Positions 1 to 64,000 of a DNA stretch of 64,000 bases are shown piece after piece. Source of the stretch: Frondihabitans sucicola (GTDB taxonomy: Bacteria; Actinomycetota; Actinomycetes; Actinomycetales; Microbacteriaceae); NCBI RefSeq assembly GCF_030296615.1, contig NZ_AP027732.1, positions 2,545,042-2,609,041 of the forward strand. The letters are read 5' to 3'. The notes under the pieces were generated by a model. It was not told where the DNA came from. It made no database searches and was given only the letters and a program-made list of their open reading frames with translations. Positions within the stretch are counted from its first letter, which is position 1. Every line of letters starts with the position of its first letter. A program made the position numbers and the translations under genes.

Positions 1-534
<534 letters not shown>

Positions 535-577
535 TCCTGCTCTCGCGCGAGAGCTGAGACCCCAGCGTCGACCCGGC

Positions 578-1516
578 CTACGCGCTGAGCGACACCCCGG
601 CGAGCTCGGCCGACACGTCCCAGACGCGCTTCGCCTCCGCCGTGGAGGTGAGCCGCGAGTACAGCTTCTGTTCAGCCGGCGCTCCCGAGAGGTGCGCGAG
701 TCCCGACGGCCCGTAGAAGCGGCCACCGCGCGCCGACGGGTCGGTCGCGGCGAACACCGCGGGCAGGGCCGCCGAAGCAGGAGTCCCGAACAGGATCCCG
801 CGGCGTGAGAGCGCACGGATCATCCGCACCGCCCCGGTGTCCTTCTCGCGCCCGAGGCCCGGCTGTGCCGCCAGGAGGTTCGTCGGCGAGATGCCGGGGT
901 GCGACAGGTTGCTCGTGATGCCCCAGTCGGCCGCGAGGCTGCGGCGGTTCAGCTCGAGCGCCCAGAGGCCGAACGCGATCTTCGACGAGGAGTACGACTT
1001 CATGGGGTTGTAGCTCTTCTCCCACTGCAGGTCGTCCCAGTTGACGGCGTTCGAATTGGCCGAGATCGAGATCTGCGTGGTGATCCTGGCGTGGCCGGCG
1101 CGCAGGAGAGGCAGCAGGTGCGCCGTCAGCGCGACGTGCCCGAGGTGGTTGGTGGCGAACTGGAGCTCGAAGCCGTCCGCGCTCGCCTGCCGGGTCGGCG
1201 GTGTCATGAGGCCGGCGTTGTTGATCAGCACGTCGATCGGACGCCCCTCCTCGACGAGCGCCTCGCCGAACGCCGCGACCGATGCCAGCGACGACAGGTC
1301 GAGCACCCGCGTGCTGACCTTGGCTTCCGGAACCACCGCGCGGATGTCCGCGACCGCGGCGTCGCCCTTGCTCGGATTCCGGACGGGCAGGATCACCTCC
1401 GCGGAGGCTCTGGCGAGACGCCGGGCGATGCCCAAGCCGATCCCGTCGCTGGCTCCGGTGACGACGACGAGCTTCCCGGCGAGGTCCGGTACTGCGATAT
1501 CGATGATGCGAGGCAT
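578..1516 (-). CDS. short-chain dehydrogenase/reductase (SDR) family oxidoreductase
   Basis: ATG at 1514-1516 gives [27 protein letters not shown] (TGxxxGIG Rossmann) and YxxxK-type SDR core; the longer upstream extension in the ORF track is Arg-rich junk. Confidence 0.85.
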
Positions 1517-1650
1517 GGTGGCTTCCTTCGGTCGGGCGCGGTCTCGATCCTGCGAGTCTGGGTGCCCTCCACCTCGGCAGCCAGGGAGCAGGTGTCCCAG
1601 GATCGAAGAACTCGGTCGACGAGAGCATGCCCGGTGGAGTACAAGAACGT

Positions 1651-2286
1651 ATGGGCACAATCGTGGTTCAGGAGTTCATCACACTCGACGGCGTCATCCA
1701 GGCGGGCGGCGGGCCGGACGAAGACCGAGAAGGCGGCTTCGAGTTCGGCGGCTGGTCGATGGATTACGACGAGGAGTTCGACACCCTCGGCGAAGGCGGC
1801 GACATCATCGCGGAGTGGGAGAGCAAGACCGAGGCGCTCCTGCTCGGCCGGAAGACCTATGACATCTGGGCGGGCGCCTGGGCCGTCTGGGATGAGAACG
1901 CCGACGGGTTCATGGGCGAACTCACCCGGCGCTACAACCGCGTTCCGAAGTACGTGGCCTCGCGCACGCTCACCGAGGTCGGCTGGAAGAACGCCGAGCT
2001 GCTCGGGGACGACGTGCCCGCGGCCGTCGCCGCGATCCGCGCCGAGCGCGACGGCGAGATCCGGGTGTGGGGGAGCGCGGACCTGATCGCGACCCTGGCC
2101 GAGCACGACCTCGTCGACGAGTACCGGCTCGCGGTCTACCCGATCGTTCTCGGGACGGGCAAGAAGCTGTTCTCGGACCGTTTCCCGAAGACGGCCCTGG
2201 CGCTCGTCTCGAGTCGGCAGCTGGCCTCGGGCGTGCTCATCAACACGTACCGTCCTGCACCCGGTCGTCCTGCCTCCGGCACCTGA
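1651..2286 (+). CDS. dihydrofolate reductase family protein (RibD C-terminal domain-like)
   Basis: [18 protein letters not shown]...[37 protein letters not shown] typical of the RibD_C/DHFR-like family; second in-frame ATG chosen. Confidence 0.7.
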
Positions 2287-2406
2287 CGAGCGGCCTACCG
2301 CGGCCCGCACTGGCACGAGCGGTATCGGGCCGTCGGGGCGGTGAAGATCCGATCACGCCGGGCCGGCGGCTTTCACGGCCGTCGGTCCGGCGATGCAGTG
2401 CCGCGG

Positions 2407-3139
2407 TCAGATCACGGTCGAGCCTCCGTCGGCAACCAGCTCCATGCCGTTCACGTAGCTGGAGTCGTCCGAGGCGAGGAACAGCGCGACCGAGGCGATC
2501 TCTTCCGGCTGGCCCATCTCGCCCCGGGGGATCACGGCGGAGAACATCTCCTTGAGCTCCGGGGTCATGGCCGCTTCCATCATGGGCGACGAGACCTGGC
2601 CCGGAGTGAGCACGTTCACGCGGATCCTGCGATCCCGGAGCTCGGCCACCCAGACGCGCGCGAAGGCAGGCAGGACGGCTTTGCTCCCGGCGTAGACGCT
2701 CCACTCGGGGTAGCCCCGGAGAGACGCGTTCGACCCGGTCATGATGATCGAGCCGCCGTCGCGCATCAGCGGCAGCGCCTTCTGGACCGTGAACAGCGTG
2801 CCCTTCGCGTTGAGCGTGAACGCCGCGTCGAACGCCTCTTCGGTGATCTCGCCGAGCCTCGCCTGGGGCCTCCTCCTGCGCTCGCCCAGAGGACGTCGAT
2901 CCTGCCTTTCTCGGTCTCGACCGCGTCGAACAGCCGATCGAGGTCAGCGAGGTTCGACGCGTCACCTTGCACGCCGGTGGCGTTGCGGCCGATCAGGCGG
3001 ACCGCCTCATCGAGCGCGTCCTGGCGGCGGCCCTGGATGAAGACGTGGGCTCCTCCTCCACGAAGAGCTTCGCGCCGGCCAGAGCCATGCCGCTCGTCCC
3101 GCCGGTGATCACCGCGACCTTGCCGTCGAGCTTGCCCAT
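2407..3139 (-). CDS. SDR family oxidoreductase with two apparent single-base frameshifts (~2868 and ~3050, both in G/C runs)
   Basis: Three consecutive frames read [30 protein letters not shown] / [55 protein letters not shown] / [65 protein letters not shown]; stop abuts the gene below. Confidence 0.6.
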
Positions 3140-3140
3140 G

Positions 3141-3758
3141 TCAGCGGACCTCGGCCTTGAATGCGACGTCGAAGCCGGCGCCGTTGTTCGCCAGGCCGAC
3201 GAGCAGGATGCCCGCCCACTCGAGCGCGTGGGCCATGCCGAGTCCGCCGGCGTCGCGGGGCTGGAGGTTCAGGCTCTCGAGGAAGGCCGCGAAGCCCGCC
3301 TTGGCCTCGGTGCCGTCTCCGGCGAAGAAGACGTCCAGCGGGGCGTCGCCCGCGATGACACCGCCGAAGATCGTGTTGAAGGCCTTGATCACGTGTGTGT
3401 CCGCAGGGGAGACGGCGGCGATCCGGTGGGCGATCGAGTCGCCCGGCGTGGTCACGATTCCGCTGGCGTCGGCGTTGAACGGGTTGCTGATGTCGACGAG
3501 GGTCTTGCCTGCCAGCGCTTCGCCGAAATGCTGAACGGCCTCGACCGCACCCTGGTACAGGACGGCGACGAAGACGATGTCGCCTGCGGGGTCGGCGCCG
3601 AACGTGCCGACTGTCGCTCCGTGGCCGATCTGGGCGGCGAGATCCTGCGCTGCGGTGGCGTTCCGGCTCAGGATCTCGACGGTGTGGCCGTGCTCGGCAG
3701 CGCGGGTTCCGATGGCGCGGGCCATGTTGCCCGAGCCGATGATGCTGATGGTGGTCAT
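3141..3758 (-). CDS. NADP-dependent F420 reductase-like / NAD(P)-binding oxidoreductase (NpdG family)
   Basis: MTTISIIGSGNMARAIGTRAAEHGHTVEIL Rossmann N-terminus; 205 aa; tightly linked upstream of the SDR. Confidence 0.65.
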   Translation of the reverse strand: MTTISIIGSGNMARAIGTRAAEHGHTVEILSRNATAAQDLAAQIGHGATVGTFGADPAGDIVFVAVLYQGAVEAVQHFGEALAGKTLVDISNPFNADASGIVTTPGDSIAHRIAAVSPADTHVIKAFNTIFGGVIAGDAPLDVFFAGDGTEAKAGFAAFLESLNLQPRDAGGLGMAHALEWAGILLVGLANNGAGFDVAFKAEVR

Positions 3759-3805
3759 AGGAGTGATCCTTCGTGTTCATGACCGGGGAGTCGACTCCTC
3801 AAGGT

Positions 3806-3848
3806 GAGGCACCCCTCCGGTAGTGATCGACAACCGGAGGGGTGCCTC
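3806..3848. promoter_or_regulatory. perfect 15-bp inverted repeat (GAGGCACCCCTCCGG-N13-CCGGAGGGGTGCCTC) in the divergent tetR / F420-reductase promoter region
   Basis: seen directly; lies between divergently transcribed genes starting at 3758 (-) and 3882 (+); candidate TetR operator. Confidence 0.45.
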
Positions 3849-3881
3849 GACTTATTCCCGCCAAGCGAGTAAATTCATGGA

Positions 3882-4562
3882 ATGAGCATTTCCGAGGTCG
3901 AGGAGGCGCCGGCTCCCGCGGGTGCGCCGACGCCGTTACGACGCGACGCGCGAGAGCGTCGCGAGCGCCTGATCGCGGCGGCTCGGCAGGAGTTCGCCGC
4001 CAGGGGAGTGGATGCGTCGCTCGAGAGGATCGCGCGCGACGCCGGCGTCGCCATCGGGACGCTGTACCGGCACTTTCCGACACGGGTCGATCTCCTCCTC
4101 GCGGCGTTCGAGCCTCGGCTCCAGGAATTTCTCGACAGCGCGGACGACGCCCTCGGTGTCAGTGACCCGTGGGAGTCGTTCGTCTGCTACCTCGAGAATC
4201 TGTTCAGCGTGCAGGCGGGGGATCGCGGTTTCAACGACTTCCTGTCGCGTCGGTTCCCCGGCAGCGCCGAGACCGAACGGATCCACGACCGGATGTGTCT
4301 CCAGATCGGCGACGTGCTGACCAGGGCGCAGGAGGCCGGAGCGGTTCGCTCGGATATCACCCTGGCCGACATCGTCAACCTCATCTGGTCGAACGGCCGC
4401 ATGATCGACGCCACGAGCCAGGCGGCACCCGAGGCCTGGCGCCGGCACCTCTACCTCATGCTCGACGGCTTTCGGGCGTCGGCTGCCCACACCCTGCCCG
4501 AGCCGCCGATGACGGATGCGCAGCTCTACGACGCCATGGTGCGCCTCAGTCAGGCCGACTGA
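3882..4562 (+). CDS. TetR/AcrR family transcriptional regulator
   Basis: N-terminal HTH RERLIAAARQEFAARGVDASLERIARDAGVAIGTLYRHFPTR; divergent from the reductase operon. Confidence 0.85.
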   Translation: MSISEVEEAPAPAGAPTPLRRDARERRERLIAAARQEFAARGVDASLERIARDAGVAIGTLYRHFPTRVDLLLAAFEPRLQEFLDSADDALGVSDPWESFVCYLENLFSVQAGDRGFNDFLSRRFPGSAETERIHDRMCLQIGDVLTRAQEAGAVRSDITLADIVNLIWSNGRMIDATSQAAPEAWRRHLYLMLDGFRASAAHTLPEPPMTDAQLYDAMVRLSQAD

Positions 4563-4634
4563 CTCGCGTCGCCTCCCCGACGATCCCAGAATTCGTCTTA
4601 CTTGACATAATGTGCATTATCAGCGCTCAAGTGT

Positions 4635-4693
4635 CGGGAATTGCATCTAATGCAGGAACTCCCGCTCAACGACCAGGACAACAAAAAGCCAGG
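4635..4693. repeat. left terminal inverted repeat of the element (contains palindrome TGCATctaATGCA)
   Basis: about 55/59 identity with the reverse complement of 23739-23797. Confidence 0.7.
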
Positions 4694-4768
4694 TCGGTGC
4701 CGTATTCGGCTCCCAGTGAATAACTATCAGGGACGCTTCTCTTGCCGTCAGATCCGCATAGGCGTAGG

Positions 4769-4791
4769 TTTCCTGCATTAGATGCAGGAAA
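4769..4791. promoter_or_regulatory. palindrome TTTCCTGCAT-TAG-ATGCAGGAAA just upstream of the integrase gene; shares the GCATCTAATGCAGGAA core with IR-L (likely recombinase binding site/operator)
   Basis: 10-bp perfect arms seen directly; 7 bp upstream of the int start. Confidence 0.45.
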
Positions 4792-4797
4792 CCACGA

Positions 4798-5937
4798 TTG
4801 GAGAACCGGATGGATGGCGAATTTCCGGGCTTTGTCCCGAAGGTCTTGCTTGATCCTTCTATCGCGTTGTTTCGCGCCGAAGACCGCGTATTCGAGGCGA
4901 TGGTTGATGGTTGGACGTCGGAGATGCTGGCTCGTGGCAATCAGGTGTCAACGATCAAGGATCGCGTGAGCTTGCTCAGGCGGTTCCAGTCGTTTACCAA
5001 TGATTACCCGTGGATGTGGGGTCCAGGCGATATCAACGAGTTCGCGGCCGAGCGACTGTCCGGTGAGCGGCCGATCAAGCCCACAACCCTCCGCACCGAC
5101 TCGAATACGATCGCGATGTTCTGCTCTTATGTGTCTAATCCGGCCTACGGCTGGGTGGCCTTTTGCGAACGGACATTCGACTCAATTCCTTCACAAATCG
5201 TGTTCGAGTGGAACAGCCCGCACCACTCGGCCGACGATGCTGTTCCGACAGGCAAACGAGCTTTTACTAAGCCGGAGCTTCAGCTCATCTTCGACTATGT
5301 TGACGACCTCGCAGACAGTGAATATGCCCGTGGGTCCAAGCGCTGGCCGAACTTGCTCCGTGACTCCAATGCATTCAAGATCTGCTATGCCTACGGCCTT
5401 AGACGTCGGGAACTCACCATGCTCGACACTGTCGATTTCGGACCCAATCCATACGTCCCCGATTACGGCATGTTCGGCGCCCTCACCGTGCGTTGGGCCA
5501 AAGGGGTCAAGGGATCGGGTCCACGACGCCGAACGGTACTGACTGTCCCCGAGTTCGACTGGGTGGTCGAGCTAGCCGACAAGTGGATCAGCTCAGAACG
5601 CCGCGGACGTTTCTCTCACGCCGACGGATCGCTCGCCCTTTGGCCGAGTGAGCGGGGTAACCGCATCTCCCTCGGCACATTAGGCGACGCGTTCACCGCA
5701 GCTCGACGCGCCGTCGGCCTACCCGAAGATCTCGGCCTTCATTGCCTCCGGCACTCCTACGTCACGCACCTGCTGGAGGCGAAATATGACCCGCTGTTCG
5801 TTCAGCAGCAGGTCGGGCACGCCTACGCCTCCACCACGAGTCTCTACACCTCGGTGTCCGACAACTTCAAACAGAGAGCGGTCCAGGAAATGATTGCTGC
5901 ACGCGTTCCAGCCAAGACGGAGACTGCCCATGCCTGA
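4798..5937 (+). CDS. tyrosine-type site-specific recombinase/integrase (catalytically intact)
   Basis: C-terminal box II HCLRHSYVTHLLEAKYDPLFVQQQVGHAYASTTSLYTSV (HxLRH...LGH...Y); TTG at 4798 or ATG at 4810; stop overlaps the next start. Confidence 0.85.
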   Translation: MENRMDGEFPGFVPKVLLDPSIALFRAEDRVFEAMVDGWTSEMLARGNQVSTIKDRVSLLRRFQSFTNDYPWMWGPGDINEFAAERLSGERPIKPTTLRTDSNTIAMFCSYVSNPAYGWVAFCERTFDSIPSQIVFEWNSPHHSADDAVPTGKRAFTKPELQLIFDYVDDLADSEYARGSKRWPNLLRDSNAFKICYAYGLRRRELTMLDTVDFGPNPYVPDYGMFGALTVRWAKGVKGSGPRRRTVLTVPEFDWVVELADKWISSERRGRFSHADGSLALWPSERGNRISLGTLGDAFTAARRAVGLPEDLGLHCLRHSYVTHLLEAKYDPLFVQQQVGHAYASTTSLYTSVSDNFKQRAVQEMIAARVPAKTETAHA

Positions 5938-6283
5938 AATCCGCCGAATCGGCTTCCATTGGAAACTCCGTGCCGTCATGGCCCAGCACAACCTCTGGAA
6001 GTCCACCGACCTCATGCCGCTGCTAAAATCGAGGGGCGTGAACCTCTCCGAAAGTCAGATTTATCGACTCGTCACCGGCTCCCCCGAGCGCATTCCCGCA
6101 CGCACTTTCGCGGTACTCTGCGACATCTTCGACTGCACGCCCAATGACCTCTTCGAACCATTTGTCGAGATGCGGGCCGCCGCGACCGCCAACGCGCCAA
6201 AGGACGTCGAGGATTTGACTTCCACGCCGGGACAGCCGCTAACGCACCGGGTGCGTCTGAGCCGCGTCGAAGACGATGAGTAG
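5930..6283 (+). CDS. XRE-family helix-turn-helix DNA-binding protein
   Basis: ATG overlaps the integrase stop (ATGcctGA); KSTDLMPLLKSRGVNLSESQIYRLVTGSPERIPARTFAVLCDIFDCTPNDLFE = HTH_XRE. Confidence 0.7.
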   Translation: MPEIRRIGFHWKLRAVMAQHNLWKSTDLMPLLKSRGVNLSESQIYRLVTGSPERIPARTFAVLCDIFDCTPNDLFEPFVEMRAAATANAPKDVEDLTSTPGQPLTHRVRLSRVEDDE

Positions 6284-6668
6284 GCCAAAGCAGCCCGAGG
6301 ACCCGGAGCGCTTTCCGCTTGCCTGCGCGCGCTGTCATGAGCATCGGGCCCTGGCAGCTTTTTTCGGGACTGAAGGGAGCGTCTGCGTCAACTGCTACAT
6401 GAAAGCCAAGCGCACCCGTGGGGTCTGCGCCTGTGGGCACGAGGGGGTCCTTCCTGGCATGGTTGGGGGGCAGCCGGCGTGCCGAGCATGCAGCGGTGTA
6501 AAGCTCAACATCGACTGCGTCTCATGCGGAACCGAGGACGAACTCTATTCAGGTGGACGGTGCTGGAACTGCACACTCCGTGAAGCCGTGGATTCCGCCC
6601 TGACGAACCCGTCGACCGGCACAATCTCCCCGCGCTTGTCCCCCTGGCGACGGCACTCAAAGGGATGA
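6276..6668 (+). CDS. cysteine-rich (multi-CxxC, zinc-ribbon-like) protein of unknown function
   Basis: 130 aa with CARCHEH, CVNC, CACGH, CRAC, CVSC, CWNC motifs; overlaps both neighbours by a few nt (operon). Confidence 0.45.
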   Translation: MSRPKQPEDPERFPLACARCHEHRALAAFFGTEGSVCVNCYMKAKRTRGVCACGHEGVLPGMVGGQPACRACSGVKLNIDCVSCGTEDELYSGGRCWNCTLREAVDSALTNPSTGTISPRLSPWRRHSKG

Positions 6669-7747
6669 AGAGGGCAAACAGCGGGCTCACCTGGATTAGA
6701 CAGGATCACGTTCAGGCATTCCTCCGCACCCTCGCCACCTCAGACACGATCACTCAGGAGAGCCTTGATGCCCTCCCAAAAACGAAGACGCGCGAATACG
6801 TCCGCGGCCTCCTTGTCGAGCACGGAATCATCGTCACCCGCGACGACTATCTCGTCCGCTACACCGCGTGGTCCAACGAAGCCGTCGAGCGACTCGTCCA
6901 CGCGCCGGATAAAGCTATCGTGGTCCGCTACGTCCGGTGGCAGCACCTACGGCGCATGCAGCAGATGGACGAGGTGACGATCGGCACATTCCTTCGCTCG
7001 AAGCAGACCGTCACGGTTGCCATCGACTTTCTTAACTGGCTACATCATGAGGGAGTGCTCTTCGCGGACGTCCGTCAAGCGCATCTCGACGAGTGGATTA
7101 ACACTGGACCTTCGACACGAAAGATCGCCAATCGATTCCTTCGTTGGGCTATCAAGACCCGTCTCGTAAAGCCCGACTTGACAATTGCACCGCACCGGCG
7201 TGGCACGGCCGAGCGACTGGATGCTTCGGCTCAAGGAGCCGCCCTTGAACGCGTCGTCCATACCGACGAGCTGGCGCCCCGTGAGCGAATAGCGGCGACG
7301 CTCGTCCTCGTCTTCGGCCAGCAGGTTCGAGACATCGTGACCCTTACCTGGGACCGGGTGCGCATCGAAGACGGTCTCGTCACAATTCGCATGGGCGGGT
7401 TCGACATCGACCTCCCGGCTCCCCTCGACGAGCCATGGCGGCAGCTTGCGGCCCACTCGCCGAACATGCAGACCGCGGCCCACCCGCATAGCTCTTGGGT
7501 CTTCCCCGGGACCAAGCCCGGCTATCACGTCAACCCGAGTCACATGCGGAACCGGCTAAAGCAATACTTCAGCGCACGCGCCGCGCGCCTTGGTACCCTC
7601 CACGAACTCTCCAAACTCGGCCCGATCCCTGTGATCGCCGACGCACTCGGCTATCGGCCGCAAACCATTGAGGCTCACGCAAAAGACTCCGCCTCCGCCT
7701 ACGCCCGCTATGTCGCGTCGATTCGCAGTGAAGACCAGCCAGATTGA
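6665..7747 (+). CDS. tyrosine recombinase-like protein, probably catalytically degenerate
   Basis: N-terminal SAM-like core-binding domain (QAHLDEWI...), catalytic-domain start ...GQQVRDIVTLTWDRVRIEDGLVTIR...DLPAPL, but box II reads HELSKLG...LGYRP...YARY (conserved Arg replaced by Ser, His by Tyr). Confidence 0.55.
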   Translation: MKRANSGLTWIRQDHVQAFLRTLATSDTITQESLDALPKTKTREYVRGLLVEHGIIVTRDDYLVRYTAWSNEAVERLVHAPDKAIVVRYVRWQHLRRMQQMDEVTIGTFLRSKQTVTVAIDFLNWLHHEGVLFADVRQAHLDEWINTGPSTRKIANRFLRWAIKTRLVKPDLTIAPHRRGTAERLDASAQGAALERVVHTDELAPRERIAATLVLVFGQQVRDIVTLTWDRVRIEDGLVTIRMGGFDIDLPAPLDEPWRQLAAHSPNMQTAAHPHSSWVFPGTKPGYHVNPSHMRNRLKQYFSARAARLGTLHELSKLGPIPVIADALGYRPQTIEAHAKDSASAYARYVASIRSEDQPD

Positions 7748-7833
7748 GGGCTTGATTCATGCAGGCTTGTGGATTTCCTCGCGCTGCCTATTTGAATCTC
7801 TCCCTCATCCCGACACCAAGGCTCGGTCGGCTC

Positions 7834-9649
7834 TCAGCTGAGTCCCGCTTCCAGCCGAATACGGGCAAGATCCCTATGCTCGGGTATCCCGGTGATTGAC
7901 CATGGCTCCGGAACGACAAGGTCATTTTTTAGAAGTTCAGAACTATAGATCCGGAACGGGGTTCCATCCATGGGCTCCAGTCTGATATTCATGCCCTTTG
8001 CCGTGCCGCCCAAGAGTCGCCTTCGCACCTCGTCGGCATCCGCGATTTTCATCCTTGGGTGAAAAATGTTTGGTTCGGGTATTAAGACTGGATTGTCCAG
8101 CACGTTGACGCCTGAACCTTCTCCCCGGAAACGCTCCGGTTTAAGATGGCACCTCCCGCGTCCAGCAAGACCATCAGGCCCTCGTCCATTGAGCCGCTGA
8201 GAGTGGCTTTCATCGAAGAATAGTTAGGGATGAGGGCGCATTTTCCTTCCAGCAGCATCCGTGCGATCCGCGTCCAAATACGCTCCGCAGCCTCAGGCAA
8301 CTCCTGCGGAAAAGCGAAGGTCACATCGCCCAACTTCTCGATCACAGACAAGTCCTCGGCATACTCGCTCAATTTTGGGTCAGCCGCTCTTAGGTCTGCC
8401 CCCTGTGGGAGCGCCGCGCTGACCGACTTTCCACTCAGGGTGAGCCGGAGTCGTTGAGCCCGAGGAAGGGTGTCCATAAAGCGAACTACCCGGTTGACGG
8501 CCACGCCGGACCGTCCCACAGCATCAAAGGTCATGTCTGTGGAACCAGAAAGGCTGTCTCGTGGGAAGCGCCAGAACATTGAAAGGACTTCTTCGAAGGA
8601 CACCTCGATAAAGCCGCCTTCCGTGCCGTTCCCCACATCGGTGCTCGTGCCAGTAAGCCCGCCAAGGTGCGTGCCGTCAGCGGCGTATGAGTCGATGCGG
8701 GCTGGTTCACCTTGGTGAGCGTCACGAACGGGGATTACCGAGACTGCATAGCCGCTCTCCGTCCCCGAAAACCAGTCGGCCGGCCCGTCATAGACCAGTG
8801 AATGGACGTTCTGCTCCGGCAAGTCGAGACGCGTGCCCCGTCCGTAGCCGAACACATCTTTCGTCAGTTTTGCCAGTTCCGCATCCTCACGGCCGAACAA
8901 CATGTTGACCGTGATCGACAGCGGTTCCATGTCCGCTGCGTCTTCCCTCTTCGCGTACAATTCCCACCCTGGCAATCCGTCGACGACAGCCAGTCGGCGA
9001 CCCCAGTACAGGCTGAAAGTGTTCTGGTCGGCAATGTACCGAGCTAGCCCGTCGTGGGCCTCTTGAAGAGTTCTAGGTGCTGCATCCTTATGGCCAATCC
9101 TTGAAAGGGCCAAGTCCACCGCGCTGCGCACGCTCCAGTCTTGGACGTCGGGATGTTTGGCGAGGAGTCTGTCCAGCTCAACGGAGCCAAGAATGTGAGT
9201 TCGAATCGAGGTGCCATCGCTCAGCTTCGAAACCCACTTTTGTTCGGCGTCCGTAAACTCTTCTGGCACCACCAAGGTCCAGTCCGGCATGCCCAGGGCT
9301 GTCGCTGTCGTGAACGACTTCTTGATTTGCTTGCGTCGACTGTCACGCCAGCCCCCGAAAAGCCTTCAGGGAAATGCTTCAGTTGAAACACATGGACGAC
9401 TGAACCAGATGTCTTGTCCCGAAAGACGATGTCGATGCCGCCGTCACCGCCGCGGCCGCTGGGTGCCGAAGCGGCGTATCCGAGGGCGTCACCGTCACGA
9501 GTGATAAGCACGTTCACGATTCGCTCGAAGTCCTCGCGGGAAATTGTCCGCCACTGAACTTTTTCGACCACGGACTCTCCCCCATTGCAGCACTGCGTCA
9601 ATCGTATCGGCGCCAACGCACTGACCAGGGACGAGACGAAATGCCTCAC
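7834..9649 (-). CDS. Mrr-like PD-(D/E)xK restriction-endonuclease N-terminal domain fused to a ~450-aa domain of unknown function; two apparent single-base frameshifts (~9354 in a G6/C6 run, ~8106)
   Basis: N-terminus ...SREDFERIVNVLITRDGDALGYAASAPSGRGGDGGIDIVFRDKTSGSVVHVFQLKHF (D-GGIDIV...QLK = Mrr catalytic motif); three successive frames join into one ~600-aa protein if one base is restored at each junction; lower GC than surroundings. Confidence 0.5.
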
Positions 9650-9832
9650 CCTGACGAGGAGGCAGACGCGTCTCCGCGAGATGGAGAACGCTGTTCCGTA
9701 CGTCGCACTGGCGCGATCGCAGCACGTCGCTCAGTTGTCGTTGGCATTTCGTCGCAGCCGGCGATTTGACTCCGCCGCTGTCACCCAAGCGGCGATCCTT
9801 CAAAGCGCATTCTTAGGCGAGGGGCGTCGTTC

Positions 9833-10351
9833 CTAGTTGGTTCCGGTGACGGTGCTGCGGCGTTCGAGGAAGACGTTGTCTCGCCACTGTCCTGCCCACG
9901 GGCCGAAGCTCATCCGCCCAATGCGTTCCCGGATGCCGACCTCTCGGAATCCGTGGGCGGCATGAAGGGCGAGGCTTCCGCGGTTCTCGGGGAAGACCGC
10001 GGATTGAATCATCCAGACTCCCGCTGCTTCGGATGTGGTGATGAATTCCGCCAGGAGCAGGTGGCCAACCCCGGCACCGCGGGCGTTCTTGGAGACATAG
10101 ATGGAGTGCTCGATGACCCCCTGATACACCGGCCGCGACGACACGCTCGACGCGGCCGCCCACCCGACGACGTTGTCCTGCGTGTCCACGGCGACGAGTC
10201 GGAGTCCTCGAATTTTTCCGCCATCGAACTCCTCCCAGGACGGAGGCTTGTCCTGGAAGGTCGCGTTACCCGACGCGATGCCCTCGGCGTAAATCCGTTC
10301 GACGGCAGGCCAGTCGCCCGCCTTCATCGCACGGATCGTCACCTCGGTCAT
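9833..10351 (-). CDS. GNAT family N-acetyltransferase (phosphinothricin acetyltransferase-like)
   Basis: MTEVTIRAMKAGDWPAVERIYAEGIASGNATFQ...RGAGVGHLLL; ATG 10349-10351. Confidence 0.8.
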   Translation of the reverse strand: MTEVTIRAMKAGDWPAVERIYAEGIASGNATFQDKPPSWEEFDGGKIRGLRLVAVDTQDNVVGWAAASSVSSRPVYQGVIEHSIYVSKNARGAGVGHLLLAEFITTSEAAGVWMIQSAVFPENRGSLALHAAHGFREVGIRERIGRMSFGPWAGQWRDNVFLERRSTVTGTN

Positions 10352-10697
10352 GCCGGGTTGAGGGTCCGACTGCTGGCGGTGAGGGCGGCGAAGTCGGCAC
10401 GGTAGTACGCCCATTTGCCGCGCTGTTCGCGGATGGCAAGGCCGGCGTCGACGAGCTGCTTCATGTGATGCGACACCGTGGGCTGCGACAGCCCGACCGG
10501 TGCCGTGAGGTCACAGATGCAGGCTTCCCCGTAGGGCTTGCCGCGATGAGTGACAGGAGCCGCACTCGGGTGGGATCGCCGAGCGCCTTGAACACCTTGG
10601 CGACGTCTTCCGCTGCGGACGCCGTGAGGGCGTCCTCACTGGTCGGGGCGCAGCACGCCGCGTCGGTGGGCGCGAGAAGCGAGGCACTGGTGGTCAT
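10348..10697 (-). CDS. arsR: ArsR/SmtB family metalloregulator (apparent single-base frameshift ~10543)
   Basis: MTTSASLLAPTDAACCAPTSEDALTASAAEDVAKVFKALGDPTRVRLLSLIAA then +1 frame GKPYGEACICDLTAPVGLSQPTVSHHMKQLVDAGLAIREQRGKWAYYRAD; stop overlaps the GNAT start (ATGA). Confidence 0.7.
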
Positions 10698-10721
10698 GGC
10701 CTCATTCTGCCAGTCGCATTG

Positions 10722-10760
10722 ACATCTGTCGATGTATCGAGCACAGTCGATGTATTGATT
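10722..10760. promoter_or_regulatory. repeated 12-13 bp near-palindromes (GTCGATGTATCGA / GTCGATGTATTGA) in the divergent arsR / arsO promoter region; candidate ArsR operator
   Basis: seen directly between starts at 10697 (-) and 10785 (+). Confidence 0.4.
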
Positions 10761-10784
10761 GTTGTCGATCCGAGGAGTTTTCCC

Positions 10785-12101
10785 GTGTCTGATCTTCCCG
10801 TTGTCGTCATCGGCGCCGGCCCGCAGGGCCTTGCCGCTGCCGCCCACCTTCTCGAACGTGGCCTTGACCCCCTGGTACTCGAAGCTGGCGACGGCCCGGC
10901 GGCCGCTGTGAATGAGTGGGGCCACGTCCGGCTGTTTTCGGACTGGTCAGAACTCGTCGACACCACGGCCGGCCGGCTGCTTGAAGGAACCGGATGGACG
11001 GCTCCGGCGAAGGGCTACCCGACCGGAGCGCAGTGGATCAGCCGCTACCTCTCGCCTCTCGCTGAGGCGTTGGGTGACCGGGTGCGGTACGGCACCACCG
11101 TGACTGGTATCGGTCGGCAGGGCCGTGACCGGCTGGTGGATGCGGGCCGAAGCGAGCAGCCCTTCACCGTTCACGTCAACGCCGGCGGGACCGAGGAACG
11201 CATCACCGCTCGTGCTGTCATCGACGCGTCGGGAACCTGGTCGACCCCGAACCCGCTGGGCGCCGACGGTCTCCCCGCCCTCGGCGAGAAGGCAGCGGCC
11301 GCGTTCATCTCCGATCGCATCCCTGACTTCCACGACCATGACCGGTTCGCCGGCAAACACACGGTCGTCGTGGGCAGTGGGCACTCCGCGGCGACCGCGA
11401 TCAACGAACTCACCCGCGTCGCCAAACAGCACCCCGATACCCGCATCACATGGGTCCTTCGTCGAGGTGGCGTTGGGAACACATTCGGTGGCGGCACGGC
11501 CGACGAGCTGCCCGAGCGCGGAGCCCTCGGCGCTCGTGCGCAGAAGTCCGTCGAGGCGGGGATCGTGGATCTCGTCACCGGGTTCCGCGTCGAACGAATC
11601 AACACCACCGACACCGGCGCCGTCCTCATCTCCGAAGACGGACGCGCCCTGCCCGAGGCAGACCTCGTCGTCGCCCTGACCGGGTTCCGACCCGACCTGT
11701 CGTTCCTGTCGGAGGTGCGCCTCGAGCTGGATGCCACGTTGCAGGCACCCATCCGAATCGCGGCGGAGGTCGACCCCAACGTACATAGCTGCGGGTCCGT
11801 CCGAGCCACCGGAGCTGCGGACCTGGCACAACCGGAACAGGATTTCTACCTCGTCGGCGCGAAGTCCTACGGCCGCGCGCCCACGTTCCTGGCGATGACC
11901 GGATACGAGCAGATCCGCAGCGTCGTCGCGGAACTGGCCGGCGACCACGAGGCCGCCGCCCGCATCGACCTCATCCTCCCTGACACCGGCGTGTGTGGCG
12001 GGGCAGGGTTGTTCGACGACCCCACCGGCGCCAGAGGCGGCGCCTGCTGCGCCCCTGCATCGACACTTCTGCAGATCGGCCGTGCCCCCGTCACCGCTTG
12101 A
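10785..12101 (+). CDS. FAD/NAD(P)-binding oxidoreductase (ArsO-like flavin monooxygenase family found in actinobacterial ars clusters)
   Basis: GTG start 8 nt after a GAGGAG RBS; VVVIGAGPQGLAAAAHLLERG dinucleotide-binding motif, second GxGxxA (VVVGSGHSAATAI). Confidence 0.65.
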   Translation: MSDLPVVVIGAGPQGLAAAAHLLERGLDPLVLEAGDGPAAAVNEWGHVRLFSDWSELVDTTAGRLLEGTGWTAPAKGYPTGAQWISRYLSPLAEALGDRVRYGTTVTGIGRQGRDRLVDAGRSEQPFTVHVNAGGTEERITARAVIDASGTWSTPNPLGADGLPALGEKAAAAFISDRIPDFHDHDRFAGKHTVVVGSGHSAATAINELTRVAKQHPDTRITWVLRRGGVGNTFGGGTADELPERGALGARAQKSVEAGIVDLVTGFRVERINTTDTGAVLISEDGRALPEADLVVALTGFRPDLSFLSEVRLELDATLQAPIRIAAEVDPNVHSCGSVRATGAADLAQPEQDFYLVGAKSYGRAPTFLAMTGYEQIRSVVAELAGDHEAAARIDLILPDTGVCGGAGLFDDPTGARGGACCAPASTLLQIGRAPVTA

Positions 12102-12116
12102 GCGAACCAGTCGCCG

Positions 12117-12791
12117 CTAGGCGGGGGCGAGACGGGGCGCAAGTTCCTGGATGCGGTGTTCGAGGTCCGTGAAAGCGGCCTCGAATGCCGCATCCGTGCC
12201 CAGACGGACAGGGTCGGGGATCGACCAGTGCAGCCCGGACGGGACGGAGAGTTCCTCATGGGCGTTGTCGCAGACCGTGACCACGAAGTCATCCGGCGCG
12301 AGAACGTCAGAGAGCATTTGCGGGGTGGCCTCTTGCAGGTTCAGGTGGTGCCGCTTCGCTGCCCGGATAGCGCCCGGTTCGACGCGCTCGGCGGGGTGAG
12401 TTCCCCCGGATGCGGCAGGGATACTGCTGGCGCTGGCCCACAGCGCTGCGGCGAGCTGTGACCGGGCGGAGTTCCCGGTGCAAACGAACACAACCCGGTG
12501 GCCGGCGACCGAGGATGTCGGAGTCAGCCCCGACAAGGAACCTGGGGCGAGGTGGAGATAGCTGCGCCTGCGGTCGCCCTCTGACCGGACCCGAACCAGA
12601 ATGCCCACGCCTTCCAGCACCTTCAGGTGATGCGCCACGAGGTTCGAGGGCATGCCGAGCTGCTGGCTCATGTCGGTCGGGGAGACATCCCCAAGGGTTA
12701 ACAGGTCGACGATCCGTAGGCGTGCCGGATCGGCCAGGGCGGCATGTTTCGCAGCCCGCGCCTCGATCATCTCTGTTAGCTCAGCGTTCAT
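12117..12791 (-). CDS. arsC: ArsR HTH fused to LMW-PTP-type arsenate reductase (ArsR-ArsC fusion)
   Basis: N-terminus RLRIVDLLTLGDVSPTDMSQQLGMPSNLVAHHLKVLEGVGIL (ArsR HTH); C-terminus VVFVCTGNSARSQLAAALW (CX5R P-loop of LMW phosphatase/ArsC). Confidence 0.8.
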   Translation of the reverse strand: MNAELTEMIEARAAKHAALADPARLRIVDLLTLGDVSPTDMSQQLGMPSNLVAHHLKVLEGVGILVRVRSEGDRRRSYLHLAPGSLSGLTPTSSVAGHRVVFVCTGNSARSQLAAALWASASSIPAASGGTHPAERVEPGAIRAAKRHHLNLQEATPQMLSDVLAPDDFVVTVCDNAHEELSVPSGLHWSIPDPVRLGTDAAFEAAFTDLEHRIQELAPRLAPA

Positions 12792-12831
12792 TACCTCAAT
12801 CTTGACTGAGGTACCGTCTTGGCGTCAAGAT

Positions 12832-13587
12832 GTGCAAGTGCCCTTCTTGACCCCGATCCCACGCACCGATCTCCTGCGCCGCCTGCTGGCGGAGCTGCTC
12901 GGGACGGCTCTTCTGGTGACGGTCGTTGTCGGTTCGGGGATCATGGCCCAGCAGCTCAGCCCGCGCGACGTCGGGCTGCAACTGCTGGAGAACAGCCTCG
13001 CTACCGCTTTCGGCCTGACGGTTCTGATCCTGATGCTCGGTCCGATCTCGGGGGCGCACTTCAACCCGGTGGTCACGCTGGCGGACTGGGCTCTTGGCCG
13101 TCGCACCCGCACCGGGCTCCGTTCAGCGATGGTCCTTCCCTACGTTGTCGCGCAGGTCGTTGGGGCGATCCTCGGAGCAGTCCTGGCGAACACCATGTTC
13201 GACACCCGCACGACCATCGCAACCACGCACCGCGCCACTGGCGGGCATCTCCTCGGGGAGATCGTCGCCACGGCAGGGCTGATCCTGGTGATCTTTGCCC
13301 TCGCACGCACCGGCCGCGGGGCCCTGGCTGCTCCTGCGGTCGGGGCGTACATCGGGGCGGCGTATTGGTTCACCAGCTCGACTTCGTTCGCGAACCCTGC
13401 CGTGACCATCGGCCGGATCTTCACCGACACCTTCGCCGGCATCGCCCCCACCTCCGCCCCCGCCTTCATCGGCGTCCAGCTGGTGGGAGCCGCGGTCGGC
13501 TGTGCCCTGCTTCTCGTTCTCTATCCCGACGTCGCCCGGTCCGCCGACGACGTCGTCATCCCGCACCTCGACCAGGCGTCCGCCTGA
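12832..13587 (+). CDS. aquaporin/aquaglyceroporin (MIP family) arsenite channel
   Basis: two NPA boxes (SGAHFNPVVT and SFANPAVT); six TM helices; GTG start after the divergent arsRC start. Confidence 0.8.
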   Translation: MQVPFLTPIPRTDLLRRLLAELLGTALLVTVVVGSGIMAQQLSPRDVGLQLLENSLATAFGLTVLILMLGPISGAHFNPVVTLADWALGRRTRTGLRSAMVLPYVVAQVVGAILGAVLANTMFDTRTTIATTHRATGGHLLGEIVATAGLILVIFALARTGRGALAAPAVGAYIGAAYWFTSSTSFANPAVTIGRIFTDTFAGIAPTSAPAFIGVQLVGAAVGCALLLVLYPDVARSADDVVIPHLDQASA

Positions 13588-13608
13588 CCCGCCCCGAAAG
13601 GCCCTCTC

Positions 13609-14991
13609 ATGCATCTCGTTGCCATCGGCGGATCGGACGCCGGCATCTCCGCCGCCCTCCGCGCCCGCGAACTCGACCCGTCCGTAGACGTGACCGTGGT
13701 CGTCGCGGACGCTTACCCGAACTTCTCCATCTGCGGGATTCCGTACTTCTTCTCCCGCGAAGTGCAGCCCTGGCAGTCCCTCGCTCACCGCACCCATGCC
13801 GACCTCGAAGCGACCGGGATGAACCTCCGGTTGGAGACGTTCGCGACGTCGATCGACGTCGTAGGTCACCGCCTCGCCGTCCGCGCCCTCGACGGCACCG
13901 GATCCCTCATCGCCTACGACGCCCTCATGGTCGGCACCGGGGCGCTGCCCTCCCGCGCCGGCATCGACGGCCTCGACATCCTGGGGCCGGACGACGGGGT
14001 GCACGTCATCCACTCCATGGGCGACACCTTCGCCCTCGACCGGTTCCTCGAGACCCGGAACCCTGAGACCGCGATCATCGTCGGCGCCGGCTACGTGGGC
14101 CTTGAAATGGCGGAAGCGTTCACCGTCCGCGGCATCAAGACGACCCAGATTCAGCGCGGTCCGGAAGTGCTCTCCACCCTCGACCCCGAACTCGGCGCCC
14201 TCGTTCACACTGAACTCACCGACCACGGCGTCACCGTCCTCACGGACACCATCGTGAACCGCATCGACAAAACCGGCGACAGCCTCACCGTCAGCGCCAC
14301 CCACCAGGGCACCCCCGTCACCCACACGGCCGACGTTGTCCTGGTTGTCGTCGGGGTCCGCCCGAACACGGACCTCCTCGAGCGCGCCGGCGCGACGCTT
14401 GGTGCTGGCCGGGCGGTCGTCGTCGACGACACGATGCGGACGGGTCTTCCCGACGTGTTCGCGGCCGGTGACGGGGTCACCACCCACCACCGCCTCCTCG
14501 GCTTGACGTATCTCCCTCTCGGGACGACGGCTCACAAGCAGGGCCGCGTCGCCGGCGAGAACGCCCTCGGTGGCACCGCCCGGTTCGCGGGATCCGTCGG
14601 CACTCAGGTCGTGAAAGTGTTCGACCTCGTCGCCTCCCGGACCGGCCTTCGCGAACACGAAGCCGCCGCTGCCGGGTTCGCCCCCGTCAGCACGACCGCG
14701 ATCGCGGATGACCACAAGAAGTACTACCCGGGCGCGCAACCGATCTCGATCCGCGTCACCGGCGACAGCCGCGACGGCAAACTCCTCGGCGCTCAGCTCG
14801 TCGGCCGTCTTGGCACCGAGACCGCCAAACGCGTCGACACGTACGCCGTCGCCTTGCACGCCGGCCTCACCGTGGAGCAGGTCAGCGAACTCGACCTCTC
14901 CTACACACCACCGCTCGGTTCCCCGTGGGACGCGGTGCAGATCGCCACCCAGGCATGGTCCCGCGAGCACCGCCAGGCGGTGACCGCATGA
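13609..14991 (+). CDS. FAD-dependent pyridine nucleotide-disulfide oxidoreductase (NADH oxidase / CoA-disulfide reductase-like)
   Basis: MHLVAIGGSDAGISAAL...IIVGAGYVGLEMAEAF...AAGDGV; 460 aa two-Rossmann architecture. Confidence 0.75.
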   Translation: MHLVAIGGSDAGISAALRARELDPSVDVTVVVADAYPNFSICGIPYFFSREVQPWQSLAHRTHADLEATGMNLRLETFATSIDVVGHRLAVRALDGTGSLIAYDALMVGTGALPSRAGIDGLDILGPDDGVHVIHSMGDTFALDRFLETRNPETAIIVGAGYVGLEMAEAFTVRGIKTTQIQRGPEVLSTLDPELGALVHTELTDHGVTVLTDTIVNRIDKTGDSLTVSATHQGTPVTHTADVVLVVVGVRPNTDLLERAGATLGAGRAVVVDDTMRTGLPDVFAAGDGVTTHHRLLGLTYLPLGTTAHKQGRVAGENALGGTARFAGSVGTQVVKVFDLVASRTGLREHEAAAAGFAPVSTTAIADDHKKYYPGAQPISIRVTGDSRDGKLLGAQLVGRLGTETAKRVDTYAVALHAGLTVEQVSELDLSYTPPLGSPWDAVQIATQAWSREHRQAVTA

Positions 14992-15380
14992 CCGACAAGC
15001 CCACCGTCTTGTTCATCTGCCAGCACAACGCCGGCCGCTCCCAACTCGGCGCAGCCCTCCTCGAACACCTCGCCGGAAACGACTACACGGTCACCTCAGC
15101 GGGGATCGCGCCCGACAAGACAGTGAACCCGGCCGTCGCGGCGAGTATCGCGGAGCTGGGGATGGACATCAGCCAGCGGGAACCGCGGGCCGTCACCGTC
15201 ACCGACCTCCAAGAGGCCGACGTCGTCGTCCTCATGAAGCCTGGCCTAGTCTTGCCGAGCACGCCCGCGGGACGGGTGTTGGAGTGGTCCTTCCCGAATC
15301 CGGAGAACTGGGACGTGGACTCCGTCCGGCCCTTGAGGGAAGCGGTCGCGGCGCGCATCACCTCCGACCTGTTCGCCTGA
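14988..15380 (+). CDS. arsC: arsenate reductase, LMW protein-tyrosine-phosphatase family
   Basis: MTDKPTVLFICQHNAGRSQLGAALLE (CX5R); ATGA overlap with the upstream gene. Confidence 0.8.
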   Translation: MTDKPTVLFICQHNAGRSQLGAALLEHLAGNDYTVTSAGIAPDKTVNPAVAASIAELGMDISQREPRAVTVTDLQEADVVVLMKPGLVLPSTPAGRVLEWSFPNPENWDVDSVRPLREAVAARITSDLFA

Positions 15381-15400
15381 CGCTATGACCTGGAGGGGAG

Positions 15401-16069
15401 CTAGTCGTCCTCTTCCGCTTCGCGTTCACCGGTCAGCACGGATACGGGAACGGTGCAGCTGTCGCCCTTCCATGCCTCGACGCCTTCTTTGACGGCGAAG
15501 CCGACGACGACGAGGGCTGCGATGGGGTCGGCCCAGGTCCACCCGAACAAGCTGTTGAGCAGGAGCCCGACGAGGACCGCCGCGGACAGGTAGGCGCAGA
15601 TGAGGGTCTGTTTGGAGTCGGCGATCGCGGACGCCGATCCCAGTTCTCGTCCGGTGCGGCGTTCGGCAAGGCTCAGGGCAGGCATGATCAGCAAGCTGAT
15701 GACGGTGAGGACGATGCCGATGGGGCTGTGCTCGGCCTGACGGACGCCTGTTAGCGACAGGGCGGCGTCGATGGTGACGTAGATCGCGAGAGCAAAGAAC
15801 GAAATTGCGATGACGCGGAGGGCGGTCCGCTCCCTGGCCTCGGGATCGCGGGCGGTGAATTGCCAGGCGATTGCCGCGGCGGAGAGGACTTCGACGATGG
15901 AATCTAGGCCGAAGCCGACGAGGGCTGCGGAGGAGGCCATGGTACCGGCGGTGATCGCGACGACCGCCTCGATGGCGTTGTAGGTGATGGTCGCCGCGAC
16001 GATCAGCCGTATCCGGCGGCGTAAGATCCGGGTACGAGGCGGGACAGCGAGGGCTTCGGTGCTGGTCAT
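15401..16069 (-). CDS. cation diffusion facilitator-like membrane protein (short form lacking the cytoplasmic domain)
   Basis: TM protein with LVGFGLDSIVEV, ADSKQT, WADPIAALVV motifs typical of the CDF TM core; ATG overlaps the upstream CDF stop. Confidence 0.6.
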   Translation of the reverse strand: MTSTEALAVPPRTRILRRRIRLIVAATITYNAIEAVVAITAGTMASSAALVGFGLDSIVEVLSAAAIAWQFTARDPEARERTALRVIAISFFALAIYVTIDAALSLTGVRQAEHSPIGIVLTVISLLIMPALSLAERRTGRELGSASAIADSKQTLICAYLSAAVLVGLLLNSLFGWTWADPIAALVVVGFAVKEGVEAWKGDSCTVPVSVLTGEREAEEDD

Positions 16070-16998
16070 GCGTGGTCCGTTCCGGGTTCGTGGGCGGTGT
16101 GGCCGGCGGGTTCGAGTTGGAAGGTGCTGTGCTCGACGTCGAAATGGCCGACCAGGCACGCTTGCAGTTCGTCGAGGACTCGGGGTGCGTGGCCGTCCTG
16201 GAAGCACTCGTCCGTCAGGGTCACGTGCGCTGACAGGGCGGGGAGGTCCGAGGTGACGGTCCACGCGTGGAGGTCGTGGATTGCGAGAACGTGGGCGGGT
16301 TCGAGTAGGTGCCCTCGGATGGCGTCAAGGTCCACACCTTCTGGGGTGCCCTCGAGGAGGATGCGGCCGGAGTCTTTCAGCAGCCCCCACGCCGCATGCA
16401 GCATCAAGACCACAACGATCAGGGAGGCGATGGAGTCGGCGCGGGTGAAGCCGGTGACGAGGATGACGATCCCGGCGACGACGGTGGCGATGAACCCATA
16501 CAGGTCGGTGAGGATGTGCTGGAAGGACCCTTCGACGTTCAGGCTCTGACGGTTGGCTTTCGCTAGCACCCACACGGCGACGAGGTTCACGGCCACTCCG
16601 AGGAGCGCGACGACGAGGACCGGGCCGCCTTCGACCTCGGGTGGGTCGAGGAGGCGTCGGATGGCTTCGACGGCGACGATGCCACTGATGACGACGAGGG
16701 TGACGCCATTCACCGCGGCGGAGAGGATCTCGGCGCGCTTCAGCCCGAATGTCCACCTTGAGCTGCTGGGGCGGGCAGCGAGTCGGATCGCGACGAGCGA
16801 CCCGGCGAGGGCGGCGGCGTCGGTGAGCATGTGACCGGCGTCCGAGAGCAGTGCCAGCGAGCCGGAGATGATGGCGACGATGACCTCGATGAGGAGGAAA
16901 CCGACGATCAGGGCCAGGGCGATGCTGAGGAGCCGGGTGTTCGCGTCGGGGGCGGCCCCGTGGCTGTGTGCTTTGTCGTGCTGGTGGGTGTCGGTCAC
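16066..16998 (-). CDS. cation diffusion facilitator (CDF) family metal efflux transporter (CzcD/ZitB-like)
   Basis: His-rich N-terminus THQHDKAHSHG, LLSDAGHMLTDAAALAGSL, C-terminal cytoplasmic domain; GTG start overlaps the regulator stop (GTGA). Confidence 0.8.
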   Translation of the reverse strand: MTDTHQHDKAHSHGAAPDANTRLLSIALALIVGFLLIEVIVAIISGSLALLSDAGHMLTDAAALAGSLVAIRLAARPSSSRWTFGLKRAEILSAAVNGVTLVVISGIVAVEAIRRLLDPPEVEGGPVLVVALLGVAVNLVAVWVLAKANRQSLNVEGSFQHILTDLYGFIATVVAGIVILVTGFTRADSIASLIVVVLMLHAAWGLLKDSGRILLEGTPEGVDLDAIRGHLLEPAHVLAIHDLHAWTVTSDLPALSAHVTLTDECFQDGHAPRVLDELQACLVGHFDVEHSTFQLEPAGHTAHEPGTDHA

Positions 16999-17400
16999 TG
17001 GTCGGTTCCGGTGGTCTCGGGGTGGATCGCGACCGTGTGACCGGTGTGGGTGAGCCCGAGGTCGAGGAGCATCCGGACGTGGCCGTCGTCGAGGCGGTAG
17101 TACGCCATCCGCCCACGACGTGCGACCGACACCACCCGGTGCGCCCGAAGGAGCCGGAGTGCGTGACTGACAGAGCTTTCGCTCATCGCCGTTGTCGCCG
17201 CGAGATCGCACACACATCTCACCGCCTTCGAGAAGAGACATCAGAAGGCGAAGCCGGCCTGGGTCGCCGAGAAGAGAGAACACGTCCGCCAGCTCGACGA
17301 CGTCTTCCGCGTCGGGCAGGCTGCGTCGAACCAGGTCGACCTTGTCCGGGTCGACCATCTTCAGCTCGCAACTATCGATGCTCGCCAGATCGCTCGCCAT
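16995..17400 (-). CDS. ArsR/SmtB family metalloregulator (NmtR/KmtR/CzrA-like) with a 2-bp frameshift inside a (TG)n run at ~17213
   Basis: DVFSLLGDPGRLRLLMSLLEGGEMCV then CDLAATTAMSESSVSHALRLLRAHRVVSVARRGRMAYYRLDDGHVRMLLDLGLTHTGHTVAIHPETTG; restoring TG in ATGTGTGTG(TG)CGAT joins the frames. Confidence 0.7.
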
Positions 17401-17533
17401 GCCGACTCCTCATCTGATCACTTGTTCAGATGACCGTAACAGGCCGACGAGCCCTAGTCACGCAGCCGCCCCTTGCAGGTCAGTCTGAATTCATGTCACA
17501 ATGGTCCTGCGCTTTTAGCGCGTGAAAAACAGC

Positions 17534-17560
17534 CGGCCCTTGGGTCGGTTTTTTTGTGCC
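17534..17560 (+). terminator. intrinsic-terminator-like hairpin plus U7 (CCGGCCC-UUG-GGUCGG-UUUUUUU) with no protein gene upstream on this strand
   Basis: seen directly; 7-bp stem with one G.U pair then T7. Confidence 0.4.
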
Positions 17561-17726
17561 CGAAAACGGTCGCCTCTTTGCGCCATCGGTCAGCACACCC
17601 ACCGCGAGGCCACCGCACCGGCGGCACCTCGCTGTTCTCGCCCGCGAGAAACATCAGCCTCGGACCCGCACGCCGCGAGGTTCGTGAGCCGACCCCTGGG
17701 TCGGCAGCATCAACGGTGGAGGTTCC

Positions 17727-17900
17727 ATGCTCCAGCTGTCGATTGAGATCCCTGCTGCCGCGGGCTACGCAATCGGATTCGCCGTCGCAACAGGCATCAT
17801 CGCGACCGCCATCCGTACCGCGTGGCCCGTGCTGAACGACAAGGCTGCACGCCGCGTCGCTCGCATGCACCGGGCGAAAGCCGCTCGCAAGAGCGACTAG
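17727..17900 (+). CDS. small hydrophobic protein (57 aa), hypothetical
   Basis: GGAGG 6 nt upstream of ATG; MLQLSIEIPAAAGYAIGFAVATGIIATAIRTAWPVLNDKAARRVARMHRAKAARKSD (one TM helix + basic tail); below the ORF-track size cutoff. Confidence 0.35.
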   Translation: MLQLSIEIPAAAGYAIGFAVATGIIATAIRTAWPVLNDKAARRVARMHRAKAARKSD

Positions 17901-18070
17901 CTCAAAAAACGCACCCCTCCATCGTTAAGGAGAGCTCTGTCTTCAGGTGTGCAACAAACGACCGTCCACGAGACAGTCACGCAGAGCTGCTCAAGAGTCG
18001 GCGCGTCATGTCCCATGGCCCGTGTCCGCGACCTATGTTCCGTAAGACACGTTCGAGGTACAGTTCTGCC

Positions 18071-18637
18071 ATGGCATCCGTCGGCTACGCCCGCGTCTCC
18101 ACCCAAGAGCAGAACCTCGACGCACAAACGGACGCCCTCGAGGCGGCCGCCTGCGACAAGGTGTTCGTCGAGCATGCCTCCGGGGTTCTCGCGAAACGGC
18201 CCGCCCTGGATGATGCCCTCGACTACCTCCGCGAAGGCGACACTCTAGTCGTCACGAAACTCGACCGACTCGGCCGCTCCGTCCGGAACCTGAAAGAGAT
18301 CGCTAACGGACTCGAGCGCCGCGGCGTTGGCCTCAGAGCCCTGTCGCAGGGCATCGACACGACCACCCCCGGCGGCCGGCTGTTCTTCCACATGCTCGCG
18401 GCCATTGCGGAGTTCGAGCACGACCTCATCGTCGAACGCACGAAGGACGGTTTAGCTGCCGCCCGAGCCCGCGGCCGAAAAGGCGGCGGGCGTTCAAAGA
18501 TGACCGCCACGAAAGCCAAGCAGGCCCGAGCGATGTACGACGAGAAGACCTATACCGTCCAGCAGATTGCTGACACCTTCGGCGTCTCACGCGGCACCAT
18601 CTACCGGCACCTCGAAGAAGACATCAGCTCCATTTAG
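18071..18637 (+). CDS. serine recombinase (resolvase/invertase, Hin/Gin/Pin family)
   Basis: MASVGYARVSTQEQNLDAQTDALE... catalytic Ser in YARVST; C-terminal HTH YTVQQIADTFGVSRGTIYRHL. Confidence 0.85.
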   Translation: MASVGYARVSTQEQNLDAQTDALEAAACDKVFVEHASGVLAKRPALDDALDYLREGDTLVVTKLDRLGRSVRNLKEIANGLERRGVGLRALSQGIDTTTPGGRLFFHMLAAIAEFEHDLIVERTKDGLAAARARGRKGGGRSKMTATKAKQARAMYDEKTYTVQQIADTFGVSRGTIYRHLEEDISSI

Positions 18638-18715
18638 CCCGAGGACCGCTCCACATCACGAGCGTCCGCGAAGGCCTTAAGTGGGTTCCGCTTGAGTGCC
18701 CTAGTGGGTCCGAGA

Positions 18716-18772
18716 CACTTTGACATAGTCGTCTTTCGCTTCACGTTCACCCGTCAGCACGGACACAGGTCC
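18716..18772 (-). pseudogene. 3'-terminal remnant (~17 codons) of a paralogue of the short CDF gene 15401-16069
   Basis: translates MPLGPVSVLTGEREAKDDY..., matching the ...CTVPVSVLTGEREAEEDD end of 15401-16069; nucleotide similarity to 15404-15460; upstream part replaced by lower-GC DNA. Confidence 0.5.
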
Positions 18773-18864
18773 AAGCGGCATGAAAAACACACATCGAGAG
18801 ACAAGCGGGAACCGGCCAATCGACGTGGCAATCCTGCGGGCTATCCATATCTGGACTTACGACA

Positions 18865-19974
18865 TCAAAACGACCAAGGATCCAGGCGCGTGATGGCGAG
18901 TACGGCGGAGTCATCCGCATTGCCCACGAAGCCTCCACCCACCGATATTTCCCCTTGCCATGCAATTGTCGCGCCGACGCGGCACTTTTCAATTTCCGGA
19001 AGGCGGAGGCGAGTTCTGTCGAAAAGAAGTTCGCCGTCATCGTCGGTCGCCGCTTCGCGGATAGTTCGGTCACCCATGTCGAAGATGAAATTGTGATTCT
19101 CAGTTTGCACGTGCCAGAGACCTTGGTCGTTGTCGCGCAACTCAACGATCTGCTGCCCGATGTGGACGACGTCAGTGATTTCCGAAGGACTTTGACTCAA
19201 GGGAAATAGCTCTCCGACGCCCTGGGCCAAGAATGCAAGGCTGTCAAAGATATCGACCGCAATCATCAACGCGCTGCCGGAGTGAGTCTCGATGCTGATT
19301 TGATCTCCTCGACTGGCAACGTCGGCGACCAGGTCGGTGAATTGGCCAGAAGCGTCGTGGACGGAAATCGATCGTCGCGCAGGGAACTGTCCCGATGGCG
19401 TCACGTCGGCCTCACTCTCCGATGTGAGGGAGCTTCTCTCGTCGAGACGGTAGATCCCCGTGACGGCTGATCTAGAGGATCTCTGCGTCACTTCCCCTAT
19501 CCGGGCAGTAGACCAGGTCGCCACGGCTCCGACGCTGACCTCGACAATGGCGCCGAAGCCTTCACGTCCCATTGGGGTTCCACCACTTCCCGTCCGCTGG
19601 CCATAGAGCTGCCGGGCATCCATGTCGAAGATGAACAACTCGTCAGAGGTTCCGACCTTCCACGTGCCGGAGTCGGAATCGTAGAGATCTGTGATGGAGT
19701 CCCAGCGCGAGGTGTGCATGCCCGCATCGACGCGCTGGATATCGGGCTGGTTGAGAGCGACCAGCTCGGTGACGAGCGGGATCCAGGGTGCGAGATAGCT
19801 GGACGGGAGGAGAACGGCTCCGCCCCATCGTGACGTCGCCAAGATGGGTTCGCATCGGGAGATCACCGACGCGAGCACGCGCTCCAGGCCCTGCTGTATG
19901 TCGACTGCGGGTCTCGTCAGCACAATCGCCTCCCTGTGAGTCGGGAGATGGTCGTCCGCGAACCTCGTTGCCAC
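18865..19974 (-). CDS. hypothetical protein with two internal repeats (hFIFDMxxR motifs)
   Basis: 369 aa; LYDSDSGTWKVGTSDELFIFDMDARQLYG and NDQGLWHVQTENHNFIFDMGDRTIREA; last gene of a translationally coupled operon; low GC. Confidence 0.45.
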   Translation of the reverse strand: MATRFADDHLPTHREAIVLTRPAVDIQQGLERVLASVISRCEPILATSRWGGAVLLPSSYLAPWIPLVTELVALNQPDIQRVDAGMHTSRWDSITDLYDSDSGTWKVGTSDELFIFDMDARQLYGQRTGSGGTPMGREGFGAIVEVSVGAVATWSTARIGEVTQRSSRSAVTGIYRLDERSSLTSESEADVTPSGQFPARRSISVHDASGQFTDLVADVASRGDQISIETHSGSALMIAVDIFDSLAFLAQGVGELFPLSQSPSEITDVVHIGQQIVELRDNDQGLWHVQTENHNFIFDMGDRTIREAATDDDGELLFDRTRLRLPEIEKCRVGATIAWQGEISVGGGFVGNADDSAVLAITRLDPWSF

Positions 19975-19975
19975 C

Positions 19976-20773
19976 TCATCCCCACCTCCAGTGGAGCGTT
20001 TCTAGTTCAAGAACGCCGATATTTCCCGGTCGTTCATCGGGCGCCATGGAATAGACGCGACGGCCGTCTTCGAGGGTTGCTTCGGCTCGGCTGTGGATGT
20101 GGCCGTGGAACAGGATGCCAGGGTGGATGGCATTCCACAGGTCTGTTGTTCGGGAGCGCGAGATGGCGGACGCCCAGAGTCGGTCCGCTGGCCATCTGCC
20201 GGGGTTCCGTCCTTCCTCGATGCCTGCCGTCGCTTCGGTGGCGCCGTTGACGGCCTCGTGAGTGAGCATGATGTCTGCCGGGCCCGATAGAGCGGCCTCC
20301 GCGTACGCTTCTTTGCGGGCGACCTCGTCTGGCCACCAATCGCGGTTTTTTCCGTGAGCATTTCGCCGGTGCCGATCTACCGACGCCGCTCCCCCGAACG
20401 ACATGAACGTGCGCCCTCCGATCACGAAACGGTATCCGTGTGGCAGGACCCAGATGTGCTGACCGATCCGAACGGGCTCTCGTCGCACCCATGCAGGTGT
20501 GCTTCTAAGGCGGCCATAGTCTTCATGGTTTCCGGGGGTAATGAGAACTTGCTCGATCCCATTGCCGCGGCACCGGGCGTCGACCATGTTCACGAAAGCC
20601 TTGGCGACGCGACCTCGCCCGATGTTGAAATCGCCCAATTGCAAGATCGTCTTCGCCCCTGGCGCCATCTGTGCGGCGCGAGGGATGACCTTCATGGCCC
20701 AGATGATGTTGCTGTGCCAATCTCCCGCCACGACCACGCGCGGATCCGCCGCGTCGGGAACCCACGCGGTCAT
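19976..20773 (-). CDS. calcineurin-like metallophosphoesterase
   Basis: VVVAGDWHSN, GDFN, ITPGNHE, FHGHIH motifs; stop overlaps the upstream gene. Confidence 0.75.
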   Translation of the reverse strand: MTAWVPDAADPRVVVAGDWHSNIIWAMKVIPRAAQMAPGAKTILQLGDFNIGRGRVAKAFVNMVDARCRGNGIEQVLITPGNHEDYGRLRSTPAWVRREPVRIGQHIWVLPHGYRFVIGGRTFMSFGGAASVDRHRRNAHGKNRDWWPDEVARKEAYAEAALSGPADIMLTHEAVNGATEATAGIEEGRNPGRWPADRLWASAISRSRTTDLWNAIHPGILFHGHIHSRAEATLEDGRRVYSMAPDERPGNIGVLELETLHWRWG

Positions 20774-21432
20774 ACCCCGGATCGATCGGCAATAGTGCGT
20801 TGAAGATCGTTCAATGCATTTAGAACGGGTTGCATGTCGCCTCCACTGCTGAGCCAACCGACGGGAGTGGCCGCCGCATGTCGGCGCAGCGTGGGTTGAG
20901 CGTCGTACATGAAGTCGCCGAGGTCATGGATTCGTTTGGCGTCTTCAAGATCGTGCAGGCCCTGGAGGCTGTTGAGCAGGCCGGTATGGGTCGAAGAGTC
21001 GATTTGCCAGGCGGGAATGAGCACGAGGTTTCCCACAAAGAATGCTGACAAAAGGCCACTGGCCAGCCACGCATCGACCTGTTGAAGAGGGATGTTTAGG
21101 TATGAGGCGAGGCTTTGCGGGACGAACGCGGACGCGATGTTGAGAATGAGGCTTCCCGCCAGCTCTACATGAAGTTGCCCACTCCGGGCGGCTTCCTCAG
21201 CGTCCGAGAGTTGCGTGCTCGTGACAATCCCGGAGTCCACGAGGAAAGAACGAACGTCCTCGGTGAGCATCGACGCGCCCGGACCAGGCGCGCTCCTAAG
21301 GGCACTATTGACCGCCGCCCATCCCGTTTCGGAGTCGACGTCCCCCGAGTGCAGGAGGGCGTGCAGCCCCTGAGAGTCTCGTCGGAGGGACGCGTCCGCT
21401 TCCAGGCGAGCCTCAGTAGGTCGGTCAGTCAC
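20770..21432 (-). CDS. hypothetical protein with two predicted TM helices
   Basis: 221 aa; GTG start overlapping the stop of 21425-21976; hydrophobic stretch LAGSLILNIASAFVPQSLASYLNIPLQQVDAWLASGLLSAFFVGNLVLIPAW. Confidence 0.4.
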   Translation of the reverse strand: MTDRPTEARLEADASLRRDSQGLHALLHSGDVDSETGWAAVNSALRSAPGPGASMLTEDVRSFLVDSGIVTSTQLSDAEEAARSGQLHVELAGSLILNIASAFVPQSLASYLNIPLQQVDAWLASGLLSAFFVGNLVLIPAWQIDSSTHTGLLNSLQGLHDLEDAKRIHDLGDFMYDAQPTLRRHAAATPVGWLSSGGDMQPVLNALNDLQRTIADRSGV

Positions 21433-21976
21433 GAGCGGCCTCAAGGGCGGAGAACAGACTGTCCTCCGCTCCTCCGACGTGGGCCCACTCGATGGCATTT
21501 AGAGCGAGATTCATCTTCAGAGCGCGTTGAGGGGTCGTCATGAATGCGCTCAGGAGTCGCCAGTCCATTCCGTCGGCACTTGAAAGGATTTGTTCCAGGC
21601 CCGGCAGGAGGTCGCGGGGACTCTCCTCTGTGAATTGCCAAAGCGGAACCCGCTGCTCCCCGTCCACGAGGACCGCCAGAAGACGGCCGGCAGCGATCAG
21701 CCCTCTGACCTCGCCTTGGGGAATCGTCAGGAGCGTGGCTGCTCGCGAAACACTGGTCGTCAAGATCGGCTCCCGCGCGTAGCTCGTCGCACAGAAGCTC
21801 TCGGCAGCTTCGGGCAACGGCCAGTCGCCAGACCGTTGCGGCGTCCTCGATGCACGAATAGACCCGCGCACTCCATCGGCGAGTCCCCTGAGAAATCCGG
21901 CCCGCCCGATTGAAAGCGTGTCAGCGAAGGCGAGGACTTGCTGGAAAGAGGCAGATACGAAGACGGCGGAATCCAT
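21425..21976 (-). CDS. excisionase-type (HTH_17/MerR-like) DNA-binding protein with C-terminal domain (possibly Xre/MbcA/ParS antitoxin-like)
   Basis: ATLLTIPQGEVRGLIAAGRLLAVLVDGEQRVPLWQF helix-turn-helix; C-terminal ~80 aa PQRALKMNLALNAIEWAHVGGAEDSLF. Confidence 0.45.
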   Translation of the reverse strand: MDSAVFVSASFQQVLAFADTLSIGRAGFLRGLADGVRGSIRASRTPQRSGDWPLPEAAESFCATSYAREPILTTSVSRAATLLTIPQGEVRGLIAAGRLLAVLVDGEQRVPLWQFTEESPRDLLPGLEQILSSADGMDWRLLSAFMTTPQRALKMNLALNAIEWAHVGGAEDSLFSALEAARD

Positions 21977-22148
21977 GGGACAGCTTTCGAGTGAGGCGAC
22001 CCCAAGCCGGGTCGTCGCGTGGAGCGAGCTGGCCGGTTGACCTGCTCACTTTCCTCTCGTGCTGCGTCCCTCACAGCGGTGTTGCGTCCGAACCTGACGG
22101 AGTGCGCTCCGCCCGGAAAGGATTGAATGTGGCCGGCGCTGACGTCGG

Positions 22149-22847
22149 TCATGCCATGTTCCAAATTTCGAAGAGGCGCTCCGATGAACCCTCCAGGTAG
22201 CGGAGCAGCGTTGCGGCGACCGGTCGAGCGGAACCTCCGCTGAGCAGAAAATCCCGAGGCGACAAGTGATCTTTGCCACGCCGCGGAAGAGTCGGATCAT
22301 CGAGCGTCATGATGGCTCTCGTGAATGCAGCGGGAATTTCCGGAGGTATCGCCGCGACGATCATCTCCATCTGCTGGGTTATGACCTTCGCGCTGCGGCC
22401 ATCGCTTGTAAATTCGAACTGCCACGACGGCAACAGGTACCGATCTGCGGCCCTGATCGCATGGAGCCTGCCCCACTCAATGTCGTCGAGTACGACACGC
22501 GTCGAACACCCCAGCAAGGACGCCACCTCGTTGGGAGTGAGTGACATGCCGACGTCGAGAAACGACATCCTCGCCAAGATCTCTCGGATGTCGTCGGCTT
22601 CTAGGTGACCATTGAGTCGAGATGGCCGCTCTTCCATGGTCAGCCGCTCCAGTAGCAGCAGGTGGTGCGCTTTTTTCAGCCCAAGCGAGTTGACACTGAG
22701 CGCCTCGAGGATCGAGCTGAGGTCGTTGACGGTGTCCACGGGATCGATGCCGAAGGCCTTGAGTGACATTTCTAGACGGCCGGCCGCGCTGGACCACGTA
22801 CGGAGGTCAGATCCCTGAGCCGACTGCGAGCCCGCTGACGATGCCAT
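22149..22847 (-). CDS. excisionase-type HTH protein, paralogous architecture to 21425-21976 (N-terminal extension + HTH + DUF2384-like C-terminus)
   Basis: SLTPNEVASLLGCSTRVVLDDIEWGRLHAIRAADRYLLPSWQF; C-terminal TLDDPTLPRRGKDHLSPRDFLLSGGSARPVAATLLRYLEG. Confidence 0.45.
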   Translation of the reverse strand: MASSAGSQSAQGSDLRTWSSAAGRLEMSLKAFGIDPVDTVNDLSSILEALSVNSLGLKKAHHLLLLERLTMEERPSRLNGHLEADDIREILARMSFLDVGMSLTPNEVASLLGCSTRVVLDDIEWGRLHAIRAADRYLLPSWQFEFTSDGRSAKVITQQMEMIVAAIPPEIPAAFTRAIMTLDDPTLPRRGKDHLSPRDFLLSGGSARPVAATLLRYLEGSSERLFEIWNMA

Positions 22848-22861
22848 GCCATCAAATTAGT

Positions 22862-22877
22862 ACACTTTTGTGTACTG
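22862..22877. promoter_or_regulatory. perfect 16-bp palindrome GTACACTTTTGTGTAC in the divergent promoter region (candidate XRE operator)
   Basis: seen directly, 14 bp downstream of the start of the (-) gene at 22847 and 66 bp upstream of the xre ATG. Confidence 0.5.
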
Positions 22878-22942
22878 TGCCATGGCTAGAGTTGCGGAAG
22901 TCTTGGACGGTGCCAAATTCTGGATCTGAGAACTTCGAGGCC

Positions 22943-23149
22943 ATGCGTTCTGCCCTGGAAAGGCTTCGGCACGAGCGGGGATTTAGCTTCGAGCGTTTGC
23001 GCGACGAATCGGGTGTCTCTCGGACAGCCATTATCAAGTTGGAACAGGGGCGATCCACGGGCAGCCTGAGGACATGGTGCAAAATTTCGAATGCCTTGGG
23101 AGTTCCCTTCTGGCAACTAGCTAAGTACCTGGACGAGCCAATCGGGTGA
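22943..23149 (+). CDS. XRE-family HTH transcriptional regulator (68 aa)
   Basis: MRSALERLRHERGFSFERLRDESGVSRTAIIKLEQGRSTGSLRTWCKISNALGVPFWQLAKYL. Confidence 0.6.
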   Translation: MRSALERLRHERGFSFERLRDESGVSRTAIIKLEQGRSTGSLRTWCKISNALGVPFWQLAKYLDEPIG

Positions 23150-23738
23150 ATGTGAGAAGGCCGTTGCACTTTTGTCAGAAGACGCGCCACCTACCGGATT
23201 GCTTCTTCGAGCGAACCGCGGCATGGGTCACGTGCCGCCTCGATACTGAGCGGGTGACGACTCGTGAAGACCTGCGGCCGCCGTGAGTTCGAATTCCACA
23301 ACTAAGCGCCCGCACCCGTAGTTCGGTCAACATACCTACATCCCTGAGTTCAGCCCTCGGAGTCACCGGGCGCTCGGCCTGAGCATCCCACCTCGGCACG
23401 ATTCTCATGGCTTGGGCGTCGTCATCGGACCCCGGCTGTCGTTGCTCGGACGACGGGAACAAAACTAGGAGCGGCGACCGCCGTTGTCGTTCTAAGTAGT
23501 CGCTGACCTGCGCCTATCTGTCGACAGCGGACCTACTCCGCCTGCTACTCAAAGTCCTCTTCGAATGGTGGTTCATCAATCCCATTGCGGCCCTCGTCCT
23601 CGTCTTCTTCGGCGTCCGCGAAAAAGTCGATGCCCGAAGGACGATGCCTGCGCCACGTTCGTAGGCATGCTCCTACGAAAAGTAAACGTTGACTTCATTC
23701 CTGCCCAAGGTTCTGCTTCCTTAGTCCAAGACTTCCCG

Positions 23739-23797
23739 GCCTGGCTTTTTGTTGTCCTGGTCGTTGAGCGCGACTCCCTGAATTAGATGCAACTCCC
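23739..23797. repeat. right terminal inverted repeat of the element
   Basis: reverse complement matches 4635-4693. Confidence 0.7.
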
Positions 23798-24205
23798 GGC
23801 TCCCGAACAGCGGCTCCTGCCAGTATTTCGGGCGATCCCGAGAGGGGTCGATTGGACGGAACCGGTGGCAAGGCTGCCGACGCTGACGGCCGTCGAAGGC
23901 TTGAGCGCGACTCCGGTGTTCGCCGACGCGGGCGAAGCGCCGGTGATGAGTGCTCCGACGAGCCCGCCGACGACGATGAGAGCGATGGCAATGTAGGGCG
24001 CGGTGCGGGGCCGTGTGTCATCCTGCGAGGAAACACCTCCGGTTCGTCGATTCTGCAGGTTGTAGACGACGGACGCGGCCATCAGCGCCAGACCGATCCC
24101 CCACAGCAGAATTGCAAGCCCCGAAAAGGCTGGGACGAACGACAGTGAAATGGCGCCGAGGGGCAGCACGGCCAAGGCGGCACTGCGTGAACGAATGGAC
24201 TGCAT
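23783..24205 (-). CDS. small membrane protein (3-4 TM); last codons and stop lie inside IR-R
   Basis: AAGGAAGG RBS then ATG; MQSIRSRSAALAVLPLGAISLSFVPAFSGLAILLWGIGLALMAASVV... Confidence 0.5.
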   Translation of the reverse strand: MQSIRSRSAALAVLPLGAISLSFVPAFSGLAILLWGIGLALMAASVVYNLQNRRTGGVSSQDDTRPRTAPYIAIALIVVGGLVGALITGASPASANTGVALKPSTAVSVGSLATGSVQSTPLGIARNTGRSRCSGAGSCI

Positions 24206-24327
24206 CTCTGGACAACCTTCCTTGGTTCCGATCGAGCCGGTCGACTCATTCGAATCCTGGCGTGATTCATCCAGTATGTCACGTGTTTCATGAAGTAATC
24301 CTGGCGACGAATTCGGGACAGGAAGGG

Positions 24328-25116
24328 TCAGGGGGCGACGCTCGAGCGGTGCACGACGCGATCCTGCCCGACACGGATGAGCTCGCCGGCGTCGAGCTCG
24401 CGCCACCGCGGATCGTCGTCGAGACGCTCGCTCGCCACGACGACCGACGCTCCGGCCGCCAGGTCGTTCGACTGAGCCCGCATCGCCGATCCGGCGCCCC
24501 GGAACATCTCGCCTGCGGGCCGCTCCAGCACGAACAGCGAGTTCGTCGACGGATACCGCAGCGCCCACAGCTCGGTCGGCGTGATCAGCACGAAGTTGAG
24601 AGAGACGACCGGCAGCTCGGCGATCACCCACGAGACGGCCGAGGAGATGCCCGCCGCCAGGTCGCCGCCGCACGCGAGAGTCGACGCCGTGATCAGCGCG
24701 AAGAAGCGCTCGCTGTCCGTCTCCCCTGACGGCCCACCGCGACGACGGCGGAAACGACGCCAATCGGGCCTCGAGCGCCGGCAGATCGCCGATGTCGCCG
24801 TTGTGCGCGAAGAGCCGGCCGTCCTGAGAGAACGGGTGGGCGTTCGCCGGTGAGATGCTGCCCTGGCTCGCGTGCCGGACATGGGCGATCATCGTCGTTC
24901 CGCGCAGCCGGTGGGCGGCGCTGGCGAAGTCGGGGTCCGACCAGGCGGGCAGGGCGTCCTTGTCGACGAGCGGGACTCCCCAGGCTGGAACGTGCCGATC
25001 CCGAACCCGTCGGGATTGCGTCGGCTCTGGACGGACAGGCTGTCGGAGGCGTCGACCAACCAGAAGGTGGCGTCGGTGCGTCGATCGCCCGCGTGGAGTC
25101 CGAACAGGCGGCACAT
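24328..25116 (-). CDS. class II glutamine amidotransferase (YafJ/EgtC-like), two apparent single-base frameshifts (~24978 G-run, ~24885)
   Basis: MCRLFGLHAGDRRTDATFWL (N-terminal Cys nucleophile) / ...MIAHVRHASQGSISPANAHPFSQDGRLFAHNGDIGDL / ...SERFFALITAS...LNFVLITPTELWALRYP in three frames. Confidence 0.6.
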
Positions 25117-25172
25117 GCGCTCAGTCTGCGCCTTGAGACCGTGAAGACGCCCGCGGCACTACCGTTGTCGAT

Positions 25173-26429
25173 GTGTGGACCTCGATCGATCGCCGACCGT
25201 TCCTCGTCGACGTCATCGTCGCCGTGGTCGCCTTCGCGTTCTTCGCCGCGCTCGACGTCACGCGGACGGGCTGGCAGACGGTCCCCGTCGACGCCCTGTT
25301 CGCCCTGGCCATCGCGTTCCGTCGCCGCTCCCCCGGCGTCGGCCTCGCCATCGCCTGGGTGGGAGCCCTGACGCAGCTCGTCGTCCTCCCGTCGTTCATC
25401 AACGGCAACGTGCTGATCGCCGTCGTCATCTTCGCCACCAGCCTCGCCGAGCAGCCCCTCGTCCAGCGCCTCGGACTCGTCTCGAGCGTGGTCGGCGGCA
25501 TCATCGCGAGCGTCAAACTCGTCCTCATCACCGGCGACTTCCTCCCCCAGGGCCAGCCCGAAGCGCAGGAGGCGATCTCCCGCGTCATCTACTTCGTCGG
25601 TGTGGCAGGCATCGTGGCGGCGGCCCTCGCAGTGTTCTGGCTGCTGGGCATGATCGCCCGAGTTCGGCGAGAGCTCCTCGCCGCCCGCCTCGAACGCCTC
25701 GAGAGCGAGCAGGATCTCCTCCGCGCCGATCTCCGGGTAGCGCAAGAGACCGAGCGCTCCCGGATCTCCCGCGAGATGCACGACGCCATCGGTCACTCCC
25801 TGGCGGTGATCATCGCGCAGTCCGACGGCGCCCGGTACGCCGTGGCGAAGAACCCGCAGGCGGCGACGGAGGCCCTCGGCGTCATCAACCGCTCCGCGCG
25901 ATCCGCGCTCGACGACGTCAGCGAGCTCCTGAGCGTCCTGGCCGGAGCCAACGGGCACCAGGGCTCTCTCGGCGCCGCCGACCTGCAGAACCTCCTGACG
26001 AACATGGAGTCGTCGGGGCTGGAGATCGGCTTCACGGAGACCGGGGATCGGCTCGAGCTCTCGCGATCCTGCGATCTCGCGTTGTACCGGGTCGTGCAGG
26101 AGGTGCTCACGAACGCCCTCAAACACGGAGGCCCCGGCACGCGGGTCGACATCGCCGTCGGCTGGACGCAGGCGGGGGTGTCCGTCGACTCGAAGACGAC
26201 CGAGACCGACGGGCCGGGGCTGCTCGCGACCGGCGAGCTGGCGCGCATCGAGGCGGGCGAGGCACCGACCGAACGGCGAGAGTCTCCGCGGGGCGGTTAC
26301 GGAATCGCGGGCATGATCGAACGTGTTCGCCTGGTCGGCGGCACCGTCGAGGCCCGTCCCCGTGCCGACGGTACCGCCGGGTTCACGGTCCACGCCACCA
26401 TCCCCCACGCCCCAGGAGGCTCCGAGTGA
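25173..26429 (+). CDS. sensor histidine kinase (HisKA_3 / NarL-partner type)
   Basis: N-terminal TM helices, SREMHDAIGHSLAVIIAQSDGA H-box, C-terminal HATPase (VQEVLTNALKHGG ... GYGIAGMIERV). Confidence 0.8.
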   Translation: MWTSIDRRPFLVDVIVAVVAFAFFAALDVTRTGWQTVPVDALFALAIAFRRRSPGVGLAIAWVGALTQLVVLPSFINGNVLIAVVIFATSLAEQPLVQRLGLVSSVVGGIIASVKLVLITGDFLPQGQPEAQEAISRVIYFVGVAGIVAAALAVFWLLGMIARVRRELLAARLERLESEQDLLRADLRVAQETERSRISREMHDAIGHSLAVIIAQSDGARYAVAKNPQAATEALGVINRSARSALDDVSELLSVLAGANGHQGSLGAADLQNLLTNMESSGLEIGFTETGDRLELSRSCDLALYRVVQEVLTNALKHGGPGTRVDIAVGWTQAGVSVDSKTTETDGPGLLATGELARIEAGEAPTERRESPRGGYGIAGMIERVRLVGGTVEARPRADGTAGFTVHATIPHAPGGSE

Positions 26430-27093
26430 CGACCATCCGCGTCGGTCTCGCCGACGATCAGCCGCTCTTCCGAGCCGGGATCCGCATGATCCTCGATTCC
26501 CAGGACGACTTCGACGTCGTCTGGGAGGCGAGCGACGGAGCCGAGGCGATCGCGGCCGCGCGCTCGCAGCCGGTCGATCTGGTTCTGATGGACCTCGAGA
26601 TGCCCGGAGTCGGCGGTGTGGAGGCGACCACCGCGATCCTGCACCCGGACGATCCCGCCGATGTCGTCGCCGGCCTGCGGATCGTGGTTCTCACCACGTT
26701 CGAGCTCACCGACACGACGTTCAAGGCGATTCAGGCCGGGGCCAGCGGCTTTCTGCTCAAGAACGCCGACCCCGAGTTCCTGCTCGCCTCCTCCGCACCG
26801 TCCACGCCGGGTCCGCCGTCGTGGCGCCGTCGGTGATGACCGGGCTCGTGGAGCGGTTCGCCCGCAAGACGACGGACGTCGACACCGACGCGCTTCGCGA
26901 CCTCACGGCGCGCGAGCGGGAGATCTTCGCCCTGCTCGCCTCCGGCCTCAGCAACAACGAGATCGCCGCCCACCGCCAGCTCAGCGACGCGACGGTCAAA
27001 TCGCACGTGAGCAGGATCCTGGGGAAGCTGGAGCTCCGCGACCGCGTTCAGCTCGTCATCTACGCCTACGAGAACGGCCTCGTGTCGCCGTGA
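26426..27093 (+). CDS. LuxR/NarL-family response regulator (apparent single-base frameshift ~26788 in a C-run)
   Basis: GTGA overlap with the kinase stop; receiver IRVGLADDQPLFRAGIRMIL...DLVLMDLEMPGVGG; C-terminal LTAREREIFALLASGLSNNEIAAHRQLSDATVKSHVSRILGKL. Confidence 0.75.
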
Positions 27094-27110
27094 GGCGGCT
27101 GTAGGCGAGG

Positions 27111-28259
27111 CTAGACGGCGGCCGGCGTGGTGGCCGCGGGGGCCGTCTCGGTCGGCTCGCCCTCGACGATGTCGTCGATCGTGACGACCGGCTCGTGCTG
27201 CTTGTAGACGACCCGCGACTGGTAGAGGAACCGCAGCGAGAAGCCGATCACGATCAGCCCGGCCTGGACCAGCACGCTGTGGAGGTTCGTGTTCTCGACG
27301 ATCACCCAGAGGGCGAAGGTGCGGATCGCCGACTCGGTGCCGTTGAACGCGAACGTGTGCCACCAGCGCTTCCAGACGCCGCGGGCGCCGGCCTTCAGGT
27401 CGTTGAAGATGAAGCGCTCCTGGAGCAGGAAGTTGCCGATGATCGTGACGACCGCGGCGATGCACGCGGCCGCGAGGTAGCCGACGCCGAACTGCTGCAG
27501 GCCCCAGAGGATGACGAGGTTGGCGACGGCACCGAGTGCGCCGATGGCCGCGAAGCCCGAGATGCGGCCGAACTTGAGGTCGAAGAGCTGACGGCCGAGG
27601 GCGATGCCCTGCTTCATGTCGGCTTTCGACGTGCCGGCGAGCCGGGCGTCGAAGACGAGCGGCACCTCGCGGATCTCGAGGGGCTGGCGAGCCAGGATCT
27701 CGAGGAGGATCTTGAAGCCGCGCGGGTGGAGACCGTCGAGCTTGACGGAGTCGCGGCGCACGCCGAAGAAGCCGGACATGGGGTCGGTGGTGCCGTGGAG
27801 GCGGCTCGGGAACAGCGCCTTCGTCACCTTGATGGAGAGCTGAGACACCGCTCGGCGGATGCCGCCGGAGAGGCCGTCGCTGGAGCCGCCGTCGACGTGG
27901 CGCGAGGCGACGACGACGTCGGCCTCGGTGGCACGGCCCTGCGCGAGGACCGAGGGGATGGTCTCGGGGCGGTGCTGGAGGTCGCCGTCCATGACGACGG
28001 CCCACTCGCCCGTGGCCTGGCGGAGGCCCGCGATGACGGCTCCGGAGAGACCGCCGACGGCGACGTCTCGGTGGAGAAGCCGCACCGGGATCTCGTGCTC
28101 GGTGGCGACCTGGGTCACGACGTCGGGCGTGTCGTCGGTGGAGTCGTCGACGAAGAGGATCTCTGCATCGGTGCCCGCGACCGCCTTCTCGATCCGGGTG
28201 ACGAGTTCTGCCACGTTCGGTGCTTCGTTGAAGGTCGGGATGACGACGGAAAGCTCCAT
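27111..28259 (-). CDS. family 2 glycosyltransferase with C-terminal GtrA-like membrane domain (polyprenol-phosphate mannose/glucose synthase-like)
   Basis: MELSVVIPTFNEAPNV...FVDDSTDDT...VMDGDLQH; C-terminal 4 TM helices. Confidence 0.8.
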   Translation of the reverse strand: MELSVVIPTFNEAPNVAELVTRIEKAVAGTDAEILFVDDSTDDTPDVVTQVATEHEIPVRLLHRDVAVGGLSGAVIAGLRQATGEWAVVMDGDLQHRPETIPSVLAQGRATEADVVVASRHVDGGSSDGLSGGIRRAVSQLSIKVTKALFPSRLHGTTDPMSGFFGVRRDSVKLDGLHPRGFKILLEILARQPLEIREVPLVFDARLAGTSKADMKQGIALGRQLFDLKFGRISGFAAIGALGAVANLVILWGLQQFGVGYLAAACIAAVVTIIGNFLLQERFIFNDLKAGARGVWKRWWHTFAFNGTESAIRTFALWVIVENTNLHSVLVQAGLIVIGFSLRFLYQSRVVYKQHEPVVTIDDIVEGEPTETAPAATTPAAV

Positions 28260-28340
28260 GCATCGAGCCTAGGAGGCGCCGTCCGGGAACGCCTCGGCCG
28301 AACGGGCGAACTTGAATCTCAACACATGTGATGAGAGAGG

Positions 28341-29402
28341 TCAGGCCGCGGTGCCCACCGGGGTCCAGCCGAGGGCGGGCGCCACGTGCTCCGCCACGGC
28401 TTCCAGCGTGCGCAGGTGTGCCTCCGCACCACCGTTCGCCGGGAGCGTGAGGGTCAGCTCGGTGACCTCGTCGAGCGCCTCGTCGGCGAGGAGCTCGTCG
28501 ACGATGCGCGCGGGCTCCCCAGCGTGGACCCTGTCGAACCGGATCGCCACGCTCGGGTCGTGCGGGCGCCCGTCGTCGTGCATCCGCTCGGCGTAGCCCC
28601 GGATGAAGCCCGCGTAGGCCTCTTCGTCGGCTGTCGACAGCAGAGGCAGGATCACGCGACCGGCGGCCACCCGCGGCTCGCGGACGGCCGCGGCCGGCGA
28701 CTCCGCGAAGGCTTTGCGATAGGCGCGGAGTTGCTTGGCCTGCCCGAGGGAGAACGTGTCGCCGGTCTCCTCCGAGTTGAGTGTCGAGACGTGCAGATCG
28801 AGGCCCTGGGTGCCGGTCCGGATCGCGCTCGCCAGGGATCCGGCCCCGTACCAGATCCGGTCGGCCAGGCCCGGCGCGTGCGGCCGCACGATGAGGTCGG
28901 TCTCGGCGCGGATGCTCATGTAGCCCGCACCGCTGTTGGCGACGGTCTCGCCAGCGATGGCCGCGCGCAGGCGCGCCATCCGGTACTGCGATTCTTCTCC
29001 GAAGCTGCGCTCGGACTCGCCGAACACGGGGTCGAAGATCGGGGCGAACTGAGGGATTCCGGTGCTGAGACCGAGTTCGAGGCGCCCGTCGCTCAGGAGG
29101 TCGACGGTCGCCGCGTCTTCCGCGAGTCGGATCGGGTCTTCGTAGCGGAGCGGGATGACACCCGTCCCGAGCCGGATCGTTCGAGTGTGCTGCGCGATCG
29201 CGCTGAGCAGAGTGAGCGGGCTGGAGGGGAACTCCTCGAAGTGCCGCACTCGGATCCAGCCGACGTCGTAGCCCAGCTCCTCGGCGCGCTCGAACATCGT
29301 GATCGAGTCGCGGAGGGCGCGAGCTGCTCCGGCGTCGCCGTAGGGGTTGGAGACGAACGACAGGAAGCCGAGTTCGAGAGGGCGGGTGCGCGACGAGGTC
29401 AC
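28341..29402 (-). CDS. LLM-class (luciferase-like) flavin-dependent oxidoreductase
   Basis: GTG start overlapping the upstream stop; LELGFLSFVSNPYGD... TIM-barrel LLM signature. Confidence 0.7.
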   Translation of the reverse strand: MTSSRTRPLELGFLSFVSNPYGDAGAARALRDSITMFERAEELGYDVGWIRVRHFEEFPSSPLTLLSAIAQHTRTIRLGTGVIPLRYEDPIRLAEDAATVDLLSDGRLELGLSTGIPQFAPIFDPVFGESERSFGEESQYRMARLRAAIAGETVANSGAGYMSIRAETDLIVRPHAPGLADRIWYGAGSLASAIRTGTQGLDLHVSTLNSEETGDTFSLGQAKQLRAYRKAFAESPAAAVREPRVAAGRVILPLLSTADEEAYAGFIRGYAERMHDDGRPHDPSVAIRFDRVHAGEPARIVDELLADEALDEVTELTLTLPANGGAEAHLRTLEAVAEHVAPALGWTPVGTAA

Positions 29403-29865
29403 GCCAGGATCCCCTTCAGGCGATCGACGAGCTGCGCCGGCTCGATGTGCTCGTCGGTCGACTCGAGTTCGGCGAGGCTCCACCAGCGCGACTCGAGGAT
29501 GTCGACCTTCTCGTCGTCGGTCCAGTCGTCGTCGACGATCTCGAAGTGCGGCAGGTGCACGACGTAGAACTCCGCGTGGCCGTGGGTGTGATCGGCGGCG
29601 TCCCACGGCACCTCGAAGTCTTCGGTGAAGACGACCTCGCCCGGATCGGAGATGACCTGCCCCGTCTCCTCGTGGAGTTCGCGGATCGCTGCGTCCCGGT
29701 GGTTCTCCCCGGGTCGACGCCGCCGCCGGGCGTGATCCACCGCGAGGCACCCGAGGTGTCCGGCGACTTCGTCAGCATGAGGAGGAGACGATCGTCTTCG
29801 TCGAGCACGATCAGTCGCGACGTGAGCCGCAGGATCACATCGCCCCGGCCGGGAACCTCGGCCAT
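29399..29865 (-). CDS. NUDIX hydrolase (apparent single-base frameshift ~29708 in a G-run)
   Basis: MAEVPGRGDVILRLTSRLIVLDEDDRLLLMLTK...WITPGGGVDPG then +1 frame ENHRDAAIRELHEETG (Nudix box). Confidence 0.7.
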
Positions 29866-29868
29866 CGC

Positions 29869-30636
29869 CTACGCCTGGGCGACGAAGTCGGACACGTCGC
29901 CCACGAGGCGCGTGTTGTCGTCGGGGATATCTTCGACGGCCGCGAGGGCGACCTCGGCGGCGAACTCCGCGACGTTGTAGAGCTTGCCGGCCGACTCGCG
30001 TCGAGACGAGATCGCACCCGGATTCGATCGCTCGAGAAGCGTCGCGGTGATGGTGCCCTCGATCATGTCGCCGGAGACGACGACGAACGAGACGCCCTTC
30101 TCCTCGAGAGAAGGGATGAGGTCGCGGAGGGCGTCTTCGCCCGCGCGCTTGGAGAGGGCCACCGGAAGGTACTCGGGCATCGTCTCGGTCGTGCGGATGA
30201 AGTGCGCCTGGTGGCTGGTCACGAAGACGACGCGCGAGCCGGGCGCCATCAGCGGGAGGGCCTGGGTGAGGACGTCGACCTGCGCGTCTCGGTTGAGCAG
30301 CAGCGCGTAGTTCTCGGCCATGCCGGATTCCATGCCGCCGGAGGCGTTGAGGACGAGGATGTCGAGGCCGCCGAACTCGCGCTGGACCGTGCCCAGCATC
30401 TCGGCGACGGAGGCCGGATCGGTGAGGTCGGCACCGATGGAGATCGCCGATCCGCCGTTCTCCTCGATCTTCGAGACGAGCTGCAGGGCGCGCTTCTCCT
30501 TGTTGCGGTAGTTGACGACGACGCGCGCTCCGGCCTCGGCGAGGAACTGAGCGGTGTCGGCGCCGACGCCGCGGGACGACCCCGTGACGAGGGCTCTGCT
30601 GCCCGAGAGGGATCCTGATGCGAGGGGGTTGGACAC
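29869..30636 (-). CDS. SDR family oxidoreductase
   Basis: AGGAG RBS 8 nt before GTG; ALVTGSSRGVGADTAQFLAEAGARVVV ... NASGG ... YxxxK-type core. Confidence 0.75.
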   Translation of the reverse strand: MSNPLASGSLSGSRALVTGSSRGVGADTAQFLAEAGARVVVNYRNKEKRALQLVSKIEENGGSAISIGADLTDPASVAEMLGTVQREFGGLDILVLNASGGMESGMAENYALLLNRDAQVDVLTQALPLMAPGSRVVFVTSHQAHFIRTTETMPEYLPVALSKRAGEDALRDLIPSLEEKGVSFVVVSGDMIEGTITATLLERSNPGAISSRRESAGKLYNVAEFAAEVALAAVEDIPDDNTRLVGDVSDFVAQA

Positions 30637-30780
30637 GGGGTGGCTCCTGTTCGTCGTGGGGCGAGCTTCTGGCGCGAACGCCGCCCCTGAGAATACCAAG
30701 TGGCTCCGGCGCACGAGCTCGGGCGACTGCTAGCGTATGAATGACACCGAAAGAAATAACACCACCGAGGGGCTGGAGCA

Positions 30781-31269
30781 ATGGTCGAGTTCTTCACTCA
30801 GTACTCGTGGATCATCTGGGTCGCGCTCATCCTCCTGTTCGTCATCGTCGAGGTGGCGACAGTCGAGTTCACGTTCCTGATGTTGGCCATCGGCAGCGTC
30901 GGCGGGCTCCTCACAGGACTGTTCGGCGGGCCCTTCTGGCTGTCGGTCGTCGTCGCCGCGGTCGTCTCCATCCTTCTGCTCTTCACGGTTCGTCCACCGC
31001 TGCTCCGCGCGCTCAAACGCGGCGGTGATCCGACGCTGTCGAACGTCGACGCCCTGCTCGGTCAGCGGGGCACTGTCGTCGTGCCACTGGCCGGCCGCGT
31101 CGACGACCCCGCTCTGGGGCAGGTGAAGCTCGCCAACGGCGAGACCTGGACCGCCCGCCTGCTCGCGCCGACCGGCGAGGGCTCGATCGACACGGGTGCG
31201 ACCGTCGTCGTCACCGCAATCGAGGGGTCGACGGCAGTCGTCGTCCCTGCTGAAAGGACATCCTCATGA
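30781..31269 (+). CDS. NfeD-family membrane protein (SPFH partner)
   Basis: N-terminal TM helices + C-terminal OB-fold-like (GQVKLANGETWTARLL). Confidence 0.7.
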   Translation: MVEFFTQYSWIIWVALILLFVIVEVATVEFTFLMLAIGSVGGLLTGLFGGPFWLSVVVAAVVSILLLFTVRPPLLRALKRGGDPTLSNVDALLGQRGTVVVPLAGRVDDPALGQVKLANGETWTARLLAPTGEGSIDTGATVVVTAIEGSTAVVVPAERTSS

Positions 31270-32271
31270 CCGACGCGTCCACAATCGGCGGCATCGTGCT
31301 CGCCATCGTCCTCATCATCGTCGTCATCTTCGTGCTGGTGATCCTGTTCCGCGCGATCCGGATCATCCCGCAGGCGACCGCCGGCGTGGTGGAGCGCCTC
31401 GGCAAGTACCACAAGACCCTCTCCCCGGCCTCAACATCCTGGTCCCGTTCATCGACCGGGTCAGGCCGCTGCTCGACATGCGCGAGCAAGTCGTCTCGTT
31501 TCCTCCGCAGCCCGTGATCACGGAAGACAACCTGGTGGTCTCCATCGACACGGTCGTCTACTTCCAGGTCACCGACGCCCGCGCCGCGACCTACGAGATC
31601 GCCAATTACCTCGGTGCCGTCGAGCAGCTCACGACCACCACGCTGCGTAACGTCGTCGGTGGCCTGAACCTCGAAGAAGCCCTGACCAGCCGCGACAACA
31701 TCAACGGTCAACTGCGCATCGTCCTCGACGAGGCCACCGGCAAGTGGGGCATCCGCGTCGGTCGAGTCGAGCTCAAGGCGATCGAGCCGCCCCTGTCGAT
31801 CCAGGACTCCATGGAGCAGCAGATGCGCGCCGAGCGTGACCGTCGCGCGCAGATCCTTCGGGCCGAGGGAACGAAGCAGGCGGCCATCCTCCAGGCCGAG
31901 GGCTCCCGGCAGGCCAGCATCCTCGAAGCCGAGGGCGCTGCGAAGTCCCAGGTGCTCCGGGCCGAGGGTGAAGCCCAGGCCATCCAGACGGTCTTCCAGG
32001 CCATCCACGACGGCGATGCCGACCCCAAGCTGCTCGCCTATCAGTACCTCCAGACGCTGCCGAAGATCGCCGACGGCAATGCCAGCAAGGTGTGGATGAT
32101 CCCGTCCGAGTTCACCGAGGCCCTCAAGGGCGTCGGCGCAGGGTTCCTCGGTGCTCGCGAGGCCGTGAAGGGCGGAGAATCCGTGGCGGCGGCTGCCGCG
32201 GCGGCTGCGGCCGCTGCCGGTGCGACCGCAGCGAGCGACGACACTCCCCGGCTGCGCCCGCGGCCCAGTAG
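31266..32271 (+). CDS. SPFH/band-7 (stomatin/prohibitin-like) protein; two apparent single-base frameshifts in CCCC runs (~31425, ~32246)
   Basis: N-terminal TM + RIIPQATAGVVERLGKYHKTL / PGLNILVPFIDRV...EDNLVVSIDTVVYFQVTDA... coiled-coil Ala/Glu-rich tail; restoring a C at 32246 gives ...SDDTPPAAPAAQ* ending at 32271. Confidence 0.7.
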
Positions 32272-32291
32272 GTGTCGGCGCCGGTCGCACC

Positions 32292-33056
32292 GTGACTTCG
32301 TGGTTCACTCCCCCGGCGCCGCGGGTCATCGCTCACCGCGGTCTGGCGGTCGGAGCCCCCGAGAACACGCTCCTGGCGTTTCTCGAGGCGCTCGCACTCG
32401 GGGTGACACACCTCGAGACCGACGTCCACGCCACGAGCGACGGCGTGGCGGTCATCAGCCACGATCCCGACCTGGGCCGTCTGACCGGCCGCGCGACGCC
32501 GATCCTGCAGTCGTCGCTCGCTGATCTCCAGCGCATCGACCTCGGACACGATCAGAGGGTGCCGACGCTGGCCGAGGCTCTCCACGCCTTCCCCGACGCC
32601 CGCTTCAACATCGACATCAAGTCCGACGAGGCCCTTCGCCCCGCGGTCGCGGCGATCGAGCACGAAAAAGCCCTCGACCGGGTCCTCGTGACGTCCTTCG
32701 ACGACACCCGCAGGAAGGCTGCGGTCGCCGCTCTCCCCGGCGTCGCCACGTCACCGTCGTCGCGGGGCGTCGTCCTAGCCGCCCTCGCTGCGCGGCTGCC
32801 CCTCACAGCACTCCGTCGCCGGTCACTGCGGGGTCTTCATGCCCTCCAGGTGCCGGAGTCGTTCCGGGGCGTGCCCATCGTCACGCCGACGCTCATCCGC
32901 GCGGCGCACGAGAGCGGTGTCGAGGTCCACGTCTGGACCATCAATTCACCGGCCGACATGAGGCGCCTGCTCGAGCTCGGCGTCGACGGGATCATCACCG
33001 ACAGGGCCGATCTGGGGCTCGAGGTGCTCGACGATTTCGAGACGGCAGGCGGCTGA
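32292..33056 (+). CDS. glycerophosphodiester phosphodiesterase
   Basis: PRVIAHRGLAVGAPENTLLAF...HLETDVHATSDGVAVISHD (GDPD motifs); start uncertain (GTG 32220 or 32292). Confidence 0.7.
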   Translation: MTSWFTPPAPRVIAHRGLAVGAPENTLLAFLEALALGVTHLETDVHATSDGVAVISHDPDLGRLTGRATPILQSSLADLQRIDLGHDQRVPTLAEALHAFPDARFNIDIKSDEALRPAVAAIEHEKALDRVLVTSFDDTRRKAAVAALPGVATSPSSRGVVLAALAARLPLTALRRRSLRGLHALQVPESFRGVPIVTPTLIRAAHESGVEVHVWTINSPADMRRLLELGVDGIITDRADLGLEVLDDFETAGG

Positions 33057-33169
33057 TCGCTCGAGGCTCCTGAAGTGCTGAGTACGCACTGTGAAATCAG
33101 CACACTTGGAACAACCCTCCATGGTATGCCGTTATAACGGAGGATTGCAACGCGAGAGGAGACCACACA

Positions 33170-33535
33170 ATGGCAGATCGCAGTTTGCGCGGAATGAGGC
33201 TCGGAAGCCAGAGCCTCCAAAGCGAAGAGGGCGTCGAGTTCTCACCCCGAAAGAAGGCTGTCTACCAGACGGCGGACGGCGCCACATTCGATGTCGTCTT
33301 CGCAGCCGAGGCCGAGATACCCGACTCCTGGCAGTCGCCGAAAACGGGCCAAGAGGGCCTTCTGCTCTCCGCCGATGGAAAGCCGGTCGAGATCGATCGA
33401 GGCGACGTCAAGGTCCCGCGGACCCACTGGGACATGTTGCTCGAACGCCGCACGCGGCCCGAGCTCGAAGAATTGCTGCAGGAGCGACTCGACTTCTTGA
33501 GGGCTCGCAAGGGCCAGCAGAAGATCGGCGCCTAG
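33170..33535 (+). CDS. rbpA: RNA polymerase-binding protein RbpA
   Basis: MADRSLRGMRLGSQS...VPRTHWDMLLERRTRPELEELLQERLDFLRARKG matches actinobacterial RbpA. Confidence 0.85.
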   Translation: MADRSLRGMRLGSQSLQSEEGVEFSPRKKAVYQTADGATFDVVFAAEAEIPDSWQSPKTGQEGLLLSADGKPVEIDRGDVKVPRTHWDMLLERRTRPELEELLQERLDFLRARKGQQKIGA

Positions 33536-33574
33536 CGACCGTTCTGCGATGCGCCGCGCTGGGCGGCCATCCCT

Positions 33575-33611
33575 GAGCGCCGGTGAGAGCCGGCGCTCTT
33601 TTGCGTCTTCC
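33575..33611 (+). terminator. rho-independent terminator of rbpA (GAGCGCCGG-loop-CCGGCGCTC + T-tract)
   Basis: 9-bp perfect stem followed by TTTTGCGTCTTCC. Confidence 0.6.
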
Positions 33612-33629
33612 GACGGCGCCTTGCGGCAG

Positions 33630-35223
33630 TCAGGCCGCGCGAGAGAGCTTGGCCGCAGCTCGGCCGGCCCGGCGAGCGTGCCGCCGCGCCCTGGCTGCGT
33701 CGCCGTATCCGGTTCCGACGAGCAGGATCCGCGCCAGGACGAGAACGGCGAGGCCCAGGATCGAGACGAAGCCCTCCATTGCCGCTCCCCCTCGATCGCC
33801 GGCGTGGTGCCCTTGCCCAGCGTGACCGTCGTCAGCAGGACGCCCGGCTGATAGGCGGGGATCGACTGCACGGTGGTGCCCTGGGCGGAGATGACGGCGC
33901 TGGAGCCGACCGTCGAGATGTTGACGAGGGGCGAGACGACTCGATGGCTCGCAACCTGGCGATGGCGAGTTGCTGCGTGTTCTCGTCGGTGCGGCCGAAG
34001 TCGGCGTTGTTCGTCTGGGCGAGGATGATCTGCGCCCCGCCCTTGACCATGTTCGTCGTCAAAGCGTCGTCGACGATGTCGAAGCAGATCGAGATCCCCG
34101 CCTTGATCTTGCCCACGTCGAGGACGTTGCCTCGGGTACCGATCGTGTAGTCGCGGGCGATGAGGTCGATGAGGGACGGCGCGAACGGTCTCCAGAACGA
34201 GCGATCGGGCACATACTCGCCGAACGGCACCAGGTGCACCTTGTCGTACTGCGCGGTCACCTTGCCGCCCGACCAGACCACGGACGAGTTGAAGAGCTTC
34301 TTGCCCTTCTGCGTGATCACCCCCGAGACGAGGGGCGCGTGGTACGCCTTGGTGATGGTGTTGAAGACATAGGTGCCGTAGGGGTCCCGGGTGGGGTCGC
34401 GGTCGCTCGCGCCCTCGGGCCAGACGATCATGTCGACCTTCTTCGACGTCGGCACGCCGTCGTAGGTCGCCAGGACCTGCGCGTCGGTCAGATCGCCGTA
34501 CTGCCGCTTCTCGAAGTAGCCGGCCTTGCTGTTGCCCTGCACGGCGGCGACGGTCGACGTTCCCGCCGACTGGGCAGGCCACGCGGGGATGGCCAGGATC
34601 GCGACGATCGTCGTGGCTCCGATCAGGAACCGGGTGGACCGCAGGACGGGCTTCTCGATGGCGAGCTGGATCACGAGAGCCGTGATCCCCACCATCAGGA
34701 AGCTGAGACCCGAGATGCCGAACCACGCCACCAGCGGCGCGAACGGGCTCTGAGACTGGCTCTCGGCGACACGACCCCAGGAGAAGCCGCCGTACGGCCA
34801 ATGCCCCGAGGCGTACTCGCGCGCCGTCCAGAGGCCCGCCACGACGACCGGGAGGAGGAGCGTCCGCCCGAGCGTGGTCGGCCAGACGCGCGGCACCCAC
34901 CGGTAGGCCAGCGTGATGGCGACGGCTCCGAGAGCGAAGAAGAGGGCCTCGAGGGTGGCCAGGGCGACCCAGGGCAGCGCTCCGAGGTAGAGGCTCGTCC
35001 ACTGGACGTGCACCAGGAAGAACGAGAGACCCCCGACGAAGCCGACGAGGAAGGCTCCGCCGACTCGGCGTCCGAGGAACGTGACCAGGTAGAGACCGAT
35101 TCCGAGGAAGGCGAGCGGCCAGATGTCTTTGTCGGGGAACGCCGCGTCGAGGAGCGGGCCCGCGCCGAGCGCCACGATGAGGGCGACCCAGAGCGGGAGG
35201 TGGAAGTCGGGGGTGCGTGGCAC
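33630..35223 (-). CDS. lnt: apolipoprotein N-acyltransferase (apparent frameshifts in the 3' third, 33640-33900)
   Basis: N-terminal 6-7 TM helices (LPLWVALIVALGAG...), CN-hydrolase domain (GISICFDIVDD...ILAQTNNADFG), C-terminal TM MEGFVSILGLAVLVLARILL recovered in a third frame. Confidence 0.7.
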
Positions 35224-35285
35224 CCGAGAAGTGTAGGCGCGCGATCCTTGGGAGAAACCCCGAGGCAGGCCCGTGCCGAGCCCGC

Positions 35286-37807
35286 TCACACCGCGGTGTA
35301 CGAGACGATGCCGCGTCGCACGGCGTCGAGCGCCTTGCGGGCGATCGGCCCGACCGGTGGATCGGCGACGACGGACAGCTGGTCGAGGAGGTCGATGGTC
35401 TGCTTCGTCCAGCGCACGAAGTCGCCCGCGGCGAGTTCGGCGTCGTCGAGGACGGAGTCGAGGGAGGCACCTCGCGCCCAGCGGTGCATGGCCAGGGCCA
35501 GACCCGGCGCAGGCTGCGCTGTACCGGGCAGCTTGTGGGCCTGCTCGAGGTCGTCGAGTTCGCTCCAGATGGTGCGGGTCCGGTCGAGAGCGGTCCGGAA
35601 CTCTCCGCGCGGCAGATAGCGCTCCGACACCATTCCCTCGTCGCGCCGCGGCTCGTAGACCAGCGTCGCGGCCATCGCGGCCAGGGACGGGACGTCGAGC
35701 TGGTTCCAGACGCCGCGCCGGAGGCACTCGGCCACCAGGAGATCGCGGTCGCCGTAGATGCGCCGCAGGGTCCGGCCCGGCGAGGCGACGTCGACCTCGG
35801 CCACCTTCGACACCGACGACGAATCGTACGTGGCGGCCTCGGCCGCGTTGGAGCCGTCTCGCGGCACCAGGTACCCGAGATCGAGGAGGACGTCGGTGAC
35901 CCTGTCGAAGATCTTGGCGACGGCTCCGGTCCGGCTGCGGATCTGCGCGGAGAGCTGATCCGTCTGCTTCTTGAGCCTGTACCAGCGCTCGGCCCAGCGT
36001 GCGTGCTGCTCGCGTTCGGTGCAGGCGTTGCAGGGGTGCTGTCGCAGCTCGCGGCGGAGCGCCGTGATCTTCTCCTGGCGCCGGTCACGCTCGCTGCGAC
36101 TCTGAGCCTCCGAGCGCGACGCGCCCTGCTTCTCGAGGGCGGCGATGTCCTGTCGCAGCAGCATGTACTCGCCGAAGTCGCCGAGGTGGCACTGCATCGA
36201 CTTCGCGTAGCCGTCGAGCGACTGCTGCTGCGTGCGGACCTTGCGGGCGAGGTCGACGACGGCGCGGTCGGCCTGGAACTGCGCGAACGATGTCTCGAGG
36301 ACCTCGCGGGTGCGCGAGCGACCGAACTGCTCGATCAGGTTGACGGCCATGTTGTAGGTCGGCCGGAAGCTCGAATTGAGCGGGTAGGTGCGCCGCGAAG
36401 CGAGCGAGGCGACGGCCTGCGGGTCGAGCCCCTGGGCCCACTGGATGACGGAGTGGCCCTCGACGTCGATCCCTCGCCGGCCGGCTCGCCCGGTGAGCTG
36501 CGTGTACTCCCCCGGCGTGATCGGCACGCGGGATTCGCCGTTGAACTTCTCGAGCTTCTCCAGCACGACGCTGCGAGCCGGCATGTTGATGCCGAGCGCG
36601 AGCGTCTCGGTCGCGAAGACGACCTTGACGAGCTTGCGCTGGAACAGCTCTTCCACGACCTCTTTGAAGGCCGGCAGGAGGCCTGCGTGGTGCGCGGCCA
36701 CGCCGCGTTCGAGACCTTCGAGCCACTCGTAGTAGCCGAGCACGGCCAGATCCTCGTCGCGGAGGGTGCGGCAGTGCTCGTCGACGATCTCGCGGATCTC
36801 CTGGCGCTCGGGCGCGGTCGTGAGCCGGATCCCGGAGCGGAGGACCTGGCGGACGGCCTGGTCGCAGCCGACCCGGCTGAAGACGAAGAAGATGGCCGGC
36901 AGCAGATTCTTTCCGTCGAGGAGCTCGACGATCTTCCAGCGGTCCATTCGGCCGAAGTTCTGCGGACCGCTCTGCTGGGGGCGCGACTGCGGCTTGCCCC
37001 GATAGCCGTGGGAGCCTGATCCTGGTCGGCCGCCCCGGTCGCGGCGACCGGACGACCGCCCGGTCAGGAGGCTGCGCGGACGAGTTCGGGGTTCACGCGG
37101 TTCGTCGCCGCTTTGCCGCTCGAGTCGAAGAGGTCGAGGTACTTCGAGCCGACGAGCACGTGCTGCTGAAGGGGAACCGGGCGCTCTTCGGAGACGATCA
37201 CGTCGGTCTCGCCGCGCACGGCTTGAAGCCAGTCGCCGAATTCTTCGGCGTTCGACACCGTCGCGCTCAGAGACACCAGTCGGACGTCGAGCGGGAGGTG
37301 GATGATGACCTCTTCCCAGACGGCGCCGCGGAACCGGTCGCCGAGGAAGTGGACCTCGTCGAGCACCACGTAGCGGAGGTCGTCGAGCAGATCGCTGCCC
37401 GCGTAGAGCATGTTGCGGAGCACCTCGGTGGTCATGACCACGATGCGCGCCCGAGAGTTGACGTTCGTGTCGCCCGTCAGCAGGCCGACCTCGCCGGCGC
37501 CGTATTCGGCGACCAGCTCTTGGTACTTCTGGTTCGAGAGCGCCTTCATCGGAGCCGTGTAGAACACCTTGTCGCGGGGATCCTGCATGGCGAGATGGAT
37601 CGCGAACTCGGCCACGAGCGTCTTGCCCGCGCCGGTCGGAGCCGCCACGAGCACGCTGCGCCCCTCTTCGACCACCTCGCACGCGGCGATCTGGAAGGCG
37701 TCGAGACCGAACGACAACCGCGACCGGAAGGCCTGCAGCTGCGGCGTGCGGGTTCGGGTGCGCGAAGCGGAGAACCGCTCGGCCGGAGACAGTTCGCTAC
37801 TGGTCAC
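35286..37807 (-). CDS. helY: Ski2-like DEAD/DEAH-box helicase HelY (apparent single-base frameshift ~37067)
   Basis: N-terminus AAPTGAGKT...DEVHF...; C-terminal frame carries helicase C domain and DSHCT-like tail; same position relative to tatC as in mycobacteria. Confidence 0.8.
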
Positions 37808-37873
37808 GCCTTCGATTCTGTCACGCCCCGTCTCGGGCCGTGGGAGACCCGAGACGAGGAGCGACGTCGAACG

Positions 37874-38725
37874 CTACTCGCCCGCCAGTTCTGCGTCGAG
37901 CTCGGCGTCGAGCTGGGCGACTCGCTTGGCGACGCGACGGTCGTGGAAGAACGTGACCGCGCAGGCTGCGAGGTAGAGCAGGATCATCGGCACGGCCAGC
38001 AGCAGCATCGAGATGACGTCGGCGGCAGGCGTGACGATCGCCGTGAAGAGGACGATCAGGATGATCGCGACGCGCCAGCTCTTGATGATCGACTTCGCCG
38101 AGATGACTCCGACGAAGTTGAGCAGCACGAGGAACACCGGCAGCACGAACGCGACACCGACGGCGAGGACGAGCTTCAGCACGAAGTCGTAGTAGGTCTT
38201 CGCGTCGATGATGCTCGAGTCTTGCTGGGCGATGAAGCTCGTCATGACCTGGACGATGTGCGGCAGCACGAAGTACCCGGCGCAGCAGCCCGCCAGGAAC
38301 AGCGGGATGGCCGTGAGGAGGAATCCGAGCGCGTAGAGCTTCTCTTTGCGCACCAGAGCGGGGACGATGAACGCCCAGACCTGGTACAGCCACATCGGGC
38401 TCGAGATGATCACGCCGACGGTCACGGTGATCGTCAGCTTGAGGTCGAACGCGCCGGTGATGTTGGCGAAGTTCAGCGAAGCCTGGCGGTGGTCGGAACC
38501 GGCGATCTGCAGCACAGGCGCTCGGAGAGCGTCGAGGACGTACGGCGAGAGGAACCAGCCGGCCACCGAGCAGAGCGCGATCGACACCGCAGCCAGGAAG
38601 AGCCTCTTGCGAAGCTCGATGAAATGCTGCCCGAGCGACATACGCCCTTCGGCGCTCTTGGAGGAGCGCCCAGGCCGCGGTGCCTTGTCAGCGGCTTCGT
38701 CGCCGCGTACGGAGGTCGCGGCCAC
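37874..38725 (-). CDS. tatC: twin-arginine translocase subunit TatC
   Basis: MSLGQHFIELRKRLF... 6 TM; GTG 38725 or ATG 38641. Confidence 0.85.
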   Translation of the reverse strand: MAATSVRGDEAADKAPRPGRSSKSAEGRMSLGQHFIELRKRLFLAAVSIALCSVAGWFLSPYVLDALRAPVLQIAGSDHRQASLNFANITGAFDLKLTITVTVGVIISSPMWLYQVWAFIVPALVRKEKLYALGFLLTAIPLFLAGCCAGYFVLPHIVQVMTSFIAQQDSSIIDAKTYYDFVLKLVLAVGVAFVLPVFLVLLNFVGVISAKSIIKSWRVAIILIVLFTAIVTPAADVISMLLLAVPMILLYLAACAVTFFHDRRVAKRVAQLDAELDAELAGE

Positions 38726-38728
38726 GGA

Positions 38729-38986
38729 CTACGGCTTCGGCGGAAGGTCGGTCGACGACGCCGGGTTGGTGTCGTCGGTCGACGTGTTGGTGGTGCCGGC
38801 CGTGGGAGCAGCACTGCTTCCGTTCGACGCGGCGTTACCGGAGTTGGGGCCCATCTCGGTGCGGAAGATCTTCATCGACTGGGCGATGCTCTTCGCGAGT
38901 GCCGGGAGCTTCGGCGCACCGAAGAGCAGCAGCAGGATCACGAGGATGATGAGTAGGTGGGGCCAACCAAAGGCGTTACCGAACAT
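38729..38986 (-). CDS. tatA: twin-arginine translocase subunit TatA/E
   Basis: MFGNAFGWPHLLIILVILLLLFGAPKLPALAKSIAQSMKIFRTE. Confidence 0.8.
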   Translation of the reverse strand: MFGNAFGWPHLLIILVILLLLFGAPKLPALAKSIAQSMKIFRTEMGPNSGNAASNGSSAAPTAGTTNTSTDDTNPASSTDLPPKP

Positions 38987-39069
38987 GGCGATTGCCTCCT
39001 TGCAAGTTCGTGGAGTTCTCAGTGTAGCGCCGGCGAGTCACATTGTTGGCACGCTCGGCGAAAGCACAT

Positions 39070-40044
39070 CTACGATTCGTAGCGCGCCGCGGCGCGGATT
39101 GCCCAATCGGCCACTGCCGCCCTCGCGGCGGCGGGGGCGATGACCTGCGGTCGGCCCGGCAGACCGGCGATCAGCCGAGCCAGGGAGCCGAACTGGTTGA
39201 CGCGCACGAGCATCCTGCTCCGGACGCTATCGACGGCTTCGACGTCGTCGGGCGCGTAGTCGGCGAGGAAGGATGCGGCCGCCGTGTCGATCTCGACGGT
39301 GACCAGGACGTCGTCGGGCGAGCCCTCGAAGAGCTTCTCGGGAAGGGTGACGTCGGCGGCGCGGTACGAGATCGGGCTGGCGCTGACGGCGGCCTGGCTG
39401 ATGCGGTCGAGGCGGAACGTGCGGACGGCTTCGCGCAGGTGGTCGTAGCCGCGGAGGTACCAGTCGGCGTCGAGGGACTCCACCCGCAGCGGATCGACCC
39501 TGCGACGTTCGGTCTGCCCGCGCACCCCGGCGTAGTCGAACTCGAGCTGGACGCCCTCGGACGTGGCACGTCGCACGAGCGCCAGGAGCTGGTTCGTCTC
39601 GGTGTTCTCGACGGCGACCTGGCTCGGTGCGCCGGAGGAACCGCGCGAGAGCTTCGACATCAGGGTGGCGATGGCCTGCCGGTCGGCGTTCTCCGGAAGC
39701 GAGGACAGGTATTGGAGTCCTGCGATCAGAGCGGCGGCTTCGCGCGCGGAGAACCGGGGCGAATCGTCGATCGCGACCAGGTTGGTGAGGACGATGACGT
39801 CGTTCTGCTCGAAGTCGTCCCAGGCGATGTCGAAGAGGTCGCCGTGCTGGTACTGCGTCGTCTCACCGGGGATGCCCGAGACGGCGATGAGTTCGACGGC
39901 CCGGCGGATCTGCGTGACGGGAACGCCGAAGTGGGTCGCCGCCTCGGCGACGCTGACGCTGCCCCTGTCCATCAGGTAGGGCACGAGCGACAGCAGGAAG
40001 GCAAGCTTGTCTTGTGCCTGGAAGGCCGAGCTGCGATCAGGCAC
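39070..40044 (-). CDS. pafC: proteasome accessory factor PafC (WYL-domain regulator)
   Basis: HTH N-terminus + WYL/WCX domains; follows pafB. Confidence 0.7.
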   Translation of the reverse strand: MPDRSSAFQAQDKLAFLLSLVPYLMDRGSVSVAEAATHFGVPVTQIRRAVELIAVSGIPGETTQYQHGDLFDIAWDDFEQNDVIVLTNLVAIDDSPRFSAREAAALIAGLQYLSSLPENADRQAIATLMSKLSRGSSGAPSQVAVENTETNQLLALVRRATSEGVQLEFDYAGVRGQTERRRVDPLRVESLDADWYLRGYDHLREAVRTFRLDRISQAAVSASPISYRAADVTLPEKLFEGSPDDVLVTVEIDTAAASFLADYAPDDVEAVDSVRSRMLVRVNQFGSLARLIAGLPGRPQVIAPAAARAAVADWAIRAAARYES

Positions 40045-41040
40045 TGTGGCTTCCCTCGTGATCGGCGATGAGAGTCGTCAGACGCTCGCGAACGAGCGAG
40101 CGAACGGAGTCGGGCGAGACGACCTCGACCTCGGGGCCGAACGAGGCGAGCTCGTCGGCGAGGAGATAGCGGTCGGACCAGTGCACGGTGAGCGAGCCGT
40201 CGTCGGTGCGTGTCGTCCCTCGACGCTTGAGCAGGCGCGTCTCGGCGTCCGAGTTGGGGTCCACCCGCACGGTGGCGGTCTGCTTCTCCCAGAGCTCCTC
40301 GAGGTCGGCGAGCGAGCGCTCGGCGGTCGCGTCGGCTGGTCGGTCGACGATCTCGCCCGTGACGGTCACGGCGCCCACGATGCGCGACAGCAGGAAGGTG
40401 CGCCGACCCCCGTCTCGGGATCGATCGCCGAGCACATCCAGCGGCCCTGGAACTGCACGAGGGCGTACGGGACGACGCGGCGCGCGCGGGGTGCCTGCTC
40501 GCCGGGCTTGAGGTAGTCGAAGCGGACGACGGCCGAGCGGTCGAGCGCTGTGCGCAGCGGGTCGAACGCGGCGTCTCGGGAGCGGATGCGCGGCGCGTAG
40601 TCGAGTTCGGGGACGGGGGTCGCTCCCCCGAGGCTGCGGAGCTTGAGCAGAGCCCGGCGCGACTCGCCCGAGAGCGTGCCCTCGCGCCAGACCATGGCGG
40701 CCAGGGTGAGCAAGGCGGTCTCTTCGGAGGAGAAGATGATGTCGTCGGGGAGCTCGTAGGCCCCGCGAGGGATCCGGTAGCGGAGGTTCTGGTTGTTGCC
40801 GCTCGACCCGGGTTCTTCGAGGGTCTCGAGGGGGACGCCCAACTCGCGGATGTCGTCTTTGTCTCGCTCGAACTGACGCTCCAGCGCCGCGTTGTCGCCG
40901 GACGACCAGCGCTGCCGATAGCCCTGGACCGTCGAGAGGATCTCGGTCTTGGTGAGGCCGGTCTCGGTCGCGAGCAGGGCGAGGACGAGGCTGAACAGCC
41001 TCTCTTCGACGGGGACGCGAGGAACGCGAGAAGACGGCAC
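40037..41040 (-). CDS. pafB: proteasome accessory factor PafB (apparent single-base frameshift ~40432)
   Basis: N-terminal HTH ERLFSLVLALLATETGLTKTEI...; ...VQFQGRW then +1 frame VLGDRSRDGGRRTFLLSRI (WYL). Confidence 0.65.
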
Positions 41041-41088
41041 GACGACGATCTTAGATCAGCCCGGAGGCCGACTCGGGGACGAGCTGCG

Positions 41089-42021
41089 TCAGAGCGCACC
41101 CAGGACGTCGAAGACGTAGACGTACGTCGTTGCCGAACCGCTCGATGCGGTCGGCGGGACGACGACCATGACCTGCGAGCCGACCTTCTGACCGACGAGC
41201 GCCTTCTTGATCGACGAGGGAAGGGTCTTGGAGGACAGCGCCACGGTGGTCGCGGCGTCGCCGTCCGTCCAGGTGGAGCCCTGCACCGTCGGCGCGGACG
41301 CCCAGTCGACCGCCGTGAACTGCACGATCGCGGTGTCTTTCGCGGTCAGGGTTGCGCCGCTGCCCTTTCGGACGACCTGGACCTTCTCGGCTTTCGGGGC
41401 CGCCGTGTCGGGGATGCTGATGCCCGGGGCGCCGTTCGCGGCCGTGACGACGGCAGGCATGTTGTTGACGCCGGCCTGGAGGGCGCCGTCGGCTTTCGGC
41501 AGGAAGGCCTTCACGACGTCGATGACGGCGATGTACGCGGGGCCGGACTTGCCGTTCGGCTTCGCGGCGGTGCCGGACGTGCTGGTGGTCAGCTCGCTGG
41601 CCTTGACCGCGACGGCAAGACGGGACCCGACCTGGGAGCATTCCAGGGCGTCGACCAGAGGGCCGCCCTTGGTGGCACCGACAGTGATCGGCGTGGTCGG
41701 CTTCGAGTAGGAGCTCGACGAGACCTCCTTGCCGGTCTTGCCGCTGTAGATCGTGTACTTGATCAGCGACGGTGTGCCGTCGGTGAGGATCTGCCCGTGA
41801 CCCTGGATCAGGGTCGAGACCTCGGTGTGCTTGGTGTTGACCGGCGTGGGGATCTTGACCGTCGGCTTCGACCCGAAGGCGCCCGTCGCCGTGACGACCG
41901 AGGAGGCGTCGCCCGAGGCGGGCGTCGTGCAACCGGCGGAGCCGGGCGCGGCGCTCGTCGAGCAGGCGGTCAACGTCGCCAGGAGTCCGGCTACAACGAT
42001 CAGCGCGGGGAGCTTGCGCAC
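41089..42021 (-). CDS. FKBP-type peptidyl-prolyl cis-trans isomerase lipoprotein
   Basis: AAGAGGA RBS + GTG; signal VRKLPALIVVAGLLATLTAC (lipobox); two FKBP-like repeats. Confidence 0.7.
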   Translation of the reverse strand: MRKLPALIVVAGLLATLTACSTSAAPGSAGCTTPASGDASSVVTATGAFGSKPTVKIPTPVNTKHTEVSTLIQGHGQILTDGTPSLIKYTIYSGKTGKEVSSSSYSKPTTPITVGATKGGPLVDALECSQVGSRLAVAVKASELTTSTSGTAAKPNGKSGPAYIAVIDVVKAFLPKADGALQAGVNNMPAVVTAANGAPGISIPDTAAPKAEKVQVVRKGSGATLTAKDTAIVQFTAVDWASAPTVQGSTWTDGDAATTVALSSKTLPSSIKKALVGQKVGSQVMVVVPPTASSGSATTYVYVFDVLGAL

Positions 42022-42097
42022 GAATCCTCTTTCTCTGTCACTGCACGTGGTGTGCGGGGCCCTCGCGGGCACAGCCCGATCAGCCTACTGGGTCGAA

Positions 42098-43054
42098 CTA
42101 CGACACCTTGCCCAGGATGTCGATGGCGAAGACGAGCGTCGAATTCGCGGGGATTCCGGTCTGGGCCTTCGTGCCGTAGCCGTCGGCCGGAGGGATCGTG
42201 AGGAGCACCTGACTGCCGACGGTCTTGCCGGCGAGGCCGTTGACCCAGCCGGGAATGATCGCCGATGTCGTCAGCGTGGCCACGAAGGGCTGCTTCTTCG
42301 CCCACGAGGAGTCGAAGACCTTGCCCGTCGCGTAGACGACACCGGTGTACTGCACCATGATCGAATCGCCCTTGGCGATCTTCGCGCCCGTGCCCTTGAT
42401 CAGCGTGGTCGCCTGCGTCGTGGTCGGCGCCTTGGCCTTCGACACGGTGATCGTCGGCGCGCCGTCCTTGGCCAGCTTGACGGTGGACACTCCGGCGACC
42501 GGCGCCTGCTTCGCGCCGGTGGCCCTCGACGGGAACGCCTTGAGGACGTCGGCGACGAACACGACGGAGTCTTTCGCACCGATCTTGTACTGGCTGATCC
42601 CCTGACCGCCCGTGGAGTCCTTCGCGCTTCCGGCGATGGCGATGCGGTCCCCGACGTGCGAGCAGACCAGGCCCTCGCTGAGGGCGTTGAGGCTGTCGCT
42701 CTTGCCGGCGACGAGGTACGTACCGCTCGAGGTGTAGTCGGTGGCGGTGGCCTTCTTGCCGGTCGCTCCGTCGTACAGGCTCACCTGGAAGATGACGGGC
42801 TGACCCGACTTGATCGCGGCGCCCTTGCCCTTGACCAGAGTCGACTTCTCGGTGGTCTTCGTCGACAGCTTCTTCTCGAAGCTCACCTTGGGAGCGCTTC
42901 CGACCTTGCCGGTCGCCTTGATCGAGTCGGAGACGCTGCCGGACTTGGTGCCGCAGCTGGCGCTGGAGTCGGTCGAGGCCGAACACCCGGCGAGCCCGAG
43001 CGAGACGAGGGCGCCGACGGTGGCGGCGATGGCGAGTGTCTTGGTGATCTTCAT
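42098..43054 (-). CDS. FKBP-type peptidyl-prolyl cis-trans isomerase lipoprotein (paralogue)
   Basis: MKITKTLAIAATVGALVSLGLAGCSAS lipobox; FKBP domains (...VQYTGVVYATGKVFDSSW...). Confidence 0.7.
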   Translation of the reverse strand: MKITKTLAIAATVGALVSLGLAGCSASTDSSASCGTKSGSVSDSIKATGKVGSAPKVSFEKKLSTKTTEKSTLVKGKGAAIKSGQPVIFQVSLYDGATGKKATATDYTSSGTYLVAGKSDSLNALSEGLVCSHVGDRIAIAGSAKDSTGGQGISQYKIGAKDSVVFVADVLKAFPSRATGAKQAPVAGVSTVKLAKDGAPTITVSKAKAPTTTQATTLIKGTGAKIAKGDSIMVQYTGVVYATGKVFDSSWAKKQPFVATLTTSAIIPGWVNGLAGKTVGSQVLLTIPPADGYGTKAQTGIPANSTLVFAIDILGKVS

Positions 43055-43065
43055 CTGCACGAGTG

Positions 43066-44085
43066 TCAGTCCTGTTCGGTGGTGGTCGTGGAGTCGTGAG
43101 CGTCGGCCCCGGCTACGGCTTTGGCGGCGGCGTCCTGCGCCTGCCTGGCGGTCTTGCGGAGCTTCTTGGCGCTCGCCGAACGCTCGCCCAGGGCCCCCGG
43201 GGTCCAGAGTTCGACGTCTTCGTCGCTGAAGTCGGACTTCGAGGCGCGTCGTTTGAGCTGGGGCAGGATCGCACCCGGCGCCAGCCGGCGAGCGGTCATG
43301 AGGAAGCCGGTGTGGGCGATCATCCGGTGGTCGGGCCGGACCGCGAGGCCTTCGACGTGCCACGACCGCACGAGCGTCTCGGACGAGTCGGGCTCGGTGA
43401 ACTGCCCCGAGGCGCGGAACGCCTCGGCAGTGCGGGAGAGCTGCGTGACGGTCGCGATGTAGCAGACCACCAGGCCGCCCGGCTTGAGGGTCTCTGCGGT
43501 GGCCTCGACGCACTCCCACGGGGCGAGCATGTCGAGCACGACGCGGTCGGCGGTACCCGGTTCGACCACGGTCGGCAATTCGTCGACGAGGTCGCCGACG
43601 GTCACCGACCAGTTCTCGGGTGCGGCTCCGAGGAAGCTGGTCACATTGCCCCGGGCGACGTCGGCGAACTCCTCGCGCCGCTCAAACGACGCGAGTCGGC
43701 CGTCCGGGCCGATGGCTCTGAGCAGCGACAGCGAGAGGGCACCGGAACCGACGCCCGCCTCGACGACCGTGGCGCCGGGGAAGATGTCGGCGAACGTCAC
43801 GATCATCGCGGCGTCCTTCGGGTAGACGATGGCGGCACCGCGGGGCATCGACATGACGAAGTCCGCCAACAGCGGCCGCAGCGCGAGGTACTCGTCACCG
43901 GTCGTGGACTCGATGACCGAACCGTCGGGAAGATCGACGACGTCTTCGTGGGCGATCATTCCGCGGTGCGTGTGGAAGACGGCGCCCTGGGTCAGGGTGA
44001 TGGTGTGCATGCGACCCTTGGGGCCGGTGAGCTGCACCTTGTCTCCCCAGAGGAAGGGGCCGCTCTGCCGGCGGAGGGCGCTCAC
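43066..44085 (-). CDS. trmI: tRNA (adenine-N1)-methyltransferase TrmI-like
   Basis: GTG start overlapping the upstream stop (GTGA); SAM-MTase motifs VVEAGVGSGALSL. Confidence 0.7.
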   Translation of the reverse strand: MSALRRQSGPFLWGDKVQLTGPKGRMHTITLTQGAVFHTHRGMIAHEDVVDLPDGSVIESTTGDEYLALRPLLADFVMSMPRGAAIVYPKDAAMIVTFADIFPGATVVEAGVGSGALSLSLLRAIGPDGRLASFERREEFADVARGNVTSFLGAAPENWSVTVGDLVDELPTVVEPGTADRVVLDMLAPWECVEATAETLKPGGLVVCYIATVTQLSRTAEAFRASGQFTEPDSSETLVRSWHVEGLAVRPDHRMIAHTGFLMTARRLAPGAILPQLKRRASKSDFSDEDVELWTPGALGERSASAKKLRKTARQAQDAAAKAVAGADAHDSTTTTEQD

Positions 44086-44804
44086 GCGTCGCCCTCGGGG
44101 AGCGCCGCCAGGGCGCGGCCGGTGCGCAGGATGTCGCGGAGATCGTCGAGCGCGACGCCCTCGAGCGAGCGGCGGTGCACGAACGCGCCGTCTGTCGGGA
44201 GCGGCGCGTGGTGCTCGACACCGATGGCGGTCGCGCCGGCGGCCAGCGCCGACGCCAGCCCCGTCGGGCTGTCTTCGATGGCGATGCACGAGGCCACGTC
44301 GACGCCGAGCGCGGACGCGGCGCGCAGGTACGGGTCGGGGTGCGGTTTGGCGTGCTCGACCTCGTCGCCCGCGATGACGACGTCGAACGCGTCGAAGTCG
44401 ATGGCGGAGGCGATGAAGTCGGCCATGCGGCGGATCGACATCGTGACGAGGGCCGTCGGGATGCCGGCGTCGCGCACCGATCGCAGGAGTTCGCGGGCCC
44501 CGGGGCGCCACGGGAGGTGTTCGCGGACCGAGACGAGGACGTCGTCCGTCATGCGGTCGATGATCTCCTGCTCGGAGAGTTTCACGCCGTGCTCTTGCAG
44601 CACCCGCGCGGAGTGCCAGAGACCGGACCCGATCAGCGAGTCGCCGTCTTCGCGGCTCCAGGTACCGCCGTGCTCGGCGACGAGTCGGACCTGCGACTCC
44701 TGCCAGTACGGTTCGGTGTCGACGAGGGTGCCATCCATGTCCCAGAGGACGGCGGCAGGCAGGGCCTCCTCGGCGCCGGAAGCGGTGGTGGTGGTTTCGG
44801 TCAC
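44082..44804 (-). CDS. HAD-IA family hydrolase
   Basis: AVLWDMDGTLVDTEP motif I; ...VALDDLRD; start uncertain. Confidence 0.6.
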   Translation of the reverse strand: MTETTTTASGAEEALPAAVLWDMDGTLVDTEPYWQESQVRLVAEHGGTWSREDGDSLIGSGLWHSARVLQEHGVKLSEQEIIDRMTDDVLVSVREHLPWRPGARELLRSVRDAGIPTALVTMSIRRMADFIASAIDFDAFDVVIAGDEVEHAKPHPDPYLRAASALGVDVASCIAIEDSPTGLASALAAGATAIGVEHHAPLPTDGAFVHRRSLEGVALDDLRDILRTGRALAALPEGDA

Positions 44805-44943
44805 GACGTACGAGTCTAGGCGCACGGGCTCAAAGGCCCCGTGCAGGACGGTGAGCGGCGGCTTCGATCGGCCCCGGCACGGTCTATCGTGGAGGGTCAA
44901 CGCGCCAGGGACGAACCCGTGCTGTGCGCAGTGAGGATGCCAG

Positions 44944-45863
44944 GTGTCGCCAACGTCACATTTTGCTGAGGGTCGGCTGCTCGTCGTCGCGTTCGAGGGC
45001 TGGAACGACGCGGGTGAAGCGGCGAGCAACGTCGCGCGCGCCCTCGTCGACTCCCTCGACATGACGACCCTCGCCGAGCTCGACGGCGAGGCGTACATCG
45101 ACTTCCAGTTCAACCGACCCCAGGCCGCGCACGACGAGGAGGGGAACTCGACTCTGATCTGGCCGCGGATCCTCCTGCACGGCACGCCGGCCGTGGCGTC
45201 TCCCGTGACCGGCATCGACGGTTCGATCGAGACTTCCGACTCCCCGCCGACGGCGGTCTGCTGGTCCTGCTCGGCGCAGAGCCGTCGCGCAGCTGGCGCA
45301 GCTTCGCCGCCGAGATCGTCGACCTCGCCGACGTCCACGACGTCACCGGCGTCGTCTTCGTCGGAGCCATGCTCGCCGACGTCCCGCACACGCGTCCGAT
45401 CTCGATCTACGTCGGCAGCGAGAACCCCGACGTCCGGGCCGAGTTCACGGTGGAGCGGAGCAGCTACGAGGGCCCGGTCGGCATCCTCTCGGTTCTCTCC
45501 GAGGCGCTCGAGGCCGCTGGCGTCCCGACCCTGTCCATCTGGGCCTCCGTCCCCCACTACGTGCACAACGCCCCGTCGCCGAAGGCTTCGCTGGCCATCC
45601 TCGAGAAGGTCGAGGAGATCACCGGTGTGTCCATTCCTCGAGGCGACCTCGCCGAAGAGGCCGCGGCCTGGGAGAGTGGGATCGACGCGCTCGCCGCGGA
45701 GGACGACGACATGGCCGGATACATCGAGCAGCTCGAACAGGCACGCGACACCGTCGACTCCCCCGAGGCATCGGGCGAGGCGATCGCTCAGGAGTTCGAG
45801 CGCTACCTCCGCAAGCGAGACGGCAAATCGGGCGACGACCCGTGGCGTCCGCCGTCCGCCTGA
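44944..45863 (+). CDS. PAC2 (proteasome assembly chaperone-like) family protein; apparent single-base frameshift ~45244 in a CCCC run
   Basis: MSPTSHFAEGRLLVVAFEGWNDAGEAASNVA... then +1 frame ...ADGGLLVLLGAEPSRSWRSF... Confidence 0.65.
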
Positions 45864-45869
45864 GTGGCG

Positions 45870-46445
45870 CTACACGTCGCGGGAGTCGGCGCGGTGGGTG
45901 CCCGCCGCGAAGATGAACTGCTCCACCTCGCGGGGTGAGCGGAGGCGAACCGCCTGCAGACGCGGATACTCGGCCGCCACCAGCTCGGGGAGGTCACGCA
46001 GCTTGTTGCGGCTGCGGATCGACCAGCGCACGATGTGGTCCGGGTCGGTGAAGAAACCCGTCAGAGGGCCCTCGACGTTGTCGTTCCAGAGTCGCTCCCG
46101 ACGGAGGCGCCTGCGGACGGTCCGGCCGACCACGCGGCGGAGGACGATCCGGTACGGAAGATCGAGCCACACGAGAGTGTCGGCGCGTTCGAGGAGCAGG
46201 GGTCGAACGGCGGTGTACTGCCATTCGCTGACCCAGCGCTCTGTCTGCGTCAGAGCGTCGACGTCGGCGACGAAAGTCTCACGCTCGGTCCAGTCGGGGC
46301 CGTGGAAAAGGGAGTCGAGTTCGGTGTACGGAAGCTGCAGGATCCGCGACAGACGCCTGGCCAGCGTCGACTTCCCGGCGCCGGAGACGCCTGCGATCAC
46401 CACTCGACGGGGTGGGTGCGGCAGTGGATCGAGGGGCCTGAGCAT
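45870..46445 (-). CDS. P-loop NTPase (adenylate-kinase-like / AAA_33 family)
   Basis: VVIAGVSGAGKSTLARRL Walker A. Confidence 0.55.
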   Translation of the reverse strand: MLRPLDPLPHPPRRVVIAGVSGAGKSTLARRLSRILQLPYTELDSLFHGPDWTERETFVADVDALTQTERWVSEWQYTAVRPLLLERADTLVWLDLPYRIVLRRVVGRTVRRRLRRERLWNDNVEGPLTGFFTDPDHIVRWSIRSRNKLRDLPELVAAEYPRLQAVRLRSPREVEQFIFAAGTHRADSRDV

Positions 46446-46454
46446 CCTGCCAGT

Positions 46455-47710
46455 CTAGGATCGCGCGCTGGTGCTCCGGCGGAGGTCGATCCCGAGCAGC
46501 GCGTCGACGGCGTCGAGGTCGACGGAGGTGGGAGCACCGCCCGAACGGGCGGCCCGCTCGACGGCGGCGACGGCCTCGGGCGTGTCGAGGTCGTCGGCGA
46601 GGGCGGCTCGTAGCTCGGCCAGCAGAGCCGTCTCGCCGGAACCGTCGACAGCGACTCCGGCCCACTCGACCCAGTGCGTGAGCCGGGCGATGGCGGCGAA
46701 GACGTCGTCGTCGAACCACTCCCAGTCGCTGCGGTAGTGATGGGTGAGCAGCGCGAGGCGGATCGCTCGCGGGTCGACCTCCTCGGCCACCAGTTCGGAG
46801 ACCTTCACCAGGTTGCCGAGCGATTTCGACATCTTCTCGCCGCGGTACGCGACCATGCCGCCGTGAGCGTAGTGGGAGGCGAACGTCTCGCCCGTGAGCG
46901 CCGTCCCGTGCCCGGCGCTCATCTCGTGGTGCGGAAAGATCAGATCGGACCCGCCGCCGTTGACCGAGACGGGTCTGCCGAGGTGCTGCAGGGCGATGAC
47001 CGTGCACTCGATGTGCCAACCGGGGCGCCCTTCCCCGACGGCGGACGGCCAGGACGGCTCGTCGGAGCGAGCCGAGCGCCAGAGCAGCGGATCGAGTTCG
47101 CTCCGTTTGCCGATGCGCTCCGGATCGCCACCGCGCTCGGTGAAGAACCCCAGCATGCTCGCCGCGTCGAGACGGCTCTCGATGCCGAGGTGCCAGGAGG
47201 TCGACCCCGCTGCCGCCTCGACGTCGAAGTAGACGTCGTCGCCCACGTCGGAGTCGGGAGTCTCGACGCGGTAGGCGAACCCGGTGTCGAGAAGAGTCGC
47301 CACGGCGTCGCCGATCGGGGCGATGACATCGGTCACGGCCACGAAGTGATCGGGTGGGATCACGCGCAGGTGCTGCATGTCGGAGCGGAACAGGTCGGTC
47401 TGGGAGGCGGCGAGCTCACGCCAGTCGACCCCGGTGTCTCGGGCGCGCTCGAGCAGCGGATCGTCGACGTCGGTGGTGTTCTGGGCGTAGACGACCTCGA
47501 CACCCGCGTCGCGCCAGACGCGACCGAGCGTGTCGAACGCGAGATACGTGGCGGCGTGACCGAGATGCGTGGCGTCGTACGGCGTGATGCCGCAGACGTA
47601 GAGCTGGCCGCCCACGGTCGCGCGAGCCGCGCCCGACGCGGTGTCGAACAGGATCGGAACGGGGCTCGTTCCCGGGAGGGAGGAATGGCTGGAGCGGTCC
47701 AGGACCGCAT
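46455..47710 (-). CDS. mshC: L-cysteine:1D-myo-inositol 2-amino-2-deoxy-alpha-D-glucopyranoside ligase (mycothiol ligase); apparent single-base frameshift ~47680
   Basis: class-I aaRS motifs CGITPYDATHLGHAATY and KMSKSLGN; N-terminus MRSWTAPAIP / LPGTSPVPILFDTASGA in adjacent frames; start overlaps the uppP stop. Confidence 0.8.
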
Positions 47711-48552
47711 CAGCCGATCACCCCGGCGCCGAGGAGCACGAAGAGGACGACGCCGAGCACGATGCGGTAGACGACGAACGGGAGGAACGTGCGCTTCGAG
47801 ATGTAGTTCATGAAGAACGCGATCACCACGAACCCGACGACGAAGGCCACGACCGTCGCCGCGATCGTGTCGGGCCAGGAGAACGGGTTGTGGGCGCTGT
47901 CGTGGACCGCCTGGTACGCCTCGAACAAGCCCGACCCGAAGACGGCCGGGATGGCGAGCAGGAAGGAGAAGCGGGCGGCGGCAGGGCGCGAATAGCCGAG
48001 GGCGAGACCGGCGGACGTGGTCGCGCCGGAGCGCGAGACCCCGGGGATCAAGGCGAGGACCTGCGCGATCCCGATCGCGATGCCATGGCCCCAGGTCATC
48101 TTCTCGAACGGGCGGGTCTTGCGGCCGAGGATGTCGGCAGCCGCCAGGATCAGGCCGAAGACGATCAGCACGGAGGCGAGCAACCACAGCGACCGGAACT
48201 CGTTCGCGATGAACTTCTGGGTCAGCACGCCGACGATGACGATCGGAAACGTGCCGATGATCACCAGCCAGCCCATCCTGACGTCGGGATCTTTGCGGTC
48301 GAACCGACCGAACAGCGCCAGGAACCAGCGCGAGACGATCCTCGAGACGTCCTTCCAGAAGTAGATCAGCACCGCCAGCTCGGTGCCGAGCTGGATGATC
48401 GCGGTGAACGCGGCACCCGGGTCGAACTCTTTGCCCGCGGGGTGCGGGAAGAAGAGCGCGACGAGCCGGATGTGACCGCTCGAGGAGATGGGCAGGAACT
48501 CCGTCAAGCCTTGGACGAGGCCGAGAAGGAGCGCCTGGAGGAAGTGTTCCAC
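47710..48552 (-). CDS. uppP: undecaprenyl-diphosphate phosphatase
   Basis: BacA motifs LPISSSGH and GVSRSGATT. Confidence 0.85.
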   Translation of the reverse strand: MEHFLQALLLGLVQGLTEFLPISSSGHIRLVALFFPHPAGKEFDPGAAFTAIIQLGTELAVLIYFWKDVSRIVSRWFLALFGRFDRKDPDVRMGWLVIIGTFPIVIVGVLTQKFIANEFRSLWLLASVLIVFGLILAAADILGRKTRPFEKMTWGHGIAIGIAQVLALIPGVSRSGATTSAGLALGYSRPAAARFSFLLAIPAVFGSGLFEAYQAVHDSAHNPFSWPDTIAATVVAFVVGFVVIAFFMNYISKRTFLPFVVYRIVLGVVLFVLLGAGVIG

Positions 48553-48568
48553 GTGCGGATGTCGCCTC

Positions 48569-49879
48569 TCAGTACGTGCTCAGGAGGTCGCGAAGCACGC
48601 GACTGCCAAATGTTAGTGCCTCGAGAGGAACCCGCTCGTCGACGCCGTGGAACATCGCCGGGAAATCCATCTCTTCGGGCAGGCGCAACGGAGCGAATCC
48701 GTAGCCCTTGATGCCGAGCAGACTCAGCGCCTTGTTGTCGGTGCCGCCGCTGAGCAGATACGGCAGGACCGGCGCCCCTGGATCGTGACGGTCGAGAGTG
48801 GACACGATCGAGTCGACCAACGGGCCGCCGAACTCCGTCTCGAGACCGATATCGGTGTGCATCGTCACGATCTCGATGTCGTCGCCGATCAGACTCTGCA
48901 CCTGGGCCAGGACATTGTCCTCCTGACCGGGCATGCACCGGATGTCGATCAGGGCCTCCGCCGTGTCGGGCACGACGTTGTGCTTGTAACCGGCGTCGAG
49001 GACGGTCGGGTTCGTCGTCACACGCAGACTGCCCCGGATGAATCCCGACGCGGTACCCGTCTTGAGGACCAGGTCGTCGGGGCTCGTGCGCTCGGGATCG
49101 ACGTCGAGGATGCGAGCGACCTCGCGCAACAGCCCCCGGGTCGTGCCGGTCAATTCGACCGGCCACTCCTGGCGACCCAGGATCGCGACGGCCTCCGCCA
49201 GACGCGTGACCGCATTGTTCTTGATCATCTGCGAACCGTGACCGGCGGTACCCCGCGCGATCAGCTTGATCCAGATCAACGCCTTCTCACCGGTCTGCAA
49301 GAGATAGGCGCGCTTGCCCTCGATGAACGTCGAATACCCACCGACCTCGCTGATGGCCTCGCCCATGCCGTCGAAGACCTCCGGGTGATTCTTGACCAGG
49401 AAGTGCGACCCGAGAACGCCTCCGGCCTCCTCGTCGGCCAAGAACCCCACGACGAGATCGCGCGCCGGACGCTCGCCGGCGCGAAGCAGATCGCCGATCG
49501 ACGTCAGCATCATGGCGTCCATGTTCTTCATGTCGACCGCGCCGCGCCCCCACAGCATGCCGTCTCTGACGACTCCGCCGAACGGATCGACCGACCAGTT
49601 CGCAGGATCCGCGGGAACCACGTCGAGATGACCGTGCACGACGAGCCCCGGCTTCGAACGATCATGCCCCTCGACCCGGGCGAGCACGCTGTGCCGACCG
49701 GGCTCCGACTCGAACATCTGCGGGACGAGTCCCAGCCCTTCGAGCTTCGCCGCCACGTACTCGGCCGCATCCGTCTCGCCATTGGACTTGCCGTTGCCGT
49801 AATTGGTCGTGTCGAAGCGGATGAGGTCGCGCGCGATCAGCGCGGTCTCGTCCAGGGTGCCCTCGTCGAGTTCCGTCAT
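48569..49879 (-). CDS. M20/M25/M40 family metallopeptidase
   Basis: VVHGHLDVVPA, GRGAVDMK, ADEEAGG metal-binding motifs. Confidence 0.8.
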   Translation of the reverse strand: MTELDEGTLDETALIARDLIRFDTTNYGNGKSNGETDAAEYVAAKLEGLGLVPQMFESEPGRHSVLARVEGHDRSKPGLVVHGHLDVVPADPANWSVDPFGGVVRDGMLWGRGAVDMKNMDAMMLTSIGDLLRAGERPARDLVVGFLADEEAGGVLGSHFLVKNHPEVFDGMGEAISEVGGYSTFIEGKRAYLLQTGEKALIWIKLIARGTAGHGSQMIKNNAVTRLAEAVAILGRQEWPVELTGTTRGLLREVARILDVDPERTSPDDLVLKTGTASGFIRGSLRVTTNPTVLDAGYKHNVVPDTAEALIDIRCMPGQEDNVLAQVQSLIGDDIEIVTMHTDIGLETEFGGPLVDSIVSTLDRHDPGAPVLPYLLSGGTDNKALSLLGIKGYGFAPLRLPEEMDFPAMFHGVDERVPLEALTFGSRVLRDLLSTY

Positions 49880-50031
49880 GCCACCACGCTACCGGGCGCG
49901 AAGACCCACCCGCTGCGCCCGCACGGCCCGTGACGCCAGGCGGCCAGGTGGAAGCCGCTGTAAAAACCGTGGCCGCAGTCGTGCTAATGTCATCGAGGCG
50001 GAAACGCTGCAACAAGAGCAACACAAACACC

Positions 50032-50117
50032 TGTCCGGGTGGCGGAAATGGCAGACGCGCTAGCTTGAGGTGCTAGTGCCCTAACGGGCGTGGGGGTTCA
50101 AGTCCCCTTCGGACACA
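50032..50117 (+). tRNA. tRNA-Leu (anticodon GAG), type II with long variable arm
   Basis: anticodon stem CTAGC/GCTAG with loop TTGAGGT; T-arm GGGGG-TTCAAGT-CCCCT; variable-arm hairpin GCCC-TAAC-GGGC; acceptor pairing TGTCCGG/TCGGACA slightly unusual (exact ends +/-2 nt). Confidence 0.7.
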
Positions 50118-50132
50118 GAAAATGGGTTGTTC

Positions 50133-50180
50133 ATGCCCCGTCTCCCTTCGAGAGGCGGGGCATCCCCTTTTCTTCGCGTC
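50133..50180 (+). terminator. rho-independent terminator after the tRNA (ATGCCCCG...CGGGGCAT + CCCCTTTT)
   Basis: 8-bp perfect stem, T-tract. Confidence 0.6.
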
Positions 50181-50352
50181 GTTGGGCCACCTCCGGCGGC
50201 ATGCGGCCGAGGGCGGCGGCGGTGGGTGGGCCCGCCAGGCCCGGGAGTGCGGGGTGGCGCGAGCTCGCTGCGCTCGCCGCGAGGGCGCGCCGTGGCGCAG
50301 GGCTGTTCAGGGCACGGGGACAGCGGGAGCGAGGGGTCGTAGTGTCAGAAGC

Positions 50353-51330
50353 ATGGACTATGTGCGACTCGGAAACAGCGGCCTCGAGATCTCGGCGATC
50401 ACCCTCGGCATGATGAGCTACGGCGACGCGTCTCGCGGCGGTCACCAGTGGAGCCTCCCGGAGGAGGAGGCGCGCCCGTTCATCAAGAAGGCGCTCGAGC
50501 AGGGCATCACGACCTTCGACACGGCGAACGTGTACAGCATGGGCTCGAGCGAGGAGATCACCGGGCGGGCGCTCGGCGACTTCGCGAAGCGCGACGAGGT
50601 CGTCATCGCGACGAAGTTGAACGGCCGGATGCGGCCGGGGCCCAACGGGGCCGGGCTGTCGCGCCTCGCGGTGATGACCGAGGTCGACAACAGTCTGCGT
50701 CGCCTCGGCACCGACTACATCGACCTCTACCAGATCCACCGCTTCGACCTGCTCACCCCGGTCGAGGAGACGATGGAGGCGCTGCACGACGTCGTGAAAT
50801 CGGGCAAGGTCCGGTACATCGGGGCCTCGTCGATGTGGGCGTGGCAGTTCGCGAAGATGCAGTACACCGCCGACCTCGGCGGCTGGACCCGCTTCGTGTC
50901 GATGCAGGACCAGTACAGCCTCATCCAGCGGGAGGAGGAGCGCGAGATGCTGCCGTTCTGCCTCGACCAGGGCGTCGGCGTCCTGCCCTGGAGCCCCCTC
51001 GCCCGAGGCAAGCTGACTCGGGACTGGGACGAGAAGACGACGCGCAGCGAGAGCGACGCGTTCGGCAAGACGCTCTACAAGCAGCAGGAGGACGGTGACC
51101 GTCGGATCACCGAGGCCGTCAAGACCGTGGCCGAGGCCCGCGGCGTCTCGCGCGCCCAGATCGCCCTGGCCTGGGTGCGCCAGCAGGAGGCCGTGTCCTC
51201 GCCCATCGTCGGCGCGACCAAGCCGCACCACCTCGACGACGCCGTCGCCAGCGTCGACATCACCCTGACGCCCGAAGAGCTCGACACCCTCGAGTCGCCG
51301 TACGTGTCGCGCACGCCGGAGGGCTTCTGA
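50353..51330 (+). CDS. aldo/keto reductase
   Basis: MDYVRLGNSGLEISAITLGMMSYG...TFDTANVY...IGASSM full AKR fold. Confidence 0.85.
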   Translation: MDYVRLGNSGLEISAITLGMMSYGDASRGGHQWSLPEEEARPFIKKALEQGITTFDTANVYSMGSSEEITGRALGDFAKRDEVVIATKLNGRMRPGPNGAGLSRLAVMTEVDNSLRRLGTDYIDLYQIHRFDLLTPVEETMEALHDVVKSGKVRYIGASSMWAWQFAKMQYTADLGGWTRFVSMQDQYSLIQREEEREMLPFCLDQGVGVLPWSPLARGKLTRDWDEKTTRSESDAFGKTLYKQQEDGDRRITEAVKTVAEARGVSRAQIALAWVRQQEAVSSPIVGATKPHHLDDAVASVDITLTPEELDTLESPYVSRTPEGF

Positions 51331-51420
51331 GGAGCGGGTACCCGAACCGGTCGACCGGGTGCATAGTGGAGCCACCACGGTGGGCGACGGTGCCCGCCGG
51401 ACGACGAACGGGAGCCGATC

Positions 51421-51702
51421 GTGAGCGACGAGAAAGCGTCGGACGACAGTCAGACCGAACACAACCAGGCGCAGGCTGCCCAGACCGGCCAGAAGCAGAC
51501 CGACGCCGCAGCGGACACTCCGCTCAACGGCGGTGAGCACACGGAGTCGGGCAGCTACACGAACACCAACGAGCAGGGCGTCGACTACGACGGGGCATTC
51601 ACCGACAGCGACATCCCCGAGGAGGGCGTCAAGCCGGGCGAGACCGAGGTCGACAAGGCCGGTTTCGAGGGCGGCTACACCGAGAGCGATCGGCCCGCCT
51701 GA
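51421..51702 (+). CDS. small acidic hypothetical protein (93 aa)
   Basis: GGGAG RBS then GTG; low-complexity acidic sequence; coding status uncertain. Confidence 0.35.
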   Translation: MSDEKASDDSQTEHNQAQAAQTGQKQTDAAADTPLNGGEHTESGSYTNTNEQGVDYDGAFTDSDIPEEGVKPGETEVDKAGFEGGYTESDRPA

Positions 51703-51812
51703 CCCGCCCCGGCCATCGGCCCGGCGATCTGGACAACACCTGTCTTACATCCGTCCGGGCCGTTCGGCGCGCGTGGAGCAAAGAGGCCCGAGTCCGGAGT
51801 AGCGTCTCAGTC

Positions 51813-53137
51813 ATGACAACACGAATCGTTATTCTGGGTGGTGGTTCGGCGGGTCTCCACACCGCGCTCGCTCTGCAGAAGAAACGCCCGCCGCAGAGCG
51901 CGAGCATCACGGTGATCGACCCGAGCCCATACATGACCTATCAGCCCTTCCTCCCGGAGGTGGTCGGAGGTCACATCGACCCGAAAGACGTCACCGTCCC
52001 GCTCCGCAAGACGCTGCGCCGGTCGAAGTTCATCCAGGGAGCGATGACGGGCATCGACACGAACGCGAAGAAGGTCAGCGTCGCCCATGTCGACGGCAAG
52101 ACCTCGGAGGTCGCCTACGACCACCTCGTCGTAGCGCTCGGTGCCGTCACCCGCACCTTCCCCACCCCGGCCTCGCCGAGAACGCGGTCGGATTCAAGAG
52201 CGTCGAAGAAGCCACGTACGTGCGCAACCGGGTCCTCGGCAACATCGAGAAGGCCGCGTCGACCAGCGATCCGGCCGAGCGGGCCAAGCTCCTCACGATC
52301 CTGTTCGTCGGTGGCGGCTACACCGGCGTCGAGGCCCTCGGCGAACTGAACGACGCCGCCAATGCGGCCGTCGACCAGTATCCGGTCCTGTCCCGTCACG
52401 AGCTCCGTTTCGTCCTCGTCGAGGCGCTCGACCGTGTCGCGCCCGAGGTCGGCCCGGAGCTGTCCAAATGGACCCTCGGCGCCCTGCGCGCACGCGGAAT
52501 CGACATCCGTCTGAAGACGACGATGCCGTCCTGTGAGAACGGCGACTGCGTCCTCAGCGACGGCGAGACCATCCCGGCCGGCACCATCGTCTGGACCGCC
52601 GGCGTCAAGCCGAACCCCGCGCTCGACGCGACCGACCTCCCGCGCGGGCCGAAGGGTCACGTGAACGCCAACGCCAAGCTCGAGGTCGTGACCGACGCCG
52701 GCAAGCGCGTCGACGGCGTGTGGGCCCTCGGCGACAACGCCCAGGTCCCCGACCTCACCGCGGCCAAGCAGCCTGCCTACTACCCGCCGAACGCCCAGAA
52801 CGCCGTGCGCCAGGCCGTGACGGTCGCCGACAACATCCTGGCCTCCATGGCGGGCGAGCCCCTGGCGGAGTACCGCCACGAGTCGGTCGGCACCGTCGCC
52901 AGCTACGGCATCGGCAAGGGCGCCGCCCTGATCCAGGGGATCCACCTGAAGAACCTGCTCGCCTGGCTGGCACACCGCGGCTACCACCTGCTCGCGATGC
53001 CGACCTACACGCGCAAGTGGCGCATCCTGACCGGATGGGTCACCAACTTCGTGTCCGGCCGCGACGAGACCACCCTCGAGAACATGAGCGACCCGCGCGC
53101 CTCGTTCGTGGCCCTCGCCGGAGGCGTCAAGAAGTAG
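51813..53137 (+). CDS. ndh: type II NADH:quinone oxidoreductase (apparent single-base frameshift ~52168 in a CCCC run)
   Basis: MTTRIVILGGGSAGLHTALAL... ; second frame ILFVGGGYTGVEALGEL...WALGDNA. Confidence 0.8.
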
Positions 53138-53155
53138 TCGCACGACGCGTCGACA

Positions 53156-53198
53156 GGCCCCCGTCGCTGCGGTGACGGGGGCCTTTCGCTGTCTTTCC
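53156..53198 (+). terminator. rho-independent terminator of ndh (GGCCCCCGTC-loop-GACGGGGGCC + T-rich)
   Basis: 10-bp perfect stem. Confidence 0.6.
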
Positions 53199-53949
53199 GG
53201 CGGGTTGCCGACGGGTGAACGGCGGGTCGACGCGACATTCGCCCGAGATCACCCGCCTCACCCGTTCGAACCGATCGGGGTACAACGCGTGCGGTCATTC
53301 GGGGGGACGCCGGCGAGCCGCTCTCGCCGCGAAGGCCTGCCTCGGGTTCGCCGCGACGACCCGTGATCCTGCCCCCGTTCGGGGGCGATCCGCACGGGGC
53401 CGGGCGTCACGCGGTTGCGTTCCGTCAATCCGACGGGTGCTTCGGAAGCCCCTCGGCGACGGACGTCGCCCACCCGGTCGGCGCGGCTCGGTCACTCACC
53501 CGTTCCGGCACTCACTCACCCGCTGCGCCGCCACCGGCCGGGGGTGTCGAGTCCCCCGAAATGGGGTCATGACCGAGACGTGTCGAATGGCATAGCTTCA
53601 CTGCATACGCACTAGACAGTGCGGTAGCGATCACACCCGAATCAACGGTCGCAGCACCACCCGAATCACAGGTCACACCCGAAACCTTCCCGAACGTCGA
53701 CTCCGCCTCCGAGCCCGAGACCAGCCGTACCCGACGGCCCCTCACAGGATCAGAAAACGCAGTCGTCACCCGAGCGTCCGCCCGAAACCCGAAATTCCGG
53801 ACGACGCTCGAAACCCCGGCATCGAGTCGTACCCGAATCACGACTCGGTGCAGAAGCACCGCCTACCCGAACCCGAGATCCATGCTTACCCTGCTCCTTT
53901 CCCGTACGCCTTTGCGTACCCACGGCCGCCCCGAATCGGTCGTGGAATC

Positions 53950-55508
53950 ATGACCGGCCTGAGTCGCGACGTCGGTGAGAACCGGCGCGTCGCCTGGCCG
54001 CAGTCAGCGCGCCCGACGGCCGCGGGATGGACGGACCTCGGCGAACGGGTGGGCGGTGCCGAAACGGGCGCCGGCTGGGCCATTCGCTACCGTCGTCGCC
54101 TCCTCGCCTCCGACGCGGCCATCATCGCCGTCTCCGTGGTCGTGGCAGCCTTCGTGGAGGCCGTCCGCGACGGTCTCGACAAGACCGCCGCCGGCATCGC
54201 GGGGGCTCACCCGCAGCCGCTCCTCGAGACCCTCGGCTACCCGATCGGCATCGGGCTCCTCTGGGCCCTCTGCCTGGCATTCCAGCGCACGAGAGACCTG
54301 TCCGTCGTGGGTACCGGTGCCGCCGAGTACAAGCGCGTCCTCAACGCCACCATCCTCACGTTCACGCTCATCGCGCTGATCATCTCGATCACCGGGCACG
54401 AGAGCATGCGCGCCTACTTCTTCGTCGCGCTCCCCGGCGGTGCCCTGGGCCTCATCGGCTCCCGCTACGCGCTCCGGCGCTGGCTGCTCCGTCAGCGCCG
54501 CCTGGGCAACTTCCTGTCGCGCGCCATCGTCGTCGGCTCTCGCGCCGACGTCCGCTACGTCATCGACCGCATCGACGAGAAGCCCGGCGCCCTCTACGAC
54601 GTCGTCGGTGCCGTGGTGGACGACGACGACCCGTCCGGCATCTCGATCGGCGCTCGCCTGGTCCCCATCGTGGCCGGTCTCGACGACGTCTCCCGCGCCG
54701 TCTGGAAGATGAACGTCGAGAGCGTCATCGTCGCCGGTGACCCCCGGCACGGCACCGACTACGTCCGCGACCTGGGTTGGAGCCTCGAGGGCCGGGCCAC
54801 CGAACTCGTGATCGCCTCCCGACTGGCGAACATCGCCGGACCCCGCATCCACTTCCGTCCCGTGGAGGGCCTGCCGCTCATGCACGTCGAGCTGCCGCAG
54901 TTCGACGGGCCCAAGCACGTCATGAAGCGCGCCACCGACGTCGCCCTGTCGGGTCTCGGGATCCTGCTGCTGCTGCCCCTGATGGCGGTCATCGCCCTGA
55001 TCATCCGCTCGGAGGGCGACGGCCCCGTGCTGTTCCGTCAGGAGCGTGTGGGCCGCGACGGCCAGCGCTTCACGATGCTGAAGTTCCGCACGATGGTCGT
55101 CGACGCCGAAGCGCGACTCGCCGAGCTCGAGGCGCACTCCGAGGGGGCCGGCCTCCTTTTCAAGATGAAGCAGGATCCCCGCGTCACCCGCATCGGTCGT
55201 GTGCTGCGGAAGTACTCGCTCGACGAGATCCCCCAGCTGTTCAACATCTTCGGCGGGACGATGAGCATCGTCGGGCCGCGCCCGCCGCTCCCCGCGAGGT
55301 CGACGGCTACGCCGACCACGTCCACCGCCGCCTGTACATCAAGCCGGGGCTGACCGGCATGTGGCAGGTGAACGGGCGCAGCGATCTCAGCTGGGAGGAG
55401 AGCGTCCGGCTCGACCTCTACTACGTCGAGAACTGGTCGATGACCGTCGACTTCGTCCTCATGTGGCGGACGGTCAAAGTGATTCTGCGGCCGGAGGGGG
55501 CCTACTGA
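53950..55508 (+). CDS. polyprenyl glycosylphosphotransferase (exopolysaccharide/cell-wall sugar transferase, WcaJ/CpsE-like); apparent single-base frameshift ~55292
   Basis: N-terminal TM helices; C-terminal bacterial sugar transferase domain ...DGPVLFRQERVGRDGQRFTMLKFRTM...EIPQLFNIFGGTMSIVGPRP then +1 frame LPREVDGYADHVHRRLYIKPGLTGMWQVNGRS. Confidence 0.75.
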
Positions 55509-56707
55509 TGCCGGAGACAGCATTCCATCAGGACTCGTTCGCACCCGGGCTCCGTCGCGGAGGGCGACGGGGTCGGGTGCTCGTCATCCATTCCTCCGAC
55601 GAGATGTACGGATCGGACCGCATCGTGCTCGAGGTGGTGGCCGAACTCGTCGCCTCCGACGGGCTCGACGTCACCGTGTGGCTGCCGAGCGACGTGGCAC
55701 CCGGGCAGCTCGGCCCGCTGCTGCGCGATCTCGGGGCTCGGGTCGAGCGGCACCCGCTGCCGATCCTGCGTCGGTTGAAGCTCACCCCTGGCGGTTTCCT
55801 CCGCCTCGGTCGTGACGCCGCGAAGACTTTGGCGCGCCTGCGCGGCAAGCACTTCGACCTCGTCTATCTGGCCACCAGCGCCTGCCTGCCCGTCGCTCCC
55901 CTCGCCAGAATGGCCGGGATCCGACGGGTGGTCGGGCACCTCCAAGAACCATGGGGAAGGAAGGACCGGGTAGGTCTTCGTCCCCTGGCACGCGCGTGCA
56001 CTGCCCTCGTGGCGGTCTCGCGCTCGGTCCTCGGCGCGTCGGGTCTCGCCGAGGACCCGCGGGCGGTGGTGGTTCACAACGGTGTTCCCCACCGCTCGCG
56101 TGATCTTCCCGAGGCCGCGCCCGAGCACGGTCGGCCCCACTACGTCGTGGCGAGCCGCTGGAACCCCCACAAGGGCCACGGAACGCTGCTCGAGGCGTGG
56201 GACAGGGCAGGATGCCCCGGCGAGCTCGTGATCCTCGGCGCCGCGCCCGCCGCGGGCCTCGGTGTCGACGTGCCGGCTCTCGTCGCACGGCACGTCTCGA
56301 AACCCGAGACGGTCTTCGTCGTCGGTGAAGTCGAGGACTCCACTCCGTATCTGCAGGCGGCGGACGCCGTCGTCCTGCCGACGGACACCCTGGAGGGCTT
56401 CGGCCTCGTCACCGTCGAGGCCTTCAGCGAAGGCCGCCCGGTCATCGCGAGCCGTTCCGGCGGCCCGGAAGAGGTCATCGCCGACGGCGAGACGGGCTGG
56501 CTGTTCGACTGCCGTGACGTCGACGCGCTCGCGTCGCTGTTCCGGTCGCTCGACGTACCCACCCTGGCCGCGGCCGGCAGGCGGGCCGAGAAGGTCTACC
56601 AGGACGAATTCACCCCGGAGAGGATGCGCCGCCGGATCGGCGCCGTCGTCGACCAGGAACTCCAGCGCACCCGGCGCGGCACAGCAGGATTGGCGGTGGC
56701 CTCGTGA
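55508..56707 (+). CDS. GT1/GT4 family glycosyltransferase
   Basis: ATGA overlap with the upstream gene; ...EGFGLVTVEAFSEGRPVIASRSGGPEEVIADGETGWL (E-x7-E). Confidence 0.8.
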   Translation: MPETAFHQDSFAPGLRRGGRRGRVLVIHSSDEMYGSDRIVLEVVAELVASDGLDVTVWLPSDVAPGQLGPLLRDLGARVERHPLPILRRLKLTPGGFLRLGRDAAKTLARLRGKHFDLVYLATSACLPVAPLARMAGIRRVVGHLQEPWGRKDRVGLRPLARACTALVAVSRSVLGASGLAEDPRAVVVHNGVPHRSRDLPEAAPEHGRPHYVVASRWNPHKGHGTLLEAWDRAGCPGELVILGAAPAAGLGVDVPALVARHVSKPETVFVVGEVEDSTPYLQAADAVVLPTDTLEGFGLVTVEAFSEGRPVIASRSGGPEEVIADGETGWLFDCRDVDALASLFRSLDVPTLAAAGRRAEKVYQDEFTPERMRRRIGAVVDQELQRTRRGTAGLAVAS

Positions 56708-57489
56708 ACGGCTCCTCAGGTGGCGAGACCTACGCGCAGTCGCTGGCGCGGCTGTCGACCGCGCAGAAAGGTTCGAGCGGCGCCCCGGCGTACTCGCGCT
56801 TCATCAACCGCCGGCTCGGTCGTTACTTCGCCGCAGCGGCCTACCAGCTCGGCATGACGCCGAACCAGGTGACGGCCGTCAGCGCCCTGTTCACGTTCGC
56901 GGGGATCGCGGTCATCGCGTTCGTGCCGACGTCGATCTGGTCGGCCGTCGCGGTGGTGCTGCTGCTCGTGATCGGCTACGCCCTCGACTCGGCCGACGGC
57001 CAGTTGGCACGCCTTCGCGGCGGCGGAAGCTCCGCCGGCGAATGGCTCGACCACGTGATCGACGCCACCAAGATCGGCGTCCTGCACCTCTCCGTCTACT
57101 ACAACTGGCTGCGGGAGCCCGACGGGCGGCACGCCGTGCTCGGCATCCCGTTGGCCTACGAGGTCGTGGCGGCGATCGCGTTCTTCGCCATCGTGCTCAC
57201 CGACCAGCTCCGCCGCGCCCAGCACGTCCGCACCGGGATCCCCACCCGAGGCAGCCGCCGGACCAGCGCCCTGTACTCGCTGGCGGTCGTCCCCACCGAC
57301 TACGGGCTGATGTGCCTCGCGTTCATCCTGCTCGCCTGGCCGGTCGGCTTCACCGTCATCTACATCGCGTTCTTCGCGGCCAACACGCTCTACCTCCTCC
57401 TCGCGCTACCGAAGTGGTTCCGCGAGCTCAAGGGACTCGGCGAGCTCCCGGACGCGGTCGCCCAGGTCTCGTCCGAGGTGGCTCCGTGA
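56704..57489 (+). CDS. CDP-alcohol phosphatidyltransferase family protein
   Basis: GTGA overlap; DSADGQLAR...DHVIDATK motif. Confidence 0.75.
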   Translation: MNGSSGGETYAQSLARLSTAQKGSSGAPAYSRFINRRLGRYFAAAAYQLGMTPNQVTAVSALFTFAGIAVIAFVPTSIWSAVAVVLLLVIGYALDSADGQLARLRGGGSSAGEWLDHVIDATKIGVLHLSVYYNWLREPDGRHAVLGIPLAYEVVAAIAFFAIVLTDQLRRAQHVRTGIPTRGSRRTSALYSLAVVPTDYGLMCLAFILLAWPVGFTVIYIAFFAANTLYLLLALPKWFRELKGLGELPDAVAQVSSEVAP

Positions 57490-58613
57490 CGGCTCCCGGT
57501 CGCGACCGCACCGGCTTCTTCGACCTCGTCACGCAGTTGCGCAGCCGGTGGGCCGTGGTGGTCGGGGGCGGTCTTCTCGGCCTGGTCGTCGGCGTCGCGA
57601 CCTCGCAGGCCGGAGGAGGACTCTCGGACGGGGCGTCCACGCCGTCGGTGTCCCTGCTGATCCTGCTCGTCGCCGTTCTCAGCGGAGTCGTCGTCGGATT
57701 CCTGGCCGGTCTCGCGCTGGTCCACCTGCAGCCCCGCGTCACGACGGCCGACGACGTCCGCCGTGTCACGGGGCTCCCCGTCGTCGCGCAGTTGCCGTCC
57801 TCGGCGGTCGATGCCGACGATCTGGAGGATCGGGTCACCTCCAGGCGGATGCGGACGTCTCTGCGCGAAGCGGTGATGAACACGCGGTCGCTCGCCGGTG
57901 GCGTGCTCCCCACCCGTCTGGTCGTGGCGCGAACCGACAGCGCCGCGGAATCGACCGGCGTCGACGGCGGCCTCGCGCGCGCCCTCGTGGAGAGCGGTTT
58001 CGTGCCGGCCCTCGTGCAGACGGACTTCGAGTCGCGGATGCTCGTGCGGCCGTCCACCGTCGACTTCCCGGGCGGCGCGACCTTCTCCGACGGTCTCGCG
58101 GGCGACGACGGCCTGTCGCGGCCCGACGGAGCCGGCTACCAGCGGATCTCCGTGCCCGACCGGGTTGCCTCGTCGCGACCTCGCACGCGACTGTCCGAGG
58201 TGGAGAACCTCCTCGGGGTGCTGGGCGATCGATACGACGTGTCCGTCGCGCAGGCGGCCAGCAACTCGTTCCCGGTACCGCTTCGCGGTCTGGCGCCCGC
58301 CGCCGACGCCGTTCTTCTGGTCGTGCGCTCCAACCGCACCACGGTGGAATCGCTCCTGTCGCTGTACGGAGAGCTCCTCAGCATCGGGGTGGAGCCGCTC
58401 GGCGTCGTGATGACGAGCGTGGCTCCGCGCCATCGCGTGCTCCTGCGCCGCACCTGGGTGCCGTCCGACTTCCGGCAAGCCCCCACCGCAGCTGTGGTCG
58501 CCTCCCCCGTTTCCTCTGCGACACCGTCGTCGGCACGGTCGGGTTTCTCGATCGCCGACCTCGCCGGCTCCGTCAGCACCCCTTCGGCCGCACCTCGAAA
58601 GGATCAGCAATGA
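57486..58613 (+). CDS. polysaccharide chain-length determinant / BY-kinase-like (Wzz-type) protein, degenerate
   Basis: GTGA overlap; N-terminal TM + periplasmic region + C-terminal ...LSIGVEPLGVVMTSV resembling CpsD-like ATPase without an obvious Walker A. Confidence 0.45.
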   Translation: MTAPGRDRTGFFDLVTQLRSRWAVVVGGGLLGLVVGVATSQAGGGLSDGASTPSVSLLILLVAVLSGVVVGFLAGLALVHLQPRVTTADDVRRVTGLPVVAQLPSSAVDADDLEDRVTSRRMRTSLREAVMNTRSLAGGVLPTRLVVARTDSAAESTGVDGGLARALVESGFVPALVQTDFESRMLVRPSTVDFPGGATFSDGLAGDDGLSRPDGAGYQRISVPDRVASSRPRTRLSEVENLLGVLGDRYDVSVAQAASNSFPVPLRGLAPAADAVLLVVRSNRTTVESLLSLYGELLSIGVEPLGVVMTSVAPRHRVLLRRTWVPSDFRQAPTAAVVASPVSSATPSSARSGFSIADLAGSVSTPSAAPRKDQQ

Positions 58614-59080
58614 CCACCGAACGCCGTGTCGGCTACGCAGCCGGCGCCTACGACCTCTTCCACATCGGTCACCTGAACCTGCTTCGCCACGCGAAGTCGC
58701 AGTGCGACTACCTCATCGCGGGAGTCGTGGCCGATGAGATGCTCGAACTCAACAAGAAGATCTCTCCGATGGTGCCGCTCGCGGAGCGTCTCGAGATCGT
58801 GTCCCACATCGACTTCGTCGACCGCGCGTACGCGGAGACCGTGCCCGACAAGATGGACGTGTGGCGCGAACTCCGGTTCGACGTCTTCTTCAAGGGCGAC
58901 GACTGGCGCGGCACCGAGAAGGGCCTCCGACTCGAGCGCGAGTTCGCCGAGGTCGGGGTCGAGGTCGTCTACTTCCCCTACACGATGTCGACCTCGAGTA
59001 CCGTTCTGCGGCGTGCCGTGGCTGCGCTCGACGCGTACGACAGCGACGCGGCCCGCCTCTCCTCCACAGGCGGCGAATAA
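58610..59080 (+). CDS. tagD: glycerol-3-phosphate cytidylyltransferase (TagD-like)
   Basis: VGYAAGAYDLFHIGHLNLLRHAK (HxGH cytidylyltransferase motif); ATGA overlap. Confidence 0.8.
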   Translation: MTTERRVGYAAGAYDLFHIGHLNLLRHAKSQCDYLIAGVVADEMLELNKKISPMVPLAERLEIVSHIDFVDRAYAETVPDKMDVWRELRFDVFFKGDDWRGTEKGLRLEREFAEVGVEVVYFPYTMSTSSTVLRRAVAALDAYDSDAARLSSTGGE

Positions 59081-59148
59081 GAGCGCAGGATCACGCGGAC
59101 TGTGGAGAGCATCGGCGCGCCCCGGCGTCCTGCCGCACGATCGTCGCA

Positions 59149-59670
59149 TGACTCTTGTAACCGATCGTGAATCCGCCCAGCCGACCCCCGACGCCTCGGC
59201 GTCCTGCGTCCAGAGCTCTCTGCTGTCTCCTGCGAGCCTCGGGCTCGCCGACGACTCCGTCCCCGCCTACGACCCGCACACCCGGCTGACGGCCCGCGCC
59301 GACCTCGACCGCCGCATCGTGGGCCTGCTCCCCCGCGCCATCGTCCGGCAGCTCTGGCTGCTCCTGTTCGACGCCGACGACATCCAGATGCCCGCCATGA
59401 TCCCCATCGGCGATCTCCCCTGCGGCACGGCGAGGCCGACGGCGAGGGGCTCTCCGAGCTCCTCGGCGCCCTCGACCGCGAATTCGGCGTCGCGAGCTAC
59501 GTCTTCGTCCTCGAGCGCCCGGGCCCAGCCGACCCGACCTCCGACGACCTCCACTGGCTCACCCATCTTCTGGGCGTCGCCGATGGGCGGCCGTTCAGCG
59601 TCCGCGCCGTCTACCTGTGCCACGACTCGGGGGTCTCGGCCTTCGAGCGGGCGGAGGCGCCCGCGGGGTG
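59149..59670 (+). CDS. hypothetical protein (apparent single-base frameshift ~59418 in a CCCC run)
   Basis: two frames join to ...MIPIGDLP/LRHGEADGEGLSELLGALDREFGVASYVFVLERP... Confidence 0.4.
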
Positions 59671-60073
59671 AAGGGCGGGGGTGCCGTGTGAGCTCGTGGT
59701 CAGGTGGAGGATGCGCGCGGTGCGGAGTGCCCGACGATCAGGCGTCGGGGGTGGTGTCGCGGTGGCGCCACCAGGCGGTCTCCGCGTGGTGGGCTGAGGT
59801 GTACACCCCGAGGTTCCGCCGTTCCGACTCGATCAGCGACCAGCTGGTCAGCTTGAAGCCGCGCGCGAAGGCCTCGACGAGCGCCTCGGGAGGTGAGTCG
59901 TCGCTGGCGCGCACCAGCCAGGTCAGAGGTCCGGTCTCGTCGAGCATCCTGCCACTGTAAGACCCCGGCGGGCGCTCCCGGTGCCGGCGTCTTGCGGCGG
60001 CGTCTCGCGGCGGCGTCTTGCGGCGTCCTACGGCGGGCTCTTGGGGCGGAGGACGGCCTGCGACCCGACGTGC

Positions 60074-61932
60074 TTACTTGCGGTTGCCGATGCGACCGCG
60101 AAGGACGTCGATTCGCTTCTGGATCTGCTCGGTGCTGGCCTGCGCGACGGAGGGGCCGCCGCTGATGCGACGGAGGTCGGCGTGGATGAGGCCGTGCGGC
60201 TCGTTGGAGTGACGCGACCAGATGGAGACCAGGCGGCTCAGCTCCTGCCGCTGCTCCTTGATGGTCTGATAGAGCGGGCGCGGTGTCTCGGCCTGTGTCG
60301 GGAGTCCGGTCTTGGGCGCGCGTTTGGCGCGGCCCGCCTGGGTGGCCTGGCGCTGGCGAAGCAGGTCGCGCACCTGGTCGGGTTCGAGGAGCCCCGGAAT
60401 GCCGATGAAATCGAGTTCTTCGAGGCTACCGATCTCACCGCCGGTGCCGAACTCGCCGCCGTCGTAGAGCACGCGGTCGAAGGAGGCCTGGGCGTCGAGA
60501 GCCTCGAAGGGCTGCTGTTCGAGGAGGCTGGAGGCCTTCTCCTCGCGGTTGGCCTCGGCGACCATCGCGTCTTCTTCCGGGGTGAAGAGGCCGTCGTCGG
60601 CGTTGGTCGGACGGTCGAGGGCGTGGTCGCGCTCGAGTTCGAGCTGGCCGGCGAGGGCCATGAGGCCGGGAACGCTCGGCAAGAAGATCGATGCGGTCTC
60701 GCCGCGCCGACGCGCTCGGACGAAACGGCCGACGGCCTGCGCGAAGAACAGGGGCGTGGAGGCACTGGTGGCGTAGACGCCCACAGCGAGACGCGGGACG
60801 TCGACACCCTCCGACACCATGCGCACGGCGACCATCCAGCGGGACTCGCCCGCCGAGAACGCGGCGATCCGGTCGCTGGCCGCCTTCTCGTCGGAGAGCA
60901 CGACGGTCGGGCGTTCGCCGGTGAGCTTCATCAGGATGGCTGCGTAGGCGCGGGCAGCCGTGTGGTCGGTTGCGATGACGAGGCCACCGGCGTCGGAAAC
61001 GCCGCGACGAACCTCGGTGAGCCGCTTGTCGGCGGCCGAGAGGACGGCCGCGATCCAGTCGCCCTGCGGAGAGAGCGCGGTGCGCCAGGCCTGGGCCGTG
61101 ATGTCTTTCGTGACGGCCTCGCCGAGCGTGGCGCTCATCTCGTCGCCCATGCGCGTTCGCCAGCGCATCTGGCCGGCGTAGGCCATGAACAGGACGGGCC
61201 GGACGACGCCGTCGGCGAGAGCGCGACCGTATCCGTAGGAGTAATCGGACTGCGACGTGCGGATGCCGTGCTCGTCGGGTGCGTATTCGACGAACGGGAT
61301 CGGAGCGGTGTCGGATCGGAACGGGGTTCCCGTCAGAGAGAGCCGACGCGTCGCACGGCCGAAGGCCTCGCGGATGCCGTCGCCCCACGTCAGAGCGTCG
61401 CCGCCGTGGTGGACCTCGTCGAGGATGACCAGTGTGCGCCCGGCTTCGGTGAGTGCCTTGTGCACCTCAGGCTTCATACCGACCTGGGCGTACGTGATCG
61501 CGACACCGTGATAGTGCCGACCGAATGTGACGTCGCCGTTCTTGAACATCGGATCGAGCCGCAGGTTCACGCGGTCGGCGGCGTCGGCCCACTGGCGCTT
61601 GAGGTGCTCTGTAGGGGCCACCACGACGACGCGGTCGATCTCGCCTCGGGAGAGCAGCTCGGTCGCCAGGCGGAGCGCGAAGGTGGTCTTGCCCGCGCCC
61701 GGGGTCGCAGCCGCCAGGAAATCGCGAGGGGAGGTGGCGAAGTACTTCTCGAGGGCTTCCGCCTGCCAGGCGCGGAGCTTGCCGGCGGTGCCCCAGGCAG
61801 CCCGCTCGGGGAAGGCGGGTGACAGGTGCTCTGCGGCCGAGTTGCCCGCGATCGCGCCGATTTCGAGTTCGGTTTCTGAGGCCGGAGAAGGGTTCTCGGG
61901 CTCGGGAGGAAGGAAGCGTTGGCGATACTCAC
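60074..61932 (-). CDS. superfamily-2 DEAD/DEAH-box helicase (apparent single-base frameshift ~61903)
   Basis: GTG start 13 nt after the dinB stop; ATPGAGKTTFA Walker A, DEVHH, helicase C domain. Confidence 0.7.
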
Positions 61933-61944
61933 TGGACCCCGAGT

Positions 61945-63231
61945 TTACTCGGCACCGAGCGGACGACCCGACACGTCGGCATCGGGTCGCGCGTTGCGCG
62001 ACACCCGTTTGGTCGACCCGCCGAGGAGACTCGCGGACGTGACGCTGCCGGGCCCGAAGCGGGCCCGCAGGGCGTCCATCGTCGTCTCGGCCTCGCGCCA
62101 GTCGGCGTCGTCGTCCCACAGCCCGACGGCACCGGAGGATTCGCCGGCGAAGGTCAGCTGCTCCATCCGTACGCCGACGAGCCGGATCGGAGTGAGGACC
62201 TTCCCGGACGTCTCGTAGACGCCTCGGACCTCTTCGAAGATGCGGCGCCCGAGGTCGGTCGGCTCGCCCAGGGTCTTGGAGCGGGTGATCGTCTCGAAAT
62301 CACCGAAGCGGAGCTTGAGGACGACGGTGCGGCCGGTGGCGCCGGCGGCCCGCAGGCGGCGCCCGACCTGGTCGCTGAGCCGGAAGAGCTCGCGGCGGAT
62401 GCGGTCGGCGTCTCGGACGTCGGTCTCGAAGGTGACCTCGTGCCCGACGCTCTTCTCGTCGGCCCGAGTGGTCACCTCGCGAGGGTCGCGGCCCCAGGCG
62501 AGCGCGTGGATCTTGGCGCCGCCGGCTGCGCCGACAGCTCGCTGCAGCGTGTCGAGCGGTGTGTTCGCAACGTCTCCGATGGTGTTCAGACCGTAACCGC
62601 GCAGGGTCTCTTCTGTGCGACCGCCGACGCCCCAGAGATTGCCGATCGGGCGCGGGTGCAGGAACGCGAGGGTCGACGCCTCGGGGACGATGAGAAGACC
62701 GTCGGGTTTCGCGACGCTGGACGCCAGCTTCGCGACGAATTTGGTCGAGGCCGCACCCACGCTGCAGTGGAGCCCGGTCTCGGCGTGCACTCGCCGCCGC
62801 AGCGCCGTCGCAATCTCGAACGGGGATCCGTACAGGCGGCGCGACCCGCTGACATCGAGGAAGGCTTCGTCGATGCCGAGGCGCTCGACGAGCGGGGTGA
62901 CGTCGTCGAACATCGACATGACGAGGGACGAGTAGTGCTGGTAGCGCTCGAAGTGAGGCTCGAGGACGATCGCCTGGGGGCATCGCCGCAGCGCCACGGC
63001 CATGGGCATGGCGGAGTTGACGCCGAATTTCCGGGCCTCGTAGGTGGCGGCGGTGACGACCGACCGCTGCGACCGGTGCCCCACGACCACGGGGAGGCCC
63101 CGGAGGTCGGGACGCTCGAGGAGCTCGACCGAGGCGAAGAAGGCGTCCATGTCGACGTGCAGGATGTTGGCCGTCGCGTCAGCGGTCGGCGTCGTCGTGA
63201 CCAGGCGCCCGCTGCCGTCCTGCTTGCTCAC
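61945..63231 (-). CDS. dinB: DNA polymerase IV
   Basis: ILHVDMDAFFASVELLERPDLRGLPVVVG ... Y-family palm/fingers/little-finger; start uncertain (GTG ~63231). Confidence 0.8.
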   Translation of the reverse strand: MSKQDGSGRLVTTTPTADATANILHVDMDAFFASVELLERPDLRGLPVVVGHRSQRSVVTAATYEARKFGVNSAMPMAVALRRCPQAIVLEPHFERYQHYSSLVMSMFDDVTPLVERLGIDEAFLDVSGSRRLYGSPFEIATALRRRVHAETGLHCSVGAASTKFVAKLASSVAKPDGLLIVPEASTLAFLHPRPIGNLWGVGGRTEETLRGYGLNTIGDVANTPLDTLQRAVGAAGGAKIHALAWGRDPREVTTRADEKSVGHEVTFETDVRDADRIRRELFRLSDQVGRRLRAAGATGRTVVLKLRFGDFETITRSKTLGEPTDLGRRIFEEVRGVYETSGKVLTPIRLVGVRMEQLTFAGESSGAVGLWDDDADWREAETTMDALRARFGPGSVTSASLLGGSTKRVSRNARPDADVSGRPLGAE

Positions 63232-63306
63232 GCGTTGGCTCGCTCTCGTACGTACAGACTCATGGGCCCCCTCTGAGACATGTTCGCACGCCCCACCGAC
63301 ACTGAG

Positions 63307-63362
63307 CCCCCGCCCGCCCCTCCCGCCCCGCCCGCCCCGCCCGCCCCGCCCGCCCCGCCCGC
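63307..63362. repeat. tandem 9-bp repeat (GCCCCGCCC) x ~6
   Basis: seen directly; upstream of dinB. Confidence 0.7.
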
Positions 63363-63451
63363 CCCGCCCGCCGAAAATCGAAGGGGATTCCTCCGTCCGC
63401 GACGATGTACGTGGGATCGAAGGTTGTTCCGCCGAAAATCCCCTTCGATTT

Positions 63452-63520
63452 CGGGAGGGAGGGAGGGAGGCAGGACGGGAGGGAGGGAGGGAGGGAAGGA
63501 AGGAGGGAGGGAGGCGGGCA
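63452..63520. repeat. (GGGA)n purine tract, ~15 units with few interruptions (G-quadruplex-prone)
   Basis: seen directly. Confidence 0.7.
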
Positions 63521-63533
63521 GGGTGCGACAGAG

Positions 63534-64000
63534 CTACGAGGAGACCGGCCCCAGCCACCGCGCGGCGACGGTGGCGTGCGCGGAGTCGCTCGACGAGGGA
63601 TGAAAGCGCCCGGCCATCACGTCTCGAGCGAGCCGCCCCAGTTCGGAGGAGTTCTGGAACGACGCCCCGCCGGCGACCGTGACCGCGCCGTCCACCACCC
63701 GTGCCGCCGTGGACGTCGCACGCAGCTTCAACGCCACGAGCCGAGGGAACCAGTCCGCTCCGTGGTCGACGAGGTCGTCGAGATCCTGCGCCAGGGTCTC
63801 GATCTGGGGCTCGAGGCCGTCGAGGTCGATCGCGGCGTCGGCCACGCGCCAGCGCACCACCGGGTCGTCGGAGATCGGCTGCCCGGTCCGTCGGGACGTC
63901 TTGCCGAGCGATGCGGCGACGGCCAGGTCGAGCGCGCGGCGTGCGATGCCGCGGTAGACGGCCGCGATCAGCGTCTCGAAGGCGGCGAAGATCCCGAACA
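63534..64000 (-). CDS. acyl-CoA dehydrogenase family protein, C-terminal part (5' end beyond window)
   Basis: ...VTVAGGASFQNSSELGRLARDVMAGRFHP resembles the ACAD C-terminal helical domain; ORF open to the window edge. Confidence 0.4.
   Translation of the reverse strand, partial: FGIFAAFETLIAAVYRGIARRALDLAVAASLGKTSRRTGQPISDDPVVRWRVADAAIDLDGLEPQIETLAQDLDDLVDHGADWFPRLVALKLRATSTAARVVDGAVTVAGGASFQNSSELGRLARDVMAGRFHPSSSDSAHATVAARWLGPVSS

Follow-up and report, generated by a model that had tools for sequence, protein, structure and literature searches.

A two-module Microbacteriaceae-type ars cluster with an ArsR-HTH::LMW-PTP fusion gene in Frondihabitans sucicola

The window analysed here, a 64-kb stretch of the Frondihabitans sucicola chromosome, contains a genuine arsenic (ars) locus at 10348-15380, in which every gene named in the original prediction was found; products 100% identical to those of the cluster are named from F. 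sucicola. The cluster sits in a ~19-kb low-GC integrative island (~4.6-23.5 kb of the window). Two conserved modules make it up, arsR and a GNAT gene opposite flavoprotein 1 (Module A), and a fusion gene opposite genes for a MIP channel, a CoADR-like flavoprotein and a single-Cys LMW-PTP (Module B). This is the usual Microbacteriaceae arrangement, common and no rarity, and the proposal of an actinobacterial-type arsenic resistance is borne out by gene content and synteny.

9833-12101: Module A, arsR-GNAT facing flavoprotein 1
9833-10351, minus strand: GNAT N-acetyltransferase, ArsN1a-like (phosphinothricin/arsinothricin acetyltransferase family), 172 aa
10348-10697, minus strand: arsR (ArsR/SmtB; CgArsR1-like, Rv2640c-like), divergent from flavoprotein 1
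10698-10784: arsR/flavoprotein-1 control region
10785-12101, plus strand: flavoprotein 1, a 438-aa NAD(P)/FAD two-dinucleotide-binding-domain protein of an uncharacterised family
12117-15380: Module B, fusion facing MIP/CoADR-like/LMW-PTP across a putative 46-bp bidirectional promoter
12117-12791, minus strand: fusion of an ArsR-type winged HTH and a two-Cys LMW-PTP arsenate-reductase domain, 224 aa
12792-12837: bidirectional control region, 46 bp
12838-13587, plus strand: MIP-family channel, ~249 aa, NPV and NPA(V) boxes, start possibly GTG at 12832
13609-14991, plus strand: CoADR/Nox/Npsr-family flavoprotein disulfide reductase, 460 aa
14988-15380, plus strand: single-Cys LMW-PTP ArsC-like protein, 130 aa

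A divergent ArsR gene had been proposed in Module A, and an ArsR/SmtB gene does diverge there from the 438-aa flavoprotein gene, but it is frameshifted. Compared with the intact F. cladoniiphilus gene, it carries a 1-nt deletion at ~10527-10533, just upstream of the CICDL motif: one base is missing in the DNA alignment, and tblastn gave two HSPs in different frames, the reading frame switching between them. The stand-alone arsR is either a pseudogene or the result of a sequence error. The repaired protein (116 aa) scored 89.7 bits with HTH_metalloreg (cut-off 55) and 96.1 bits with NF041413 (cut-off 155), and its best PDB match was 6J0E, with the N-terminal CC aligned. In the Cys census its Cys15, Cys16, Cys60 and Cys62 are invariant. 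The ATG of the GNAT gene overlaps the arsR stop codon (ATGA at 10348-10351); the best match of the GNAT product was NF040503 (ArsN1a), at 126.5 bits under a cut-off of 170, and its best PDB relatives are PAT-type acetyltransferases, for example 4JXQ. It adjoins arsR/flavoprotein 1 in 25/80 loci.

The arsR/flavoprotein-1 control region holds a -35 TTGACA (10718-10723), a promoter-like site for arsR (10732-10704) and two copies of the palindrome TCGAT-GT-ATCGA, at 10729-10740 and 10747-10758. The TCGAT-N2-ATCGA sites stand between -35 and -10; more than 30 loci keep the motif between the corresponding genes, and it occurs nowhere else in the window. An AGGAG ribosome-binding site precedes the GTG start of flavoprotein 1 at 10785, and a 438-aa NCBI product is 100% identical to this protein. 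Flavoprotein 1 matched Pyr_redox_3 (3e-18) and had been described as an ArsO-like flavin monooxygenase, an assignment that was rejected, as it scored 63.6 bits with the curated ArsO model (cut-off 425); it scored 59.7 bits with the YpdA model (cut-off 339.9). In the predicted model (AF2, pLDDT 66.8) the nearest fold is Bdr/YpdA 7A76, followed by SidA/PvdA. Its invariant cysteines are C358, C426 and C443/C444 (numbering of the 460-aa ORF), and a disordered C-terminal tail carries an invariant Cys and a CC pair. That the two flavoproteins belong to unrelated pathways, named in the original prediction as a finding that would count against it, is not borne out by synteny: both go with ars genes, flavoprotein 1 being paired with arsR across the conserved operator region in 38/80 loci and the CoADR-like protein being found in an ars context in 80/80.

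The predicted ArsR-HTH::LMW-PTP fusion was confirmed by the domain search, with HTH_20 (Pfam HTH_20/HTH_5) matching residues 19-67 (E 6.7e-9) and LMWPc residues 100-217 (E 4.7e-15). The architecture is widespread: 7335 homologues were found, those at E<=1e-30 fell into 174 clusters at 50% identity, and the fusion is present in 55/80 of the CoADR-like loci. ArsR-ArsC fusions have already been reported, in Microbacterium sp. A33 and in Leptospirillum, and the 'ArsR-ArsC2 fusion' of strain A33 is listed in PMC6514093 and PMC6205960. In the reductase domain two cysteines are conserved, C104 within the CX5R-S loop and C174, along with the Asp of HWS[IV]PDP; no equivalent of the third ArsC cysteine, Cys89, was found in the fusion. 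The HTH domain contains no cysteine: none is conserved in this part in 52/52 locus homologues, and it is wholly Cys-free in 67/90 diverse representatives. In the AlphaFold (AF2) model (pLDDT 86.8), alpha1-alpha4 and a wing are followed by a linker (82-94) and the LMW-PTP domain (95-223), and the alpha-5 helix was not found; the best Foldseek matches were ArsC 1JL3, 8P5N and pI258. Because its HTH part lacks both cysteines and alpha-5, the fusion has, judging from sequence and model, neither known ArsR/SmtB metal site. The original prediction, in which an arsenite-sensing ArsR is joined to the reductase, fails on this point, which it had itself given as decisive. The HTH residues are nevertheless as conserved as the catalytic ones, and the fusion is likely an autoregulated repressor of the divergent operon.

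The 46-bp region between the fusion and MIP genes contains a 10-2-10 inverted repeat, TACCTCAATC-TT-GACTGAGGTA at 12792-12813, a 16-mer of which is unique in the window, and a second inverted repeat, ATCTTGAC-N17-GTCAAGAT, at 12799-12831. The core of the region is near-identical in ~40 loci of different genera, the coding flanks of which have diverged to 55-70% protein identity. The 12799-12831 segment would form two overlapping divergent promoters (-35 TTGAC, -10 CAAGAT), which would give leaderless or near-leaderless mRNAs; a consensus promoter scan did not call the proposed hexamers.

The MIP protein scored 105 bits with PF00230. It had been called an aquaglyceroporin with both NPA boxes, neither part of which holds: it scores under every NCBIfam subfamily cut-off and is about equidistant from AqpM, AQP3, AqpZ, NIP2-1 and GlpF, so that it cannot be assigned to the known arsenite-conducting aquaglyceroporins, and its first box is NPV. 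In the box census all relatives have NPV or NPL, making this a family trait; the second NPA is followed by Val, where Arg is usual. In 58/79 loci the MIP gene immediately precedes the CoADR-like gene. The absence of an ArsB/Acr3 pump was confirmed within the 64-kb window, by tblastn with an Acr3-like protein and by the finding that all polytopic ORFs are something else. Because of this absence the MIP channel, a presumed As(OH)3 conduit, would be the only As(OH)3 route encoded locally, and the suggested exit of arsenite through the channel is retained by analogy with AqpS (PMC6205960). In the sister species F. cladoniiphilus an Acr3-like SBF carrier lies exactly at the position of a 2.2-kb gap in the window, the segment absent here comprising this SBF/Acr3-like gene and an EamA gene; therefore, the absence of the pump is a recent loss or difference and no design feature. 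An SBF carrier was found in 5/80 related loci.

The second gene of the operon encodes, as predicted, a CoA-disulfide-reductase-like flavoprotein of the CoADR/Nox family (Pyr_redox_2, 3.4e-48, and a dimerisation domain; 313 bits with TIGR03385, cut-off 579). Its active-site motif is SICGIPY; Cys42 is invariant in N[FY]SICGIPY, the motifs are invariant, and 77/77 homologues have one Cys. PDB relatives are 6RUZ, 6PFZ, 3CGB, 3NTD and 8A56. Conservation of the flavoprotein between genera is 72-96%, higher than that of its neighbours, and an LMW-PTP or fusion gene lies near its gene in 80/80 species loci. The second LMW-PTP ArsC of the original prediction was also found (LMWPc, 3.5e-13). Its ATG overlaps the CoADR-like stop codon (ATGA), from which the two genes appear translationally coupled. 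Its best PDB match was Cg_ArsC1' 3T38 (80 bits), then Cg_ArsC2 3RH0 (61 bits); MKPG replaces the distal GCGDVC pair, and this Cys pair is missing in 52/52 close homologues and 62/62 metagenomic homologues. The single-Cys LMW-PTP is directly downstream of the CoADR-like gene in 48/78 loci, and in the reciprocal test the CoADR-like gene was found in 19/25 well-flanked metagenomic LMW-PTP loci. The pairing is not obligatory, because in 30/78 cases the CoADR-like gene is not immediately followed by an LMW-PTP gene and 6/25 well-flanked LMW-PTP loci have no CoADR-like gene within 4 kb. A three-Cys thioredoxin-type ArsC was not found in the window. From the sequence, arsenate reductase activity of the LMW-PTP domains is not certain, because both score far under the curated ArsC models (40-50 bits, cut-offs 157-215) and the stand-alone protein has Asn at the position of the pI258 ArsC general-acid Asp, at which the family is split (D 32, N 18).

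In conclusion, we consider it probable (about 0.7) that the locus is a standard Microbacteriaceae-type arsenic-resistance cluster, with two conserved modules operating as follows. Module B would handle inorganic arsenate, which would enter by phosphate uptake and be reduced by LMW-PTP-type enzymes; because no ArsB/Acr3 is encoded here, uncharged As(OH)3 would exit down its gradient via MIP, by an AqpS-type logic. The fusion would act as a repressor that binds the conserved palindrome overlapping both divergent promoters, controlling its own gene and the MIP/CoADR-like/LMW-PTP operon. Since its HTH has no thiolate site, the arsenic signal would have to be read by the reductase domain (P-loop Cys104 and Cys174), either through an arsenate-driven Cys104-Cys174 disulfide or through As(III) bridging these two thiols. 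The one-Cys CoADR-like flavoprotein would most likely use NAD(P)H to recycle the one-Cys LMW-PTP, acting directly by an intermolecular disulfide or via a low-molecular-weight thiol. The pair in Module A would probably serve detoxification of the organoarsenical/arsinothricin type, controlled by a CgArsR1-like As(III) sensor; as the sensor gene is frameshifted in this genome, either Module A would be deregulated or the missing base reflects an error in sequencing.

The role of the CoADR-like protein is the step for which another explanation is possible, if doubtful: the protein would serve thiol or oxidative stress in general (as a CoA-disulfide or persulfide reductase or an NADH oxidase/peroxidase), co-induced as arsenic depletes thiols, while the single-Cys LMW-PTP would draw on the low-molecular-weight thiol system of the cell itself, as Cg_ArsC1/2 use mycothiol and mycoredoxin. 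The protein is a full-length CoADR/Nox/Npsr member whose ~40%-identical solved relatives have CoA disulfide, persulfide or O2 as substrates, and such enzymes could equally serve arsenic-induced thiol or oxidative stress; the incomplete pairing with the LMW-PTP, and the one-Cys state that the latter shares with mycothiol-dependent Cg_ArsC2, fit this view. However, the 80/80 close homologues occur in ars clusters and nowhere else, the ATGA overlap couples the two genes, conservation across genera is unusually high for an island-acquired generic stress enzyme, and the P-loop of the LMW-PTP has the Arg of thioredoxin-type Cg_ArsC1' and not the Lys of Cg_ArsC2. It is unlikely that the fusion is mainly an enzyme, namely an arsenate reductase tethered to DNA or with a vestigial HTH, the operon being regulated by separate ArsR proteins. 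Its P-loop CX5R(S), Cys82-equivalent and PDP Asp are conserved as for a catalyst, and it may be needed for catalysis where the window has no three-Cys enzyme; yet the third Cys that exposes the disulfide to thioredoxin is missing, the HTH is conserved to the same degree as the catalytic residues, the gene always stands opposite the MIP operon across the invariant palindrome, the sole other ArsR of the cluster is broken here, and ArsRC2 of Microbacterium sp. A33 is said to be a negative regulator, repressing its own operon.

Given the frameshift in arsR and the additional transporters of the sister species, the locus may be partly decayed. That it is a decaying remnant conferring no resistance in this strain is, by contrast, quite improbable: although two regulators, arsR and a neighbouring SmtB-like gene, carry 1-nt and 2-nt deletions relative to F. 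cladoniiphilus and the 2.2-kb SBF/Acr3-like and EamA segment is absent, neither the six structural genes nor the gene of the fusion regulator is disrupted, and no conserved residue is missing from their products. Moreover, loss of a repressor would lead to constitutive expression and not to lost function, both indels could be assembly errors, and most related loci also rely on MIP, few having the SBF carrier. Very improbable is a cluster serving another purpose, in which both LMW-PTP domains would dephosphorylate proteins or small molecules. The low ArsC scores, the Asn at the general-acid position and the Wzb/YwlE phosphatases also found by Foldseek are set against best sequence and fold matches that are all arsenate reductases (3T38, 1JL3, 8P5N, pI258), related loci that hold LMW-PTPs beside three-Cys ArsC paralogues, ArsR and ArsN1-like GNAT, and the family name given in the sources, 'arsenate reductase/protein-tyrosine-phosphatase family protein'.

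The arsenic-resistance cluster resembles that of Microbacterium sp. A33, of the same bacterial family, which also has an ArsR-HTH::LMW-PTP ArsC fusion and reportedly comprises the arsRC2 fusion, ACR3, arsC1, arsTX and arsC3 (Achour-Rokbani et al. 2010; GenBank AM283030). ArsC3 is said to lack two distal cysteines, resembling the LMW-PTP here. Efflux is by ACR3 in A33 and would be by the MIP channel here, the dedicated thioredoxin/thioredoxin-reductase pair (arsTX) is replaced by the 460-aa CoADR-family flavoprotein, and there is no three-Cys ArsC here. Among Corynebacterium glutamicum proteins, CgArsR1 (6J0E) is the nearest to the repaired ArsR and shares the N-terminal Cys-Cys pair, whereas ArsR here has an extra alpha-3 CxC pair. 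The LMW-PTP is nearest in sequence to thioredoxin-coupled ArsC1' but lacks Cys162/Cys166; of the mycothiol/mycoredoxin-coupled ArsC1/ArsC2, it shares the one-Cys state of ArsC2 but differs from ArsC2 in retaining an Arg P-loop. The CoADR/Npsr/CoA-persulfide reductase family, including the CoADR-rhodanese fusions 3NTD, 3ICR and 8A56, has the same fold and the single active-site Cys beside FAD, although the CoADR-like protein falls below the equivalog cut-off. These fusions couple the flavoprotein to a CX5R-type Cys-loop domain, which may be analogous to the translational coupling here, where the partner is a separate LMW-PTP and no rhodanese.

The arsO/arsT genes of Streptomyces sp. FR-008 pHZ227 (Wang et al. 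2006; PMC6514093) likewise encode ars-linked actinobacterial flavoproteins whose function is unknown or presumed to be redox. Here, flavoprotein 1 differs in matching the ArsO model over its N-terminal half only and in its extra Cys-rich tail, and the second flavoprotein, of the CoADR/Nox family, is no low-Mr thioredoxin reductase. In the Sinorhizobium meliloti arsR-aqpS-arsC-arsH operon (Yang et al. 2005), internally made As(OH)3 leaves through a MIP by facilitated diffusion (PMC6205960), and as here a MIP channel stands in place of ArsB/Acr3. The MIP here is of another lineage, having 249 aa and NPV/NPA-V boxes and no assignment to GlpF, the reductase is of another type, and a flavoprotein disulfide reductase is present without ArsH. 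Salinispora tropica and Frankia alni have MIP::LMW-PTP ArsC fusions (Wu, Song and Beitz 2010), and M. tuberculosis has an Acr3::ArsC fusion (PMC6205960, PMC6514093). In these, conduit and reductase are one protein, whereas here channel and reductase are separate genes with the flavoprotein gene between them, and the fused LMW-PTP is joined to a DNA-binding domain and not to a channel. As at the F. sucicola locus, these systems couple an actinobacterial arsenite conduit to an LMW-PTP reductase.

All genes named in the original prediction are present, at coordinates essentially as given there (ORF listing and profile searches), and the identification of an ars cluster was correct overall; the details that proved wrong concern arsR, the boxes of the MIP channel, the first flavoprotein and the HTH half of the fusion. 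The cluster comprises:

9833-10351, minus strand, GNAT acetyltransferase, its ATG overlapping the arsR stop codon
10348-10697, minus strand, ArsR/SmtB gene (profile search)
10785-12101, plus strand, flavoprotein 1, GTG start behind AGGAG; 438 aa, the same as the NCBI product
12117-12791, minus strand, fusion of 224 aa, HTH_20/HTH_5 plus LMWPc
12838-13587, plus strand, MIP channel (PF00230)
13609-14991, plus strand, CoADR/Nox-family flavoprotein, here called CoADR-like (profile search)
14988-15380, plus strand, LMW-PTP of 130 aa, its ATG overlapping the stop codon of the CoADR-like gene

Position 10348, at which the cluster had been said to start, is the arsR stop codon that overlaps the GNAT ATG. 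The fusion and flavoprotein 1 both match, at 100% identity, products recorded under the name of Frondihabitans sucicola.

A genome scan with the CoADR-like protein gave at least 80 loci in 80 species (72-96% identity), almost all from Microbacteriaceae, the others including a Mycolicibacterium plasmid, a Propionibacteriaceae MAG and Promicromonospora. An LMW-PTP gene or a fusion lay within 7 kb of the CoADR-like gene in 80 of 80 loci, the MIP gene was directly upstream in 58 of 79 and a single-Cys LMW-PTP gene directly downstream in 48 of 78. The fusion was found nearby in 55 of 80 loci, ArsR in 52, flavoprotein 1 in 38, GNAT in 25 and an SBF/Acr3-like carrier in 5. These counts across related loci therefore place both flavoproteins in ars clusters, and the possibility, set against the original prediction from the start, that they belong to unrelated pathways does not hold. 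The module of fusion, MIP, CoADR-like and LMW-PTP genes is also carried by Rathayibacter and Agreia plasmids (about 76% DNA identity), and the nearest relative, Frondihabitans cladoniiphilus, has an identical gene order at 87% DNA identity. The window cluster is one more case of a well-populated, already annotated kind of ars cluster.

The original prediction placed repressor and reductase in one polypeptide, the picture being an arsenite-sensing ArsR joined to a reductase. Its N-terminal part is an ArsR-type winged HTH, with 36 bits against Pfam HTH_20 (cut-off 27) and 28.3 against HTH_5 (cut-off 22); against NCBIfam HTH_metalloreg it scored 48.7, just below the cut-off of 55. In the AlphaFold (AF2) model of the fusion (pLDDT 86.8, pTM 0.77), alpha1-alpha4 and the wing (a beta-hairpin) are followed by a Pro/Gly/Ser linker (residues 82-94) and then by the LMW-PTP fold; the alpha-5 helix is absent from this model, and the linker stands at the place that alpha-5 has in ArsR/SmtB proteins. 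The protein contains two Cys in total, both within the LMW-PTP half, and none in residues 1-103. No conserved Cys was found in the HTH part across 52 locus homologues, and the HTH half was without any cysteine in 67 of 90 diverse full-length fusion representatives. Residues 1-95 hold none of the ArsR/SmtB metal(loid) sites that were looked for (alpha-3/alpha-3N Cys, N-terminal Cys pair, alpha-5). In conclusion, the DNA-binding half of the fusion is an ArsR-like fold without known metal sites, and the arsenite-sensing repressor falls on the very ground that the original prediction had named for its refutation, the lack of such a site.

Among 8000 scored candidates, 7335 matched the fusion; the best 120 of these 7335 are 60-100% identical to it, mostly of about 224 aa and with both domains, come for the most part from Microbacteriaceae, and are named 'ArsR family transcriptional regulator' or 'arsenate reductase/protein-tyrosine-phosphatase family protein'. 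The 50%-identity representatives were searched exhaustively and gave 174 clusters at E<=1e-30. The fusion is thus a real, common protein; an assembly or frameshift artefact was rejected, as both domains are common to thousands of 224-aa homologues.

The P-loop of the fusion, VCTGNSARS, is a CX5R(S/T) loop with its nucleophilic Cys, and is invariant in the fusion family. Across the 90 full-length representatives, Cys104 of the CX5R-S loop is present in 85, as is Cys174, the Cys82 equivalent (85/90); the HWS[IV]PDP Asp motif is kept, and the Cys89 equivalent is absent from the fusion (TVCDNAHEE) and from the whole set. The distal Cys82 and Cys89 cascade to thioredoxin is therefore incomplete in the fusion, which has C174 and no Cys89. 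It scored 40.8 bits against TIGR02691 (the pI258/B. subtilis ArsC model, cut-off 174.3). Foldseek matched the C-terminal half to ArsC structures and found no two-domain relative of the fusion. Because the HTH half has no known metal site, any sensing by the fusion must go through the reductase domain. The fusion might act as a catalysis-based sensor, in which arsenate itself would be read via a single-turnover Cys104-Cys174 disulfide; to our knowledge, trivalent arsenic is the signal for all characterised ArsR repressors.

The stand-alone LMW-PTP also has a CX5R(S/T) loop with the nucleophilic Cys (ICQHNAGRS), invariant in its family. It lacks the Cys82 and Cys89 equivalents, has MKPG in place of the GCGDVC of Cg_ArsC1', and scored 43.7 bits against TIGR02691 (cut-off 174.3). 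The LMW-PTPs of related ars clusters fall into two classes: proteins at least 50% identical to that of the window (52 in genomes) carry one Cys only, which lies in a C[QT]HNAGRS loop, and MKPG, whereas 75 more distant paralogues retain the distal pair of Cys residues seen in thioredoxin-coupled enzymes. At the general-acid position, 32 homologues have Asp and 18 have Asn, the latter being the residue of the window protein. The only reductases in the window are this single-Cys LMW-PTP and the two-Cys fusion. It was observed that many related loci (L013, L018, L033, L036, L049, L070 and others) carry three to four tandem three-Cys arsC paralogues before the CoADR-like gene and one single-Cys LMW-PTP copy after it; the window is unusual among related loci in that the three-Cys copy is absent.

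The CoADR-like protein (460 aa) contains exactly one Cys, in an N[FY]SICGIPY motif next to the FAD that is invariant in 77 homologues; this is the single redox Cys of the SFxxCxLPY type of CoA-disulfide reductases, and it aligns with CGLPY of 6RUZ. Scores against the curated models were below cut-off (TIGR03385, 313.1 bits, cut-off 578.8; NF007123, 295.1, cut-off 458). The second Rossmann strand is followed by an invariant QRG, a hint of NADPH use. As each protein has one Cys and the two genes share an ATGA overlap, their sequences suggest that the flavoprotein recycles the LMW-PTP: Cys42 of the flavoprotein, or a thiol that the flavoprotein regenerates, would resolve the enzyme-arsenate adduct. 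Of the single-Cys LMW-PTP genes from metagenomes, 62 in number, 22 lie behind a CoADR-like gene, at least 17 behind a fusion gene with MIP and CoADR-like genes divergent, and some behind a MIP gene alone. When only metagenomic loci with at least 2.5 kb on each side were considered, the CoADR-like gene was present in 19 of 25 and absent in 6 of 25. This reciprocal test weakens an obligatory pairing, the six loci being without the flavoprotein gene; the association of the CoADR-like protein with the LMW-PTP, whose reductase activity is predicted, is strong, though not obligatory. Our most far-reaching reading combines both proposals, that the one-Cys flavoprotein and the one-Cys LMW-PTP would act together as a self-contained NAD(P)H:arsenate reductase couple and that the fusion would be a catalysis-based sensor; it is a tentative one, to which we give jointly about one chance in four.

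The fusion and MIP genes are separated by 46 bp. This spacer (12792-12837) holds two inverted repeats, TACCTCAATC-TT-GACTGAGGTA and ATCTTGAC-N17-GTCAAGAT. Its core, CTCAAT(C/A)TTGACTGAG ... GTCAAGA, is almost invariant in about 40 loci (Rathayibacter, Microbacterium, Leifsonia, Agromyces, Naasia and others) in which the adjacent coding sequence has drifted, so that the spacer is conserved across genera far above the flanking genes; the spacer 16-mer has no second occurrence within the window. The 8-bp inverted repeat could represent two divergent promoters, each with a -35 TTGAC and a -10 CAAGAT, which appear to be mirror images and to overlap fully, each -35 lying opposite the other's -10. 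Because a generic promoter scan did not call the proposed hexamers, this arrangement is one that we infer. The fusion and MIP start codons lie at the expected starts of leaderless transcripts, which points to leaderless mRNAs, and the 10-2-10 palindrome would be a putative operator covering both promoters. Similarly, the spacer between arsR and flavoprotein 1 holds a perfect TTGACA, behind which lie TCGAT-GT-ATCGA sites that are conserved in more than 30 loci and unique within the window.

The MIP protein matched PF00230 with 105 bits and has the six-TM MIP fold with two boxes. Both boxes had been called NPA; the first is NPV (residue 76), and is NPV or NPL throughout the family, and the second, at residue 186, is NPA followed by Val, not by the Arg of the aromatic/Arg filter of aquaglyceroporins (NPAV, not NPAR), a property common to all relatives. 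Scores were 37 bits against the aquaglyceroporin Gla (cut-off 400) and 68 against AqpZ (cut-off 256), and PDB matches (AqpM, AQP3, AqpZ, NIP2-1, GlpF) were all weak and similar. These HMM and PDB comparisons are indecisive for an aquaglyceroporin or AqpN placement, and a publication on AqpN offered no diagnostic residues by which to place the channel. The claim that the window encodes no ArsB/Acr3 pump was confirmed: an Acr3-like SBF protein taken from a Rathayibacter plasmid had no tblastn match in the window, and a hydropathy screen of all window ORFs combined with Pfam returned only a histidine kinase, Lnt, TatC, UppP and a CDP-alcohol transferase. In F. cladoniiphilus, the LMW-PTP and cation-diffusion-facilitator (CDF) genes are separated by an extra segment of about 2.2 kb (window 15332-15396 versus 8723-10967 of its locus, L002), whose products are an SBF-family carrier that matches ACR3 faintly (39.5 bits versus 283) and a His-rich EamA/DMT transporter. 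Since this segment is absent from the window, the lack of a pump is a local feature in which the two sister species differ. In several ars clusters of Microbacterium, the ArsC array and the CoADR-like gene have a lipoprotein gene between them; its product (L030, a Microbacterium sp. locus, 6010-6954) resembles phosphate-binding proteins of the PstS type and not an efflux pump, which hints that arsenate/phosphate discrimination may be built into these clusters.

In the other module, here called module A (arsR, GNAT and flavoprotein 1), tblastn split arsR into two frames, the switch lying just before the CICDL motif, and alignment with the 93%-identical intact F. cladoniiphilus gene showed exactly one missing base: the window arsR is broken by a 1-nt deletion. 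The closest match to the repaired ArsR is C. glutamicum ArsR1 (6J0E), to which its N-terminal Cys-Cys aligns; the repaired protein also has a CxC in alpha-3, and its C15, C16, C60 and C62 are all present and invariant. It passed HTH_metalloreg (89.7, cut-off 55) and scored 96.1 bits against NF041413 (cut-off 155).

Flavoprotein 1 had been labelled ArsO-like. It scored 63.6 bits against the curated ArsO model NF040505 (cut-off 425), over model positions 3-186 of 346 only, and nearly the same, 59.7 bits, against the Bdr/YpdA model TIGR04018 (cut-off 339.9); the curated model does not support the ArsO label. The predicted structure is of moderate quality (pLDDT 66.8), and its nearest folds are Bdr/YpdA and then class-B N-hydroxylases. 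A Cys in the FAD motif, GGGPCG, is a defining feature of Bdr/YpdA. In flavoprotein 1 this motif is GAGPQG, invariant, with Gln in place of the Bdr Cys. Bdr/YpdA is the best fold match, but flavoprotein 1 has neither the score nor the Cys of that family; since the ArsO model failed and the Bdr Cys is absent, flavoprotein 1 fits neither family. Its invariant cysteines are Cys358, Cys426 and the pair Cys443-Cys444 (numbered on a 460-aa ORF), in a tail for which AlphaFold predicts disorder. An A-C-C-A-P motif occurs both in the ArsR N-terminus (10650-10660; the presumed As(III) site) and in this C-terminal tail (12040-12060), and its Cys pair is near-invariant in both families, which suggests that the tail may also bind trivalent arsenic. 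The GNAT protein scored 126.5 bits against ArsN1a (NF040503, cut-off 170), its best family match, above ArsN1b and PAT; module A may thus act on organoarsenicals or arsinothricin-like compounds.

The ars cluster is enclosed in a low-GC stretch at about 4.6-23.5 kb (about 60% versus 69%), in which the following genes were also found:

4798-5937, tyrosine recombinase
6665-7747, tyrosine recombinase
15401-16069, minus strand, short YdfM-like CDF gene, beside the ars cluster
16066-about 17000, minus strand, CzcD/ZitB-like CDF gene, beside the ars cluster
17822-18637, serine resolvase
19976-20857, metallophosphoesterase

Several island ORFs have no Pfam or family match (for example 8082-9290 and 18865-19974), and neither a flanking tRNA nor flanking repeats were identified. 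We interpret the stretch as a chromosomal integrative island, the chromosomal placement resting on the housekeeping genes (TatC, Lnt, UppP) elsewhere in the window; 'plasmid' is the label that one source gives to a protein identical to the fusion. As two CDF genes adjoin the ars cluster, this is, by predicted gene content, an island that combines resistance to metals and to metalloids. A frameshift also affects the SmtB/CzrA-like regulator that lies upstream of the CzcD-type gene (ORFs 16995-17222 and about 17223-17400, minus strand); it is due to a 2-nt deletion inside the CVC codons (17205-17222; ATGTGTG--TGCGAT versus ATGTGCGTTTGCGAT in F. cladoniiphilus), and it is only because of this frameshift that ORF 16066-17400 resembles an ArsR::CDF fusion. 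With the 1-nt deletion in arsR, both stand-alone ArsR-family regulators of the island are therefore broken, each within a few codons of its metal-binding Cys motif; the two frameshifts could be real repressor loss, slippage or assembly error.

ArsR-ArsC fusion proteins have been in the literature since 2006-2010, and in Microbacterium sp. A33 repression is reportedly exerted by ArsRC2, a single-Cys ArsC3 also having been noted. Such fusions are recorded in Leptospirillum ferriphilum, Microbacterium and Sinorhizobium (PMC6205960) and form two sequence clusters over several actinobacterial genera (PMC6514093). AqpS has been described as an ArsB substitute (PMC6205960), actinobacterial MIP::ArsC fusions are known (PMC6205960, PMC6514093), and the function of ArsO and ArsT is still unknown (PMC6514093). 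The window adds one genome to an arrangement present in at least 80 actinobacterial species and leaves the understanding of arsenic resistance unchanged: the Cys-free HTH on a two-Cys reductase, the one-Cys flavoprotein/reductase pair and the invariant bidirectional promoter are properties of the whole family, not of the window, and what we propose about their significance is hypothetical. The locus is a clean, minimal example, without a thioredoxin-type ArsC, without Acr3 and with one intact regulator. It is suited to two questions, that of the reductant of single-Cys ArsC proteins in Microbacteriaceae and that of how arsenic is sensed by an ArsR domain without cysteines; having one Cys each in the reductase and the neighbouring flavoprotein, it is a good place for a reductant test. 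The 46-bp bidirectional promoter with its palindrome could provide a compact arsenic-responsive switch for biosensor work.

LMW-PTP arsenate reductases are known to be powered by thioredoxin, mycothiol/mycoredoxin or glutathione/glutaredoxin, and our literature search found no relevant paper that ties a CoADR-family enzyme to an arsenate reductase or to arsenate reduction, or that deals with this gene quartet. The NAD(P)H:arsenate reductase couple, if true, would be a further such route, and would be in keeping with Microbacteriaceae, in which it is uncertain which low-molecular-weight thiol predominates. The window LMW-PTP shares its single catalytic Cys with the mycothiol/mycoredoxin-coupled Cg_ArsC1/ArsC2; its P-loop has Arg where that of Cg_ArsC2 has Lys, and it is nearer to the thioredoxin-type 3T38 (80 bits) than to 3RH0 (61 bits). 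The pairing of the CoADR-like protein with the LMW-PTP, encoded here by separate, overlapping genes, would find its parallel in the CoADR-rhodanese fusions.

What the first reader, a model, noticed from the sequence alone, without database searches (positions are those of the whole stretch)
15401..17400. NmtR/KmtR-like regulator plus two-CDF efflux operon; regulator interrupted by a 2-bp deletion in a (TG)n microsatellite
The three genes are coupled by GTGA/ATGA overlaps. The regulator has the alpha3 C-V-C-D site and a His-rich C-terminal tail (HTGHTVAIHPETTG) typical of Ni/Co sensors. The only frameshift in the window that is not a single-base homopolymer event is here: ATGTGTGTGCGAT should read ATGTGTGTGTGCGAT to give EMCVCDL. 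This could be a genuine slipped-strand mutation (and a potential phase-variable switch derepressing the efflux genes) rather than a sequencing error.
Basis: partly seen in the sequence, partly recalled or inferred. Interest (0 to 1): 0.5.

Follow-up and report, generated by a model that had tools for sequence, protein, structure and literature searches.

The report
Metal-efflux repressor gene with 2-bp gap
An ordinary metal-sensing repressor gene, sitting in front of two metal-export genes, is broken by a missing "TG" in a short TG run, and this is more likely a sequencing or assembly error than a genetic switch, because the same stretch of genome has at least ten other small deletion errors.

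Summary
On the minus strand, an ArsR/SmtB-family regulator (17400..16995), a full-length CDF exporter (16998..16066) and a short CDF (16069..15401) are joined by GTGA and ATGA overlaps. The regulator is out of frame at A(TG)4C (17216..17209). Adding one TG restores EMCVCDL, which all 24 aligned orthologues carry. The nearest relative (90% nt identity) reads A(TG)5C, and this is the only indel across the 2-kb operon.

- **Family.** The protein is not specifically NmtR/KmtR-like. It combines a CadC-like N-terminal Cys and alpha3 CVC with a CzrA-like alpha5 DxHx10Hx2H site, so a Zn/Cd(/Co) sensor is likelier.
- **TG tract.** Only 1 of 85 orthologous loci has (TG)5, so it is a by-product of the Met-Cys-Val-Cys codons, not a contingency tract.
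- **Assembly quality.** The window (Frondihabitans sucicola chromosome) carries at least 10 single-base deletions in G/C runs that break conserved genes, and G/C runs of 6 or more are almost absent. That is the signature of an indel-prone long-read consensus.
- **Caveat.** The same 63-aa fragment is annotated in a second, plasmid-borne copy of the island, so a genuine null allele remains possible.

Estimated odds: about 60% artefact, 30% real fixed mutation, 5% or less phase switch. Interest is low.

The parts
16995..17400 (-). ArsR/SmtB-family metalloregulator gene, out of frame as deposited. With the TG restored it encodes 135 aa.
   Evidence: The repaired protein hits Pfam HTH_5 (1.8e-12) and NCBIfam HTH_metalloreg (5e-24, above cutoff). 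It is 95% identical to the intact orthologue P0001. GenBank annotates only a 63-aa C-terminal fragment, BDZ50512.
17208..17217 (-). A(TG)4C tract inside the codons for Met-Cys-Val-Cys of the alpha3 metal site, and the site of the 2-bp shortfall.
   Evidence: Shown. L001 has A(TG)5C at this position, and this is the only indel in the operon alignment.
17411..17432 (-). Candidate operator: the imperfect inverted repeat CATCTGAACA-AG-TGATCAGATG. It lies just upstream of the ribosome-binding site GAGGAG (17411..17406).
   Evidence: A related 20-mer (5 or fewer mismatches) lies upstream of the regulator, 182-249 nt before its CVC codons (mostly 182-212), in 65 of 86 orthologous loci. By my own rough calculation fewer than 1 is expected by chance. 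It is also conserved in the alignment. Repressor binding is inferred, not tested.
17433..17460 (-). Possible promoter: TGACTA, 16 nt, then TACGGT.
   Evidence: By eye only. The sigma-70 consensus scan found nothing in this region. This is a weak inference.
16066..16998 (-). CDF1, a 310-aa cation diffusion facilitator with a C-terminal dimerisation domain and a GTG start that overlaps the regulator's stop codon.
   Evidence: Pfam Cation_efflux 3e-41 plus ZT_dimer. TIGR01297 scores 241 bits; the ZitB equivalog is below its cutoff. The HxxxD motifs in TM2 and TM5 were read directly from the translation. The sequence matches BDZ50511/BDZ52584 exactly.
15401..16069 (-). CDF2, a 222-aa CDF-like membrane domain with no cytoplasmic C-terminal domain and an ATGA overlap with CDF1.
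   Evidence: Pfam Cation_efflux 7.5e-15. Overlap confirmed. A CDF2 homologue follows CDF1 in 11 of 86 loci.
16066..17400 (-). A 444-aa open frame created by the shortfall: 64 aa of regulator, 71 aa of out-of-frame linker, then all of CDF1.
   Evidence: Listed by the ORF listing. It is a consequence of the GTGA overlap plus the -2 shift. It is not on record as an annotated protein.

Best explanation
This is an ordinary, autoregulated metal-efflux operon of Actinomycetota. An ArsR/SmtB-family repressor with two conserved metal sites binds an inverted-repeat operator just upstream of its own ribosome-binding site. One site is an N-arm Cys plus the alpha3 Cys-Val-Cys, as in CadC. The other is an alpha5 Asp/His site, as in CzrA. 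When Zn/Cd (possibly Co) binds, the repressor releases the DNA and two translationally coupled CDF exporters are expressed. The apparent 2-bp deletion in the regulator is most likely a consensus error of an indel-prone, probably long-read, assembly that under-calls low-complexity runs. On this reading the true sequence is A(TG)5C and the gene is intact. What is shown: the family, the gene architecture, the conserved ligand residues, the conserved operator-like repeat, the regulator-CDF linkage, and the density of errors in the window. What is inferred: the metal specificity, the repression mechanism, and that this particular indel is an error.
For: **The operon.**
- Of 86 orthologous regulators, 78 are followed by a CDF1 homologue on the same strand.
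- The operator-like repeat is present in 65 of 86 loci, against fewer than 1 expected by chance by my rough calculation.
- C63, C65, D106, H108, H119, H122 and E129 are invariant. C11 and H127 are nearly so.
- The N-arm aligns with CadC and the alpha5 region aligns with CzrA.

**The artefact reading.**
- In the same 64 kb, conserved genes are split across two frames with continuous Pfam profile coordinates. They are a response regulator (26786-26796), a sugar transferase (55288-55299), a DEAD/DSHCT (HelY-like) helicase (37010-37076), a WYL/WCX protein (40403-40413), a Pyr_redox_2 (NDH-2-like) enzyme (52163-52172), a Band_7 protein (31421-30), an SDR (two breaks, near 2865 and 3050), Lnt (33923-33) and a second ArsR (10523-33).
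- Every junction that could be resolved is repaired by adding one base to a G/C run. All are contractions, as is the TG event.
- G/C runs number 1561, 376, 77, 2 and 0 for lengths 3, 4, 5, 6 and 7 or more. That is a collapse at 6 or more.
- No dinucleotide run in the window exceeds 4 units. A (TG)5 here would be the longest.
- The two copies of the island in this assembly differ by homopolymer lengths, C4 against C5 near 6625 and G3 against G2 near 8960. This shows that indel calls in this assembly are unreliable.
- Nanopore reads underestimate dinucleotide tracts longer than 4-6 nt (PMC8486125).
Against: - This is the only 2-bp event. Every other resolved frameshift is a 1-nt homopolymer error.
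- GenBank annotates the identical 63-aa C-terminal fragment for both the chromosomal copy (BDZ50512) and the plasmid copy (BDZ52583). At least two homopolymer errors are specific to one copy. An error shared by both copies needs either a strongly context-specific miscall or a pooled set of reads, whereas a real mutation carried by a duplicated mobile island explains it directly.
- The sequencing platform of this assembly is not known to me.
- No reads, and no independent assembly of this strain, could be obtained.
Confidence: 0.6

Rival explanations
1. The deletion is a genuine, fixed slipped-strand mutation. On this reading the repressor is a null allele: it loses part of alpha3, the recognition helix, the wing and the alpha5 dimer interface. 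The operon is then constitutively derepressed. The mutation arose before the roughly 19-kb mobile island was copied between plasmid and chromosome, so both copies carry it.
For: - The same 63-aa fragment is annotated in both copies.
- The island is bounded by 63-nt inverted repeats and carries recombinases, so duplication by transposition is plausible.
- Two homopolymer errors are copy-specific, which argues that the two consensus sequences were partly independent.
- A contraction of (TG)5 to (TG)4 is the classical product of replication slippage.
- The CDF genes downstream are intact.
Against: - The assembly demonstrably contracts low-complexity runs about once per 5-6 kb.
- The second ArsR frameshift, at a G run, is probably also shared by both copies. 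The intact 116-aa product is not in the protein collection, so sharing does not prove authenticity.
- No (TG)4 allele was found elsewhere.
Confidence: 0.3
2. The TG tract is a contingency locus. Reversible switching between (TG)4 and (TG)5 turns the repressor off and on, giving a subpopulation with constitutive metal efflux.
For: The only support is that the indel lies in a dinucleotide repeat and that restoring one unit restores the frame. From my own knowledge, Actinomycetota lack MutS/MutL, and reversible frameshifts in short runs are documented for M. tuberculosis glpK. That point was not tested here.
Against: - The tract is 4-5 units, far below the tract lengths of known dinucleotide phase-variation loci (my own knowledge).
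- Only 1 of 85 orthologous loci has (TG)5, one has (TG)4 in frame, and 73 have (TG)2, so there is no selection to keep the repeat.
- The repeat follows from the codons of the conserved M-C-V-C motif.
- No length polymorphism was seen in metagenomes.
Confidence: 0.05
3. The frameshift is functional in another way. Either the 444-aa regulator-CDF1 fusion frame, or a restart at GTG 17222 that gives a 75-aa C-terminal protein, is the real product.
For: The fusion frame is open from 17400 to 16066, and a GTG precedes the CVC codons.
Against: - Long open alternative frames are expected at 67% GC.
- The 71-aa linker is out-of-frame sequence with no homologues.
- All 86 related loci encode separate, intact genes.
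- A 75-aa fragment would lack helices alpha1 and alpha2.
Confidence: 0.02

Closest known systems
CzrA-CzrB of Staphylococcus aureus (ArsR/SmtB alpha5 Zn/Co sensor that controls a CDF exporter)
   Same: - A regulator gene lies directly upstream of a CDF gene.
- The alpha5 motif D-x-H-x10-H-x2-H aligns column for column.
- An inverted-repeat operator of the TGAACA...TTCAGA type lies in front of the operon. Its resemblance to the czr operator is from memory.
   Different: - The protein here also has an N-terminal arm with a conserved Cys and an alpha3 C-V-C, which the CzrA chains matched lack over the aligned region.
- It has a conserved extra H127-x-E129 tail.
- A second, truncated CDF gene follows.
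- Whole-protein similarity is modest (4e-12).
CadC (S. aureus pI258) and the SmtB/ZiaR group (alpha3N plus alpha5 dual-site Cd/Pb/Zn sensors)
   Same: - These are the best whole-protein matches among solved structures: SmtB 1e-18, CadC 2e-15.
- The CadC alignment starts at the N-arm, with DTCEI aligned to DSCEL, and includes ELCVCD.
- Both metal-site motifs are present.
   Different: - CadC controls a P-type ATPase, not a CDF (my own knowledge).
- Only one N-arm Cys is conserved here, where CadC has two (my own knowledge).
- No NCBIfam equivalog is reached, only the generic subfamily model.
   Same: - Same family.
- NmtR shares the four alpha5 ligand positions and has extra C-terminal His ligands. 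KmtR regulates a CDF gene. Both points are from my own knowledge.
- A conserved His/Glu tail exists here.
   Different: - NmtR is a weaker match than SmtB, CadC or CzrA.
- The tail spacing here is H122-x4-H127-x-E129. NmtR, as I recall it, has H107-x-H109-x6-H116.
- NmtR has no alpha3 Cys pair (my own knowledge).
- KmtR could not be compared, because no sequence was available to the tools.
Simple-sequence contingency loci (for example, reversible homopolymer frameshifts in M. tuberculosis glpK)
   Same: A frameshift in a short repeat inside a coding sequence that could in principle revert.
   Different: The tract is very short, is not conserved, and shows no polymorphism. It also lies in an assembly full of run-length errors.

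Membership tests
ArsR/SmtB metalloregulators | A winged helix-turn-helix of the ArsR type, scoring above the curated family cutoff. | tested here: met
   For the repaired protein, Pfam HTH_5 scores 47 bits (cutoff 22) and NCBIfam NF033788 scores 84 bits (cutoff 55).
ArsR/SmtB metalloregulators | An intact reading frame through alpha3, the recognition helix, the wing and alpha5. | tested here: not met
   As deposited, the frame breaks after residue 64, in alpha3. It is met only after adding TG.
alpha5 (CzrA/SmtB-type) Zn/Co site | D-x-H-x10-H-x2-H(E) in the C-terminal helix. | tested here: met
   D106, H108, H119 and H122 are invariant in 24 orthologues. They align to CzrA LDDIHVATMLKQAIHHANH.
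alpha3N (CadC/AztR/ZiaR-type) thiolate site | C-x-C in alpha3 plus Cys in an N-terminal arm. | tested here: met
   C63 and C65 are invariant. C11 is conserved in at least 90% of sequences. The N-arm aligns with that of CadC.
NmtR-type alpha5C Ni/Co sensors | The alpha5 ligands plus the two extra C-terminal His at NmtR spacing (or N-terminal His ligands), and closest similarity to NmtR. | tested here: not met
   NmtR ranks below SmtB, CadC and CzrA. The tail spacing differs, with the NmtR spacing taken from memory. Metal preference itself cannot be tested in silico.
KmtR-type Ni/Co sensors | The KmtR ligand set (His/Glu cluster). | not testable with these tools
   There is no KmtR sequence or model in the libraries searched, and no NCBIfam hit names it.
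Cation diffusion facilitators (CDF1) | A six-TM Cation_efflux domain plus a cytoplasmic ZT_dimer domain, and HxxxD/HxxxD at the TM2/TM5 site. | tested here: met
   Pfam 3e-41 and 1e-7. TIGR01297 scores 241 bits (cutoff 82). The motifs HMLTD and HILTD were read in the translation. The ZitB and DmeF equivalogs are below cutoff, so the substrate is not assigned.
Cation diffusion facilitators (CDF2) | The same domains as above. | tested here: inconclusive
   Cation_efflux scores 55.7 bits (cutoff 26.6), but TIGR01297 scores 45 bits, below its cutoff of 82, and there is no C-terminal domain.
Phase-variable contingency loci | A repeat tract long enough for high slippage rates. | tested here: not met
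   The tract has 4 units, or 5 if restored. The threshold comes from general knowledge.
Phase-variable contingency loci | The repeat is maintained across related strains or species, or length polymorphism is observed. | tested here: not met
   Only 1 of 85 loci has (TG)5, and 73 have (TG)2. The single metagenome hit is in frame with (TG)3.
Phase-variable contingency loci | Both ON and OFF alleles occur within one population. | not testable with these tools
   This needs the reads or cultures.

The most novel reading that the evidence does not exclude
The (TG)4 allele is real and sits in both copies of a roughly 19-kb mobile metal-resistance island. It acts as a reversible off-switch for the repressor in a bacterium that lacks MutS/MutL, producing constitutively metal-exporting cells. 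This would be a dinucleotide slippage switch embedded in the codons of the metal-binding Cys-Val-Cys motif itself.
Probability: 0.04. Interest if true: 0.45.

Novelty: already known. Interest (0 to 1): 0.12.

Why it matters
As it stands, the finding matters mainly for quality control. The deposited Frondihabitans sucicola chromosome contains roughly one run-length indel per 5-6 kb, so frameshifted genes in it, including this regulator, should not be read as biology without read-level confirmation.

If the allele were real, it would be an unremarkable loss-of-function of a metal-sensing repressor that gives constitutive CDF expression. Only a demonstrated reversible switch would be of moderate interest.

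The operon itself is a repressor with both alpha3N and alpha5 sites, a CDF and a truncated CDF, with a conserved operator. It is a widespread architecture that is uncharacterised in this clade, and nothing in it departs from known ArsR/SmtB-CDF systems.

Tried and rejected
1. **Independent copies of the sequence.**
   - An exact 27-mer across the tract found nothing in genome contigs.
   - Exact-product look-ups of CDF1, CDF2, the fusion frame and the neighbouring oxidoreductase found no encoding contig. One of these, the CDF2 query, carried an extra leading codon (my error).
   - PLSDB does not hold the F. sucicola plasmid.
   - As a result, the DNA of the plasmid copy could not be read. Only its annotated proteins were available.
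2. **Recurrent frameshift alleles.** A gapped pattern allowing 3-5 bases between ATGTG and GCGAY was run on metagenome contigs. It gave one hit, which was in frame.
3. **Is the second ArsR frameshift shared by the plasmid copy?** Neither the intact protein nor the fragments are on record. A homologue search shows no F. sucicola entry. This suggests the frameshift is shared, but it is not proof, because the start codon is uncertain and the collection is clustered at 90% identity.
4. **Apparent frame change near 10381.** I rejected this as a frameshift. It is an ordinary ATGA overlap between the second ArsR and a GNAT gene.
5. **Promoter.** The sigma-70 scan found none. The -35/-10 I list is by eye only.
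6. **RNA elements.** Rfam and tRNA scans found nothing near the operon.
7. **Literature.** A search for the strain or assembly gave no description of the sequencing method.
8. **Programmed frameshifting or a functional fusion.** I considered both and set them aside for lack of any support.
Full report
**What is in the sequence.** On the minus strand of 15401-17400 there are three co-directional genes.
- **Regulator.** It begins at ATG 17400. In that frame it reads MASDL...LLEGGEMCV and then continues out of frame. A second frame, offset by +1, reads (V)RCVCDLAATTAMSESSVSHALRLL...HTGHTVAIHPETTGTDQ and stops at TGA 16997..16995.
- **CDF1.** It starts at GTG 16998..16996, giving a GTGA overlap, and ends at 16066.
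- **CDF2.** It starts at ATG 16069..16067, giving an ATGA overlap, and ends at 15401.
- **The break.** It lies in A(TG)4C at 17217..17208.

Pfam and NCBIfam assign the repaired regulator to the ArsR/SmtB metalloregulators. CDF1 is assigned to the cation diffusion facilitators, with both a membrane domain and a ZT_dimer domain. CDF2 matches the membrane domain only.

- A search with the repaired 135-aa protein returned more than 2,500 homologues, the best at 95% identity and all of normal length.
- In an alignment of 24 of them, the motif E-[M/L]-C-V-C-D-L is present with exactly the spacing obtained by adding two bases. A one-base removal would lose a residue that every orthologue has.
- The nearest DNA relative is a 3.5-kb SRA contig, L001, about 90% identical. 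It reads GAGATGTGTGTGTGCGAT, which is A(TG)5C.
- In a global alignment from the promoter to the end of CDF2, the TG pair is the only internal indel.

**What the operon is.**
- The regulator-CDF pairing is conserved. Of 86 loci across Actinomycetota that encode an orthologous regulator, 78 have a CDF1 homologue immediately downstream on the same strand. Eleven also have CDF2.
- The inverted repeat CATCTGAACA-AG-TGATCAGATG lies at 17432..17411, directly upstream of the ribosome-binding site. A related 20-mer lies upstream of the regulator in 65 of 86 loci, at a nearly constant distance from its CVC codons. By my own rough calculation, fewer than one would be expected by chance. I take this to be the operator. 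Binding was not tested.
- C63, C65, D106, H108, H119, H122 and E129 are invariant in the alignment. C11 and H127 are nearly invariant.
- Against solved structures, the whole protein is closest to SmtB (1e-18) and CadC (2e-15). The CadC alignment starts in the N-terminal arm and includes its Cys.
- The C-terminal half is closest to CzrA. The D-x-H-x10-H-x2-H motif aligns column for column. NmtR is a weaker match in both searches.
- CDF1 carries HxxxD in TM2 (HMLTD) and in TM5 (HILTD), together with a His-rich N-terminus. From general knowledge this is the Zn/Cd/Co-type site. The ZitB and DmeF equivalog models are below their cutoffs.

The best reading is therefore a dual-site (alpha3N plus alpha5) Zn/Cd(/Co) sensor that represses its own operon and is released by metal. 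The NmtR/KmtR label is not supported, although the conserved H127-x-E129 tail leaves the exact metal preference open.

**Is the missing TG real?** This is the crux, and it cannot be settled without reads. The context weighs against it.

Exact protein look-ups identify the window as the Frondihabitans sucicola chromosome (4,230,729 bp; proteins BDZ50498 to BDZ50552).

A codon-position scan, followed by Pfam scans of adjacent frame segments, showed that many conserved genes in this 64 kb are split across two frames while their profile coordinates stay continuous:

| Gene | Profile evidence | Position of break |
|---|---|---|
| Response regulator | Response_reg, then GerE | 26786-96 |
| Sugar transferase | Bac_transf 1-115, then 120-178 | 55288-99 |
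| DEAD/DSHCT (HelY-like) helicase | DEAD, then Helicase_C + DSHCT | 37010-37076 |
| WYL/WCX protein | WYL, then WCX | 40403-13 |
| NDH-2-like enzyme | Pyr_redox_2 15-106, then 128-291 | 52163-72 |
| Band_7 protein | N-terminus, then profile 23-175 | 31421-30 |
| SDR | Two breaks | near 2865 and 3050 |
| Lnt | CN_hydrolase cut at 197/256 | 33923-33 |
| Second ArsR | HTH_5 cut | 10523-33 |

- Every junction I could resolve is repaired by adding one base to a G or C run of 2 to 5. All are contractions. The helicase break could not be placed.
- G/C runs of length 3, 4, 5, 6 and 7 or more number 1561, 376, 77, 2 and 0. That is a collapse at 6 or more, and it is not seen for A/T runs.
- This is the signature of an uncorrected long-read-type consensus, not of a genome with genuine pseudogenes in core functions.
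- The TG event is also a contraction of a low-complexity tract. Restored, it would be the longest dinucleotide tract in the window, since none exceeds four units.
- Nanopore reads are reported to underestimate dinucleotide tracts longer than 4-6 nt (PMC8486125). Long-read length calls at AC/TG repeats are error-prone in general (PMC11878640).

**Evidence pointing the other way.**
- The operon lies in a roughly 19-kb island with lower GC content. The island is bounded by 63-nt inverted repeats (4635-4697 and 23736-23798) and carries tyrosine and serine recombinases.
- The same island genes occur on the 449,692-bp plasmid of this assembly. The chromosomal and plasmid proteins are identical for the oxidoreductase, the ArsR-LMWPc fusion, ArsC, CDF1, the invertase and a 369-aa hypothetical protein.
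- In both copies the regulator is annotated only as the same 63-aa C-terminal fragment (BDZ50512 and BDZ52583). The plasmid copy is therefore also disrupted.
- The two copies also differ by homopolymer lengths. The chromosome has C4 where the plasmid product requires C5 (about 6625-6635). The plasmid product requires G2 where the chromosome has G3 (about 8960).
- Consensus errors are therefore at least partly independent between the copies, and a shared defect is somewhat more easily explained by a real mutation that predates the duplication.
- Against this, the homopolymer frameshift in the second ArsR is probably shared too, because no intact product is on record. Reads that fall wholly inside a 19-kb repeat would also feed both consensus sequences.

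I put the odds at roughly 60% artefact, 30% real fixed null allele, and 5% or less for anything more exotic.

**Phase variation.** This is unlikely even if the allele is real.
- Among 85 orthologous loci with the motif, one has (TG)5 and one has (TG)4 in frame. Three have (TG)3, 73 have (TG)2 and seven have a single TG, because the first Cys codon is almost always TGC.
- The tract is thus an accident of codon choice for the conserved Met-Cys-Val-Cys. It is not a maintained repeat.
- A pattern search of metagenome contigs that would have accepted shortened alleles returned a single hit, which was in frame.

**Consequences if the allele is real.** The truncated product would lose part of alpha3, the recognition helix, the wing and alpha5. 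It could neither dimerise nor bind DNA, so the operon would be constitutively expressed.

Because CDF1 starts in the -1 frame through the GTGA overlap, the 2-bp loss also places the regulator's first 64 codons in frame with CDF1. This creates a 444-aa open frame. Nothing suggests that this frame is used.

**Verdict.** The family label needs correcting: the regulator is a CadC/CzrA-like dual-site sensor, not NmtR/KmtR-like. The switch hypothesis is improbable, and the frameshift is more likely than not an assembly error. The operon is a routine member of a known kind, so interest is low.

Noticed in passing
window 2861-2870, 3048-3058, 10523-10533, 26786-26796, 31421-31430, 33923-33933, 37010-37076, 40403-40413, 52163-52172, 55288-55299; probably also 59415-59425: There are at least ten single-base deletions in G/C runs that split conserved genes across two frames. 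The genes are an SDR (two breaks), a second ArsR, a response regulator, a Band_7 protein, Lnt, a DEAD/DSHCT (HelY-like) helicase, a WYL/WCX protein, an NDH-2-like enzyme and a sugar transferase. This is roughly one indel per 5-6 kb, so the assembly should be treated as unpolished.
   Followed up: yes
whole window: G/C homopolymers of length 3, 4, 5, 6 and 7 or more number 1561, 376, 77, 2 and 0. The near-absence of runs of 6 or more, with no such drop for A/T runs, points to systematic under-calling of run length.
   Followed up: partly
window 4635-23798: A roughly 19.2-kb island with lower GC (60-65% against 69%) is bounded by 63-nt inverted repeats (4635-4697 and 23736-23798, 90% complementary). 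It carries two Phage_integrase-family recombinases (4798-5934 and about 6587-7744), a serine invertase (18071-18637), arsenic genes and the CDF operon. Its genes are duplicated on the 449,692-bp plasmid of the same assembly.
   Followed up: partly
window about 6625-6635 and about 8955-8965: The chromosomal and plasmid copies of the island differ in homopolymer length. The chromosome has C4 where the plasmid protein P0142 (386 aa) needs C5. The plasmid protein P0140 (294 aa) implies G2 where the chromosome has G3 (402-aa product). Each copy therefore carries its own indel errors or differences.
   Followed up: yes
window about 10348-10695, minus strand: A second ArsR-family regulator, of the arsenic type with A-C-I-C-D-L, is frameshifted at a G4 run (10523-10533) just before its own Cys-x-Cys motif. 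A GNAT gene follows it through an ATGA overlap. Two ArsR-type repressors in one island are thus both broken next to the alpha3 site. This is probably a coincidence of run-rich codons.
   Followed up: partly
window 12120-12791, minus strand: A 224-aa protein fuses an ArsR-type HTH (HTH_20/HTH_5) to a low-molecular-weight phosphatase or ArsC-like domain (LMWPc). It is identical in the chromosomal and plasmid copies.
   Followed up: no
window 15401-16069, minus strand, and loci L001-L003, L007-L013: The short CDF (222 aa) has no cytoplasmic C-terminal domain and has D-x3-E in TM2. It follows the full-length CDF in 11 of 86 related loci. Its role, whether as a partner subunit or an independent transporter, is unknown.
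   Followed up: partly
window 50032-50116, plus strand: A tRNA-Leu (GAG) gene, the only RNA gene detected in the window.
   Followed up: no

Follow-up and report, generated by a model that had tools for sequence, protein, structure and literature searches.

The window analysed here is a 64-kb stretch of the Frondihabitans sucicola genome. At 18.07-18.77 kb, we found a small serine recombinase gene with a res-like region directly upstream of it, a transposon end downstream of it, and a short fragment resembling the 3' end of a CDF gene. The features in this interval and the intact CDF gene used as a reference are listed below.

15401-16069, minus strand: intact short CDF gene (Pfam Cation_efflux), the reference copy, located in the passenger region of a transposon
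17947-17974: 28-bp imperfect dyad (TGTG CAACAAACGA/CCGTCCACGAGACA) resembling res site I, centred at 17960/17961, with its centre and right arm conserved across loci
17997-18066: accessory res part resembling sites II and III, with a putative promoter (column conservation of 70-99% in 45 loci)
18071-18637, plus strand: small serine recombinase of 188 aa with Pfam Resolvase (5.5e-47, residues 4-137) and a C-terminal HTH DNA-binding domain (HTH_7, 2.3e-9, residues 143-183)
18677-18731, plus strand: IS21-family terminal inverted repeat, the right transposon end (terminus ...CATAGTCG), aligned to the repeat beside istA in Leaf304
18728-18769, minus strand: 3' fragment of a CDF paralogue (CDF'), codons ~208-221, identified by blastn, tblastn and a family HMM

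Alignment of the fragment with the short CDF gene, whose orthologues in Frondihabitans are 92-95% identical, revealed a gapless match between 15407-15448 and 18728-18769 in which 36 of the 42 nucleotides were identical. Within the window, this match showed E-values of 4e-8 in blastn and 0.008 in tblastn, and the fragment protein ...PVSVLTGEREAKDD corresponded to the C-terminus of the short CDF protein, ...PVSVLTGEREAEEDD (also given as ...CTVPVSVLTGEREAEEDD). The similarity is real and beyond chance; a preliminary description of this DNA had proposed the homology at the DNA and protein levels, and the alignment proved neither too short nor too weak to be significant. As that description also stated, only a short remnant is left, although the recognisable CDF codons number ~13-14 rather than the ~17 that it counted. 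The minus strand downstream of the recombinase gene reads ...GPVSVLTGEREAKDDYVKVSRTH followed by a stop. The stop that had been placed after DDY is not present, however, as the codon there is TAT compared with TAG in the intact gene, and the frame continues as ...DDYVKVSRTH and a stop into the recombinase-side DNA. Beyond 18769, unrelated DNA of lower GC content follows, as had been described, with a value of 0.606 compared with 0.65-0.68 to the left.

The recombinase carries its catalytic Ser10 within the motif GYARVSTQEQ, read from the translation, and can be aligned over its full length to the Gin and gamma-delta resolvase structures. The best solved structure was the Gin invertase (4m6f, 3e-44), with the gamma-delta/Tn3 resolvases at ~1e-25; the window recombinase thus differs from gamma-delta-type resolvases in that its sequence is nearer to Gin. 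Exact-protein look-ups of the window recombinase, TetR, short CDF and orf369 found none on record, and no known RNA family was found in 17300-19000. In a scan of relatives with one genome per species, 79 loci encoded recombinases with 73-98% identity to the window protein, and these loci were distributed over many genera of the Microbacteriaceae, Micrococcaceae, Propionibacteriales and other groups. In 49 of these loci, the recombinase was followed within 400 bp by the start of a tniA-like gene, which suggests that the family serves mainly as the resolvase of tniA-tniB transposons. Only the loci of the window, F. cladoniiphilus (L001, 98% amino acid identity) and Frondihabitans sp. Leaf304 (L002, 96%) were without tniAB. 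The DNA homology of the loci to the window stopped at the recombinase stop codon, except in the two closest loci. The window recombinase may still be active at present.

The region upstream of the recombinase gene, 17947-18066, forms an array of ~120 bp consisting of the dyad, a weakly conserved spacer and a strongly conserved block of 70 bp. Across loci, the consensus of the dyad was TGTCyCATGrACGA/CCGTCCATGAGACA, and the 17997-18066 block contained repeated CGTGTC(C/T) half-sites and a second dyad, CGTGTCC...GACACG. The conservation profile was computed from 45 loci and the upstream alignment from all 79. In this alignment, the 70-115 bp upstream of the recombinase ATG were always included in the homology, which began at ~17957 in ~23 loci and at ~17998 in ~35 loci. 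The starts of the first group (17952-17966) cluster at the centre of the dyad, falling inside its left arm and centre or slightly to their left. The array resembles a res site in its arrangement, with the number and limits of its subsites and the crossover position predicted from the conserved blocks. The preliminary description had pointed to both sides of the gene for a res- or hix-like site; the upstream side carries the candidate array, and 18638-18720 does not. Judging from other members of the family, the recombinase would bind this region of ~120 bp and resolve cointegrates or multimers there.

In two Frondihabitans relatives, the orthologous region was interrupted by transposons. In F. 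cladoniiphilus, a 9.8-kb tnpR-tniA-tniB transposon with cargo of the fluoride-resistance type separates the first dyad from the conserved block; the transposon ends are TGTGGAGTT...AACTCCACA, and the target duplication CCCAGAGCC is present on both sides. In Leaf304, a different transposon of the same kind lies within the conserved res block and is flanked by a CCATGG duplication. Both insertions are Tn552/Tn5053-like and independent of each other. Transposons of the Tn5053/Tn402 group, known as 'res-site hunters', prefer to insert into res sites beside resolvase genes (PMC7765201). The insertions in the two relatives therefore give independent support to the view that the res-like region represents a true res.

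The overall arrangement is similar to those of Tn5053/Tn402 (res-tniR) and Tn552 (res-binL), in which a small serine recombinase lies directly downstream of a conserved, multi-part site of ~120 bp. The similarity extends to the genes that follow the recombinase in the 49 of 79 related loci, tniA (rve/Mu-type) and tniB (AAA), and to the targeting of orthologous res regions in two Frondihabitans genomes by related transposons with target duplications (PMC7765201). There are also differences. In contrast to the tniABQ-res-tniR order of Tn5053/Tn402, the order in the related loci is res-tnpR-tniA-tniB, no tniQ was seen in them, and the hosts are actinobacteria. Additionally, the window module stands alone without tniAB, unlike the modules of Tn5053 and Tn552, and its role as a res and resolvase pair is predicted from its sequence.

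On the other side of the recombinase gene, the stop codon is followed by a tail of ~90 bp that ends in the terminal repeat, which starts ~40 bp past the stop. This tail is common to the window, F. cladoniiphilus and Leaf304, and all three sequences diverge right after ...TTGACATAG(T/C)C(A) (= ...CATAG(T/C)C(A)). A search with the tail motif revealed the same sequence beside the istA gene of a complete IS21-family unit in Leaf304 (L083, 19205-19262); IstA of this unit contains Mu-transpos_C_2, and IstB matches Pfam IstB_IS21 (5.8e-61). In plasmids, no match to the tail was found with blastn at the sensitive 'distant' setting. Published IS21 terminal repeats are ~55 bp long, contain a pair of direct repeats and end in 3'-CA, and the target duplications of IS21 elements are short (PMC10122671). 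The window repeat likewise contains two direct repeats of the form AGTGGGTyCCG, AGTGGGTTCCG at 18680 and AGTGGGTCCG at 18704, ~24 bp apart. Both Leaf304 copies (L002 and L083) terminate in ...CATAGTCA and the F. cladoniiphilus copy in ...CATAGCCA, whereas the terminal dinucleotide in the window is CG instead of the canonical CA. The window copy of the repeat is probably inactive because of this CG terminus.

In Leaf304, CGGCCG follows both outward termini, the one beside istA and the one after the recombinase; the value of this 6-mer as evidence is somewhat reduced by its palindromic, GC-rich sequence. The stop codons of istB and GNAT are 13 bp apart, no terminal repeat is present between them or after istB, and istB abuts the GNAT stop in the Frondihabitans relatives. 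The simplest reading is that the Leaf304 unit would be a single 26.8-kb IS21-bounded transposon with a putative 6-bp target duplication, in the following order: left repeat, istA, istB, GNAT, ars, the ArsR-CDFlong-CDFshort operon, orf57, res, recombinase (plus nested transposons) and right repeat. The corresponding region of the window is as follows.

9832-18731: passenger region and right end of an IS21-type transposon, with 86-90% nucleotide synteny to L082, L083 and L080

This region contains GNAT, ars genes, the ArsR-CDFlong-CDFshort operon, orf57, res and the recombinase. Two blocks, 9832-15367 and 15396-17975, are syntenic with F. cladoniiphilus and Leaf304, the nucleotide identity being that given above, and it is this synteny together with the terminal repeat that identifies the region as the transposon passenger region and right end. 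In the window, istA and istB were found nowhere by tblastn over the whole 64 kb, and the left terminal repeat of an IS21-type transposon was absent; degraded istA and istB are present in F. cladoniiphilus. Because istA and istB are missing and the terminus is CG, the window copy appears to be a fossil, and the transposon would have lost istA, istB and its left end by deletion in this genome. The likeness to IS21 comprises the terminal repeat of ~55 bp with its two direct repeats ~24 bp apart, the CA terminus of the relatives' copies and, in Leaf304, the IstA and IstB encoded at the opposite end and the putative 6-bp duplication around that unit. A typical IS does not have the ~9-25 kb of passenger genes that separate istB from the right repeat, and the window copy further differs from IS21 in lacking istAB and the left repeat and in having G instead of A as its terminal base.

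Other delimitations were considered and rejected. If the 15.4-18.7 kb interval were a tni-defective Tn552-like unit, terminal inverted repeats would be expected in the tail and at the CDF 3' end (15396-15450), and inspection revealed none; a 13-nt inverted repeat (17894-17906 and 18719-18731) was no better than many chance pairs. The proposal of a Tn554-like element in the right flank of the F. cladoniiphilus locus was withdrawn, with no Pfam support.

The first 3-4 nt of the CDF-like fragment overlap the transposon terminus, so that the fragment begins at the terminus or 3-4 nt inside it. Since the fragment starts at the terminus, the transposon end appears to lie within the final codons of CDF', a diverged paralogue of CDF that was resident at this locus, and the CDF-like sequence would begin where the transposon ends for this reason. 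CDF' would have belonged to the surrounding low-GC element before the transposon was inserted. The preliminary description correctly recognised 18.73-18.77 kb as a rearrangement junction in which an insertion was involved. It regarded the 18.8-23.7 kb segment as the DNA brought in, however, whereas the inserted DNA would be the resolvase-side region 9832-18731.

It also held that the rest of the second CDF gene was gone. A second match to the intact short CDF was present in the window at 23332-23634 on the plus strand, with 39% identity over residues 96-199 (tblastn E=2e-12; blastn 68% over 155 nt, E=1e-9). Codons ~96-207 of CDF' were thus found on the other strand, and the following features are added.

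23332-23657, plus strand: decayed CDF' body, codons ~96-207, with 2 stop codons and 1 frameshift (tblastn; blastn; hmmsearch 9e-16)
18770-23657: putative inverted segment of ~4.9 kb with breakpoints at 18769/18770 and 23657/23658, delimited by the in-frame CDF' join that results when it is flipped

Past its +1 frameshift, the CDF' body continues as KDDACAT and ends at 23657, and the fragment begins with PVSV at 18769 on the minus strand. When 23657 was joined to 18769, the resulting KDDACAT/PVSVLTGEREAKDD aligned without gaps to positions 201-221 (kGdactvpvsaltGereaeed) of a family HMM built from 121 CDF family members. Positions 103-201 of the same HMM aligned to 23332-23634, directly before the 201-221 alignment across the join. 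The two CDF' pieces therefore lie on opposite strands and meet at codon 207/208 in frame, with neither a gap nor an overlap; by chance, this would be expected roughly once in several hundred cases. This complementary in-frame fit suggests that a ~4.9-kb inversion of 18770-23657 split CDF' between codons 207 and 208.

The segment holds orf369, a metallophosphoesterase gene, orf242, orf183, orf232, an XRE regulator gene and the CDF' body. In the original arrangement, the recombinase would have been followed by the terminal repeat, CDF' (convergent to the recombinase), XRE and orf232 to orf369, the last of these directed to the right end. As the later event, the inversion would have kept 38-42 bp of CDF' beside the transposon end and moved the remainder to the opposite strand at a distance of 4.9 kb. 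The un-inverted arrangement was seen in no relative. Orf369 is an orphan whose only database match is an identical protein annotated as a plasmid-borne hypothetical protein in Frondihabitans sucicola; orf232 had no match in plasmids, and the phosphoesterase of the right arm showed matches of at most 36% identity, with nothing close in the plasmid searches.

Local alignment of 18700-18900 with 23560-23760 in both orientations revealed no direct or inverted repeats or microhomology common to the breakpoints, and no res, hix or res-like dyad was present at them. A tyrosine-recombinase core was also considered, and CCTGCATTAGATGCAGG-like sites were found only at 4640, 4772 and 23777. The sequence encoding PVSVLT (cctgTGTCCGTGctgacg) resembles a half-site of res site I, and a resolvase crossover at the fragment was considered; the break lies 16 nt from the centre of this pseudo-site, outside it. 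As there is no common repeat and no tyrosine-recombinase core-like site, and as the break falls outside the res-half-site look-alike, we infer that the inversion was illegitimate, that is, non-site-specific. The CDF stop codon was likewise rejected as a recombination hotspot; the stop is where similarity between paralogues is expected to end in any case, and the distinct flanks numbered only 2-3. We consider that an IS21-type transposon end inserted in CDF', which was later split by an inversion, beside a res/recombinase module, is the best explanation of the locus, with a probability of roughly 0.7.

Four other explanations were weighed against this one. In the most plausible of these, which we nevertheless regard as unlikely, the two CDF pieces are unrelated: the transposon would have brought ~38 bp of CDF flank from an earlier site, 23332-23657 would be an independent pseudogene, and there would have been no inversion. 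CDF genes of this family are common in the islands of relatives, and the fragment is much nearer to the intact CDF (86% identity) than the CDF' body is (~68%). This gap could reflect different origins, but it is not contradictory to a single CDF', because the PVSVLTGERE motif is near-invariant in the CDF family, four of the six differences between the fragment and the intact gene are synonymous, and the two pieces score at a similar density against the family HMM. The similar score density, the opposite strands, the exact meeting at codon 207/208 and the in-frame fit to the profile, with the low chance expectation given above, argue against unrelated pieces. Flanking DNA is not known to be carried along in IS21-type transposition, which also counts against this explanation. 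An assembly artefact that produced an apparent inversion or junction is hardly credible; repeat-rich islands are prone to misassembly in general, with nothing specific to this locus, but the breakpoints contain no misleading repeat and the joins are unique sequence.

The remaining two explanations assign a direct role to the recombinase. The arrival of 18.8-23.7 kb by insertion or by resolvase-mediated recombination, with loss of the second CDF except for its last codons, as the preliminary description proposed, would fit the position of the recombinase gene beside the fragment and the fall in GC to its right. We consider it very improbable, since the supposedly deleted part of CDF is present in inverted orientation at the far end of the same segment, which would have been flipped in place. 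Furthermore, the recombinase-side junction is the terminus of an IS21-type transposon, the res-like region is upstream of the recombinase gene, and the breakpoints show no res-like dyad or common repeat; with the break 16 nt outside the look-alike half-site, resolvase-mediated recombination at the junctions finds no support. A programmed switch, in which the recombinase reversibly flips 18770-23657, can be given scarcely any weight, even though Gin invertase is the closest solved structure (3e-44). In the manner of Hin/Gin/Pin switches, a Gin-like small serine recombinase does adjoin a segment that would have inverted, the segment beginning 130 bp from the recombinase gene. Inversion by Hin/Gin systems requires crossover sites of ~26 bp in inverted orientation at the two ends of the segment, and local alignment found none at the ends of 18770-23657. 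In contrast to such switches, the breakpoints lie inside a pseudogene and in a non-coding spacer, the conserved site is a res-type array upstream of the recombinase's own gene, and the same recombinase accompanies tniA-tniB transposons as their likely resolvase in 49 of the 79 loci.

The fossil transposon and the putative inverted segment are enclosed by a larger, 19.2-kb region with the following features.

4635-4697, plus strand: left 63-bp inverted repeat with a palindromic core-like site at 4640-4656 (63 nt, 90% complementary)
4798-7747, plus strand: four-gene module encoding a tyrosine recombinase (379 aa), an HTH_26 protein, a Cys-rich 130-aa protein and a second integrase-like protein (360 aa), identified with Pfam and NCBIfam
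23736-23798, minus strand: right 63-bp inverted repeat with a core-like site at 23777-23793 (63 nt, 90% complementary)

A perfect palindrome, CCTGCATTAGATGCAGG, is present at 4772-4788, and both terminal repeats contain imperfect copies of it. The GC content was 0.69 in the host flanks, 0.59 in 4563-9831, 0.63-0.68 in 9832-18727 and 0.61 in 18770-23657. Family hits in the module were Phage_integrase (one strong and one weak) and HTH_26; the 130-aa Cys-rich protein had no hit in Pfam or NCBIfam. We also found the same four-gene module in three metagenome contigs (L085, L086 and L087, with 71%, 64% and 44% identity, respectively), in a Microbacterium genome (L038) and in a Frondihabitans MAG (L090). 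In the MAG, a 3.8-kb version is flanked by the TetR and DUF7134/HisKA_3 kinase genes that also flank the element in the window, but it has the opposite orientation. The inverted-repeat core had no match in metagenome contigs. The resistance transposon and the inversion would thus be events inside a larger tyrosine-recombinase element.

This enclosing element resembles multi-tyrosine-recombinase transposons (Tn554-related elements, RITs, GInts and strand-biased circularizing integrative elements) in having a cluster at one end with two integrase-like and small accessory genes (PMC10214605), imperfect inverted repeats around a palindromic core, resistance genes and recurrence at the same host locus. 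It differs from them in its gene set, which consists of a tyrosine recombinase, an HTH_26 protein, a Cys-rich protein and a second tyrosine recombinase; its mobility is putative. With Pfam and NCBIfam, no Tfp/Srap, GinC/GinD, TnpC or three RIT recombinases, as defined in PMC10214605, were found in the element. SEs and GInts have been reported only in Proteobacteria (PMC10214605), and the host here is an actinobacterium. We tentatively suggest, with somewhat more doubt than confidence, that the 19.2-kb element (~4630-23798) may belong to an undescribed actinobacterial family characterised by 63-bp repeats around a palindromic core and the four-gene module; such elements would integrate next to an invariant ~30-nt host sequence (ACTTGACATAATGTGCATTATCAGCGC), in both orientations, and collect other transposons as cargo. 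Even if this family is real, the fragment beside the recombinase would still be an ordinary scar inside the element.

Taken together, the 18.07-18.77 kb interval is a stack of three ordinary mobile-DNA features, each of a known kind. It represents ordinary mobile-element mosaicism rather than a new system, and the current understanding of these systems is unchanged. A short gene remnant beside a recombinase need not mark the crossover point of that recombinase; the remnant described here would be bounded by an IS21-type transposon end and an inversion breakpoint, and what appears to be the true res lies on the other side of the gene. The tyrosine-recombinase element is a pointer to a little-described type and may be the only part that deserves separate study. 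The analysis delimits a transposon that would move arsenic and CDF metal-resistance genes among Frondihabitans, and it documents res-hunting transposition in Actinobacteria.

The passenger block of the window was found to be enclosed by a 19.2-kb tyrosine-recombinase element, the parts of which are as follows:

4563-23798, the enclosing element, whose arms are low in GC
4635-4697 and 23736-23798, the 63-bp terminal inverted repeats
4798-7747, a four-gene module encoding the tyrosine recombinase, an HTH_26 protein, a Cys-rich 130-aa protein and a second integrase-like protein

A palindromic core, CCTGCATTAGATGCAGG, lies at 4772-4788, and both terminal repeats hold imperfect copies of it. The four-gene module was also present in a Microbacterium genome (L038), three metagenome contigs (L085, L086 and L087) and a Frondihabitans MAG (L090). 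Beside the element we observed an invariant sequence of 29-31 nt, which occurs in three Frondihabitans genomes:

window 4598-4629; L088 (a Frondihabitans genome) 11895-11925; L090 12229-12257, ACTTGACATAATGTGCATTATCAGCGCTCA

This sequence contains the palindrome ATAATG-TG-CATTAT and was 100% identical across the three genomes, whereas the flanking genes were only about 77% identical. In both the window and L090, ACTTGACATAATGTGCATTATCAGCGCTCA adjoins the recombinase-proximal end of the element, and the orientation of the element relative to it in the window is opposite to that in L090; in L088, ACTTGACATAATGTGCATTATCAGCGCTCA was present and no integrase was found nearby. It resembles a target or attachment sequence.

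Two loci in the window have reading frames that may be disrupted:

8082-9649, minus strand, a 142-aa ORF resembling Mrr_cat that shares 70 nt, in a different frame, with a 402-aa ORF without assigned function
23783-25114, minus strand, class-II glutamine amidotransferase homology (GATase_4) in two overlapping reading frames

The first pair may represent a single restriction-endonuclease-like gene split by a frameshift. As the GATase_4 homology is divided between two overlapping frames, this gene, directly outside the right terminal repeat, is probably frameshifted. A small ORF for a membrane protein extends at its 3' end into the repeat itself.

Comparison with relatives revealed the following insertions in Frondihabitans sp. 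Leaf304 (loci L083 and L002) and F. cladoniiphilus (loci L001 and L082):

Leaf304 NZ_LMNV01000002.1, about 1,832,560-1,859,354 (L083/L002), an IS21-family unit of 26.8 kb
L001 1-10000/L082 1-8082, res-inserted transposon of F. cladoniiphilus
L083 1-3240 with L002 1-9943, res-inserted transposon of Leaf304

Between istB and the right terminal repeat of the IS21-family unit lie passenger genes for arsenic and CDF resistance, and CGGCCG is found outside each end of the unit. Two different tnpR-tniA-tniB transposons lie in the putative res site that belongs to the orthologous recombinase, both starting with TGTG and ending with CACA, with target duplications of CCCAGAGCC in F. cladoniiphilus and CCATGG in Leaf304; one of the two carries two crcB genes, an enolase gene, a SLAC1-type channel gene and other genes. 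These two insertions appear to represent res-hunting transposition in Actinobacteria.

The gap between arsC and the short-CDF stop codon is a cargo slot of variable content. It measures 28 bp in the window (15367-15396), is filled by EamA and SBF-type transporter genes in F. cladoniiphilus (L082 10675-12883), and holds a UPF0060 gene in Leaf304 and the syntenic locus L080 (L083/L080 10671-11124).

The CDF operon regulator and the neighbouring interval contain these features:

16995-17400, minus strand, ArsR/SmtB-type regulator with a 2-bp deletion
17420-17720, a GC-rich motif that can form a hairpin and occurs twice, as AGCCGGCCCTTGGGTCGG (17531) and as AGCCGACCCCTGGGTCGG (17687)

Both hairpin copies, which resemble terminators or repeat elements, lie in the interval between the regulator and orf57, with a T-run directly after the first copy. 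The deletion, as judged against L080 and L082, is located in the GAGATGTGTGT(C/T)TGCGA stretch and shifts the reading frame of the regulator; thus, the two CDF transporters in the window may escape repression.
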